A DNA stretch of 43,946 nt from positions 1 to 43,946 of IMG/VR virus record IMGVR_UViG_3300017912_002579. One strand, 5' to 3'. Each line of letters begins with the position of its first letter. Within the stretch, counting starts at the first letter, position 1. The position numbers and the translations under genes are program-made. Below are positions 1 through 43,946 of this stretch, in pieces. Below the pieces are notes generated by a model. That model was given only the letters and a program-made list of their open reading frames with translations. It ran no database searches and had not been told where the DNA came from. The stretch is from a virus (lineage: Duplodnaviria > Caudoviricetes).

Positions 1-81
1 AGCTCGCAGTCAGATCAGAACGCACAACACAACCACACAGCAACGGCAACATCCAGCGTCACTGACCCTGGTCACTTCCAC
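1..81 (+). repeat. Copy 1 of an 81-bp near-identical repeat shared with 43063-43143
   Basis: Bases 1-53 match 43063-43115 exactly. Only 2 mismatches in 81 bp (positions 54 and 66), both synonymous. Confidence 0.95.
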
Positions 82-348
82 TATGCGTTTGCCAATGATT
101 TTGTTGGCAACCAAGATCGACTGATTGACGTTGCTGGGCAAGATAAGCGTGCAGCAGCTGATGGTCAGGTTGGTAACGACTCACGCCAAGATTACAAAAT
201 GGCTCACACAACTGGGGCTGCAGACACTGGTCGCACCAACGTGCAGACAACTGGTATTTCGGTTAGCACGTCTGTGACGGTGAACAACAGTGCTGCTGGT
301 GAGGCCAGACCACGTAACATAGCTATGATGTACGTCATTAAAACGTAA
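1..348 (+). CDS. 3' part of a tail fibre/tail-collar protein (tip allele A), 5'-truncated by the window edge
   Basis: Frame 1 is open from base 1 to TAA 346-348: SSQSDQNAQHNHTATATSSVTDPGHFH...EARPRNIAMMYVIKT. It has HxH motifs and the same C-terminus as CDS 42238-43335. Confidence 0.85.
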   Translation, partial: SSQSDQNAQHNHTATATSSVTDPGHFHYAFANDFVGNQDRLIDVAGQDKRAAADGQVGNDSRQDYKMAHTTGAADTGRTNVQTTGISVSTSVTVNNSAAGEARPRNIAMMYVIKT

Positions 349-353
349 ACGTC

Positions 354-3300
354 ATGGCAAATAAGAAGATCACCGAACTCGATGCCGCTACAACGCTGGC
401 GTCAACTGACGTGGTGCCTGTTGTTGACGTAAGCGCAGACGAGACAAAAAAGATTACAGCGACCAACCTGTTCCGCACGTTGCCTGATGGAACGGCAGCC
501 GCACCAGCGTTGGCATTTAGCTCGGACCAAGCAAACGGCGTTTACCTTGCTGGTACGGATACTGTCGGCATTAGCACTGGTGGAACGCAACGTGTCACGG
601 TTGATGGCAGCGGCAACGTCACCATTTCTGGTGATCTGACGGTTAGTGGCGCAACCACCACAGTTGAAAGCACGACCGTCACGATCGACGACAAAAACAT
701 TGAGCTGGGCTCTGTTGCATCACCTAGCAACACCACTGCTGATGGTGGCGGCATCACGCTGAAAGGTGCGACTGATAAGACTATTAAGTGGATTAACAGC
801 ACGGGTTACTGGACGTTTAACACTGGCATTGAGGTTGGCGGTCATCTGCAGATTGATGACAGCAATCAGATTAGGGTTGGTACGGGGGCGGATTTAGTAA
901 TCCGTCACAACGGCACTGATACAATCTTTGAAAATGACACCGGGCACATATATGTCAGCAACTATGCAAACGACAAAGACATAACTCTGCGAAGCGATGA
1001 TGGCTCAGGCGCTGTTACAAATTACATTCTGTGTGACGGCAGTGAAGGCAATGTTCGGCTTTATCACTACGGAACACAAAAGCTTGGGACTAACTCAGGC
1101 GGCATTGACGTAACAGGCGAAGTTCAATGTGACTCGCTTGATGTTGATGGGACGGGTGATATTAGTGGTCAACTGACGGTACATGGTCCTTTACACGTTG
1201 GCAATGAGCTTAACCTTATGGGCAATAGTGACGCACCAAAGTATTTAGACGTACGGATTGGAAGCGATGCTTTTACTATTCGTGGCACATCAGGCGGTGA
1301 CGCTAACCATGAAACCATGGCGCAGTTTTTCCGCAATGGCCCTGTATATATTTTCTACGATAATAGTCGAAAATTTGCGACAAAATCAGACGGCATCGAT
1401 GTAACTGGCGAAGTCCAGTGTGACTCACTTGATGTTGATGGCGCAGCTGACATCACTGGAACGGTAACGCTTCACGGCAATCTTGACTTGCAAGATAGCG
1501 ACAAGATCCTGCTGGGCACGGGTGATGACCTAGAGATTTATCACGATGGCAGCAACTCGTTTATTAAAGATGCCGGCACTGGTGAGCTAAAAATTGCTGG
1601 CACGACCAGGATGGTCAATGGCGCAAACTCAGAAACTTTGGCTAGATTTGTGCCTGATGGTGTAGTAGAGCTTTTTCACAACAACGCTAAAAAGTTTTCA
1701 ACCAAATCAGACGGCATCGACATAACCGGAGAGGTTCAGTGCGACTCACTGGATGTTGATGGAGCGGGTGATATTTCCGGAAACCTGACGGTCGATAGCG
1801 GTACGCTTCATGTTGACGCGACAAACAATCGTGTTGGCATTGGCACGTCGTCGGCCGACGGCAAACTAGACGTTTTTGATGGAACGAATGTTGACGCATA
1901 TTTTGGTACTAATACAGACAGCGTTTATCTAAAACAATCTGGCACTGTAACAGGTATTCAGTTTGGTTCTAATAGACCTGGTCGAACTGGAGCAAACAGA
2001 ATTTTTCAATTCAATCGCAGCAATGGAGTATTTCAGTACTTAGCTGGAACCAACGGCTCTGAAACGGAGCGGATACGCATCAGCAACTCTGGGAATGTTG
2101 CTATTGGGAACACGTCCGCGGATGGCAGGTTACATGTAAGAAAAGACGGAACTGGACAAGTACTGCAAATTTGGCAATCTGATTTAGGTACAAACAATAG
2201 AAACATTCAGCTTAAATCTCCTTCATCAGATTCTGCAGTAGAACCTTTCACCTTTGCCACAGGTAATTCATTTGCAGTTCAAATTGACAGCAGTGAAGCT
2301 TTTCGCATCGACAGTTCAGGCAACTGCGGCATTGGAGTGACGACACCTGGGGGCAATCTGCACGTTCAAGGCGGGACAGGAGACGCCGGTCGAATTTATC
2401 TAACTGATGGCGATACGACCGGAGTAGGAAACTCAACGTTGTTGATGAAGTCTGGGGCAACAACTCAGCTTAGGGACAGGCAGTCTGGGTCATCTATGTC
2501 TTTTTGGACAGGAGATACCCAGCGTTTAACCATCGACAGCTCTGGCAATGTTGGTATTGGGGTATCGTCGCCTTCCTTCTCCAATGGCTCTGGTCTAGAA
2601 ATTCAACGCGCTGGAATCTCTACTTTAAGAATTGAGGATTCATCTGGTAACGGTGCAGCTGTTGAAATTTTTGCAGACGATGGCAACATGTCTGCTGTTT
2701 ATGATTCGCGTGGAGGCTCTGCAAATCTCGGTCATCAGTTCAGAGTAAATGGATCGGAAAAAGCACGCATCGACAGCTCTGGCAACGTTGGCATTGGGGT
2801 ATCATCACCAGAAGATCGTCTGCATATTAAAAGTAATGCTTCTTCAACATCACTTCGCGTAAGTACTGACCGCAACAGTTCAACTTATGGCAACTCGTGC
2901 ATAGTATTTGACTCCCCCAGAAGTAACAGCAGTGATGGCGCGCGTCATGCCGGACGCGGCATGATTAGTTGCCTTGGCAACTCTGCTGCTACCAGTGGTA
3001 TTGTTTGGTTATCAGCAGGTTCTGCAAGTTTAGACCCTGACGAAACAGACACTCAATTAAAGGCAAATCAAAGCGGACTACGATTAGAGTCAGACGGTAG
3101 CTTGGAGCATTGGGCGTCCAATAACGCAAGGTTTGTTGTTTCCTCGGATGGCAAAGCTGGTATCAATGGAATAACAGATCCTAAAGCTGTACTTGACGTT
3201 GGACGTCTGGGTAGTGGTTGGACTGGGGCTGATCCTATTGCTGGTACAGCTCTGTTTGTCCACAATGGAAACAACTTAGCTGCTTCTCCAGCTGCCGTCC

Positions 3301-5471
3301 AAATTAGTGGAGGTTCAACTTCCCAATCATCTATTTATTTCGGTGATGAGGGTGATTCAGATGTTGGTTCTATTCAATACTTCCACTCCAACAACGCCCT
3401 AGTTTTCAGGGCGAACAATGGGGAGAGGATGCGCCTGACGAGCACTGGCCTTCTTGGCATTGGAACGTCGTCGCCTGCTGCAAGGTTGGATGTTAAAGGG
3501 AACGCCGTTATTGGAGCTACAACAGGCACTGCTGCTATTGAGGTTGGTCTAGGTGCAACTGAAAACCGCAATGCACTTATAGATTTTGTTGGAGACACAA
3601 CTTACTCCGACTATGGCTTGCGAGTACAGCGCGGCGGTGGAGGGGCAAATTCAACATCTTATATTTTTCACAGAGGAACTGGTGCTTTTAGGTTAGTCGC
3701 GCAAGAAGCAGCACCGATTGCGTTTTGGACATCAAACACCGAACGCTTCCGTGTCACCAGCGGTGGCAATGTTGGCATTGGAACGTCAAGTCCTGACGAA
3801 GCTCTCGACGTTCGCGCCGGTTCCTATGCTAACAACCAAGACGCTGGTATTCAGCTAGCGGTGCCTGGTGGTCAGTGGAAGTCCGGGCTGAAAATCAAGT
3901 CGGACAGCAGCGGAGTTCCAAGGCTCTGTTTGGACGTAATGTCAAATGATACGGGTGGAACTACTGAAGTCCTGAGTCTCGCTAATACTGGAAATGTTGG
4001 GATTGGAACGTCAAGTCCTGCGACTACATTAGAACTTAAATCAGATGCAAACGCTCAAACAACTGCAACAATTCCAACTTTAAGAATTACAAATGACGAC
4101 GGCAGTGCTGTCGCAAATGATATTACTGGCTCTGTTGAATTTTTCTCAGAAGACACAAGTGATCCAAATCACGTTAGCGGCTTTATGCGTGCTATCAGTG
4201 AAACTTCTGCGGGTGTTAATTACGCTCTAACTTTTGGCACAAAAAACAGCTCAATCGGAGATGCTGCTGAGCGATTCCGCATTACATCAACTGGTGCGTG
4301 GGCGATTGAAGGCGCATCGAACTACGGCACCAGCGGTCAGGTTTTAACCAGCAACGGTAACGACGCTCCAACTTGGCAAAGCCCTAACGCTGGAGCGCAG
4401 ATTCTTGCAGGCAACACCAACGTTGAGTGTGTTGATACGGGCAGTAATGGTCACATCCTGTTCGACACTGAAGGTAGTGAGAGGATGCGTATTTCATCTG
4501 GTGGTGAGGTTTGCATTGGGGGCACCTCTACTGATGGTCATCTTGAAGTTCGCAGTTCAAGTGCTAAAGGGATTATTTCAAGATCCACTACCACCCAAAC
4601 TACTAACACCAACAAAGCATTTAGGGTTCGAAATAACAGCGCCACAGATACTTTTTCTGTCAGCTATAGAGGCTTGGTGCAGGTGACGGGAGAAGTTGAC
4701 TTTAGCAACCATTTCCGAGTTAACCAAACTACAACAAATACGCCTGGTTCGGGCAACACGACTTTAGGTTGTGCTTTTGAAGATAACGGCGCAAATGGTG
4801 CCACTCTGTTTACTTCAAGGTCAGGTAATTTTTCTGCCTGTTTTAACAGGGCTCAAGATGGAACAGTCGTTCAATTCAACAGCGGAGGAAATGCAGAGGG
4901 TGACGTAAGCATTTCTGGCAGCACGACTTCATACAACGGTGCTCACCTGTCTCGCTGGTCGCAACTTGCAGGCAACGCAGAACGAATTGAAATCTTGCGT
5001 GGTTCGGTGCTTAGCAACCTCGATGAGATGTGCGAGTGGGCTCATGCTGCTCAAGATGAGGTGCTTTGGACGACAGAAGATGAGCTTCCTGAAGGCGTCA
5101 GCGTTGGTGATGTAAAAACACCCGCTCGTGATGCCTACACAGAACTAAACGAACAGCTGAACCGCATGAAGGTCAGCGATGTTGAAGGTGATCGCAACGT
5201 CGCGGGTGTGTTCCAATCTTGGGACGATGATGACGATACGTTTGTCAACGACTTCTATTGCGCTGTAACTGGTGACTTTGTCATTCGCATTGCACAAGGC
5301 ACCACCGTTGCACGCGGTGATCTGCTGATGTCTGCTGGTGATGGAACAGCAAAACCGCAGGATGATGACATCGTGCGTTCCAAGACTGTTGCCAAGGTGA
5401 CTAGCACCACGGTTTCCACCACTTACGCCGACGGCAGTTATTGCGTACCTTGTGTGCTGATGGCTTGCTAA
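354..5471 (+). CDS. Giant tail fibre/spike (1705 aa) with internal repeats and probable C-terminal intramolecular chaperone/autoprocessing domain
   Basis: N-terminal MANKKITEL module typical of cyanophage fibres. Three GID(V/I)TGEVQCDSLDVDG repeats and many RIxSSGNVGIGxSSP repeats. C-terminus GDFVIRIAQG...GDLLMSAGDGTAK...VPCVLMAC is a recurrent cyanophage fibre end. Confidence 0.8.
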   Translation: MANKKITELDAATTLASTDVVPVVDVSADETKKITATNLFRTLPDGTAAAPALAFSSDQANGVYLAGTDTVGISTGGTQRVTVDGSGNVTISGDLTVSGATTTVESTTVTIDDKNIELGSVASPSNTTADGGGITLKGATDKTIKWINSTGYWTFNTGIEVGGHLQIDDSNQIRVGTGADLVIRHNGTDTIFENDTGHIYVSNYANDKDITLRSDDGSGAVTNYILCDGSEGNVRLYHYGTQKLGTNSGGIDVTGEVQCDSLDVDGTGDISGQLTVHGPLHVGNELNLMGNSDAPKYLDVRIGSDAFTIRGTSGGDANHETMAQFFRNGPVYIFYDNSRKFATKSDGIDVTGEVQCDSLDVDGAADITGTVTLHGNLDLQDSDKILLGTGDDLEIYHDGSNSFIKDAGTGELKIAGTTRMVNGANSETLARFVPDGVVELFHNNAKKFSTKSDGIDITGEVQCDSLDVDGAGDISGNLTVDSGTLHVDATNNRVGIGTSSADGKLDVFDGTNVDAYFGTNTDSVYLKQSGTVTGIQFGSNRPGRTGANRIFQFNRSNGVFQYLAGTNGSETERIRISNSGNVAIGNTSADGRLHVRKDGTGQVLQIWQSDLGTNNRNIQLKSPSSDSAVEPFTFATGNSFAVQIDSSEAFRIDSSGNCGIGVTTPGGNLHVQGGTGDAGRIYLTDGDTTGVGNSTLLMKSGATTQLRDRQSGSSMSFWTGDTQRLTIDSSGNVGIGVSSPSFSNGSGLEIQRAGISTLRIEDSSGNGAAVEIFADDGNMSAVYDSRGGSANLGHQFRVNGSEKARIDSSGNVGIGVSSPEDRLHIKSNASSTSLRVSTDRNSSTYGNSCIVFDSPRSNSSDGARHAGRGMISCLGNSAATSGIVWLSAGSASLDPDETDTQLKANQSGLRLESDGSLEHWASNNARFVVSSDGKAGINGITDPKAVLDVGRLGSGWTGADPIAGTALFVHNGNNLAASPAAVQISGGSTSQSSIYFGDEGDSDVGSIQYFHSNNALVFRANNGERMRLTSTGLLGIGTSSPAARLDVKGNAVIGATTGTAAIEVGLGATENRNALIDFVGDTTYSDYGLRVQRGGGGANSTSYIFHRGTGAFRLVAQEAAPIAFWTSNTERFRVTSGGNVGIGTSSPDEALDVRAGSYANNQDAGIQLAVPGGQWKSGLKIKSDSSGVPRLCLDVMSNDTGGTTEVLSLANTGNVGIGTSSPATTLELKSDANAQTTATIPTLRITNDDGSAVANDITGSVEFFSEDTSDPNHVSGFMRAISETSAGVNYALTFGTKNSSIGDAAERFRITSTGAWAIEGASNYGTSGQVLTSNGNDAPTWQSPNAGAQILAGNTNVECVDTGSNGHILFDTEGSERMRISSGGEVCIGGTSTDGHLEVRSSSAKGIISRSTTTQTTNTNKAFRVRNNSATDTFSVSYRGLVQVTGEVDFSNHFRVNQTTTNTPGSGNTTLGCAFEDNGANGATLFTSRSGNFSACFNRAQDGTVVQFNSGGNAEGDVSISGSTTSYNGAHLSRWSQLAGNAERIEILRGSVLSNLDEMCEWAHAAQDEVLWTTEDELPEGVSVGDVKTPARDAYTELNEQLNRMKVSDVEGDRNVAGVFQSWDDDDDTFVNDFYCAVTGDFVIRIAQGTTVARGDLLMSAGDGTAKPQDDDIVRSKTVAKVTSTTVSTTYADGSYCVPCVLMAC

Positions 5472-5506
5472 TCAGCAGTTAAAATCTACCTGCAAGGACT
5501 TTCCCA

Positions 5507-5830
5507 ATGTCTACACCCACAACAACGTTCACTTGGGCCGTTGGCACCATGGATCGTCAGCTGAGCAACGGTGCTGTGCAAACCGTGCATTACACCGTTA
5601 AAGCTAACGACGGCACTTATTCCTCTGGTGCGTATGGCAGCGTTGGTCTTGACCAACCTGAAGATGACGCAGATCTGACTGCTTACTCAGAGCTGACCGA
5701 ATCTTGGGCAGTTGCTGCCGTGCAAGCCAAGCTTGGTGGTGCGGACAAGGTTGCTGAAATCGAAGCTGCGCTCCAGAACCAATTGGATTTGCAGCGGACC
5801 CCAGTCAGCGGCTCTGGAGTTCCTTGGTAA
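5507..5830 (+). CDS. Conserved cyanophage fibre-associated protein
   Basis: TFTWAVGTMDR...VHYTV...GAYGSVGL...SGVPW pattern, immediately after the fibre gene. Confidence 0.7.
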   Translation: MSTPTTTFTWAVGTMDRQLSNGAVQTVHYTVKANDGTYSSGAYGSVGLDQPEDDADLTAYSELTESWAVAAVQAKLGGADKVAEIEAALQNQLDLQRTPVSGSGVPW

Positions 5831-5833
5831 TAG

Positions 5834-5959
5834 ATGGCTAAATCACTAAATGGTGAGTCATTTGTACCTAAGAAGCCCAAGAAGACCAGTCAGGGAAATG
5901 GCTCACATTCTCGCCCATCACACGGTCGCAAGAAGTACCGTGGCCAGGGAAAACGTTAG
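5834..5959 (+). CDS. Small basic protein (41 aa), cyanophage KKYRGQGK family
   Basis: Read by hand: MAKSLNGESFVPKKPKKTSQGNGSHSRPSHGRKKYRGQGKR. Fills the gap between its neighbours. Confidence 0.7.
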   Translation: MAKSLNGESFVPKKPKKTSQGNGSHSRPSHGRKKYRGQGKR

Positions 5960-5970
5960 ACCTCTTCCAA

Positions 5971-6312
5971 ATGTTCAAAATCCTTCTTGCGAGTGGTGTT
6001 GCCGCTTCGGCGTGTGCGCTGGCATCTCCTGCTCAAGCCGATTGGTACGTCAACCCTGAGCTTAACGTCGGCGTCGGCCTGGATTCTGGAACTGGATCTG
6101 GAATCCTTGAGACGCACCTCGGTTATGACTTCGAGAACGGTGCTTATGTCCAGTTGGGGCCTGCAGCTGTTTTCCCTGACTCCACCAAAAGTGAAGTTGA
6201 GTTCACAGGCAAGGCTGGCATCAGCGGCGGCCCTCTCTACGGCGAGGTTTCGTTTGGTACGGGTGACGAGCTTGGCCTTGGTTTCAAGACTGGCGCTAAG
6301 TTCTCATTCTGA
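5971..6312 (+). CDS. Small outer-membrane beta-barrel-like protein with signal peptide
   Basis: Signal peptide ending AQA-D, alternating hydrophobic beta-strand pattern, terminal Phe (GAKFSF) typical of BamA substrates. Confidence 0.65.
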   Translation: MFKILLASGVAASACALASPAQADWYVNPELNVGVGLDSGTGSGILETHLGYDFENGAYVQLGPAAVFPDSTKSEVEFTGKAGISGGPLYGEVSFGTGDELGLGFKTGAKFSF

Positions 6313-6334
6313 GCTACGATTAAGTGGCAGAGCT

Positions 6335-6370
6335 GCCCTTCCTGATCTCACACAGCAGGGAGGGCTTTTT
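6335..6370 (+). terminator. Rho-independent terminator
   Basis: GCCCTTCCTG-(11 nt loop)-CAGGGAGGGC forms a 10-bp stem with one G-U pair, followed by TTTTT. Confidence 0.75.
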
Positions 6371-6380
6371 CATATCAGCC

Positions 6381-6611
6381 ATGCAAAAGATCTACAACTT
6401 GCTCGGAACTTTGGGCTTTGTGATATCTGGCACGATGGCAATCGGCGGTATGCTGGCCTACACACGCGTGCCGTCAATGGTCAAAGATTACGCCAGCGAG
6501 CTTAAGCTGGAACTGACCAAAACAATCCTGGATCAGGTGCCGGTACCAGAGATTCCTAAGATGCCGCAGCTGCCAACAGAGACCGGCCCGGCCATCCCGT
6601 CAATCAATTGA
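6381..6611 (+). CDS. Small membrane protein with Pro-rich tail
   Basis: MQKIYNLLGTLGFVISGTMAIGGMLAY transmembrane segment. ATG 6381 preferred because the longer ORF start would run through the terminator. Confidence 0.65.
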   Translation: MQKIYNLLGTLGFVISGTMAIGGMLAYTRVPSMVKDYASELKLELTKTILDQVPVPEIPKMPQLPTETGPAIPSIN

Positions 6612-6624
6612 GTGATTAGATCTC

Positions 6625-7152
6625 ATGGAAATCCGTGAGATCGTCGTGCCTGAAATTAACTCGGCTGTGGACCTGCCGCGTGTCGCAATACCGCAAGCAC
6701 CGCCGGTCACACTAGATATCGGCGTGCCAGTAATAGAACTGCCTCACTTCAATCCGATGGATATTGAGCCTGAGGTTGAGCCGCAGCCTGTCAAGCCTGC
6801 AAGGCCCAGGCCTGCTGATCCACCACCAGCTGCAACGCCACCGCCGGTCAAGCTCCCCAAAAAAGAACAACCAACAGCACCAGCACCAGAAACACCAGCA
6901 CAATCACCCGTCGAGCCTAAACCGCTAACCCAGCGTATCGTCGAAGCAATCCCGACTATCCCGCAGGCGGTTAATACGGCTGGCACATCGGCCATCGCAG
7001 TATCAGCTGCTCTAGCCACTCCCATACTGCTCAAAGCGATCCGGCCGACGATTAGGAAGTTGGCAAAAAAACTTCAGCAGGCACTGGGTAAAAGAGTCAA
7101 AGTTGAGAGTGTCTATGAGCGGAGGAAGTTCCAGAGGTCGTTACGGAAATAG
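6625..7152 (+). CDS. Proline-rich membrane-associated protein
   Basis: Pro-rich middle, hydrophobic AIAVSAALATPILL segment and basic C-terminus. Confidence 0.65.
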   Translation: MEIREIVVPEINSAVDLPRVAIPQAPPVTLDIGVPVIELPHFNPMDIEPEVEPQPVKPARPRPADPPPAATPPPVKLPKKEQPTAPAPETPAQSPVEPKPLTQRIVEAIPTIPQAVNTAGTSAIAVSAALATPILLKAIRPTIRKLAKKLQQALGKRVKVESVYERRKFQRSLRK

Positions 7153-7909
7153 AATGAGTGTGTGGAAGAGGTTGGTGTGCCCGCACATCGCGGCACACCT
7201 TTTCATAGGGGCTGCCTTTAGCGAATCGGATGCCCTTTATCATCAACTCACCACAGTGCTTCAAACGCGAGATCTCAAAATCGAGTCTCTTATTAGCCAG
7301 CAGTTGCTGTTGAAGCGCAAGCTGCGTGTCAACGGCCTCTTTGCACCGGCGCTGTAAGCCCTGATCCAGAGGAATGGTGGCTTGAATCGACAAGCCCAGA
7401 TTCCAGTTGTGATTGTCCTTCTGGCCTGTGCGTGTGTCTTTGAAGAAGAGCACGTCGCCTGGATTGTCTAAGCGTCCATCATCATCGAGGTCTGACAGGT
7501 CATACACCGGATCTGGATAGCTGTATTCATATGGCAGACCCCAGGATTTGGTGCGGTTTAAATACGGTGTCACCGTCAGCGTCGGTCCTTGACACTGGAT
7601 GTTTCCTCCGTAAGTATTCGTGATTGCACTACCCTGGAGTATCTGCACCGCCTGATTACTCACTGACCCGCTGCTGGTCGCAGTCGGGCTGGCGGTGGCC
7701 GAAATGCCGCCGACATCTTGGGCATTGGCTGGCGCGGCAGCAATTATTCCGAGAAGGACGAGACTGTATCCGTGACGCTGGTAATTTCGGTGACCCGCTG
7801 GATGGTGGTCACGTTTGAAAGACCCGGCCCTTTCAGGCTCTCGACGAATTGAAACGCTTCTCCGGGCTTGACGATTGACCAGTTGGGTCGCTCTCCTAAA
7901 GAAGTCCAT
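7097..7909 (-). CDS. Conserved cyanophage exported protein (start codon uncertain)
   Basis: Signal-peptide-like LVLLGIIAAAPANA-Q followed by SSGSVSNQAVQ...IQCQGPTL...RLKHCGEL. The only in-frame ATG lies deep within the upstream gene. Confidence 0.65.
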   Translation of the reverse strand: MDFFRRATQLVNRQARRSVSIRREPERAGSFKRDHHPAGHRNYQRHGYSLVLLGIIAAAPANAQDVGGISATASPTATSSGSVSNQAVQILQGSAITNTYGGNIQCQGPTLTVTPYLNRTKSWGLPYEYSYPDPVYDLSDLDDDGRLDNPGDVLFFKDTRTGQKDNHNWNLGLSIQATIPLDQGLQRRCKEAVDTQLALQQQLLANKRLDFEISRLKHCGELMIKGIRFAKGSPYEKVCRDVRAHQPLPHTHSISVTTSGTSSAHRHSQL

Positions 7910-8136
7910 CCGTTGACCGTGGTGTTGGATACGGGGTTGATTGGGCCATCAGGCTTGATATTGACGCCACTTGCCGAGTATTCAAAGCCTGTTGAGTAGT
8001 TCTCGCTGACGATGGTCTCGGTCACTTTGCTGGTGGTCTCGGTGTGGCTGGTCATGGTGCCTTGGGTGAATTGAGGCACCACGGGCGCTGCTGATGCTGC
8101 CGGTACCAACAACAGCAGCAGAAGCCAACGCATCAT
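7744..8136 (-). CDS. Conserved cyanophage exported protein
   Basis: Signal peptide, then PVVPQFTQGTMTSHTETTSKVTETI. ATGA-type coupling to the upstream gene. Confidence 0.75.
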   Translation of the reverse strand: MMRWLLLLLLVPAASAAPVVPQFTQGTMTSHTETTSKVTETIVSENYSTGFEYSASGVNIKPDGPINPVSNTTVNGWTSLGERPNWSIVKPGEAFQFVESLKGPGLSNVTTIQRVTEITSVTDTVSSFSE

Positions 8137-8621
8137 TCAACTTCGATACTGAGCACCACCTGACCGGTTGCGGTGGTCCCTGCGCCGCCTGCCGTGATAG
8201 TCATGGCACCGTCCGAGGCGATCGTCCCGGCCAAAGAGCCCGCAACGCCTCCAGAAGTCGTCGTCGTGTTACCAAGCATCGGCAGGCTGGTCACCACACC
8301 GCTACTCACTGAGGTGGCAGTCGGGGTGGCGTCACCTTCGATGTAGGACTCGCTGTAAGAGAAGGCGTCTCCCGCTGTTGTAATGCTGTATGCACCTGGT
8401 GTATAGCCCACAGCACTACCAGCTGTGAGAGTCCCGAGAACAGGAGCAGTATCGAGAGTGACGTTAGACCCGCTAACGCTAAGCGTCGAGCCAATCCGTG
8501 AAGCTTGAGATGCAGCGCCATCTACCTGGAGTTGCACAGAGGACTGGATTTTGTGGGTGATGTCTGCCTTAGCAGGCGTCCCCAGCAGCGCTATTCCGAC
8601 GATCAGAAGTGCGCGGTTCAT
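8133..8621 (-). CDS. Conserved cyanophage exported Gly/Ser/Thr-rich protein
   Basis: Signal peptide ending AKA-D, then ITHKIQSSVQLQVDGAASQASRIGS. Confidence 0.75.
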   Translation of the reverse strand: MNRALLIVGIALLGTPAKADITHKIQSSVQLQVDGAASQASRIGSTLSVSGSNVTLDTAPVLGTLTAGSAVGYTPGAYSITTAGDAFSYSESYIEGDATPTATSVSSGVVTSLPMLGNTTTTSGGVAGSLAGTIASDGAMTITAGGAGTTATGQVVLSIEVE

Positions 8622-8884
8622 TTGATGCCTACTTGGGTGTCTTTGTTATCAATGTTAATGTCCTTTTTCTTGCTATTGCCGTTTGACTTGCGCTCGATGC
8701 CGAAAGACGCCATCGCGCCAGTGAGCAGCGAAGCAACGAACGTATTATCCATCTTCATCTGAGGATATATCCCCAGATATGAGATGGTGAGCAGTGCTGC
8801 GCTCCAGGTCAGCACTGCAGTTTTGACGATATCAGCCATGCAGATGCCGTCTCTGTCGTGTTGCTCTTCAAGATTGTTAGCCAT
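8618..8884 (-). CDS. Two-TM membrane protein (holin-like candidate)
   Basis: Two hydrophobic helices and a basic C-terminal tail; adjacent to the lysin. Confidence 0.55.
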   Translation of the reverse strand: MANNLEEQHDRDGICMADIVKTAVLTWSAALLTISYLGIYPQMKMDNTFVASLLTGAMASFGIERKSNGNSKKKDINIDNKDTQVGIK

Positions 8885-8926
8885 GATGAAGCAGAGCTAC
8901 GCTTTACGGTAGCGATCACTTTTGCT

Positions 8927-9100
8927 ATGCTGCTCGTTCTTAAGCCGATTGTGATGACCATGTGGCGGTCCAAGGCATTCAAGGAATTGATCGTGGCGAT
9001 GCTTGAAAAAATCGTTTCCAGAACTGACAACGACCTAGACGATCTAGCAGTCAAGCATTTGAAAGACCTCCTGCTACCTGAGACCCGCGTCGACAAGTGA
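8927..9100 (+). CDS. Small protein upstream of the lysin
   Basis: MLLVLKPIVMTMWRSKAFKELIVAMLEKIVSRTDNDLDD...; overlaps the lysin start (GTGA). Confidence 0.65.
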   Translation: MLLVLKPIVMTMWRSKAFKELIVAMLEKIVSRTDNDLDDLAVKHLKDLLLPETRVDK

Positions 9101-9825
9101 GGCTATGGCACATGGCGTCACTCAGCCTGCTTCCATTCTTCACTTTCTTCCGTGGTACGCCCCACCAGCTGGCTGCAATTAAACAACTTGAAGAGTCAAT
9201 GCCAGCGGAGTTATTGGAGGAGCACGAGGCTGATTGGTTTCAGGCGTGGAAGGAGAGTGGATATGACCAGCAGATCTTCATGCCTTACTTCAAGCAGCTC
9301 GACAACGAGACTGGAACGGGATACCGCGAGTGTTTCAGCTCAGCAGCTGCCATGGTGGCGGCGTATTACAAGAAGGTTCGGACGGATGATGAGTACAACA
9401 AGATCCGCGCCAAGTTCGGAGACACCACGTCAGTAATGGCTCAGCTCAAGGCTTTGCGGAGTCTTGGCTTAAAAGCTGAATTTCGAATGGATGGTGATGC
9501 GGACATGGTTGAAAAGGAAATTGAAGAAGGCAGACCTGTGATGGTCGCTTGGCTGCATCACGGCAACATGCTGCGTGGTGAGCCACCAATGTGCGGTTCT
9601 AACGCTTGTGGTCATTGGAGCGTAATCAGTGGTTATGCGGGTAAGAACAGCAACGATCCAGAGTGGATCATGCAAGATCCTCGCGGTTATCCCGAAATGG
9701 AGAAGGGTGGTCACAGCAATCCGCATCTGGGACGTAACGTCCGAGTGAGGCAAGCAGCGTTTTACCAGCGTTGGCAGGCCGATGGACCTGGCACTGGCTG
9801 GGCGATATTTGTCGACAAGCTGTAG
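9097..9825 (+). CDS. Peptidase C39-like protein, probable endolysin
   Basis: Catalytic-type motifs RECFSSAAAM (Cys), GHWSVISGY (His) and MQDP (Asp). Confidence 0.75.
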   Translation: MRLWHMASLSLLPFFTFFRGTPHQLAAIKQLEESMPAELLEEHEADWFQAWKESGYDQQIFMPYFKQLDNETGTGYRECFSSAAAMVAAYYKKVRTDDEYNKIRAKFGDTTSVMAQLKALRSLGLKAEFRMDGDADMVEKEIEEGRPVMVAWLHHGNMLRGEPPMCGSNACGHWSVISGYAGKNSNDPEWIMQDPRGYPEMEKGGHSNPHLGRNVRVRQAAFYQRWQADGPGTGWAIFVDKL

Positions 9826-9847
9826 AATATCGTTTTGCGCCTGACAC

Positions 9848-10366
9848 GTGCCGGTATTAAGTGATTGGGAGATCAAGGCACGCTGCAAGGGCAGCAGCAT
9901 GGTGGTGCCGTTCGATCCTGAGTTATTGAACCCTGCCAGCCTTGATGTGGTGCTCGGTGATCGCTTGATGGTCGAGAGCATCTACCAGCCGGAATTCGTA
10001 CAGTACGACATCTCGCACAACACCGAGTCTGACCCGTACTGGCTGCAGCCTGACGAATTTGTCTTAGCTGAGACGCAGGAGACGTTCAATCTGCCCGAAG
10101 ACTTGTCGGCGCAATTCGTTTTGAAATCCAGCCGAGCCAGAGCGGGCTATCAGCATATGCTGGCCGGATGGTGTGATCCTGGCTGGTATGGCAGTCGCCT
10201 GACACTGGAGCTAAAAAATGTGCGACTACATCACCCGCTGCCACTATATCCTGGCCTCAAAATCGGCCAGATGGTGTTTCATACCATGTCCAGTGTGCCA
10301 CTCAACAGCTATGCGGACATTGGCCACTACAACAACCACTCGACGGTGATGCCATCGGTGGTTTGA
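9848..10366 (+). CDS. dcd: dCTP deaminase
   Basis: LSDWEI, NPASLDVVLG, LKSSRARAG, DPGWYGSRLTLE and GLKIGQMVF motifs. Confidence 0.9.
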   Translation: MPVLSDWEIKARCKGSSMVVPFDPELLNPASLDVVLGDRLMVESIYQPEFVQYDISHNTESDPYWLQPDEFVLAETQETFNLPEDLSAQFVLKSSRARAGYQHMLAGWCDPGWYGSRLTLELKNVRLHHPLPLYPGLKIGQMVFHTMSSVPLNSYADIGHYNNHSTVMPSVV

Positions 10367-10388
10367 ATAGGACAACCGATCTCACATT

Positions 10389-10601
10389 ATGGGCTGGGCT
10401 GACTGGATGATGGTGGAGCAGTCTCTAGAAGAGGAGCTGCACCTTGAAGCTACGGTGCGCGAGATCACAGATACCACCGACACAATGGTGTTGACTGACT
10501 TATGCATTCAACTTACGCGCCAAAATTGGCACCAGACCAAGCTTTTGAAGCAGGCAGTCTATAGAGTGATGGAACTAGAAGCCGGATTGACAGCTGAATG
10601 A
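10389..10601 (+). CDS. Hypothetical protein
   Basis: Coiled-coil-like ORF in operon position after dcd. Confidence 0.6.
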   Translation: MGWADWMMVEQSLEEELHLEATVREITDTTDTMVLTDLCIQLTRQNWHQTKLLKQAVYRVMELEAGLTAE

Positions 10602-10738
10602 TACATGCGCACCGCCTGCTCATAAATCCACTTAGCCTGCCATTCCTGCCCGTGTTCGCGGGTCATGCCCGCATATGTGATCCGCCAAAGCGGCCCAGAT
10701 GGTGTGTCGATCTGGACCAGCTTTGGGGGCGGTGTCAT
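10559..10738 (-). CDS. Small hypothetical protein (59 aa)
   Basis: Read by hand: MTPPPKLVQIDTPSGPLWRITYAGMTREHGQEWQAKWIYEQA...; start overlaps the sigma stop (TGATG). Confidence 0.6.
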   Translation of the reverse strand: MTPPPKLVQIDTPSGPLWRITYAGMTREHGQEWQAKWIYEQAVRMYHSAVNPASSSITL

Positions 10739-11622
10739 CAGCTTGCCACGAAGTTCAGGTAACGGCGCATCTTGTTGTTAATGCGCAGTAGACGTTGCCG
10801 CACTGCCTCTCTAGAGACAGATTCCGCTGTAGCTATCTCTTGCAACGTACTTAAAGCGTAGCCATCTAGGCCGTAGGCCATAGATGCCACCACGCGTTCT
10901 TTTTCAGGCAGCTTTTCGATGACTTTGCACGCCTTGTCGATTAGCTGCCGTTCAGCAGATTCTTCAAGTGCGTCTTTCTGCTCACGGTCTGGGATGATAT
11001 CGATCAGCTGTGCGCCGCCGTCATCACTCATTTGCGTGTGCAAGCTACCCATCCTCGGATATCGCTCAAGCAACAACGCCAACTGCTCGGGCTCCATGTC
11101 CAGGTATTCGGCTGATTCTTGCGTCGTGGGTGCCCTGTCGTTGGCTTCATGGAACCGTGCTGCCCATTTGCGCAGCTTGGTCAGGCTGTCGAGATGATTA
11201 ACAGGCAGCCGCATTACGCGGTCCTGTTTCTGAATCGACCGGTTGATGCCTTGACGGATCCACCAGTACGCGTAGGTGCTGAATTTGTAGCCGCGTTCAG
11301 GGTCGAACTTCTCGACCCCACGGATCAGTCCAATGCTGCCCTCCTGTACAATGTCCATAAATGTCATGGTCTGTGCAAGGTGGGCACTGCGCTTGGCGAC
11401 ATGAGCCACCAGGCGCAAATTGGCTGAGACCATGCGCTCTTTGGCACGCCTGCCGAATCGCAGGGTGCGTTGTTCTTGCGCAGTATATGGGCCTTTAGGC
11501 TTGTCCTCTAGTAGCCGCATCATCGCTTGGACTCTGCGGCCGCACAGGATCTCCTCTGTAGCTGTCAGCAGCGGTACGCGATTTATTGCTGCGTAGTAGC
11601 TGTCTTCCGCGGACTTTGGCAT
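10738..11622 (-). CDS. RNA polymerase sigma-70 family factor (cyanobacterial group-2-like, regions 1.2-4)
   Basis: PLLTATEEI, MVSANLRLV, EKFDPERGYKFSTYAYWWIRQ, and region 4 HTH TLQEIA...VSREAVRQ. Confidence 0.92.
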   Translation of the reverse strand: MPKSAEDSYYAAINRVPLLTATEEILCGRRVQAMMRLLEDKPKGPYTAQEQRTLRFGRRAKERMVSANLRLVAHVAKRSAHLAQTMTFMDIVQEGSIGLIRGVEKFDPERGYKFSTYAYWWIRQGINRSIQKQDRVMRLPVNHLDSLTKLRKWAARFHEANDRAPTTQESAEYLDMEPEQLALLLERYPRMGSLHTQMSDDGGAQLIDIIPDREQKDALEESAERQLIDKACKVIEKLPEKERVVASMAYGLDGYALSTLQEIATAESVSREAVRQRLLRINNKMRRYLNFVAS

Positions 11623-11915
11623 GAATAGATGGCTTTCAAAAGTAGGAGATAGAGGATGGCGTCGTCAATACGACCGGCGATGGGCTCTGATTTGGCCCTC
11701 TCTGGCTCTCGGATGTGGTTCTGGATCGCGTCCATGTGCTTGGTCAGGTAGACGAAGCACACGGCATCCGGAGCCAACCCAAGCGCCTTTGAGAGCCGCT
11801 TGAAGTTGTCTAACTGGTTGTCGCTATTGGCATATTCATGTCCTTTGCTTTGTGTTAGACGGGTGATGTCGTCCCAGGTATCGCCACACAATGTGACGAA
11901 TTCCTGGGTGCTCAT
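11583..11915 (-). CDS. Putative all-alpha nucleotide pyrophosphatase / nucleotide-modification-associated protein (DUF1599/Nmad1-like)
   Basis: KGHEYA...LDNFKR...KHMD...SEPIAGRIDDAILYLLL pattern. ATG 11915 is coupled to the upstream stop (ATGA). Confidence 0.55.
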   Translation of the reverse strand: MSTQEFVTLCGDTWDDITRLTQSKGHEYANSDNQLDNFKRLSKALGLAPDAVCFVYLTKHMDAIQNHIREPERAKSEPIAGRIDDAILYLLLLKAIYSCQSPRKTATTQQ

Positions 11916-12166
11916 CTCACAATTCGTGACCATGGTGCGTCCTTGGGGTTGGGGTTGTTGGGTCGCCATGTGTATTCGCAGTCATCCATGAGCCAGCGGT
12001 AAAAGTTAGAGCTCATGCCACCGTGGGCTGGGTGCTGTGGCCATGGCTCACCAAAAAAGTCGATAACGTCGGCGGTGCTGACGTCTGAGAGACACCGTGC
12101 AATGGACATGGGAGTGTGGCCGCGCTTGCGTAGGCGGATAACCTCTTGGGCTTGCTCGAAAGTCAT
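11912..12166 (-). CDS. Hypothetical protein, possible HTH
   Basis: VIRLRKRGHTPMSIARCL resembles an HTH; translationally coupled to datZ. Confidence 0.6.
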   Translation of the reverse strand: MTFEQAQEVIRLRKRGHTPMSIARCLSDVSTADVIDFFGEPWPQHPAHGGMSSNFYRWLMDDCEYTWRPNNPNPKDAPWSRIVR

Positions 12167-12714
12167 GTGTTGCAGTAGGTGTCGTTGAAGAGTCCGTGCA
12201 GAGCGGCTTGCGATACAGCATCAATAGGCGACCTATGCAGTCGATCCCACATCTGTTCTGCTAACAGCTCACGCACATCGATGGCATGCTGCCCGGTGCC
12301 GTTGATTTTGAGATACAAAATCGATTCTGCGGTGTCGCAAAATTTGCAGAAGGCAGCTGTCACGTCTTCCATCTTATGCACCTCGTCAAGTGGTGGGAAG
12401 ATATCAGACTCAAGCTGATTGAGCCAGGCTTTGACTTCTGGCGTCTTGTGCGGTGTAGGCATGTCGCCTGTCCGGATTTCGGGCAGGTCGTGGATCAATG
12501 CCCACTCCTCAGCGAGTACCTGCTCATTGATAGGCAACCGGATCGACGGCCCCCATTCTCTGACCAAGACCCACACGCGGTACATATGTTCCGCGATGTT
12601 TTGTCTGGTGGTGGTGTGCACAATGCCCCATCTAGAGATGTGACTGGCACGCAGGAAGGTGGCGGCACCTTCGAGCTTGCCTTGATGCCTATTGGACATG
12701 TGAAAGAGCCCCAT
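12163..12714 (-). CDS. datZ: HD-domain dATP triphosphohydrolase of the Z-genome pathway
   Basis: LRASHISRWGIV...QNIAEHM...ALIHDLPEIRTGDMPTPHK...KFCDTAE closely matches S-2L DatZ as recalled, and it lies next to purZ/mazZ. True start may be ATG 12699. Confidence 0.9.
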   Translation of the reverse strand: MGLFHMSNRHQGKLEGAATFLRASHISRWGIVHTTTRQNIAEHMYRVWVLVREWGPSIRLPINEQVLAEEWALIHDLPEIRTGDMPTPHKTPEVKAWLNQLESDIFPPLDEVHKMEDVTAAFCKFCDTAESILYLKINGTGQHAIDVRELLAEQMWDRLHRSPIDAVSQAALHGLFNDTYCNT

Positions 12715-13069
12715 TGTCTTGTCGTTTCCAGCGGCGTGCGCGGTTTTTAGTCATTTTGCGCATGACGGCCTGGTGCATATCAACCTGCTGTAGATGGAAC
12801 AGGTCGAGCACCAATATCGCCACGTCTGCCAGCTCCATCGGATCTGACATGCGCTCTGATGCGATCAGCTCGCCGATCTCTTCCAGTAGCTTCGCAATGG
12901 TGGACATTGCGTCACGGTCTGGATTGACGGTATCGGCCCAGCTGGCGATGTCAGCCTGCAGCTCCTCGATATCGCTGGTAGATCGCTTTGATTCGATCAG
13001 CCTCGATAGCCGGTGCGCCGACCCGGTAGATGTCTGCGAGAGACGGTCCGAACCCGAGGTATTGGACAT
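12689..13069 (-). CDS. mazZ: MazG-like (d)GTP pyrophosphohydrolase supplying dGMP to PurZ (start uncertain)
   Basis: ELQADIASW...IAKLLEEIGELIAS...ELADVAILVLDL...NRARRW: MazG-type acidic motifs, matching S-2L MazZ as recalled. Confidence 0.88.
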   Translation of the reverse strand: MSNTSGSDRLSQTSTGSAHRLSRLIESKRSTSDIEELQADIASWADTVNPDRDAMSTIAKLLEEIGELIASERMSDPMELADVAILVLDLFHLQQVDMHQAVMRKMTKNRARRWKRQDNGALSHVQ

Positions 13070-14033
13070 TGGTGCATTCATTGAGTCGTTCCCAGATGTC
13101 AACCAGGTGCTTGTACTGGACTGGATATTGCGCAAAGTTCAGGAAGCCGACCTGAATATTGCTCTGGTAGCAAGCTTCCATCGCTTGCTGCTGGCTCCAG
13201 GTGAAGATGCGCCGTGGCAGCTTAGTCACCGTGGTGAGCTCCTGTTGCTGACCAATCGACTCAAACGAGATCTCGGCTGAATCGTGGTAGCTCGGGCCAC
13301 TCCATTCCCCGGCCTCGGGCCTGTTGGCCACACGGATCGGGAATGTGCGGAATGTGCCGTGCACCGTGGGGCTGCCATTCATCATGGGCACACCAGTGTC
13401 TGACATGATCGACGATGCCGTCACATCACGACAGGTGGTATATGGGTACTGCCCGTGATACATCGACAGGCTGAAGCCTTGGCAGCTCTCGATCAACAGT
13501 GAGGCTGACTCGGCATAAATCCGCTGCATCTTGGCAGTATCGATCGGAATGATGAACCGCATCACCGGGTGATCTGCCTGGCTGATGGTGTTGAACTGCT
13601 CCGGGTTGCGCCGGATGCGCTCAATCTGAGCTGCACCGACACCTTGCCTGGTGGAGCCTGGTGCGGTGCCGCCTTTAGATTCAGCCTCGCGGTGCCTGTC
13701 GTAGACGCAAGCTGCATGCCGATGCACATAGATATGCACGTTGCGGAATTCAGGCAACCGTTCGTACAAGTCGCCAATTTCGCCAGCCAGCCGGTCCAGG
13801 TCGATCAGGCTGCCAGGGCCGAGCACGATCTGCTGCAGCATCGGTGACGTGATGCCGCTAGGCAACATCTTGTGGATGTACGTGCTGCCGTCCCAGACCA
13901 GGGTGTGGCCTGCGTTGGGCGATGGTGCGTACGCGATCGTGTCGCATTGGATGTGCTGCGCCAGGAAGCCTGCGTATAGGCCCTTGCCGGTCGAGCCGTA
14001 TTGCGCGTCGATGATGAGGTGGCGCTTACGCAT
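12951..14033 (-). CDS. purZ: N6-succino-2-amino-dAMP synthetase (2-aminoadenine biosynthesis; PurA paralogue)
   Basis: DAQYGSTGKG (Ser where PurA has catalytic Asp, GDEGKG), PNAGHT, GSTRQGVG, RTFPIRVANR, TTVTKLPRRI, and FLNFAQY in place of the PurA TKLD motif. Confidence 0.95.
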   Translation of the reverse strand: MRKRHLIIDAQYGSTGKGLYAGFLAQHIQCDTIAYAPSPNAGHTLVWDGSTYIHKMLPSGITSPMLQQIVLGPGSLIDLDRLAGEIGDLYERLPEFRNVHIYVHRHAACVYDRHREAESKGGTAPGSTRQGVGAAQIERIRRNPEQFNTISQADHPVMRFIIPIDTAKMQRIYAESASLLIESCQGFSLSMYHGQYPYTTCRDVTASSIMSDTGVPMMNGSPTVHGTFRTFPIRVANRPEAGEWSGPSYHDSAEISFESIGQQQELTTVTKLPRRIFTWSQQQAMEACYQSNIQVGFLNFAQYPVQYKHLVDIWERLNECTNVQYLGFGPSLADIYRVGAPAIEADRIKAIYQRYRGAAG

Positions 14034-14298
14034 GGGCCTCCAGGCGATCCAGAATTTCAGTCAATTTAGAGCGCACGCGACGGCGTGAACCATCGGTTGC
14101 TTCACCCGCCACGATATAGGCGAATTGGGCAACGCGCTTTGCTTCTTCTGGGTCAAAGCCCCAGTTGATGGCGCGTCGTTCGAGCTTCCGTGCTCCATGA
14201 ATGCCGCCGTAATCTCGGCGGATCTGCTTGGTAACTTCGCTGACCAGCTTGTGATTTGACCAGCCAGCATGCGGTGCTTGGGTTGTGGATGCTGACAT
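14026..14298 (-). CDS. Hypothetical protein upstream of purZ
   Basis: ORF tightly coupled to both neighbours. Confidence 0.65.
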   Translation of the reverse strand: MSASTTQAPHAGWSNHKLVSEVTKQIRRDYGGIHGARKLERRAINWGFDPEEAKRVAQFAYIVAGEATDGSRRRVRSKLTEILDRLEAHA

Positions 14299-14594
14299 CA
14301 GAACAGGTCGCCTTCTGCGGAGGTCTGTGCAGCGGCCGGCTTGGCCTCTACGCCATAGTCGTCGATGCTGAGCGACAGGCTGATATACGCCTTGCCAGAT
14401 TTAGATTGCTTCTTCCAGCCTGCAACGCGGACCTTGATGCGGCCTTCGTCGTCAGTGTTGTACTGGTTGGCCATCACCTGGTCGTAGATCGCTAGGAAGT
14501 CTTCCTTGGTGATCTGGCCGGGTCCGGTAAAGTCGGGCTGGTTGTCGCGCTCTTTGCGCTCGTTCTTGAACAGGCTGCTGTTGAAAGCGGGCAT
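14298..14594 (-). CDS. Single-stranded DNA-binding protein (DUF736-like) with acidic C-terminal tip
   Basis: LFKNERKERDNQPDFTG...AGWKKQSKSGKAYISLSL; ends EGDLF. Confidence 0.65.
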   Translation of the reverse strand: MPAFNSSLFKNERKERDNQPDFTGPGQITKEDFLAIYDQVMANQYNTDDEGRIKVRVAGWKKQSKSGKAYISLSLSIDDYGVEAKPAAAQTSAEGDLF

Positions 14595-14815
14595 CAGAGG
14601 TTGGGTGAAAGGGTGGATTCGTAAGCAACGACAGCTGCAATCGGGTAATAGATGCGGCTGGAATGGCCGGCCTTAATGTGTTTGGGTCCGCGTGCAACGC
14701 GACGCCACCGGGCCAGAGTGACTAGAGATACAGGAAAGGGTGTATCCTCCCAACGTGCGACCAGCTGAGCAGGCGTTAGGTGCTGCTCAGGGTCAAATTC
14801 AAAGGAAGTCGTCAT
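14594..14815 (-). CDS. Excisionase/AlpA-like winged HTH protein
   Basis: LTPAQLVARW...TLARWR...GPKHIK...RIYYPIAAVVAYE. Confidence 0.75.
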   Translation of the reverse strand: MTTSFEFDPEQHLTPAQLVARWEDTPFPVSLVTLARWRRVARGPKHIKAGHSSRIYYPIAAVVAYESTLSPNL

Positions 14816-15215
14816 CCGAGATCTTCGATGATTGCTTTGTCATTTTATGATCGCCGTGATCAGCATCATCATCAGGGCAACCAGCTGCCAGATTGAGTAT
14901 GGCAAGCAATGCGTACCTACGTTGATATGTGACGGCACCGCCCCAGGCATGCAGGGCATTCCCTTTGCGGTGTTCGCCAATGACCAGCGGCGTCTCAGAT
15001 TCGATGTGCTCGCCAGAGATGTGCATCAATGTCGTTACAAGGCTGTTGCCTCGGAACGTCTGTGACAGTGCGAGGTCTTGCTCTAGCAGATGTGGTGTTA
15101 CAGCTGCCAGCACGGTCTGCAAGTCTGCGTACGGACCATATTGAGCCTGTGATAGCTCGCGGATTGCGCCGACATTCTTATGGAATGCGAGCAGTGCCGC
15201 TACGATCTTGCTCAT
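14799..15215 (-). CDS. erf: ERF-family single-strand annealing protein
   Basis: YADLQTVLAAVTPHL...GGAVTYQRRYALLAILNL...DDDAD. ATG 15215 is coupled to the exonuclease stop. Confidence 0.85.
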   Translation of the reverse strand: MSKIVAALLAFHKNVGAIRELSQAQYGPYADLQTVLAAVTPHLLEQDLALSQTFRGNSLVTTLMHISGEHIESETPLVIGEHRKGNALHAWGGAVTYQRRYALLAILNLAAGCPDDDADHGDHKMTKQSSKISDDDFL

Positions 15216-16033
15216 GATGCCCACGGGGGTAGGTTGACTTCCACGATGTTATTGGAATAAGCAGGCCAGGGCTGACTAGGCCCTAGCGTCTTGAAGCAAT
15301 CGGCCATCCGGTCCAGCAATTCGCGGGCACGGCGTGAGCCAGCTTCGATCATGCTGTCAGATGCGCGTATCACTGACACGGCATTAGGTGCTTCCTTCTC
15401 CACGCAGACAAAGAGGAAACCTTTAGGCCGCTGGCCAGTCGCCCATTCGATCACGTCGAGGTAGAAGCCCGCCTGCACGTGATATTGAAAGTTGGCGATC
15501 GTCTTGGTAAAGGCCTCAGGTGATGCATTCTGCGTGGTCTTGAGATCGACCACCCAGCCTGAGTCGGTGATGCAGTCGGCCCGGCATTTCACCTCCAGGT
15601 CTGTCTTAGGACAAGTGGCCAGGAATGTGGCCTCTTTATAGCCCTTAGCAGAGAGGATCTTGCTGGCCATTGGGTGATCCTGCAGTGCCATCGAGAGCTG
15701 GTGGCATTGTGCATTTGTGCCCATTGGCAGCAGGGTCTGCCCTTCTGCGGTGGCCTCTTCCTCGGCCTGTCGATATGCCTTGGACACCTTGCTCGCGCTA
15801 GGTGCCTCGACATATTTCAGCTTGTATTCCAGAGGCTCCAGAACGTATGCGTGGAACGCAGCACCGAACAGCAATGCTGGTGTGGGTGCTTTTGACTGGG
15901 CCTGCGGATTGAGGAATTGATGCCAGAAGTGCGCCGGGCTTTGCCCAAAAGTGATTAGCGCCGATCGGCCAATAGCACTCAGACTGTGGTATTCATCGTG
16001 TGTCATGTCGATGGGCCATGGCTTGCTGTTCAT
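15212..16033 (-). CDS. RecE/exonuclease VIII-like PD-(D/E)XK exonuclease (DUF3799)
   Basis: EYHS...FGAAFHAYVLEP...KCRADC...DLKTT...YHVQAGFY...VEKEAP. Start placed at ATG 16033, downstream of the promoter. Confidence 0.85.
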   Translation of the reverse strand: MNSKPWPIDMTHDEYHSLSAIGRSALITFGQSPAHFWHQFLNPQAQSKAPTPALLFGAAFHAYVLEPLEYKLKYVEAPSASKVSKAYRQAEEEATAEGQTLLPMGTNAQCHQLSMALQDHPMASKILSAKGYKEATFLATCPKTDLEVKCRADCITDSGWVVDLKTTQNASPEAFTKTIANFQYHVQAGFYLDVIEWATGQRPKGFLFVCVEKEAPNAVSVIRASDSMIEAGSRRARELLDRMADCFKTLGPSQPWPAYSNNIVEVNLPPWAS

Positions 16034-16055
16034 TGCTAGAAGAAACGACAGGGCT

Positions 16056-16084
16056 ATAGTACCATCTATATCAAGACATGTCAA
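16056..16084 (-). promoter_or_regulatory. Sigma70-type promoter driving the exo-erf-purZ-sigma operon
   Basis: Minus strand TTGACA-N17-TACTAT, with TG just upstream of the -10. Confidence 0.7.
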
Positions 16085-16127
16085 TCTATTGCAAGTAATG
16101 TTATCGTGAGTCTGTTGCGACACCCCA

Positions 16128-17390
16128 GTGCTGCGTCCTTATCAGCTAGATCTCATGCACCGTGCCAGAGTGGCGATGCGGTCGCACGACAAGGTGCTGA
16201 CGGTGCTGCCGACAGGTGGTGGCAAGACTCGCATCTTCTGCGAGATCGCAAAGGCTGCACGGGCTAAGGGTGCCCGTGTGCAGGTGCTTGTGCACCGTCG
16301 TGAGCTTGTAGATCAGACGCCAGATGAGAGCGTGCGCACGATCCAGTCGTGGCAGCCTGATGGCGAGGATCTGGTGATTGTCGATGAGGCCCACCACGCC
16401 TGCGCACGCACCTGGAAAGACAAACTGCAGCAATGCACCAAGGTGCTTGGATTCACAGCCACGCCACAGCGGCTTGATGGTGGCGGCCTTGATGTGGTGT
16501 TCGACGACATGGTGGTTGGCCCCACGTCTGCGCAGCTGATCGATGACGGCTGGCTGTCGCAATACAAGCTGTTCTGCCCGCCTGGTGCTGCAGATCTAAA
16601 AGGTGTGCGCCGCACTGCTGGCGACTACAACCGCAAGCAGCTATCTGAGGCCGTGTCACAGACACGCGTGGTGGCTGCAGCTGTGAAAAATTGGCTGTTA
16701 CTCGCAGGTGGCCGGCAGACAATCGGCTTCTGCGCGAGTGTGGCCCACATGGAAGAAGTCGAGCACAGCTTCAGGGCAGCTGGCATCAAGTGCGCCACGA
16801 TCGATGGCAAGATGCGCAAAGACCGGCGTGATGCAGTGGTGCGTAAATTCCGTGATGGCGAGATCACGGTGCTGCTCAGTGTCGATCTGATATCTGAGGG
16901 CTTCGATGTCCCTGCCTGCGATTGCGTGTTGCTACTGCGTCCCACTCAGTCCCTGGGCCTGCACCTACAGCAGGTCGGCCGTGCGTTGCGTCCTTCAGAT
17001 CAGCATGCCGTCATCCTCGACGCGGCCGGAAATAGCGAACGCCACGGTATGCCAGATGATAGCCGGCAGTGGTCCCTGACAGGCCAGCTAAAGCAACGGG
17101 CTGGATTGGTTGCAAATGTGCCGGTAAGAGTCTGCCCGCAATGTTTCGGAGTACACAAACCGCATTTGCGCGTATGCCCATTCTGTGGATATAGTCACCC
17201 ATTAGATAGCCGGATACCAGAGGAACGCGACATCCTACTACAGGAGAAGGAGCAGAAGCGCCGGCAGATGCGCCGCGATATCGGACGTGCACGCACGGTA
17301 GAGGATCTGGAGCGAATACGGGCAGAACGGGGCTACCACCCAGGGTGGGTAGACCACGTTCTCCGTTCACGTCACAAGCACTTCAAATGA
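16128..17390 (+). CDS. SF2 DEAD/DEAH-box helicase with C-terminal Zn finger
   Basis: LRPYQ, PTGGGKT, VDEAHH, TATP, SEGFDVP, QQVGRALR, CPQC...CPFC. Confidence 0.92.
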   Translation: MLRPYQLDLMHRARVAMRSHDKVLTVLPTGGGKTRIFCEIAKAARAKGARVQVLVHRRELVDQTPDESVRTIQSWQPDGEDLVIVDEAHHACARTWKDKLQQCTKVLGFTATPQRLDGGGLDVVFDDMVVGPTSAQLIDDGWLSQYKLFCPPGAADLKGVRRTAGDYNRKQLSEAVSQTRVVAAAVKNWLLLAGGRQTIGFCASVAHMEEVEHSFRAAGIKCATIDGKMRKDRRDAVVRKFRDGEITVLLSVDLISEGFDVPACDCVLLLRPTQSLGLHLQQVGRALRPSDQHAVILDAAGNSERHGMPDDSRQWSLTGQLKQRAGLVANVPVRVCPQCFGVHKPHLRVCPFCGYSHPLDSRIPEERDILLQEKEQKRRQMRRDIGRARTVEDLERIRAERGYHPGWVDHVLRSRHKHFK

Positions 17391-17620
17391 AATGTCCTCA
17401 TTGCGGCTCCACACACACCGATGTCTCACTGTCCTACCCGAGTGCACATAACACCCGAGTCCGCCGTCGCAGGTGCCTCGACTGCGCAGGTCTTTGGAAC
17501 ACCATTGAGTCCCAGGTCCCTGACGAGTACGTGGAGCGTTCTTACGCTGAAGGGAAGGGCAAAAGCTTAGGCATTGCGCCTGGTTTTGCTCGAAAGGTAG
17601 TACAGTTCTTAATGAATTGA
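17387..17620 (+). CDS. NrdR-like zinc-ribbon protein (no ATP-cone)
   Basis: MKCPHCG...VRRRRCLDC...WNTIE matches the NrdR N-terminal Zn ribbon; ATGA overlap with the helicase. Confidence 0.7.
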   Translation: MKCPHCGSTHTDVSLSYPSAHNTRVRRRRCLDCAGLWNTIESQVPDEYVERSYAEGKGKSLGIAPGFARKVVQFLMN

Positions 17621-17645
17621 CATAGCCTTTCATTCTTGATATAAT
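17617..17645 (+). promoter_or_regulatory. Perfect consensus sigma70 promoter
   Basis: TTGACA(17617-22)-N17-TATAAT(17640-45). Confidence 0.85.
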
Positions 17646-17682
17646 ATGCACATGAAGGGCAATGAGCTCTTTCCCTCCGATC

Positions 17683-17937
17683 ATGCCACAGATCACACCC
17701 TACGGCCTCGTCCAGCAGATGACATTTCTGATGGAGCACACACGCGATGCCGTCGAAGATGTCCAGGTGCTCATCGGCGAGGAGCGCGAGGAGCGCCGCA
17801 GTGACGCAATCGCCTTCGCAGCACAGCTTGACGTCTACCTGGCCTTCTGTGAGAAGTCTGGCCAGCCTGAGCACGTGGTGCGTCATGGTGCCGCGCAATC
17901 TGAGATGGCTCACGGCTATCTGGAGCTGATCAAATGA
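17683..17937 (+). CDS. Hypothetical early protein
   Basis: ORF behind the consensus promoter. ATCATG start matches the shared leader motif. Confidence 0.6.
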   Translation: MPQITPYGLVQQMTFLMEHTRDAVEDVQVLIGEEREERRSDAIAFAAQLDVYLAFCEKSGQPEHVVRHGAAQSEMAHGYLELIK

Positions 17938-18086
17938 GAAGCTCTGCTGCTGACACCTGGGCTGTCATCTTCGGCTATTTCTTTGTGGCTGCCGCTGGCT
18001 GGCTGGTCCTGACATCGACTCTTGACGACATGACACGCCGCGACTGCCAGTACGGCGTCCAGGCTGCCTGCGAGGCGCTCAAGTGA
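17934..18086 (+). CDS. Small membrane protein (50 aa)
   Basis: Read by hand: MRSSAADTWAVIFGYFFVAAAGWLVLTSTLDDMTRRDCQYGVQAACEALK; coupled on both sides. Confidence 0.65.
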   Translation: MRSSAADTWAVIFGYFFVAAAGWLVLTSTLDDMTRRDCQYGVQAACEALK

Positions 18087-18259
18087 AGCTCAAATTTGAT
18101 GTGTCGCACGTCCGCACTGGCGAGGCGTGCAAGGTCTACATGAGCGTGTCTGGGTGGACCAAGGCCACCGTGATACAGAAGCATAATGCAAGTATCACAG
18201 TTAAATTGGTGAGTGGCCGTTACGTCACGGTCTTTGATTCACGCAACGTCAAGAAGTAA
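18083..18259 (+). CDS. Small beta-rich hypothetical protein (58 aa)
   Basis: Read by hand. GTG start overlaps the upstream stop; TAATG coupling to the next gene. Confidence 0.55.
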   Translation: MKLKFDVSHVRTGEACKVYMSVSGWTKATVIQKHNASITVKLVSGRYVTVFDSRNVKK

Positions 18260-18609
18260 TGGTCCAGCCTGAGACACGCCTTCAGAACCAGATCCGCCTG
18301 GCAGTCAGTGCGAATTGTGAAGGCGTGACGCTCTACCGCAACCACACTGGTGCGCTGCGAGACAATCGCGGCAAGTTTGTTCAATTTGGCCTGTCACCCG
18401 GCAGCCCTGACCTGGTGGGCTATAAGAAGGTGCAGATCACCGAAGATATGGTCGGTCAAGACCTGGCGGTATTCGTGGGCATGGAAATCAAAGTGCCTGG
18501 CGAGAAGGCACGGGATGATCAGCAGCACTGGTTAGACCGCCTCGAAGAGCATGGCGGCATTGCTGGCGTGGTGCACTCCGAAGACGAGGCAATTACCTGC
18601 CTTTCCTAG
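18259..18609 (+). CDS. VRR-NUC domain nuclease
   Basis: ETRLQNQIR...GSPDLVG...MEIKVPG...QQHWL...GGIAGVVHS. Confidence 0.85.
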   Translation: MVQPETRLQNQIRLAVSANCEGVTLYRNHTGALRDNRGKFVQFGLSPGSPDLVGYKKVQITEDMVGQDLAVFVGMEIKVPGEKARDDQQHWLDRLEEHGGIAGVVHSEDEAITCLS

Positions 18610-18653
18610 GTATTGCGGCTACGTTGGGTATGTGATAGCGTGCCTATGGAAAT

Positions 18654-18684
18654 GCCCCCTGTGCCGGCAGAAAGCACAAGGGGC
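18654..18684. promoter_or_regulatory. GC-rich hairpin in the primase leader
   Basis: GCCCCCTGTGC...GCACAAGGGGC inverted repeat with one mismatch. Confidence 0.5.
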
Positions 18685-18718
18685 AGGGCCACAATCCCAA
18701 GCAACCACATTGTAACAG

Positions 18719-20635
18719 ATGTATTCATCTGCAAAAACTCCTTGTCCGATATGCGGTCGCACGTCTAGCGGCTGCAAGACGGACGGAGACTTGCTGTATT
18801 GCCGCATTGGCACCAAGACCAGCCCATTCCAAAAGCACCCGCAGCTCAAGACCGGTGATGTGATCGGCGAGTGGGCATGTGTCAAGATCAACCCGACCGC
18901 CGAGTGTGTGACCTTCAAGCCGCATAAGGAACGCACGGCTGTGAAATACCGGTCCTGGAAGTATTTTGCACCGAATGGCCGTTCATACCAGCACAACCGC
19001 ACCGATTACAACGTCGGCCCTAAGGATGTCACATGGTCTAAGGGCACCAAGGTCGATGCGCTATTGCCGTTGTGGTACGAGAGCCTGCCAGATTCTGGCG
19101 CTACGGTCTATGTGGTCGAGGGCGAGACCTGTGCTGAGGCATTGCGTGCCCTGGGCCTGTGGGTGACCAGTGTGCCGAACGGTAGCGGCAGCTGGAAGGG
19201 CAGCATGCCTGACATGCCGAAGCTGCAGGACAACGACCTGGTGCTGTGCCCTGACCGCGACCGGCCAGGTGTCGAGCTTATGCAGCGGCTCGGTGACACC
19301 TTCCCTGGATCGTCATGGCTCTGGGTGGAAGGCACGAACGCGGATGCATGGGACGACCCGTCTGACGGCTATGACGTAGCCGACTGGGTGATAGATGGCG
19401 CTGACCGAGAACGCATAGAACTTGCTATCCGACGGGAAGCGCCACAACTTCCGGTCGCGCCGTGGTATGAGCGGATTGGTGACTACAAGACGGAAAAGGG
19501 TGGCTACAGCCGCCTGAAATTGCTTGACCTGTCGAAGGTCCTGTCTTCGATGCTCCATAGCGCGTTGCGTTGGAACGATTTAAAGCAGGCTATCGAAATC
19601 GATGGTGCGCCGATGTCGGAGATTGATGCCAAGCTCAGCTACGGCAGCTTCCAAGCTGCGCATATCGATGTCTCCAAAGATGTCGCGCAAGATGCCCTGC
19701 TGCTCAGTGCCCGTGAGCGGCCCTATCACCCGATCCGTGACTACCTGGAGGCATGCAATGACCCACTAGATGACGTGACGTGGCAGAACATCGCAGGTGA
19801 GCTCCTGGGCACGCATGCCGTCGACTTCGACAATTCGGCATTGCGCAAGTGGTTGGTCTTTTGCGTAGCACGCATTTATGAACCGGGCTGCCCGTGCGGT
19901 TTTGTGCACATCCTGGCCGGTGACCAGCACCTTCACAAGACGCGCTTTTACAACACCCTCGCATCAGAGGCCTGGTTCTACGAGGGCTTCATCAAGACCA
20001 ACAAGGATGCAGACGATATCACCGGCTTGCATATGCGGTGGATCTGCGAGTGGGGCGAATTAGATGGTGGCATCAAGAACCGCGATAGTGCAGGCCTCAA
20101 GAATTTCATCACCCGCAAGACCGACCTAGTACGTGAGGCATATGGCAAGGGCCACAAGGAACGGCCGCGTTCTTTCGTCTTATGCGGTACCACCAACAAA
20201 AAGGACGGCTTTTTTAGTGATGAGACCGGCAACCGCCGATTTGTGATCTTCAATGTCGAGGAGCGCATCAACAGCGAGAAGATCGAGCAGTTGCGTGATC
20301 GGATCTGGGCTAGCGCAAAACGCGAGTATTTCAAGGGCACGCAGTGGTTTCTAGATGAGGCCGAGACCCAGATCAACAATGACCGCAACCGTGGCCTGTA
20401 TGCAGAGGACCCATGGCTGGAGAAGATCTCCTCGCACCTGGTCTACCGGTCTACCGAGTACGTCATCAGCAGCGACTTGTTGACTCACGTGCTGGAGGTG
20501 CCGATCGAACGTCAGACACAGCGGGAGCTGGTGCGGATCAACCGCATCTTGACTGCGTGCGGATATTACAAGAGCCGCAAGAAGCTCAATGGCTCGTTCA
20601 AGCACATCTGGCGGCGTTGCGGCACTGACGAGTGA
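18719..20635 (+). CDS. Zn-finger/TOPRIM primase fused to VirE(VapE)-like helicase
   Basis: CPICG...C...C; TOPRIM YVVEGETCA and LCPDRDRPG; VirE motifs YHPIRDYL, ICEWGEL, LKNFIT, GTTN, DETGNRRF. Confidence 0.85.
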   Translation: MYSSAKTPCPICGRTSSGCKTDGDLLYCRIGTKTSPFQKHPQLKTGDVIGEWACVKINPTAECVTFKPHKERTAVKYRSWKYFAPNGRSYQHNRTDYNVGPKDVTWSKGTKVDALLPLWYESLPDSGATVYVVEGETCAEALRALGLWVTSVPNGSGSWKGSMPDMPKLQDNDLVLCPDRDRPGVELMQRLGDTFPGSSWLWVEGTNADAWDDPSDGYDVADWVIDGADRERIELAIRREAPQLPVAPWYERIGDYKTEKGGYSRLKLLDLSKVLSSMLHSALRWNDLKQAIEIDGAPMSEIDAKLSYGSFQAAHIDVSKDVAQDALLLSARERPYHPIRDYLEACNDPLDDVTWQNIAGELLGTHAVDFDNSALRKWLVFCVARIYEPGCPCGFVHILAGDQHLHKTRFYNTLASEAWFYEGFIKTNKDADDITGLHMRWICEWGELDGGIKNRDSAGLKNFITRKTDLVREAYGKGHKERPRSFVLCGTTNKKDGFFSDETGNRRFVIFNVEERINSEKIEQLRDRIWASAKREYFKGTQWFLDEAETQINNDRNRGLYAEDPWLEKISSHLVYRSTEYVISSDLLTHVLEVPIERQTQRELVRINRILTACGYYKSRKKLNGSFKHIWRRCGTDE

Positions 20636-20882
20636 TACCTACCTGTTACCCGCCCTTACCGTCTGTTACCTACTCATGTCTTTTGTAGCTGTTCGATCTC
20701 TTAACTGCGTTATCAGGTGTGAGCAGGTATTACAGGTAAGGGTAGGTAATACAAGGCGTCAATCGGGACGCGGCCGGTGTCCGGTTTACCTACTTTACCC
20801 CCTATATAGGGGGGGGTTAGAAAAAAAGTTGGTTGTCGGGAAGGGAAAAAAGGAGTGGGTAGGTAAGTAGGTAAGTGGGTAT
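20636..20882. repeat. TTACC/GGTAA iteron-like array with central palindrome (candidate origin or packaging site)
   Basis: TTACC at 20646, 20656, 20666, 20786, 20795; GGTAA at 20735, 20745, 20862, 20870; palindrome CCCCCTATATAGGGGG at 20798-20813. Confidence 0.6.
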
Positions 20883-20901
20883 GTTGCGCTAGATTTGAGA
20901 C

Positions 20902-21225
20902 ATGGCCCCAAGGACTCCAGAAAGCATCCGCAAAGACCAACTTCGGGTGGTCAAACAGTGGCTCGACTTGTCCTGGCCACGGCACCGCATATATGAGTCT
21001 GCTGCACAGGCCTGGGACTTCGACAATGACCAGACAGACGCGCTGATTTCAGACGCGAGGTCTGAGTACAAGAGCTCAATGAGCGTGGAGCGGTCGGAAT
21101 TCCTGGCACAGCAGATGACCAGGCTTGAGGCACTTGCTGCCAAGGCCCAGGAAGACGGGCAACTAGGTGTGGCGCTAGGATGCTATCGGGAGCTGCACAT
21201 GCTCGCGAGTCTTACTGGGAAGTAA
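20902..21225 (+). CDS. Putative terminase small subunit / HTH protein
   Basis: HTH-like N-terminus (RHRIYESAAQAWDF) plus helical C-terminus. Size and strand fit TerS. Confidence 0.45.
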   Translation: MAPRTPESIRKDQLRVVKQWLDLSWPRHRIYESAAQAWDFDNDQTDALISDARSEYKSSMSVERSEFLAQQMTRLEALAAKAQEDGQLGVALGCYRELHMLASLTGK

Positions 21226-21227
21226 CG

Positions 21228-21899
21228 ATGGCACGCCGGTACAACAGGGACAAAATCGGCCGCTTCGCCAGTAAAGGTGGAGGTGGTGGCCGGGCTACTG
21301 GTGGTGCCGCTGGCGCTGCTTCACAAAAGGTCAGTGAGACTGCACGCACTGCTCGTGAACGTGGCCGTACTGCACGTAATATCGGCAAATTCGCCAAAGC
21401 TGAGACGTCGGCATCTGGTCGTGCTGAGCTGTTCAGTGCTGCTCGTGGCAGCCAGCGTCAATCGAACTTGGCGCGGATGGAGAATAAGAGCGCACAAAGG
21501 ACTCGCCAGAGTGCATCACGCCGTGCTGCTAGCGCCGCCACCGGTCGCGCCAGCACTGCTACGGCTCCTCGTGCAAGCACCAGTGCTCGCAGCGGCAGTC
21601 CGACTATGCGCACCGCTTCTAGATCGACTCTTAGCAAAGAGCAACGAGCCATGCAAATTGGCAACCGCGTAGCCCGCACTGCTAAACGCGCAGACGATGC
21701 CGCAATGGGCCGGCTGTCCAAAGCTGCCGACAAATACTTCAAGAATCCGACTGATGCCAATAAGGCAGCCTGGATTAAAGCGGGCAAAGAAAGAGACGCC
21801 ACTTTTAAAGCCTATGCGAAACAACAAGGTGGCGCTCGAAAAGCTGCTGAGCGCAAATTTGGATTAGTGCGCCGGAATGGTGCGCTTGTCTCTAGGTAA
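21228..21899 (+). CDS. Highly basic Arg/Ala-rich protein (possible DNA-condensing/internal virion protein)
   Basis: MARRYNRDKIGRFASKGGGG start; very rich in R/K/A/S. Confidence 0.65.
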   Translation: MARRYNRDKIGRFASKGGGGGRATGGAAGAASQKVSETARTARERGRTARNIGKFAKAETSASGRAELFSAARGSQRQSNLARMENKSAQRTRQSASRRAASAATGRASTATAPRASTSARSGSPTMRTASRSTLSKEQRAMQIGNRVARTAKRADDAAMGRLSKAADKYFKNPTDANKAAWIKAGKERDATFKAYAKQQGGARKAAERKFGLVRRNGALVSR

Positions 21900-22061
21900 A
21901 TGGAAGAAGGCGTGTGGGTGGAATATGAGGATCTCAAAGCTTGGGTGAGTAGTCACCACCTAGTGCACGAAAAATATCTGATGCTGCAACGTCTTTATGA
22001 GCGTCGGCAGGATCACTTGAACCAGGCGTCAGCAATATCGGTGGAAACGTCGAAGCCATAG
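21900..22061 (+). CDS. Small hypothetical protein (53 aa)
   Basis: Read by hand: MEEGVWVEYEDLKAWVSSHHLVHEK...; ATG directly after the upstream stop. Confidence 0.4.
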   Translation: MEEGVWVEYEDLKAWVSSHHLVHEKYLMLQRLYERRQDHLNQASAISVETSKP

Positions 22062-22210
22062 TTCTCGTTGGCGACATCAATAAGAATATCGAACAGGATG
22101 TGGTCTGCGTCGATCTTGTCGAGTTCGCGGCCCAGCGTGATCATTTCGTCAGCACTCAAAGTCTTGGCCTTGGTAGCGAATTCTTCGAGGATGGCTTTTT
22201 TGCTGATCAT
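22013..22210 (-). CDS. Small acidic hypothetical protein
   Basis: ORF downstream of promoter 22304-22333. Confidence 0.6.
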   Translation of the reverse strand: MISKKAILEEFATKAKTLSADEMITLGRELDKIDADHILFDILIDVANENYGFDVSTDIADAWFK

Positions 22211-22303
22211 TTGCTTGGTGGTGGAATTGGGTGGGAGGGGCGGTGAAGGATTCTAGGTCGCTCTTTGCTCACCTGAGGGTCCGTTTTGCCCTCCCATATA
22301 CGT

Positions 22304-22333
22304 AGTATATCACACCCGATCAGGGTGTGTCAA
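22304..22333 (-). promoter_or_regulatory. Sigma70-type promoter with palindromic spacer
   Basis: TTGACA-N18-TATACT. Inverted repeat CACACCC-N5-GGGTGTG at 22311-22329. Confidence 0.75.
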
Positions 22334-22338
22334 TACTT

Positions 22339-22554
22339 TCAGTCCAAATTGTCGAAGTGGTTGGCCTCTTCGGTCGGCTCATTGCGCAGCTCTTCAATGC
22401 TGCGCATGCAGGCTTCAAAAGTGCGCATGTTCTGCAGGTAGACCTGCTGCCAGCCAAGCTCTTTGTTGATCTTGGCCTGCTTTGCCCGGTAGGCGAAGGT
22501 CATGGCCAGGTCGGTGTTCTGGCGGATGATTTGCGCTTTTTCGAAGCCAGTCAT
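22339..22554 (-). CDS. Small hypothetical early protein
   Basis: ATCATG start after promoter 22594-22623 and the shared leader. Confidence 0.6.
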   Translation of the reverse strand: MTGFEKAQIIRQNTDLAMTFAYRAKQAKINKELGWQQVYLQNMRTFEACMRSIEELRNEPTEEANHFDNLD

Positions 22555-22593
22555 GATCAGAGAAAAAAGGGGCTCATTGCCTCCCATATACGT

Positions 22594-22623
22594 AGTATAT
22601 CATGCCAAAAGGGAAAATGTCAA
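22594..22623 (-). promoter_or_regulatory. Sigma70-type promoter
   Basis: TTGACA-N18-TATACT with TGn extension. Confidence 0.75.
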
Positions 22624-22763
22624 TCCCTTTCAGCATGAATCACTCGATAAAAGGCCAATTCAAGGGCCGTGAGGCCTTTGGTGGATTTGGCCGCAGCTGC
22701 CTTCTTTTTGGCTGCGGCTATGGCATCCTGGGGGCGATGCCCCCAGCCAGTCTGACCTGTCAT
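22620..22763 (-). CDS. Small Ala/Lys-rich protein (47 aa)
   Basis: MTGQTGWGHRPQDAIAAAKKKAAAAK...; TGATG coupling with the upstream gene. Confidence 0.55.
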   Translation of the reverse strand: MTGQTGWGHRPQDAIAAAKKKAAAAKSTKGLTALELAFYRVIHAERD

Positions 22764-23278
22764 CAGGCGTGCATGGCGCGATAGGTGGCCAGGCCTTGCT
22801 CGGTCAGGCTGATCCAACGACCGGTCCGCTCGACGACTCGGTTGTGCTCGATCATGCCTGCCTTCTTGAGATTGGACAGGCGGGGTGCGTTTTTCAGGCT
22901 GATCTTAGGGATATCCTGTCCAAGACGGGCCATGTAGTGGCCGTTCTCAGAATCGCAGTCATTAGTGGCAGCGTAGATCTGTGATGCCAGCTCGAAGAAG
23001 AAATCCTTGGTGGCCTGATTCAGCTTGTCCCAGGTGATGCCGCTGCTCTTGGTCTTCTTGGTGACCTGGGGCAGGATTTTGCTCTGGGCTTCAATCTCTA
23101 GCGTTTGAGCCAGGGTGACAACTGCAATATCTTTGCTGATGCGCTTATTGCCGGCAAAGATGTAGCCGTTGGGACGGAATTCGATGCCGCGATTGCGCGC
23201 AGCGCTGCCGTCTCTTTTCGAGACTGTCAGCTGGCGCTCGACGATGTGAAGAGCTTGCTCGGTGAAGGTGCGGGCCAT
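22763..23278 (-). CDS. Protein with C-terminal winged-helix (MarR-like) DNA-binding domain
   Basis: PRLSNLKKAGMIEH...WISLTEQG wHTH pattern. Confidence 0.6.
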   Translation of the reverse strand: MARTFTEQALHIVERQLTVSKRDGSAARNRGIEFRPNGYIFAGNKRISKDIAVVTLAQTLEIEAQSKILPQVTKKTKSSGITWDKLNQATKDFFFELASQIYAATNDCDSENGHYMARLGQDIPKISLKNAPRLSNLKKAGMIEHNRVVERTGRWISLTEQGLATYRAMHA

Positions 23279-23315
23279 GATGTGAAAGGGAGGGCTCTTT
23301 GCCCTCTATATACAA

Positions 23316-23345
23316 AGTATAGCATACACTTTCACAAAATGTCAA
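23316..23345 (-). promoter_or_regulatory. Sigma70-type promoter
   Basis: TTGACA-N18-TATACT with TGn extension. Confidence 0.75.
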
Positions 23346-23348
23346 TAG

Positions 23349-23672
23349 TTGCCACTCATTACAGCCTGTGCTTTAATACGTTTACGGATGCAAAAAGCAT
23401 CCACCGCACCTGGACAAATGAAGAACACGCGCAGCGACGTCGAGTGCTACGCACTGGCAAAAGAGCTGTTGAGCTTGCCTAGCGGCCGTCAAGGCTGGAC
23501 CAAGGTGGCATTGCAGCTCTCGGAGCTTTCAGCCTGGGAAGTCCAGCAAGTTATGGACCGATTCAATGCTGAAGCTAGTCACGCCAAGTATCTTGCCACC
23601 ATCGCCCAATACTACCTGTGGGTAAAAGGCGGCGACCCGGTAGAGATGCAGGGCACCACTCACGTCGCCTAA
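23349..23672 (+). CDS. Hypothetical protein (start uncertain, possibly 23418)
   Basis: ORF filling the gap between divergent and convergent neighbours. Confidence 0.45.
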   Translation: MPLITACALIRLRMQKASTAPGQMKNTRSDVECYALAKELLSLPSGRQGWTKVALQLSELSAWEVQQVMDRFNAEASHAKYLATIAQYYLWVKGGDPVEMQGTTHVA

Positions 23673-24238
23673 ATACGAACATCGAGCGCATCAAGCGCTC
23701 CTACGTTCTGACACATAGCCGCCTGCTGCACCGTGCGAATGTCGCGTCGCTGCAGGCAGGCTCTTTCTAAGATCTCCTCTTTGCTGCCGCCATCCTCGGC
23801 CGCCTGCATGTAGGCCTGCAGCTTTTTACGTGCGCCATTCGGTATGTGGATCATCAAAGATTTGGTGTCGATGCACCTGGTAATAGCCTGCCTGATCCAC
23901 CAGTACGCATAAGTTGACATCTTATAGCCGCACTCCGGGTCGTATTTTTCAGCTGCACGTTGTAGACCTAGGGTGCCTTCTTGAATTAAGTCCTGGAAGG
24001 TGAGTGGCGTGCCCTTGATCGCGTAGGTGTACTTCTTGGCGATCGATATCACCAGCCGCAGATTGCTGCAAACGAATGTATCGCGTGCACGCCGACCAGA
24101 GCGCACCACCGACGGCGGCGGATCAGGGTGCTGCAACCAGGCTTGAATGCGCCGGCCAAGCTCGATCTCTTGATTCTGCGTGAGTAGCGGATACCGTGTT
24201 GCCGTTGCGATAAAATCGCCGATATCAGTCATACTCAC
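23669..24238 (-). CDS. Second sigma-70 family factor, lacking region 4
   Basis: YPLLTQNQEIELGR, FVCSNLRLV, EKYDPECGYKMSTYAYWWIRQAI; ends at 189 aa without a region 4 HTH. Confidence 0.85.
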   Translation of the reverse strand: MSMTDIGDFIATATRYPLLTQNQEIELGRRIQAWLQHPDPPPSVVRSGRRARDTFVCSNLRLVISIAKKYTYAIKGTPLTFQDLIQEGTLGLQRAAEKYDPECGYKMSTYAYWWIRQAITRCIDTKSLMIHIPNGARKKLQAYMQAAEDGGSKEEILERACLQRRDIRTVQQAAMCQNVGALDALDVRI

Positions 24239-24284
24239 ATAGAGCTCAACGCATAAAATAGCGAATGAGTGGATATCGAATCAA

Positions 24285-25622
24285 GTGCCGAGCATACTGG
24301 ATTCTGTCTCAGATGGTTTGATCCTGGCAGGTCCAGATGACGAAGGCGTGTCTGCGGAGCAGGTGCTAAGCCGGCTCAATGCCACGTTGTTGCCGCATCA
24401 GACTGCCTTCTGCGAAGATCAGGAACACCGGATCCTCGGCTTGGTGTCTGGTTTTGGTGCTGGCAAAACTTATGGGCTTTGTGCCAAGGCCATCAACATC
24501 GCGGCTGCCAACATTGGCTACGTGTCTGCGATTTTCGAGCCTGTTGCGCCGATGTTGCGTGACATCCTCGTGCGGTCGATGGACGAGCTATTGGAAGCGA
24601 TCGACCTGCCATATGACTTCAGAGTGTCACCACTGCCAGAGTACGTGCTGAAGTTCAAAGAAGGCGAGCACACCATACTGCTGCGGACCATGGAGACATG
24701 GAATAGGATTCGAGGGCAGAACCTCTGCGCGGTAGGTTTCGACGAAGTAGACACCACCAACAAACGCACGGCAGAGCAAGCGTCACGCATGGCACTGGCC
24801 CGCTTGCGTTCTGGTAATGTGCAGCAGTTCTACGTGGCGACCACGCCTGAGGGCTTCGGCTGGGCCTGGGAGACGTTCGAGCGTGAGACAGCACCTGACC
24901 GGCGATTAATCCGTGCACGGACCGCCGACAACCCGCACCTGCCTGACGGGTTCATCGACTCGCTGATGGCCAATTACCCAGAGAAGCTGATCAAGGCTTA
25001 TCTAGAGGGCCAATTCGTCAATCTCAACACCGGTGCTGTCTACGACCGGTTCAACCGTGAGACTCACATCAGCCAGCCGCCGATTGGTCTTGATGGCGAG
25101 CCGCTGCGGGTGGGTCTCGACTTCAACGTGTCAAACATGTCGGCCGTCATCGCTGTGCGCACCAACAACCAGTTGCACGTCATCGACGAGATCAGCGGTG
25201 CACATGATACTGACGCACTTGCTAAGGAGATCAAATCGCGATATCCTCACCGCAAGGTCTACATCTATCCCGATGCTTCTGGCGGCAACCGCAGCACAAA
25301 CGCGACACGCACTGATATTCAGATATTGGAATCTTATGGCTTTAGCAATCAGTCTCCCAAGGCGAATCCTCCAGTACGTGACCGGGTGGCTGCTGTACAA
25401 GCTGCTCTGGAGAACGGCAAAGGCGAGGTAAGACTGCAGATTGCGCAGCAGTGCATCCGCACGATTGAGTCGTTGGAGCTCCAAAGCTACACGGATAAAG
25501 GCGAACCTGACAAAGACGCCGGGTACGACCACATGAACGATGCCCTGGGATATCTGATCTGGCGTGAGCTGAACCCGCTCTACGTCAACGCCGGCAGGGG
25601 CACGGGAATCCGGCTCTATTAA
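24285..25622 (+). CDS. terL: Terminase large subunit
   Basis: Walker A GFGAGKT, Walker B VGFDE, ATTPEG, nuclease motifs VGLDFN and DHMNDALGY. Confidence 0.92.
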   Translation: MPSILDSVSDGLILAGPDDEGVSAEQVLSRLNATLLPHQTAFCEDQEHRILGLVSGFGAGKTYGLCAKAINIAAANIGYVSAIFEPVAPMLRDILVRSMDELLEAIDLPYDFRVSPLPEYVLKFKEGEHTILLRTMETWNRIRGQNLCAVGFDEVDTTNKRTAEQASRMALARLRSGNVQQFYVATTPEGFGWAWETFERETAPDRRLIRARTADNPHLPDGFIDSLMANYPEKLIKAYLEGQFVNLNTGAVYDRFNRETHISQPPIGLDGEPLRVGLDFNVSNMSAVIAVRTNNQLHVIDEISGAHDTDALAKEIKSRYPHRKVYIYPDASGGNRSTNATRTDIQILESYGFSNQSPKANPPVRDRVAAVQAALENGKGEVRLQIAQQCIRTIESLELQSYTDKGEPDKDAGYDHMNDALGYLIWRELNPLYVNAGRGTGIRLY

Positions 25623-25649
25623 ACTACAGGTATCGGGCTTTGGGCGGTC

Positions 25650-27068
25650 GTGTATTCAGGGTACAACTTTTACGACCGCAAAGCAGCGGCAAACGTCACG
25701 CACGTCAATGACCCAAATGGCGCGTGGGTCAATCAAGAGCCGCACTGGGTGCTGATTGAAGACCTGATCGGCGGCACGTATGAAATGCGACGGCGGCACA
25801 GGCGATATCTTCCGCAAGAAGTGCGTGAGCTGGACGAGAGCTACGATCGGAGGCTTGCACGTAGTGTGTGCCCGCCATATGCACAGCGTCTCGAAAGAAT
25901 GTTGGCTGGCATGCTCACACGGAAGCCCGTCAGACTGAATGACTCGTCAGATCTGATCCGTGAGCAGCTATTCGACGTTGACCTGATGGGCAACGACCTA
26001 AATATGTGGACATATGAAACGGCTCGCAAGATGGTCAGGTATGGGCATATTGGCGTGCTGGTAGATGCACCACCGGCTGGCACCATGGGCCGGCCGTATT
26101 GGGTGACATATACGCCGCGTGACATCCTCGGATGGCGGTCAGAACTGGTCGATGGCGCACAACGGCTGATTATGCTGCGATTGGCTGAGAAGGTGACAGA
26201 GCCCGACGGCGAATTTGGTGAAAAGGTGGTCGATCAGATCCGGGTGCTGACGCCTGGTGAATTCAAGATCTATCAACGAAAGGAGAAAGGCGACTTCGAA
26301 ATCACAGACGAAGGCACCACCAGCACCACTGAAATCCCTTTTAGTGTGGCATACGCCAACCGGGTTAATTTCTTAGAGTCGCGGCCACCGCTTGAAGATA
26401 TTGCCGAGCTGAATCTTAAGGCGTATCAGGTACAATCTGATCTTGACAATCAACTGCACATTTCGGCCGTGCCGATGTTGGCCTTCTTCGGCTTTCCATC
26501 AGCTGCAGAAGAGGTGAGCGCCGGGCCTGGTGAAGCAATCGCATTCCCTGCAGAAGGCCGCGCCGAATATATTGAGCCTGCAGGCAACAGCTTTGATGCG
26601 CAATTCAAGCGACTGGCGCAAATTGAGCAACAAATCAACGACTTGGGTCTGGCTGCAGTGCTAGGCCAAAAGCTGTCAGCTGAGACAGCCGAGGCCAAAA
26701 AGATCGACCGCAGCCAAGGCGACTCGACGATGATGGCGATCGCCCAGCAGATGCAAGACATGATCGATAACTGCTTGCGATTCCATGCGGAATTCTTGCA
26801 GGACACGCAACCCGGCAGTTGCTATATCAACCGCGACTTCCTGGGCCAGAGGCTCGAAGCACCTGATGTAGCCGCACTGTTGCAGCTGTACACGGCCGGC
26901 ACTATCACGCAAAAGACGTTGTTGGACCGGCTCGCTGATGGTGAGATCCTGGGTGATCAATTCGAAGTGGAGGAAGAGCTAGAGGCCACGCAACTTGACG
27001 GGCTGGCGGCTGAACTTGATGCACCACAGGTGACGCCTGGTCAAGACGAAAACGTTCTGCCCGAGTGA
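25650..27068 (+). CDS. Portal protein (DUF4055-type)
   Basis: Follows terL. YLPQ...YDRRL, YGHIGVLVD, PPLEDIAELN...YQVQSD motifs. Confidence 0.85.
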   Translation: MYSGYNFYDRKAAANVTHVNDPNGAWVNQEPHWVLIEDLIGGTYEMRRRHRRYLPQEVRELDESYDRRLARSVCPPYAQRLERMLAGMLTRKPVRLNDSSDLIREQLFDVDLMGNDLNMWTYETARKMVRYGHIGVLVDAPPAGTMGRPYWVTYTPRDILGWRSELVDGAQRLIMLRLAEKVTEPDGEFGEKVVDQIRVLTPGEFKIYQRKEKGDFEITDEGTTSTTEIPFSVAYANRVNFLESRPPLEDIAELNLKAYQVQSDLDNQLHISAVPMLAFFGFPSAAEEVSAGPGEAIAFPAEGRAEYIEPAGNSFDAQFKRLAQIEQQINDLGLAAVLGQKLSAETAEAKKIDRSQGDSTMMAIAQQMQDMIDNCLRFHAEFLQDTQPGSCYINRDFLGQRLEAPDVAALLQLYTAGTITQKTLLDRLADGEILGDQFEVEEELEATQLDGLAAELDAPQVTPGQDENVLPE

Positions 27069-27074
27069 TGACTA

Positions 27075-28265
27075 GTGAGTACGCCGACTGTTCTGTTCCG
27101 TAATGCCATCGACCTGAACAGGTACAGCAATAACATATCTAGACGACTGGTCGAGTCTTACAACCGCATCATCCTTGAATCGCTGCGCGAGTTGGACGTG
27201 TTAGGTGTTGACAACCCAACCTACAGGGCAGTGCGGCTGCGGTCGATATTAGCGCAGCTCAAAGAATCGCTTGATGGATGGTCAGCTGAAAGCCTCGGTC
27301 TGCTGGCCGAAGAACTGACTGGGCTGGCCGAGATCCAGTCAACACAGGCTGCCGCCAATCTGCGCAATGTGCTACCACGCGGGATGCGCGATGCGGTTAA
27401 TACGGTAGAGATCAGCCCGCAATTTGCCCGCTCTGTGGTTACAACCGATCCACTAGATACAGGTGTGGCGGTGTTGAGCGACGAGCTGCGAGATGTGCCT
27501 GCCGCATTCAGCCTGACGGCAAGACAAGGTGCTGTGATCACGCTACCTGGTGGCGGTACTGTGCAAAAGGCATTTCGTGGATTAGCAGAACAGAATGCGG
27601 CCAGATATGGGCAGATCATCCGCGATGGATTGCTGACTGGCGAAACAACCGATCAGATCGTCAGGAGACTTGCAGGAACACTGCGATTTGGCCAGCGAGC
27701 AAGATCTGCGCGACAGCTAGCGCAGGCAGGCGGGCAGGTGACTAGCCTGGCGAATCGGCAGGTGATGGCGCTAGTGCGAACGACCATTAATCAGGTGTCC
27801 ACTGCAGCTAGCCGGGCCACCTATGAAGCCAACCGTAATGTGACATCTAAGTATCAGTATGTCGCAACGCTGGACAGCCGCACGTCGCCGATCTGCCGTG
27901 AGCTAGACGGCCAAGAATTCCCATATGGCGACGGTCCGACACCACCACAGCATTTCAACTGCAGATCCACCATCGTGCCGGTCGTAGATTTTGAGGCGCT
28001 GGGGCTGCCTAAGCCGCTTGAAGGTATGCGAGCTAGCGCGAAAGGTCAAGTGCCAGCTAACATGACATATGGCGAGTGGATCTACAGCATGCGCAACACA
28101 GATGAAGGTCGAGAAGAAATCAAAGCGGCTTTCAAGACCAAAGCGCCGTATTTCATGCACATGGCCAAGAAATTCGGGCCTAATCAGGCGATGCGTAAAT
28201 TCCTGAGGGATGACGGGTCCGAGGTAACATTGGATGTACTTCGCAGACGGTACCCCAGTGTCTGA
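27075..28265 (+). CDS. Minor head morphogenesis protein (Mu gpF/SPP1 gp7 family)
   Basis: ATLDSRTSPICRELDG...PPQHFNCRS motif. Confidence 0.88.
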   Translation: MSTPTVLFRNAIDLNRYSNNISRRLVESYNRIILESLRELDVLGVDNPTYRAVRLRSILAQLKESLDGWSAESLGLLAEELTGLAEIQSTQAAANLRNVLPRGMRDAVNTVEISPQFARSVVTTDPLDTGVAVLSDELRDVPAAFSLTARQGAVITLPGGGTVQKAFRGLAEQNAARYGQIIRDGLLTGETTDQIVRRLAGTLRFGQRARSARQLAQAGGQVTSLANRQVMALVRTTINQVSTAASRATYEANRNVTSKYQYVATLDSRTSPICRELDGQEFPYGDGPTPPQHFNCRSTIVPVVDFEALGLPKPLEGMRASAKGQVPANMTYGEWIYSMRNTDEGREEIKAAFKTKAPYFMHMAKKFGPNQAMRKFLRDDGSEVTLDVLRRRYPSV

Positions 28266-28380
28266 GCTGCATTCAAAATACAGATTCACGCCTCAAGGCG
28301 AAGCAGCACCCGCCAACCCGCCAGCCAAACCGGCAGCTAAGAAAAAGGCTGCCAAGAAAACCACTACCGAGGACGAGTGA
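28258..28380 (+). CDS. Small Lys/Ala/Pro-rich peptide (40 aa)
   Basis: Read by hand: MSELHSKYRFTPQGEAAPANPPAKPAAKKKAAKKTTTEDE (GTG start). Confidence 0.5.
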   Translation: MSELHSKYRFTPQGEAAPANPPAKPAAKKKAAKKTTTEDE

Positions 28381-28466
28381 TGCCTGGACATTACGGCCAC
28401 AGCAAGCCCAAGAAAAAGGGCATGAACAACAAAACCGCCAAGAAAAAGCCAATCAAGAAAAAATGA
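28380..28466 (+). CDS. Very small Lys-rich peptide (28 aa)
   Basis: Read by hand: MPGHYGHSKPKKKGMNNKTAKKKPIKKK; coupled on both sides. Confidence 0.5.
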   Translation: MPGHYGHSKPKKKGMNNKTAKKKPIKKK

Positions 28467-28687
28467 AAAAGGGCACCCGAGTCAGCTGGCTGTACCAGGG
28501 CAAGCGCACCTTTGGTGTTGTGACAGGCTCGGGTGGCAAACGCGCCAGCATTAAGACCAAATCGGGCGGCACCGTCACGCGTGTGGGCTCTGACGAAGAT
28601 CCGGTGATCCGCATCAAGTCAGAGTCTACCGGCAATGCTGTACTGAAAAAGAAATCGGAGCTGCGTGCTGCACCAAAGCGGAAGTAA
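28463..28687 (+). CDS. DUF2945/Hva1 Tudor-like protein
   Basis: KKGTRVSW...GVV...GSDEDPVIRIKSESTG...LKKKSELR pattern. Confidence 0.6.
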   Translation: MKKGTRVSWLYQGKRTFGVVTGSGGKRASIKTKSGGTVTRVGSDEDPVIRIKSESTGNAVLKKKSELRAAPKRK

Positions 28688-28724
28688 AGTAAAGTGGTGA
28701 TGCAATCAACCCTGCGGGTTATTC

Positions 28725-29408
28725 ATGGCCGAAGAACAGATCCAAGAGGCTGCGCCGACTGGTGATACTCCCGAAGTGGACGGGCTCAAAAACAGCGTTA
28801 CTGCGCTAGAGAAAAAGAACAGCGAGCTGATCGCCGAGCTAAGGGCTGCAAAGGCTAAAGCGCCAAAGCTGCCAGATGGTGTCAACGTTGATGAGCTGCT
28901 TGAATTCAAGCGCAAGACTGAACAGGCGGAGCTTGAATCGCAAGGCAAATACACAGAGGCACGGCAGGCTCTAGAACAGCAATTCCGGGATGCCACCGCC
29001 GAAAAGGATCAACGCATCGCCGAGCTTGAAGCCCGCGTGCGAGAGCTTGAGCTGATCACACCTGCGGTCAGTGCGCTAGCAGATGTGGTACACGATCCAG
29101 ACATGATCCTAAAGACCAAGCTCAATAGCAGCCAGATTGAGCGCGAATCTGACGGATCTGTGGTCGTGGTCGACGGCTACCAACGCACACCCGTGGCCGA
29201 ATGGGCCAAGACACTGCCATCTTGGATGCAGAAAGCACCCCAGCCGCAAGGTGGTGGTGCTCCAGTCGGCAGGGCAGCAGGCGAGATCCCGCCAGGCACC
29301 AAGAATCCATTCGAGCAAGGGCCGAATTTCAATCTGACTGAGCAGTCACGGTTATTCAGGACTGATCGGGCGCTTTACGACCGATTGAAAGCTGCTGCTG
29401 GACGTTAA
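28725..29408 (+). CDS. Capsid scaffolding protein
   Basis: Coiled coil, GGG linker and KNPF...NLTEQ C-terminus; directly before the capsid gene. Confidence 0.75.
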   Translation: MAEEQIQEAAPTGDTPEVDGLKNSVTALEKKNSELIAELRAAKAKAPKLPDGVNVDELLEFKRKTEQAELESQGKYTEARQALEQQFRDATAEKDQRIAELEARVRELELITPAVSALADVVHDPDMILKTKLNSSQIERESDGSVVVVDGYQRTPVAEWAKTLPSWMQKAPQPQGGGAPVGRAAGEIPPGTKNPFEQGPNFNLTEQSRLFRTDRALYDRLKAAAGR

Positions 29409-29492
29409 AGTGTTCACGAACGTTTGATACGGCTGCGCCGTTCAAGCCAGGGCTGCGCCCACCACACCGTAAACCATTCTTGAGGATCAGTC

Positions 29493-30518
29493 ATGGCGAC
29501 TCTTCGCTCTGACATTATCATCCCCGAGGTATTTACGCCGTACGTCATCGAGCAAACCACACAGCGTGATGCCTTCTTGGCTTCCGGTGTGGTGCAGCCT
29601 ATGGCCGAGCTGAATGCCACCGAGGGCGGTGATTTCGTCAAAGTCCCTTTCTATAAGGCAAACCTGTCTGGTGATTTCGAAGTGCTGTCTGACAGCTCTT
29701 CACTGACACCTGGCAAAATCACTGCTGATCAGCAGATCGGCGTGATCCTGCACCGTGGCCGTGCTTTCGAATCTCGTGATTTGGCAGCCCTGGCTGCTGG
29801 CTCCGACCCGATGGCTGCTATCGGCAGCAAAATTGCCGATTATGTGGCTCACCAGCGCCAAAAGGATCTGGTCAGCTGCCTGACCGGTGCTTTCGGCAGT
29901 CTCAACTCGAACAGCAGCAGCTCCGCTCTGTTTGAACTGTGCATCGACTCCGAGTCTGGTGATTCACCCACCACTCTGAGCCCTCGCACCGTGGCTAAAG
30001 CACGTGCGCTGCTGGGCGACCAGGGCGACAAGCTGACCGCCGTGGCCATCCACAGCAATGTGTACTATGATCTCGTTGAGCGCAACGCGATTCAGTACGT
30101 ATCCACTGAGGATGCACGTGGTACCACCACCACCCAATCTGGTGGCGACCTCAGCAATGCCTTTGGCAACCCTGAAGTGCCGACCTTCATGGGCCTGCGC
30201 GTGATCGTCTCTGACGATGTGCAGACCACTGGCTCTGGCTCTTCCACTGAGTACGGATCGTTCTTTTTCACTGCAGGCGCAGTCGCATCTGGCGAACAGA
30301 TGGGAATGCAAACTGAAGTGGACCGTGACATCCTCGCGAAGTCCGACGCAATGTCCTTGGACCTTCACTATGTCTACCACCCGGTGGGCCTGAAGTGGGG
30401 TGTCTCAACCACCAACCCGACCCGCTCCGATCTTGAGACCGTGGGCAACTGGTCGAAGGTGTATGAGACCAAGAACATTGGCATCGTTCGGGCCACCAAC
30501 GTCAGCAACCAAGACTGA
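29493..30518 (+). CDS. Major capsid protein
   Basis: SDIIIPEVFTPYV, GGDFVKVPF, GSDPMAAIG, FMGLRVIVSDD, EVDRDIL; size and position fit. Confidence 0.88.
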   Translation: MATLRSDIIIPEVFTPYVIEQTTQRDAFLASGVVQPMAELNATEGGDFVKVPFYKANLSGDFEVLSDSSSLTPGKITADQQIGVILHRGRAFESRDLAALAAGSDPMAAIGSKIADYVAHQRQKDLVSCLTGAFGSLNSNSSSSALFELCIDSESGDSPTTLSPRTVAKARALLGDQGDKLTAVAIHSNVYYDLVERNAIQYVSTEDARGTTTTQSGGDLSNAFGNPEVPTFMGLRVIVSDDVQTTGSGSSTEYGSFFFTAGAVASGEQMGMQTEVDRDILAKSDAMSLDLHYVYHPVGLKWGVSTTNPTRSDLETVGNWSKVYETKNIGIVRATNVSNQD

Positions 30519-30529
30519 GGTAACTAACG

Positions 30530-30895
30530 ATGGCATCAATCTTTGAAGCAACAGCGGGCAAACTTGTAGGCCCGACCGTTGGCACGTCTGTCACCCAGGC
30601 AACCAACAAAAGCACCGGTGTGACCGCTAACACGGCATCCGGTGTAATCACCATGAACAACGCTGCACTGGCTGCTGCCGCTGAAGTGTCGTTCACCGTG
30701 ACCAACAGTGAAGTTTCCGCCACTGATGTAGTAGTGGTCAACCACGCTTCAGGTGGAACCGCCGGTTCTTATCTGGTGCAGGCAAACACCCTGGCTGCAG
30801 GATCTTTCAAGATCACTGTTGCCAACGTGTCGGCTGGTTCACTGTCTGAGGCGATTGTCCTCAACTTCGTGGCTCTGAAGGGCGCTAGCTCCTGA
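30530..30895 (+). CDS. Capsid decoration/head-associated protein
   Basis: Small Ala/Thr/Ser-rich beta protein right after the major capsid gene. Confidence 0.55.
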   Translation: MASIFEATAGKLVGPTVGTSVTQATNKSTGVTANTASGVITMNNAALAAAAEVSFTVTNSEVSATDVVVVNHASGGTAGSYLVQANTLAAGSFKITVANVSAGSLSEAIVLNFVALKGASS

Positions 30896-31065
30896 TGGGT
30901 CTGTTCGCTTTCAGGCGGGCGCAGAAACGTGAGGCTGCTGCGAAAGCGGTGGCCTCCGCACCTGTAAGAGCCAAACGCAAGCCTTCATTTAAGAAGACCA
31001 ATGGCAGTAACAATCGTCGCGACCGTAGGATCGGCGACAGCCAACAGTTACATCACCCTGAGTGA
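30895..31065 (+). CDS. Small basic protein (MGLFAFRR...)
   Basis: Read by hand; TGATG coupling. The tail overlaps the next gene. Confidence 0.45.
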   Translation: MGLFAFRRAQKREAAAKAVASAPVRAKRKPSFKKTNGSNNRRDRRIGDSQQLHHPE

Positions 31066-31561
31066 TGCAAACGACCTGGTAGATGCCATGGTGAGCAGCG
31101 CAGATGTGGCCAAATGGGGCACAGGCACTGACGATACACGCAATCGGGCGCTGGCCACGGCAACGCAGCGACTCGACCGTGAAAGATTTTTGGGGGCACG
31201 TGCGACTGATACGCAGGCACTGCAATGGCCTCGCACTGGTGTCCGCAAGCCCGACACGTACTTAAACACATATGCGGTGGGGTTCCCATTTCGCATCACG
31301 ACTGACTACTACACCGACACTGAGGTGCCCGACCAGATCCAGCGGGCGCAGGTAGAGCTAGCGGTCTATCTACACAACAACGTTGATGGTCTGGGACTAA
31401 GTGGTCTAGAAGATTACAAGAATGTGCAGATTGGCAGCTTGAACGTCACACCTGACAAATTCGGTGCTGTTGGGGCAGATCGAATCCCGCCGATGGTAGA
31501 GCGCTACCTAACGGATCTTAGAATTAGTGGACCAGGCAATGTAGCCATCAAACGGAGCTAA
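31001..31561 (+). CDS. Head-tail adaptor (DnaT-like family)
   Basis: ANSYITL...RALATATQRLD...QALQWPR...VPDQIQRAQVELA. Confidence 0.75.
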   Translation: MAVTIVATVGSATANSYITLSDANDLVDAMVSSADVAKWGTGTDDTRNRALATATQRLDRERFLGARATDTQALQWPRTGVRKPDTYLNTYAVGFPFRITTDYYTDTEVPDQIQRAQVELAVYLHNNVDGLGLSGLEDYKNVQIGSLNVTPDKFGAVGADRIPPMVERYLTDLRISGPGNVAIKRS

Positions 31562-31563
31562 TT

Positions 31564-31794
31564 ATGGCAATCGACTACAGCGTGGGAGCTGAAGTGATCA
31601 CAGACACGGCTGCGCATACTGGCCGCTTTTGTGCGATCTACTTTAAGGAAGACACCACCATCAATGCCGTGTCTGCCGAGAACTACACCGGCAATAGCCT
31701 GGGTAGCGAAGCCTTCGTGGCAGACTCCACTATCTATGGTGTGTTTACAAGCATCCAGCTGTCTAGTGGTGCCTGCATTGCTTACCGGATCTGA
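31564..31794 (+). CDS. Small virion protein
   Basis: ORF within the neck gene block. Confidence 0.6.
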   Translation: MAIDYSVGAEVITDTAAHTGRFCAIYFKEDTTINAVSAENYTGNSLGSEAFVADSTIYGVFTSIQLSSGACIAYRI

Positions 31795-32150
31795 TGTCGC
31801 TATCGAAAGCGCTTGAAAAAGTAGCCGATAAAGTCGTCAGCAAATTTGGCGGTGATGTCACTATTCGCTATGTGACAGGCGGCAGCTATAACGCCACCAC
31901 AGGCACGGTTACAGAGTCTGAGAGTGATACTGACGTTAAAGGCGTTGTCGTCGATGTCAATGTGCGTGAGGCCAATGAACTGATCCAGGCTGGTGACAAG
32001 AAATTGACCGTAGCAGCCAAGGAATTGCCGTCTGCACCTGAGACCAAGGATCGTGCCGTGATCGGTTTGATCGTCTACCAGATCATTCAGGTCGAGACCA
32101 TCGAGCAGGCCAACGACGCCATCATTTACGAGTTGATTTTGAGGGCATAG
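31794..32150 (+). CDS. Head closure/stopper protein
   Basis: FGGDVTIR...YNATTG...IQAGDKKL pattern; position fits. Confidence 0.65.
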   Translation: MSLSKALEKVADKVVSKFGGDVTIRYVTGGSYNATTGTVTESESDTDVKGVVVDVNVREANELIQAGDKKLTVAAKELPSAPETKDRAVIGLIVYQIIQVETIEQANDAIIYELILRA

Positions 32151-32151
32151 C

Positions 32152-32568
32152 ATGGCACGCCGTGAGATCCCGATTGAATTCATAGGCGGATTTGCGGAAG
32201 AGCAGCTCAATCAGCTGATCCAAGCCACTGTTTTAGAGACCGACAGGCAGCTGAAAAAAGGCAGTCCAGTCAAAACAGGACGGTTCAGGGCAAGCTGGCA
32301 TATTGGTGAGAATACATCTACTGGCGCACCACACCCGCCAGTTGAAGAAGACACCGTGATACCCGCACCACCACCGCAGTACACCAATTATGCACCTGGC
32401 ACAGAGCGCATCAATCGGAGTTATCATCTGCACAACAACCTGCCATACGCTGATCGACTTGCCAATGGGTGGAGTCCTCAGGCAGACGCCGGCTGGGTCG
32501 AGTTGATCGCCAAGAGCATGCAACAGTACGTGCGCAGAACGTATAATCAGATCAAACGTAACAGCTGA
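32152..32568 (+). CDS. Neck/tail-completion protein (HK97 gp10-like)
   Basis: SPVKTGRFRASW...NNLPYADRL...SPQA. Confidence 0.75.
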   Translation: MARREIPIEFIGGFAEEQLNQLIQATVLETDRQLKKGSPVKTGRFRASWHIGENTSTGAPHPPVEEDTVIPAPPPQYTNYAPGTERINRSYHLHNNLPYADRLANGWSPQADAGWVELIAKSMQQYVRRTYNQIKRNS

Positions 32569-32993
32569 TGGCCGCCGCTGACCTAAATTCTGTACGTGCG
32601 ACCATCGAAGGGCGGTTGGCAACAGAACTGGCCGATTCGCCAGCCATTCCAGTCGTGTTCCACAACATGGCGTATGAGCCTACGCCGAATAGCTCGTGGG
32701 TCCAGTGTCTTCTCAGCTTTGGGACTAGCACATATCTGACGCATGGCGGCACTTCCGATTCAAGAAATGAATTAGTAGGCATTGCCGTAGTCAATATCTT
32801 CTCTGCTAAGGGTGTTGGCCCAGGTGCCAACTACGTGATCGGAAAGCGGGTACGGGATCTCTATAATAGAATCAACGTGTCGGGGGTTCATTTTGATCCT
32901 CCGATCGGTCCCGAAGTTGTGGCGTCGCCATCACCTGAGGGCTACTTCCAAACTCAGGTCCGTGTGACCTTTGACTTCATCGAGGAACTCTGA
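32568..32993 (+). CDS. Tail terminator protein
   Basis: Position before the tail tube; WVQC...GIAVVNIF...YFQTQVRVTF. Confidence 0.65.
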   Translation: MAAADLNSVRATIEGRLATELADSPAIPVVFHNMAYEPTPNSSWVQCLLSFGTSTYLTHGGTSDSRNELVGIAVVNIFSAKGVGPGANYVIGKRVRDLYNRINVSGVHFDPPIGPEVVASPSPEGYFQTQVRVTFDFIEEL

Positions 32994-32995
32994 CC

Positions 32996-33418
32996 ATGGC
33001 CGTCCTTCGCGGAGAACAAGGCGCAGTCCAATTTGACGCCGCTGGCTCCACTAATGCCACAATCGTTGGCACCCGCAGCTGGAGCCTTTCAACCACCAAA
33101 GAAACTCTGGATGTCTCTAAGCACGGGGACACTTTCCGTAGTTTCGTTGGCAGCATGATCAGCGGATCCGGCACCGTCGAGTTGGTCTACGATCCCGACG
33201 CTACTGGGCAGGCTGCATTCTTGGAAGATGTGCTGACCACCGCCGATCCTGCAGACGCCACGTTTGAACTATTCACCACCGGCACCACTTCCGGCACTGA
33301 TAGTGTGAGCTTTGCTGGCATCATTACCGACATGGAGATCACATCGACTGTCGGTGAGATCAACATCGTGTCTTGCAACTTTATCACCAGCGGTGCCATC
33401 ACTGGCAACCTTGAGTGA
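32996..33418 (+). CDS. Major tail (tube) protein
   Basis: RSWSLSTTKETLDVS...SGSGTVEL...FAGIIT...NFITSG. Confidence 0.75.
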   Translation: MAVLRGEQGAVQFDAAGSTNATIVGTRSWSLSTTKETLDVSKHGDTFRSFVGSMISGSGTVELVYDPDATGQAAFLEDVLTTADPADATFELFTTGTTSGTDSVSFAGIITDMEITSTVGEINIVSCNFITSGAITGNLE

Positions 33419-33458
33419 TAGCGGCAGCTATAATCTGCACGGGTAATTCCGTCACTTA

Positions 33459-33818
33459 ATGTCTGGATCAAAGCGATTAGTCGATCAGCTGGTTGAGGCG
33501 TTTGATCTCAACCAGCGCCGGAAATTCGTGCTGAAGAATGCCGAAGGCGCAAAAATCGCGGATCTATATTTTAAGCCGATTACGCGGGCTGACCGTAAGA
33601 AGGCGCAAGATCTGGCGGGCTCGGCTGAGGCATTGGATATCAGCACCCAGATGCTGTGCCAAATGGCGGAGCTGGAGGATGGCACCAAGCCTTTTGCAGC
33701 TGCCGATGCAGTCAAGCTGCATCGCAGCCTGCCTGAGAATGTGCTGAATGAGCTGGAGCTGTTCCTATTCGGCATCGCTGACAACAATGTCGATCTGGAT
33801 GACGCAAAAAACGACTAA
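33459..33818 (+). CDS. Tail assembly chaperone (lambda gpG-like)
   Basis: Between tube and tape measure; ends in slippery GCA AAA AAC GAC TAA. Confidence 0.75.
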   Translation: MSGSKRLVDQLVEAFDLNQRRKFVLKNAEGAKIADLYFKPITRADRKKAQDLAGSAEALDISTQMLCQMAELEDGTKPFAAADAVKLHRSLPENVLNELELFLFGIADNNVDLDDAKND

Positions 33819-33994
33819 AGCAGGACAGCTGGACTAAATTCGAATTCTTTCTGGCCTGCGAGTTAGGGATGACAGTCAGTAGGCTCCGCACAGAGCTTAC
33901 AGATGCGGAGTTAATACACTTTGCTGCGTATTTTTCAGTGAAAGCTGAAGAGGACGAGCGTGCCGCAGAGCGTGCCAAACACAGACGTCATTAG
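33806..33994 (+). CDS. -1 frameshift extension (gpGT-like)
   Basis: A AAA AAC at 33806-33812. The -1 frame reads RLKQDSWTKFEFFLACELGMTVSRLRTELTDAELIHFAAYF... to TAG 33992-94. Confidence 0.75.
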   Translation, partial: KKRLKQDSWTKFEFFLACELGMTVSRLRTELTDAELIHFAAYFSVKAEEDERAAERAKHRRH

Positions 33995-34018
33995 ACTTGA
34001 CGTACTGATTAGGCCGCC

Positions 34019-36259
34019 GTGGCAGTCTCCAACGTTGAGATTAGGGTCAATGCGAATAACGCAGTGGCCCAGCTCAACCGGCTCAACGGTGTGGCCGGGA
34101 CGACTGCTGGCACTTTTAGCAGACTGCGCTCGGCTGCTGCGGGTCTGGGAGTAGGGCTGATCGCAAAATCGGCCATTCAAGCGGCAGCATCATTCAGAGA
34201 TCTGCAGACACGGCTCAAGCTTGTCACCAGTGAATATGGCGAGTATGAGAAGGCGCAAAAGCTGGTGAGCCGGGCCGCTAAGACATTCGGTCTTAGTAAT
34301 CGTGAAGCAGCCGAAGGTGTTGCCGATATCTTTACGAGATTGCGGCCGCTCGGCATCGAGCTAGCTGATATCGAATCGTCGTTTATCGGATTCAATACAG
34401 TTGCCAGGCTGAGTGGCGTGAGTGCGGCTGGTGCTAGCGCGGCATTCACTCAGTTAGCCCAAGCATTAGGATCAGGTCGCTTGCAAGGCGATGAATTCCG
34501 CAGCATCGCTGAGCAAATTCCTGGCCTGCTTGGGGCAGTGTCGCTAGAGACTGGTGTAGCAGTCGGCGACCTTAAGGAATTTGCCTCTGATGGCAAACTC
34601 ACCACTGATATCCTGATTAGAGCTCTTAAGCGGGTTGAGAAGGAAGGTGCAGGTAAGATTGCTGCCATCATCAAAGACTCAGATATTCAACGTTTTAAAA
34701 ACTTCCAGAATGCTTCTGATGAATTAAGCATCGCGATTGGCGACAAGCTGCTCCCAGCAGTCACACCATTGATTGACGGAGCCACTGAACTTATCAAAGT
34801 CTTTGGCAAGCTACCTGAGCCGATTCAGACCGGCACAATCGCAGTTATTGGATTAGCCGGGGCTGCTGCGATACTTGGCCCAGCGATCACGACAGTCAGC
34901 GGTGCATTGGCTGCATTGTCTGGCGGTGCAGCTCTGAAATCTGCCGTGACCGGGCTAGCAGTCATGGGCGAGAAGGCTATGGCGGCTGCAGCTGGCAAAA
35001 CAGCATTGGCTAGCGCTGTGACCGCCGCGAATGTCAAGATCACTGCATCGACGGTGGCACTTGGTGCCTTGAAACTGGCGTTATTGGCCTTACCATATGT
35101 GGCAGTTGCGGCTGGCATCACTGCTTTAGGAGTGGCGTTATTTAACGCCAGCAAGCGCCAGAAAGAATTCAATGAGCTGGTAAAGAATGGCGAAAAAGCA
35201 GCAGTTGATGCGGCAGTGGCTACTGAAAAACTCAGAAAGGCACAAGCGCAGCAAAGAATTGATGAAGCTCCAGCTGGCGGTCGCATGGGCCAGACATCGC
35301 CGTTCATCAAGCGCATGAAGCGCATTGTCGCAGATGCAGATGACCGCATAGCACAACTGCAAGGCCGGCTCAAAAAGCTTGGTGAGGAGAATGGGAACGG
35401 AGGTGGAGGTGGAGGTGGCAATCTTGATTTAGGCAAAAGAAAGGATATAACACAGCGGATGTTGGACCTGAATGATCAGTTGAGAGCTGCACAGGAAGGC
35501 GAGCAAAAACGCATAGCGGCGACTCTAAACCTGATGATCAGGAAGCAAGAGATCGCTGAGAGCGAGATGCTGCCTCTTGAGAGGCAAAATGCCCTAAACC
35601 AAGCGATTCATGACTTCAGACAAGATATCTTCGAGATTGATAAGCAGATTGCAGAACAACGCGAAGCAGACATTGCCAAAGCCTCCAAAGGTTTTGAAGC
35701 TCAAATAGCGCATCAAGAAGAATTGCGCAAGGCCATCGCCAAGCAAAAGGATCAATACGCTGAACTAAACGAGACATTCCGCACCGGCATCGTTGATTCA
35801 ATCTTGGATGCAGTCGAGGGAACAAAATCACTTGGCGAGTCGCTTGCCGGCATTCTGAAACAGATGGCAAGGCTGATTCTTCAGCAGCAGCTGCTAAATG
35901 CTTTAAAGGGATTCAATATTTTTGATGGTGGAGGTGGTGGCACTACTTTTACTTCTCCTGATGTGTTGACATCTGGTCTTGATTTTTCTGGCGCTTTTGC
36001 TAACGGTGGCCGTCCTACGGTTGGCAAGGCTGCGCTGGTTGGTGAGCGCGGGCCTGAGCTGTTCGTACCTGACCGTGCTGGCACGATCATTCCCAATCAT
36101 GCGATGGGTGGGGCTAACGTGACAGTAAATGTAGATGCTTCTGGCTCGTCTGTTGAAGGCAACGCTGATCAGGCTTCGCAACTCGGCAGAATGCTTGGCG
36201 CTGCAGTGCAGGCTGAGCTAATCAAGCAAAAACGTCCTGGCGGTCTCCTCGCAAGCTGA
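34019..36259 (+). CDS. Tape measure protein
   Basis: QLAQALGSGRLQGDEFRSIAEQ tape-measure domain; C-terminal FANGG...VGERGPELFVP. Confidence 0.92.
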   Translation: MAVSNVEIRVNANNAVAQLNRLNGVAGTTAGTFSRLRSAAAGLGVGLIAKSAIQAAASFRDLQTRLKLVTSEYGEYEKAQKLVSRAAKTFGLSNREAAEGVADIFTRLRPLGIELADIESSFIGFNTVARLSGVSAAGASAAFTQLAQALGSGRLQGDEFRSIAEQIPGLLGAVSLETGVAVGDLKEFASDGKLTTDILIRALKRVEKEGAGKIAAIIKDSDIQRFKNFQNASDELSIAIGDKLLPAVTPLIDGATELIKVFGKLPEPIQTGTIAVIGLAGAAAILGPAITTVSGALAALSGGAALKSAVTGLAVMGEKAMAAAAGKTALASAVTAANVKITASTVALGALKLALLALPYVAVAAGITALGVALFNASKRQKEFNELVKNGEKAAVDAAVATEKLRKAQAQQRIDEAPAGGRMGQTSPFIKRMKRIVADADDRIAQLQGRLKKLGEENGNGGGGGGGNLDLGKRKDITQRMLDLNDQLRAAQEGEQKRIAATLNLMIRKQEIAESEMLPLERQNALNQAIHDFRQDIFEIDKQIAEQREADIAKASKGFEAQIAHQEELRKAIAKQKDQYAELNETFRTGIVDSILDAVEGTKSLGESLAGILKQMARLILQQQLLNALKGFNIFDGGGGGTTFTSPDVLTSGLDFSGAFANGGRPTVGKAALVGERGPELFVPDRAGTIIPNHAMGGANVTVNVDASGSSVEGNADQASQLGRMLGAAVQAELIKQKRPGGLLAS

Positions 36260-36600
36260 TGGCTACCTTCCCGTCAATCACTCCAACGTATGGGCTGCAA
36301 AAAAGCAGCGCACCAAGCTTTCGCAAGGTGCAATTTTCTGACGGCTACGAAGCCCGTCTGACTTTTGGCCTCAATCAAAACCCCAAGACCTACAACTTGA
36401 CGTTTGAGGTGTCTGAGTCTGACGCCGACACCATCGAAGCGTTTTTGGATGCTCGTGCAGACGACAATGCTCCATTCGACTTCACACCACCTGGGGAAAA
36501 CCAAAGCTCGAAGTTTGTCTGCGAAAAGTGGAGCAAGTCGATTCCTTACTTGAACCGCGCCACAATTCAGACAACGTTCCGCGAAGTCTTTGAACCATAA
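36259..36600 (+). CDS. Distal tail protein (lambda gpM-like)
   Basis: VQFSDGYEAR...GLNQNP...FDFTPP...TTFREVFEP. Confidence 0.85.
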   Translation: MATFPSITPTYGLQKSSAPSFRKVQFSDGYEARLTFGLNQNPKTYNLTFEVSESDADTIEAFLDARADDNAPFDFTPPGENQSSKFVCEKWSKSIPYLNRATIQTTFREVFEP

Positions 36601-37637
36601 TGGCGACAGCAGTTTGGACCGCTAGCACCGCGTTTTCTGTTGGAGACGTTCGTCGCCCCACGGTTTCGTATGGAACCGGCTTGTGGTTTCGCTGCACCAC
36701 TGCTGGCACGTCAGCTAGCTCAGAACCAACATGGCCGACTGACATAGCCAGCACGGTTACAGATGGAACGTGTGTTTGGACTGCAATCAGCAGTGTTTAC
36801 GACGAGCTGCTGAAGCTTGCACCTAGCGCGGTTATTGAATTGTTTGAGCTGCGTTTAGACAGCAGCCTGCATGGCAGTTCAGACGTGTATCGTTGGCACG
36901 CCGGAATGAGCCGAAACGACCGTAATCAAGATGTCAACGTAGTTTTCAACGGCAACGAGTACACACGATTGCCGGTCAAAGCAGAGGGTTTTGAGTACAC
37001 GAGCACTGGAACGTTGCCTCGTCCAACGCTGACGGTCAGCAACCTCGACAGCACAATGACGGTGCTGCTTGCTTTGGTTAACGCCACAACTGCAGGCAAC
37101 GATCTTGGTGGGGCGGAGGTTCGGCGTATCCGCACGCTGAAAAAATACCTTGATGACATCAACTTCAGTTTTGACAACGTTGGCATCACGCAAGATGGCG
37201 ACACCTTGATAACGCAGGCTGGCGACACGTTTAACTTCAGGACTGTGGGCAACCCCAGTGGCGTGCCTGATCCAAACGCTCAGTTCCCGCAAGAGCGTTG
37301 GTTCATCGACCGCAAAGCAAGCGAGTCACGCGACACGGTGACGTTCGAGCTAGCCAGCAAGTTTGATTTGGCTGGACAAAAGCTGCCCAAACGTCAGGTC
37401 ATCGCCAACGTTTGCCAATGGATCTACAAGTCAACGGAGTGCGGCTACGACCCGTCTACCGGCCCAGGCAAGGATATTGATGGCACCAACTTCAGGCGTT
37501 TTGATGTGAACAACGAAGGCGTGACAACTGATGCTGAGGACGTGTGCGGGAAGCGTATTGCTAGTTGCAAGTGCCGTTTTGGCGATAACGCTGAGCTACC
37601 GTTTGGCTCATTCCCTGGAGCGGGTCTGACGAAGTGA
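36600..37637 (+). CDS. Minor tail protein (lambda gpL-like) with N-terminal extra module
   Basis: IELFEL, LPRPTLTVSN, RRIRTLKKYLD, FELASKFD, CQWIYKSTECGY, DVCGKRIASCKCRFG, FGSFPG. Confidence 0.88.
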   Translation: MATAVWTASTAFSVGDVRRPTVSYGTGLWFRCTTAGTSASSEPTWPTDIASTVTDGTCVWTAISSVYDELLKLAPSAVIELFELRLDSSLHGSSDVYRWHAGMSRNDRNQDVNVVFNGNEYTRLPVKAEGFEYTSTGTLPRPTLTVSNLDSTMTVLLALVNATTAGNDLGGAEVRRIRTLKKYLDDINFSFDNVGITQDGDTLITQAGDTFNFRTVGNPSGVPDPNAQFPQERWFIDRKASESRDTVTFELASKFDLAGQKLPKRQVIANVCQWIYKSTECGYDPSTGPGKDIDGTNFRRFDVNNEGVTTDAEDVCGKRIASCKCRFGDNAELPFGSFPGAGLTK

Positions 37638-38344
37638 TGCGTCTGTCGCCAGCCATGAAGGCTGAGATTCTGGAGCACGCTAAGGCTGAAGCACCCCGTG
37701 AGTGTTGCGGCTTGGTTGCTGTTGTCAAAGGACGGCGCAGGTACTTTCCATGCCAGAACATCGCTGAAACACCAGACGAGCACTTTGTTCTCAGCGGTTG
37801 GAACGAAGTAGAGGACCAAGGCGAGGTGGTGGCGATTGTGCATAGTCATCCGATTACAAGACCTGAGCCGTCAACGGCTGATCGTGTTGCCTGCGAAAAG
37901 TCAGAGCTGCCTTGGTTCATCGTTAATCCAAACACCGAGGCATGGGGATATTGCGAACCAGCTGGTTTTGAGTTGCCGTACGTAGGACGTGAGTTTGTTC
38001 ACGGCGTTGTGGACTGCTACACGCTTGTGCGTGACTGGTACGCAAGAGAGTACGGCATTGAGTTGCGTGACTATGACAGGCGTGATCAGTGGTGGGACCA
38101 CGGACAAAACCTGTATTTAGACAACTTCAGCAAGGAGGGATTTCGCAAGATCCCAGTAGAAAAGGTGGAGCGTGGCGATTTGATTTTGATGAACCTTGTT
38201 TCACCCGTACCAAACCATGCGGCGATTTATATGGGTGATCAGCAGGTGCTGCATCATGTGCAGGGCAGGTTGTCTAGCCGAGACCTTTACGGCGGTTACT
38301 ATGGGAAAAGCACTGCCTGCGCCTTGAGGCATGAAAGTCGTTAA
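37634..38344 (+). CDS. Tail assembly protein K (JAB + NlpC/P60)
   Basis: PRECCGL, VHSHP...PSTAD, DCYTLVRDWY, NHAAIY...LHH. Confidence 0.9.
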   Translation: MMRLSPAMKAEILEHAKAEAPRECCGLVAVVKGRRRYFPCQNIAETPDEHFVLSGWNEVEDQGEVVAIVHSHPITRPEPSTADRVACEKSELPWFIVNPNTEAWGYCEPAGFELPYVGREFVHGVVDCYTLVRDWYAREYGIELRDYDRRDQWWDHGQNLYLDNFSKEGFRKIPVEKVERGDLILMNLVSPVPNHAAIYMGDQQVLHHVQGRLSSRDLYGGYYGKSTACALRHESR

Positions 38345-38966
38345 GGTCTACGGCGCTTTGCGTAAACGGCTTGGTCAATGCCGGTTTGAGTTTGACGTAG
38401 CAACACCAGCGCAGGCGATCAAAGCATTGTGCGTCAACTTTCCAGGGCTGGAAAAGTGGCTTATTGATAGTGAAAAAGATGGTGTTGGCTATCGGGTAGC
38501 AGTCAGCAAAGAAAAAGCGACTGAGCAAGACGTGAGTCCTCTGCTAATGCCTTTTAGCGATAAAGAGGTTTTTAGTATTACGCCTGTTGTTGCTGGTGCG
38601 GGACGGGGCGCTGGGCAAATTTTGCTTGGAGCGACTTTGATAGCTGCTGCTGTTGTTCTTGCTCCAACAGGAGGAGGTGGCTTTTTGGGAGCAACAGGTA
38701 GCGGTTTCTTAAGTGCATCAGCTTCATCTGCTATCGGTAGTGTTGGGCTTTCTTTGACTCTTGGCGGTATAGCTACTGCCATTTCACCTCAACCTGACAT
38801 GGGTTTGGAACGTGGACGTGAGGCAGCAAAGCTGGAATCATTTGTTTTCAACAACGTGGTCAACACCTCCAAGCAAGGCTTGCCCGTACCAATAGCCTAT
38901 GGACGGGTGTTCGTTGGTTCAGCAGTGCTATCCAGCGGTCTTGACGTTGATCAGAAACAGGTATGA
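38331..38966 (+). CDS. Tail assembly protein I
   Basis: VKVYGAL...AIKALC...PVVAGAG...NTSKQGLPVPIAYG...GSAVLS. Confidence 0.88.
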   Translation: MKVVKVYGALRKRLGQCRFEFDVATPAQAIKALCVNFPGLEKWLIDSEKDGVGYRVAVSKEKATEQDVSPLLMPFSDKEVFSITPVVAGAGRGAGQILLGATLIAAAVVLAPTGGGGFLGATGSGFLSASASSAIGSVGLSLTLGGIATAISPQPDMGLERGREAAKLESFVFNNVVNTSKQGLPVPIAYGRVFVGSAVLSSGLDVDQKQV

Positions 38967-41900
38967 CACAGACCAAGTATGTTCAAGGTGCTGGTGGCGG
39001 CGGTAAAGGGGGCGGTGGAGCGCATACGCCTACCGAGTCAGATGACACTCTGCAGTCGATCCAGTTTGCCAACGTGCTGGATTTGGTTAGCGAAGGCGAG
39101 ATTCAAGGACTAGACGACGGCAACAAAAGCATTTTCTTGGACAACACGCCTGTCCAGAACGCAGACGGCAGCAACAACTTTTCTGGCTACACCGTTGTTA
39201 CGCGCAATGGCACTCAAGCCCAAAATCACATTCCTGGCGACTTTGGATCAACACAGGTTGAGAGAGCGGTCAACATTGAGGTAACCAACAGCACTTCCGT
39301 TACTAGAAATGTTTTAGGAACAGACGTTGATCGCCTTCGCGTAACGCTGACTATCCCTAGTCTTCAAAAGGTAGAAGATGATGGCGACATTGTTGGTCAT
39401 ACCGTTGATATCAAGATCCAAATCCAATATGACGGCGGTGGTTTTAACGACGTAGTTACAGACACGATTAGCGGCAAAAGCAGCAACCGCTATCAGCGTG
39501 ACTACATGATTACGTTGAGCAGCAGCACCAACGTTCAAGTTCGGATGGTGCGTGTCAGTGCTGACGAAACCAGCCAAAAACGAGCCAGCACCACAATTTT
39601 TCAAAGTTTTACCGAGATTATTGACGAAAAGTTCAGCTACCCAAACTCTGCACTTATTGCGCTTCGCTTTGACTCGCGTGAGTTCAGCAGCATCCCAAGC
39701 CGTAAGTATCTGATTCGTGGAATCAAAGTCAAGATTCCAAGCAACGCAACAGTAGACACCACCACGCATCTGGGGCGGATCACATATTCCGGCATCTGGG
39801 ACGGCACGTTCCAAGCGGCTACATGGACGAATGATCCAGCCTGGTGTTTGTATGACCTGCTGATTTCAGACCGCTATGGCGCGGGCATTCCTGAAGATAC
39901 GCTCGACAAGTACGACTTCTTTTCTGTAAGCCAGTATTGCAACGCTCTTGTTGATGACGGCAAAGGCGGTCAGGAGCCGCGTTTCAGCCTCAACATGCTG
40001 ATTAACAGCCGTGCTGAGGTTTACAACGTCATCCAAGAGATGACAGCCATTTTTAGGGGCATTGCTTATTACGGCGCAGGCTCTTTGGTTCTCAACCAAG
40101 ACAAGCCGACTGATTCAAGTTATGTACTTGGCCCATCAAACGTTATAGATGGGCTGTTTACATACACTGGAACGTCTCAGAAAGCTCGTCATACCGTTGC
40201 AACGGTTGCGTATCAGAACTACGACACTCAAGGCGATACAGAGTTTGAGTACGTCGAAGACCACGATGCTGTAGCCAAGTACGGCATCATCAACAAAGAC
40301 ATCAAGGCTGTTGGTTGCTACAGCCAGGGTCAGGCTCACAGGATTGGTAAGTGGACGCTTTTGTCAGAGCAGAACCTGACTGAGATGTGCCAGTTTGCTG
40401 TTGGTATTGAAAGCGGCATCATTCTTCGCCCTGGGCAGGTTATAGACATTGCTGATCCAGTCAGAGCTGGCGTCAGGCGTAGTGGTCGCGTTCGTTCTGC
40501 CACAACAACTCAGCTGACTGTTGATAGCAGCACCAACCTGTCAGTCAGCGTGGCAACCAGCGATAACGATCCAAAGGTGTCAGTGATGTTGCCCAGCGGC
40601 ATTGCTGAAACACGCAGCATTCCAGCAGGTGGCATTCAGCCACAAGCCAATGGAACGGCAACGATTGACGTGGCATCTGCCTTTAGCCAAACGCCTACGG
40701 CTGGTTCGGTATTTTTGGTGCAAACGTCTGACATTCAGTCACAGCAGTTCAGGATTCTTTCTGTTGCTGAGTCTGAAGACGGCGTTTATGGCGTTAGCGC
40801 AGCCGCTTACAACGCCACGATTTACGACGCGGTTGAGTCTGACAATGAGCTGACCAACCGCGACATCACGAACTTATCAGCCATTCCTAATGCTGTTGAT
40901 TCAATCACTGTAGAAGAGTTCCTCTACGAAACGGGTCAGGGTGTGTTTGTTGGTGCGTCAGTCAGCTGGCAGCATGATCGCGTCAATATCAGTGAGTTTC
41001 GCGTTCAGTATCGCGTTGATGACGACAACTTTGAGACGTTAACGACTGCATCACCGTCGATTACCATCCGTGACATTCGAGCTGGCAACCTTCAGATTCA
41101 AGTGCAAGCCAGAAACTATTTAAATCGCGGCAGCGTTATTACGACCAATACGTTCACGATTGAAGGCAAAACCGCTCCACCGCAACTGATTACAGATGAA
41201 AACGACGCAAACTACATCGACTTCGACATGATCCCGGTCAACGGGCAGGCCAAGCTGACTTGGCGTCAGTCTCTTGACCTTGACGTGCGGAATGGCGGTC
41301 ACGTCAGGTTGCGTCACTCGCCAAACACGTCCAACGTGACGTGGAGCAACTCAACCAGCATCTCTGAAGAGATTTCAGGTGCTGCAACGGAAGCCTACGC
41401 AGATCTGAAGTCTGGAACGTACTCAATGAAGTTCATCGACTCTGGCGGTCGCGAGAGTCAGAACTTTGCTCTGATCGAGTACACCAAGCCAGAGCTTGAA
41501 AGCACTGAGGAAGTGTCGGCGCTGTCGGCAACAGAGGACCCGACATTTCCTGGGACAAAAACCAACCTCAGTGTTGATAGCACTGACCAAGAACTGGAGA
41601 TGGCAGCAAACGGCTCTGTGCTGCACACGACTGGTGAGTATGTGTTCAACGGCAATCCATTTACGTTGACGCATGTTGGCAGCCTGCGGCTTGAAAGCAC
41701 TCTGCGAGCCCGGTCTTATTTTCCAGCAACTGACCTGCTTGACAGTGTTCCCGACTTCGACTCGATCGTTGATTTTGACGGCACAACGCCAACGACTTGT
41801 GATGTCAAGTTGTACGTGCGAACTACGGAAGACGATCCAAGCGGGTCACCCACTTACACGTCATGGCGTCACTTCAACAACGCAGAGATTAAGTGCCGTG

Positions 41901-42238
41901 CGTTTGAGTTAAAGGCTGAATTTGAGACGAACGACGACACTGCTCAAATCTCAGTAGACCAGTTGCGCGTCAAAGCATTGATGCCTTTCCGGTCATTGTC
42001 TGGCGAAGTTACGACCAGCACGACAGGCGATACGACCGTTAATTTTGGAACGGGCAACAGGTTCTACGTCAAACCGTCGATTGGCATCATCTTTGCTGCG
42101 TCTAACACCACGGATTACTACGTCATCTCAAACGACAGCAGCGGTTCCAGCTTTGACGTCTCTGTCTATGATGGGGTTAGCAACGCCCGGAAGGCCGTTA
42201 CGGTCCGCTGGAATGCTGTCGGTTACGGACGAGGCTAA
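38963..42238 (+). CDS. Tail tip/central fibre protein (lambda gpJ-like)
   Basis: GAGGGGK, DLVSEGEIQG, YPNSAL, WDGTF...WTNDPAW, GCYSQGQAHRIGKW; fibronectin-like C-terminal region. Confidence 0.9.
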   Translation: MTQTKYVQGAGGGGKGGGGAHTPTESDDTLQSIQFANVLDLVSEGEIQGLDDGNKSIFLDNTPVQNADGSNNFSGYTVVTRNGTQAQNHIPGDFGSTQVERAVNIEVTNSTSVTRNVLGTDVDRLRVTLTIPSLQKVEDDGDIVGHTVDIKIQIQYDGGGFNDVVTDTISGKSSNRYQRDYMITLSSSTNVQVRMVRVSADETSQKRASTTIFQSFTEIIDEKFSYPNSALIALRFDSREFSSIPSRKYLIRGIKVKIPSNATVDTTTHLGRITYSGIWDGTFQAATWTNDPAWCLYDLLISDRYGAGIPEDTLDKYDFFSVSQYCNALVDDGKGGQEPRFSLNMLINSRAEVYNVIQEMTAIFRGIAYYGAGSLVLNQDKPTDSSYVLGPSNVIDGLFTYTGTSQKARHTVATVAYQNYDTQGDTEFEYVEDHDAVAKYGIINKDIKAVGCYSQGQAHRIGKWTLLSEQNLTEMCQFAVGIESGIILRPGQVIDIADPVRAGVRRSGRVRSATTTQLTVDSSTNLSVSVATSDNDPKVSVMLPSGIAETRSIPAGGIQPQANGTATIDVASAFSQTPTAGSVFLVQTSDIQSQQFRILSVAESEDGVYGVSAAAYNATIYDAVESDNELTNRDITNLSAIPNAVDSITVEEFLYETGQGVFVGASVSWQHDRVNISEFRVQYRVDDDNFETLTTASPSITIRDIRAGNLQIQVQARNYLNRGSVITTNTFTIEGKTAPPQLITDENDANYIDFDMIPVNGQAKLTWRQSLDLDVRNGGHVRLRHSPNTSNVTWSNSTSISEEISGAATEAYADLKSGTYSMKFIDSGGRESQNFALIEYTKPELESTEEVSALSATEDPTFPGTKTNLSVDSTDQELEMAANGSVLHTTGEYVFNGNPFTLTHVGSLRLESTLRARSYFPATDLLDSVPDFDSIVDFDGTTPTTCDVKLYVRTTEDDPSGSPTYTSWRHFNNAEIKCRAFELKAEFETNDDTAQISVDQLRVKALMPFRSLSGEVTTSTTGDTTVNFGTGNRFYVKPSIGIIFAASNTTDYYVISNDSSGSSFDVSVYDGVSNARKAVTVRWNAVGYGRG

Positions 42239-43335
42239 TGGCACAAGCTGACCAGCAGATCCAAAACGCCAGCGGTAGTTCGGTTCGTGCCGACCTGAAC
42301 AACAACTTTGACGCGCTGTTCAGCAATAACTCTGGATCGTCTGAGCCATCAACGACCACAGCGTTCATGTGGTTCGCTGATACCACCAATGATGCGCTAA
42401 AGATCCGCAACGCTGCGGACTCTGCTTTTATCACCGTTGGCACCTTGTCTGAGACCAATCTTGGTCTTGCATTGAAAGCCAGTCCTACGTTCACCGGCAA
42501 CGTCACAGTCCCCGCAGGCACAGTTAGCAGTTTGCCTGTTCGTTTTACTGGCGACACCGATACCGGCTTCTTCAAAAATGCTGCCAATGATTTCAGCATC
42601 GTTACTGGTGGAACGCGTCGTGCTCACTTCGACAGCAACGGCATCACGATCCGTGACCGCAAGGCACTGAGGTTTAGAGATACCAGCAACAGCAACTTTG
42701 TTGCTCTTCGCGCTCCAAGCAACGCAGCAAGCAACATCACGCTGACGTTGCCTAGCAGTGATGGCAACGCAGATGACGTATTGCAATCAGACGGCAGCGG
42801 TAATCTGAGCTTTGTTGCTTTACCGCAGGCTGTGCCGACCGGATCGGTTCACATGATGGCAACGACCACTGTGCCGAGTGGTTATTTGAAGTGCAACGGC
42901 GCTGCAGTTAGTCGGACAACTTACGCCGATCTGTTTGCAATCGTGGGGACTGCGCACGGTGCAGGTGATGGCAGCAGCACGTTCAACGTGCCTGACCTCC
43001 GTGGCGAGTTTGTCCGTGGCTGGGACGATTCTCGTGGTGTTGATAGCGGTCGCAACTTTGGCAGCTCGCAGTCAGATCAGAACGCACAACACAACCACAC
43101 AGCAACGGCAACATCAAGCGTCACTGATCCTGGTCACTTCCACCAAGTCGCTTATTCAAACAGCGACAGCGGTGATGGCGTGATCGAAGAATCCGGCACG
43201 GGCCTCAGCGGTTACGAGCCAACTGAAACCGCAACCACAGGCATCTCTGTTTCCACGTCTGTGACCGTTGCCAACCAGGGTGGCAATGAGGCCAGACCGC
43301 GTAACATTGCAATGATGTACGTCATCAAAACGTAA
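42238..43335 (+). CDS. Tail fibre protein with phage tail-collar domain (tip allele B)
   Basis: VPTGSV...PSGYLKCNGAAVSRTTYADLF...FNVPDLRGEFVRGWD collar; HxH motifs; EARPRNIAMMYVIKT. Confidence 0.88.
   Translation: MAQADQQIQNASGSSVRADLNNNFDALFSNNSGSSEPSTTTAFMWFADTTNDALKIRNAADSAFITVGTLSETNLGLALKASPTFTGNVTVPAGTVSSLPVRFTGDTDTGFFKNAANDFSIVTGGTRRAHFDSNGITIRDRKALRFRDTSNSNFVALRAPSNAASNITLTLPSSDGNADDVLQSDGSGNLSFVALPQAVPTGSVHMMATTTVPSGYLKCNGAAVSRTTYADLFAIVGTAHGAGDGSSTFNVPDLRGEFVRGWDDSRGVDSGRNFGSSQSDQNAQHNHTATATSSVTDPGHFHQVAYSNSDSGDGVIEESGTGLSGYEPTETATTGISVSTSVTVANQGGNEARPRNIAMMYVIKT
43063..43143 (+). repeat. Copy 2 of the 81-bp repeat shared with 1-81
   Basis: Direct comparison with the window start. 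Confidence 0.95.
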
Positions 43336-43338
43336 GCA

Positions 43339-43946
43339 ATGGCCGACCGCAAAATTACTGATCTGACTGCTCTTGCTGCAGGTAGTCAGGCAACGGACGA
43401 CTTGCTGACGATCGTGGACGTTAGCGAGGGTGCTGCGGCCGATAAGAACAAAAAGATCACGGTTGAAAGCCTGTTTAAGGGTATTCCTGGAAATGTTGGC
43501 ATCGGAACCTCGTCGCCTGGGAGAAAGTTAGATGTAAGTGGCGTTATTCGTGCTGACGGCACAAGTGGAGCGCTCGCTTTTGGTGGAAACAGCAGTACAC
43601 CCTCAGAAGGTTGCGCTATTCACCGTCCCGCAAGCGACCAAATGGCGTTTGTGACTAACAACACCGAGGCGATGCGAATCAACAGCTCTGGAAACGTAAT
43701 TATTGGGACAACAACAGCAGCACCTGAATCTGATTTAACAGTAAGAGCTGTAAGTCCGTATCTTTCCTTGTATGCAACACCAGGAAATGACTCTCGTATA
43801 AACATGGGCGATACCGATAACTATCATATTGGAATGATCGCTTATGCAAATTCTGACAACTCAATGCGTTTCACGACAAACGCATCTGAGCGGATGCGAT
43901 TACTTGCAGGTGGCGGTTTAACTTTTAACGGCGACACGGCTGCTGC
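43339..43946 (+). CDS. Tail fibre-like protein, 3'-truncated by the window edge
   Basis: Read by hand: MADRKITDLTALAAGS...KKITVESLF...GNVGIGTSSP...MRINSSGNVIIG; open to the end; homologous to the N-terminus of 354-5471. Confidence 0.8.
   Translation, partial: MADRKITDLTALAAGSQATDDLLTIVDVSEGAAADKNKKITVESLFKGIPGNVGIGTSSPGRKLDVSGVIRADGTSGALAFGGNSSTPSEGCAIHRPASDQMAFVTNNTEAMRINSSGNVIIGTTTAAPESDLTVRAVSPYLSLYATPGNDSRINMGDTDNYHIGMIAYANSDNSMRFTTNASERMRLLAGGGLTFNGDTAA

Follow-up and report, generated by a model that had tools for sequence, protein, structure and literature searches.

How would a phage that makes 2-aminoadenine (Z) nucleotides, and encodes no recognisable DNA polymerase, copy its genome? 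This question is raised by the purZ-mazZ-datZ cluster of a tailed virus (IMG/VR record IMGVR_UViG_3300017912_002579), whose whole sequence of 43,946 nucleotides, hereafter the window, was analysed here. The triad is already known, and what is new is its setting. Two sources (PMC8342488; PMC8599892) describe Z phages with a PolA that is selective for Z and, as the single exception, S-2L with its PrimPol. The window has neither DpoZ nor PrimPol, a point missing from an earlier, sequence-only reading of this DNA. Because the triad is encoded and no DNA polymerase gene is recognisable, Z-containing DNA is predicted and copying by a host polymerase is likely. We consider it probable that the intact S-2L-type triad leads to Z-DNA through an altered host nucleotide pool and that this DNA is copied by the host replisome. 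Z in the virion DNA is a prediction; sequencing reads are blind to Z.

The purZ-mazZ-datZ cluster

The complete cluster announced by the sequence-only reading was found as three intact ORFs on the minus strand, with products that resembled those of S-2L (MW334946), as had been stated there, at 49, 52 and 54% identity for purZ, mazZ and datZ, respectively. Gene order, the overlaps between the genes and the specificity residues were also those of S-2L.

The product of purZ (12951–14033, minus strand, 360 aa) was assigned to the S-2L type by structure match, residues, phylogeny and HMM, and is predicted to form dSMP from dGMP, Asp and (d)ATP. Its best PDB match was S-2L PurZ 7ODX (E 3e-102, 346 bits), followed by a protein that we take to be of the phiVC8 type (201 bits), a presumably archaeal-type PurA (95 bits), 7VF6 (82 bits) and what we take to be other PurA (at most 71 bits). 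The NCBIfam PurZ model NF038379 scored 291.9 bits, slightly below its cut-off of 300, and PurA models scored at most 147 bits against cut-offs of at least 368. Residues of all three proteins were compared with the structure-defined lists for S-2L in PMC8342488 and PMC8065100. In PurZ, 15 of the 16 residues of the dGMP pocket, all ten of the (d)ATP pocket, the nine of the insertion and six of the seven of the Asp loop were as in S-2L. The motifs GSTGKG and NFAQY were both present as reported, with S14 at the PurA Asp position of the GxxGKG motif and N299/F300/Q302 as the adenine pocket (adenine-selecting residues of S-2L: N305, F306, Q308, G335, P336), and the ANRPEAGEW insertion was common to both phages. 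The dN/dS of purZ was 0.03–0.09 in unsaturated pairs with the six closest loci and 0.33 against the distant locus L035. Residues, tree and HMM supported an ATP-type PurZ, and identity as PurA or PurZ0 was ruled out by the PDB ranking, the pocket residues and the tree.

The frame of mazZ (12689–13135, minus strand) had a single PDB match, MazZ 7ODY (E 5e-29), and matched Pfam PF04447. The gene itself (probably 12689–13081) is of the MazZ-1 type and is predicted to encode a dGTP pyrophosphohydrolase, with 6/6 metal and catalytic residues (E34/E35/E38/E50/D53, R83) and 14/17 pocket residues as in S-2L, including A92 and the guanine readers N20, I56 and D60. The dN/dS of its core was 0–0.08 in seven of nine pairs, the other two being saturated. 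The codon near the mazZ start of S-2L is ACC in the window and ATG in L008–L011, and the proximal ATG was missing in eight close loci (L001–L005, L007, L013 and the window). The sequence comparison suggests that mazZ likely starts at ATG 13081, with a 131-nt overlap with purZ that is longer than in S-2L; this ATG was common to 12/12 close sequences, and synonymous change was reduced there. No RNA structure behind the synonymous constraint at the purZ end was supported, as 0/34 predicted pairs covaried. An assembly error at the mazZ start was excluded by the eight loci without the proximal ATG and by an agreeing independent contig.

The third gene, datZ (12163–12714, minus strand), matched DatZ 6ZPA at E 2e-48, well above YfbR at E 4e-5, and is predicted from this match and its residues to encode an HD dATP triphosphohydrolase. 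Its start is probably the second ATG, at 12699, which is conserved among close relatives. All 15 chosen positions were as in S-2L, among them the HD metal ligands, the W20/I22/P79 gate and R19/K81/K116, and dN/dS was 0.04–0.06 in unsaturated pairs with the six closest loci and 0.17 against L035.

Replication genes

Upstream in the gene run of the triad, and in S-2L order, lie ssb, a 73-aa ORF and the genes of an ERF annealing protein and exonuclease VIII (14298–16123, minus strand). The leftward run is headed by a putative promoter, a pattern match with 10/12 positions of the sigma-70 consensus (16056–16084, minus strand). The plus strand carries an SF2 helicase (16128–17390, 45% identical to that of S-2L), a VRR-NUC nuclease (18259–18609, 52%) and a zinc-finger and TOPRIM primase fused to a VapE helicase (18719–20635). 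The helicase part of the latter is 45% identical to S-2L PrimPol, and no AEP polymerase domain is present.

The predicted fold of residues 1–245 of this 638-aa primase-helicase (pLDDT 92) resembled T7 gp4, Twinkle and DnaG (Foldseek probability 1.0, best E 1e-5) and had no real match with the S-2L AEP. The zinc cysteines C9/C12/C19/C28, the glutamate E134, the DxD motif D179-R-D181 and D219 were invariant in 21 aligned rows. The window primase shares the zinc finger, TOPRIM fold and acidic motifs of T7 gp4 and DnaG primases, but is fused to a VapE-family helicase, is only 14–20% identical to them and has no phage polymerase partner. Judged by the modelled structure, the PrimPol domain of S-2L is replaced in the window by a TOPRIM primase of T7-gp4/DnaG type on the same helicase. 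The PrimPol of S-2L may not be the replicase of that phage.

Searches of near-complete genomes found family A polymerase (PolA, DpoZ-type) in 0/5, with the control positive in 10/14, and PolB in 0/5. Prim-Pol was found in one of five (G002) and RepB primase in 0/4; both searches were negative for the window, the RepB search being weak because its control was positive in 0/14. The scanned ORFs of the window, several of which had no family, contained no polymerase family, and neither did 39 scanned ORFs (four without family) of G011, a relative that is closed by direct terminal repeats and carries the same TOPRIM protein. These 39 came from the 64 listed ORF rows of G011 of at least 120 aa, overlapping opposite-frame and duplicate rows being omitted. 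Since the window record is linear and has no true end repeat (just 81 nt of the two ends match closely), the absence of a polymerase leans on a CheckV completeness estimate of 100% and on G011. S-2L likewise lacks DpoZ, whereas phiVC8 and SH-Ab 15497 have a DNA polymerase I gene near purZ, and in the sister lineages G002, L039 and L300 this helicase is joined to an AEP polymerase.

Avoidance of palindromes

Six-base palindromes, divided into A/T-containing and GC-only, were expressed as the ratio of observed to expected numbers. For whole genomes, the A/T ratio was 0.79–0.92 in six Z phages versus 0.49–0.75 in nine non-Z phages. In a wider set, the median A/T ratio was 0.955 in 16 purZ sets versus 0.69 in 12 non-Z sets, with ranges overlapping at 0.80–0.83, and the GC-only ratios were 0.325 and 0.39, so that GC-only palindromes were avoided equally in both. 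When terL and portal were compared with codon shuffles, eight Z-clade phages, labelled by TerL identity and not by purZ on each contig, had an A/T ratio of 1.03 versus 0.60 in seven others, and a GC-only ratio of 0.56 versus 0.71. Four fragments with the short sigma gene described below and no visible purZ (0.66–0.98) were excluded from the group comparison. The phages within the compared groups are kin, which makes p-values look stronger than they are, and several non-Z controls are fragments that may have purZ elsewhere. In the window, A/T palindromes were still avoided (0.79–0.85, with 0.85 in the wider set).

By the enzyme table in the supplement of PMC12944874, only two sites cut in dZ-DNA were usable for comparison with dZ-blocked sites, and unlisted A/T sites were relaxed equally to blocked ones. 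Four-base and interrupted five-base sites gave no clean pattern (five-base: 8/15 genomes). The weaker avoidance of A/T palindromes in purZ phages lends indirect support to Z in their DNA, and the ratio may serve, within the limits set by the overlap between groups, as an inexpensive sign of Z genomes that needs sequence alone. The evasion of A-containing restriction sites that had been proposed for this phage holds in part, as Z fully or partly blocks about 53% of 147 enzymes (PMC12944874).

Phylogeny and history of the module

In a quick tree with two PurA and two PurZ0 rows as outgroups, window and S-2L PurZ fell in one clade of 59 rows (SH-aLRT 96), apart from the phiVC8/SH-Ab types, PurZ0 and PurA; this is the comparison that the earlier reading had called for. 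S-2L, described as sole member of its clade in PMC8342488 and PMC8599892, nests in a metagenomic PurZ clade of about 105 clusters that includes the window phage, and is not alone in its PurZ lineage. The ATP-type PurZ of phiVC8, SH-Ab 15497, PMBT28 and ZP6, also neighboured by MazZ/DUF550 and DatZ, is 38–39% identical to that of the window and forms a separate clade; these DpoZ-type phages are described with a Z-selective PolA (PMC8342488). PurZ0 phages (Gordonia phage Archimedes; Arthrobacter phages, e.g. MamaPearl) likewise have a PurA paralogue with Z function, on a separate branch at about 28–30% identity, and use DutZ/DmtZ/DUF5664, not DatZ/MazZ (PMC12884076).

The head module (24285–30518, plus strand; TerL, portal, MuF, scaffold, capsid) is of the KBS-S-2A/S-H1 type. 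Identity to KBS-S-2A, S-H1 and MED4-184/P-HS2 was 72–83% for capsid, 60–75% for portal and 55–61% for TerL, as compared to 25–30% to S-2L for these three proteins, and GC content was 53% in the window versus 69% in S-2L. The KBS-S-2A-like phages share lambda-like tail genes and exonuclease VIII with the window, and their annotations show no replicative polymerase either. Unlike the window, they have no purZ/mazZ/datZ, no match to the VapE primase-helicase and no short sigma, and they avoid A/T palindromes more strongly; S-H1 and MED4-184 have annotated methyltransferases.

Of the two histories suggested earlier, transfer of the module or an under-sampled lineage, the latter fits better, because the triad lies within an S-2L-syntenic replication block and follows one TerL clade in its inheritance, and because the block is found next to other head modules as well. 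A recent jump of the triad alone into an ordinary marine siphovirus, with an S-2L-like phage as donor, would account for KBS-S-2A-like head genes (capsid 83%) beside S-2L-like Z genes, and for the lack of purZ in KBS-S-2A, S-H1 and MED4-184. It is nevertheless quite unlikely, as S-2L shares ssb, erf, exonuclease, helicase, VRR, VapE and short sigma in the same order and is nested inside the clade, within which PurZ identity falls to about 53–58% with gene order maintained, and as purZ was present in all 13 records with TerL identity of at least 77% that reach its slot. When non-Z sisters were sought by scanning with exonuclease and helicase, the matches were Z-clade contigs already known or distant sequences (about 30%).

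Sigma factors and neighbouring genes

After datZ, where S-2L has its terminase region, the window has two additional genes and the gene of a full-length sigma factor. The first is an 84-aa ORF of no known family (11912–12166, minus strand), which follows datZ in 11/15 clade representatives. The second encodes a helical protein of phrog_6802 (11583–11933, minus strand), found near datZ in 12/15, with a weak MazG-like/DUF1599 lead. DUF1599 occurs in 10–15% of members of its Atlas clusters, and the DUF1599 profile had no match in 20 members of this protein type. Its top Foldseek rows were MazG-like at E of about 2, and its VIA Z of 8.3 to AF_0060 is within the chance range for helical bundles. 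The full-length sigma-70-type factor (10738–11622, minus strand) has an ordinary region 2.3, and KBS-S-2A carries a similar gene.

A short sigma factor with regions 1.2–2 only (23669–24238, minus strand) is 57–62% identical to that of S-2L. It has Y and C at the equivalents of E. coli F419 and R423, is altered at or near the −11A pocket and co-occurs with the Z module. Promoter opening in Z-DNA is given as a likely cause of Z toxicity in the S-2L paper, and the short sigma is a concrete candidate, suggested by its sequence, for a hypothetical Z-adapted opener of such promoters. The change at the F427 equivalent was rejected as Z-specific, being also found in long sigmas of non-Z phages. In the S-2L record the sigma motif is masked by six N (6965–6970).

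Proposed pathway and alternatives

In the proposed pathway, for which the activities of PurZ, MazZ and DatZ and the use of Pol III are inferred, MazZ would convert dGTP to dGMP and PurZ would add aspartate with ATP or dATP. Host PurB, Gmk and Ndk, established in this role in other Z phages and here assumed of the host, would complete dZTP. DatZ is predicted to destroy dATP and spare dZTP and rATP. The phage TOPRIM primase-VapE helicase would provide RNA priming and unwinding, and host Pol III, unselective for A or Z, would place Z opposite T. If so, DatZ is likely the sole filter against A, and the packaged DNA would resist cleavage at many A-containing restriction sites, not at GC-only ones. 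The polymerases of E. coli incorporate Z upon expression of the triad, the S-2L triad alone giving 12% Z in plasmid and 4% in the chromosome (PMC8342488).

Partial substitution is suggested as an outcome of the same pathway because there is no selective polymerase and dATP is still supplied by the host. In E. coli, 4–23% Z was reached by the S-2L triad together with host polymerases (PMC8342488), a Salmonella-phage triad without DpoZ gave 9–27% (PMC12944874), and A/T palindromes are still avoided in the window. Mixed A/Z DNA is nonetheless unlikely, given that S-2L is fully substituted with a non-selective PrimPol and DatZ, according to PMC8065100 and PMC8599892, and that the shared head genes of the clade show no A/T avoidance. 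A missed phage polymerase, off the contig or of unrecognised fold, is a highly unlikely maker of the Z-DNA: the linear record, the ORFs without family and the AEP polymerases of the sister lineages speak for it, and the closed G011 genome and a window gene order that closes into a circle, with tail fibre at both ends, speak against it. That the genes do not make Z at all, PurZ being PurA-like or a relic and the hydrolases merely trimming nucleotide pools, would agree with the PurZ HMM score below cut-off, but is extremely improbable in view of S14, the N299/F300/Q302 pocket, the W/I gate of DatZ, the strength of purifying selection and the signature seen in palindromes.

Copying of Z-DNA by the host replisome, the reading we prefer, can be extended to a joint one, which is tentative and rather doubtful as a whole. 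A widespread marine cyanophage clade would have a fully Z genome and no polymerase of its own, an unmodified bacterial replisome would copy ZTGC-DNA, and the −11 pocket of the short sigma would be rebuilt for Z promoters (F419 to Y, R423 to C/S, E. coli numbering). S-2L would be derived, its PrimPol an exchangeable primase and not a replicase, and the phrog_6802 protein a further pool-cleaning enzyme. A Z phage with an RNA primase-helicase alone would mean that a cellular replisome can make Z-DNA given no more than control of the nucleotide pool, which bears on efforts towards ZTGC cells, the maximum reported in E. coli being about 60% Z (PMC12944874).

Occurrence

The window was found in seawater runs, unlike S-2L, and belongs to a seawater phage whose host is likely cyanobacterial; the Synechococcus-like host is inferred. 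Z-DNA would then extend to phages of seawater whose hosts are probably Synechococcus. When 185,579 prokaryote genomes were scanned, none of 74 candidates was confirmed as an S-2L-type PurZ, and there was therefore no prophage or host link. Short contigs of the RNA run X18 covered 22/30 bins of the window, with no bearing on expression. In X2, another run from the study of the window, one contig covered positions 11387–13580 and agreed with the window gaplessly and with three differences.

The Z gene cluster

The sequence-only reading had proposed a complete purZ-mazZ-datZ cluster for synthesis of 2-aminoadenine (Z), and its presence was borne out: three overlapping open reading frames at 12163-14033 on the minus strand are each nearest to the enzyme of the Z cyanophage S-2L (MW334946). 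Among solved structures, the nearest to PurZ and DatZ were those of S-2L (7ODX, 346 bits, and 6ZPA, respectively), and S-2L MazZ (7ODY) was the sole match to MazZ. A search of 50,697 phage records gave 64 PurZ matches at E <= 1e-20, with S-2L at the top (49%); no other match bears the name of a cyanophage. Using the residue lists in the S-2L papers (PMC8342488, PMC8065100), PurZ agreed with S-2L in the dGMP pocket (15/16), the (d)ATP pocket (10/10), the Asp loop (6/7) and the insertion (9/9), MazZ in 6/6 catalytic and 14/17 pocket residues, and DatZ in 15/15. The NCBIfam PurZ model gave 291.9 bits (cut-off 300) and PurA models at most 147. Strong purifying selection was detected on purZ, datZ and the mazZ core. 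The S-2L-type Z triad of the window is real, and the virion DNA very probably contains Z.

In S-2L, mazZ starts 20 nt within purZ. The window has ACC near this position; an ATG is found at the S-2L-like place in L008-L011 and close by in the L034-L040 group of loci. Another ATG at 13081, 131 nt within purZ, is shared by the window and 11/11 close loci. Synonymous differences in purZ fell to 0.20 over codons 318-349 versus a mean of 0.49 elsewhere (7 sequences; minimum 0.41 over 280 overlapping scan windows as comparison), the drop beginning near codon 309. A regulatory element at the end of purZ is a possible cause of this reduction, but a search for RNA-pair covariation found no covarying pairs, and an extended MazZ of 130 aa, starting at 13081, would be the simplest reading.

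Palindrome representation

Should Z protect sites that contain A, palindromes with A or T are expected to be avoided less and GC-only palindromes as much as before; Z blocks only about half of the enzymes tested (PMC12944874). In whole records under a Markov null, observed/expected ratios of A/T palindromes were 0.79-0.92 in six Z records versus 0.49-0.75 in nine non-Z records, and GC-only palindromes did not differ between these groups. For terL and portal, 86 loci were reduced to 15 representatives, split at a TerL identity of at least 76% and compared with codon shuffles. The eight at or above this value had 339 A/T palindromes against 330 expected (1.03; 0.82-1.32) and the seven others 162 against 271 (0.60; 0.44-0.75), with GC-only ratios of 0.56 and 0.71, respectively. 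In a wider codon-shuffle set, 16 purZ sets (6 loci from other PurZ lineages included) gave A/T ratios of 0.80-1.14 (median 0.955) versus 0.46-0.81 (median 0.69) in 12 non-Z sets, with GC-only medians of 0.325 and 0.39; the groups were enlarged after the first result with four ambiguous fragments omitted, are related by kinship, have fragmentary controls and overlap near 0.8. In the window itself, codon shuffles gave 0.85 for A/T (380 observed, 448 expected) and 0.37 for GC-only palindromes.

Replication without a recognisable polymerase

In the TOPRIM primase-VapE helicase of 638 aa (18719-20635, plus strand), similarity to S-2L PrimPol is confined to the VapE portion, residues 241-574 (45%). 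Residues 1-245 are similar to Toprim clusters (Atlas, at high confidence) and PHROG primases, with a predicted fold (pLDDT 92) that fits T7 gp4, Twinkle and DnaG, and the four cysteines and TOPRIM acidic motifs are kept in 21 rows. TOPRIM primases of the T7 gp4/DnaG kind are known to synthesise only RNA primers. When near-complete genomes were searched for polymerase families in six frames, no PolA or PolB was found (5/5 genomes), Prim-Pol was found in G002 only, and the RepB search, whose control matched in 0/14, gave no RepB-type domain (4/4). The closed relative G011 has the triad and the TOPRIM protein, and 39 scanned ORFs of its 64 listed rows gave no match to polymerase families. Three N-termini alternate on the VapE helicase of this clade, namely TOPRIM (window, G011, G012, L303), a Prim-Pol-type AEP (G002, L039, L202) and an S-2L-type AEP (S-2L, L212, L300), which argues that the exchanged domain would serve priming and the host replisome would carry out replication. 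Such host dependence is ordinary among small siphoviruses.

The full explanation, an intact triad without a recognisable polymerase and Z-containing DNA copied by the host replisome, is likely. The pathway is known; the variant, in which a large marine clade lacking a DNA polymerase carries a Z cluster of the S-2L type, is new as far as searched, and supplements of bioRxiv 2025.10.22.683976 may hold contigs of the clade. The pairing of Z with host-dependent replication was not found in print, though the Science 2021 papers and supplements may list such contigs.

Distribution and history of the Z block

In a PurZ protein search, 947 clusters out of 5,817 candidates reached E <= 1e-60; the best 105 of the 120 clusters listed were 49-94% identical, and scores fall after these. 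A quick tree of 96 rows (62 of the 120 listed proteins, 24 loci and 10 references, window included) has a single 59-row clade (SH-aLRT 96) that unites the window and S-2L with 10 loci and every one of the 47 top-105 proteins sampled; S-2L is nested inside, and 15 lower-scoring proteins lie outside. A survey of NCBI viral sets (PMC12884076) describes seven Z groups with S-2L in one. Among the runs listed, the 5-kb region was found in at least 20 runs from 11 studies, and over half of its words in three seawater runs of one study, one possibly the source run; contigs from runs X2, X3 and X8 (two studies) span 30/30 bins of 10.3 kb. Close metagenomic relatives of S-2L were also seen (L031, L042, L212, L228; TerL 91-92%, GC 65-68%), with PurZ of L031 and L042 82-84% identical to S-2L. 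Another uncultured PurZ lineage with mazZ and datZ (L014-L028 and similar loci) encodes, some 2.5 kb further downstream, a distantly related VapE protein, and in L012 (7310-8300), of another Z lineage, a P-loop-like N-terminal domain is fused to MazZ.

The window shares ssb, erf, exonuclease VIII, helicase, VRR, VapE and the short sigma with S-2L (32-62%) and keeps the order of the replication genes, whereas its TerL, portal and capsid are only 25-30% identical to those of S-2L. These head proteins are 55-83% identical to those of the cultured cyanosiphoviruses KBS-S-2A, S-H1 and MED4-184, none of which has purZ. Among 21 records with TerL of at least 74%, purZ was found in 13, while 7 stop short of the slot and G019 (TerL 74%), whose upstream region differs, has no purZ; at TerL 58-61% it was found in 0/6 fragments and 0/3 cultured genomes. 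The same block adjoins other terminases (TerL of L202 35%, L300 42%, S-2L 28%), and the triad also occurs in L198, whose backbone is unrelated. Together these point to a Z block that is old in the window lineage, mostly vertical and at times swapped whole. Judging by the cultured relatives and by the cyanobacterial family to which the sigma belongs, we infer a Synechococcus-like host; a prokaryote genome scan for S-2L-type PurZ gave no host link.

Among 107 loci that carry both purZ and datZ, 89 reach at least 900 nt beyond datZ and were reduced to 45 representatives. By tblastn, which could miss distant copies, the phrog_6802 gene (11583-11933, minus strand) was present in 12/15 S-2L-type and 0/30 other representatives and missing from S-2L itself as well as from its two close relatives, and the 84-aa ORF (11912-12166, minus strand) was present in 11/15 S-2L-type representatives. 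Both are under purifying selection. The phrog_6802 protein has four helices, weak MazG-like matches and no HMM match to DUF1599; its MazG-like nature is a lead only. In L198 (5259-10134), the S-2L-type triad is accompanied by a DNA methyltransferase as well as by the phrog_6802 gene.

Short sigma factor and promoters

The sigma factor at 23669-24238 is limited to regions 1.2 and 2. When it is anchored at the GY..STY motif in E. coli numbering (residue list from PMC11217687) and aligned to cyanobacterial SigA, it has Y at the F419 and C at the R423 equivalent. With four cut copies set aside, Y and C/S were found in 21/21 distinct short copies, while long copies keep F in 32/34 and R/K in 31/34, the S-2L-like L228 copy being one exception. 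Among 24 sigma-bearing records, purZ was present in 3/3 short-sigma contigs of at least 14 kb, not seen on 7 short-sigma fragments of 4-7 kb and found in 0/14 long-sigma records. R423 is presumably at or near the -11A pocket. F419 lines this pocket (PMC7057261), the unsubstituted C2 of -11A matters for promoter opening (PMC4496690), and sigma factors have been called sensitive to the A-to-Z change (PMC8342488).

Adaptation of the short sigma to Z at -11 is a hypothetical reading. Against it, one shared origin explains the co-occurrence with purZ, and no sigma of this kind was seen in the examined loci from other Z lineages. Moreover, five near-consensus promoters of host type are present in the window, whose DNA must therefore be usable by host sigma. 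The pattern search found 6 sites versus 4.7 in shuffles, four scoring 11-12/12. Promoter-like sigma-70 matches lie in the putative early region at 22304-22333, 22594-22623 and 23316-23345 (minus strand) and 17617-17645 (plus strand), and one at 16056-16084 (minus strand) heads the Z gene run; three of the five share a TTGACA-18-TATACT layout with a TG extension. The annotated 106-aa sigma of S-2L is probably an assembly artefact, because a run of N lies inside the gene (L029, the S-2L record, 6965-6970) and about 100 nt are apparently missing relative to L228.

Other features

A 171-aa ORF without family (22763-23278) is common to most short-sigma contigs; S-2L has two copies (35-36%), and the G011 homologue gives a weak Mrr_N winged-helix match. 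The 239-aa ORF at 21180-21899, basic, Ala/Arg-rich and without family, varies among close relatives. A dCTP deaminase (9848-10366), which may balance dTTP supply, is at another position in G011 and was not detected in several Z relatives. The window ends (1-353 and 43062-43946) both lie at the tail-collar/tail-fibre junction yet differ, with 81 nt at 97.5% identity followed by 77%, which suggests that the cassette is duplicated or that the tail fibre exists in two variants.
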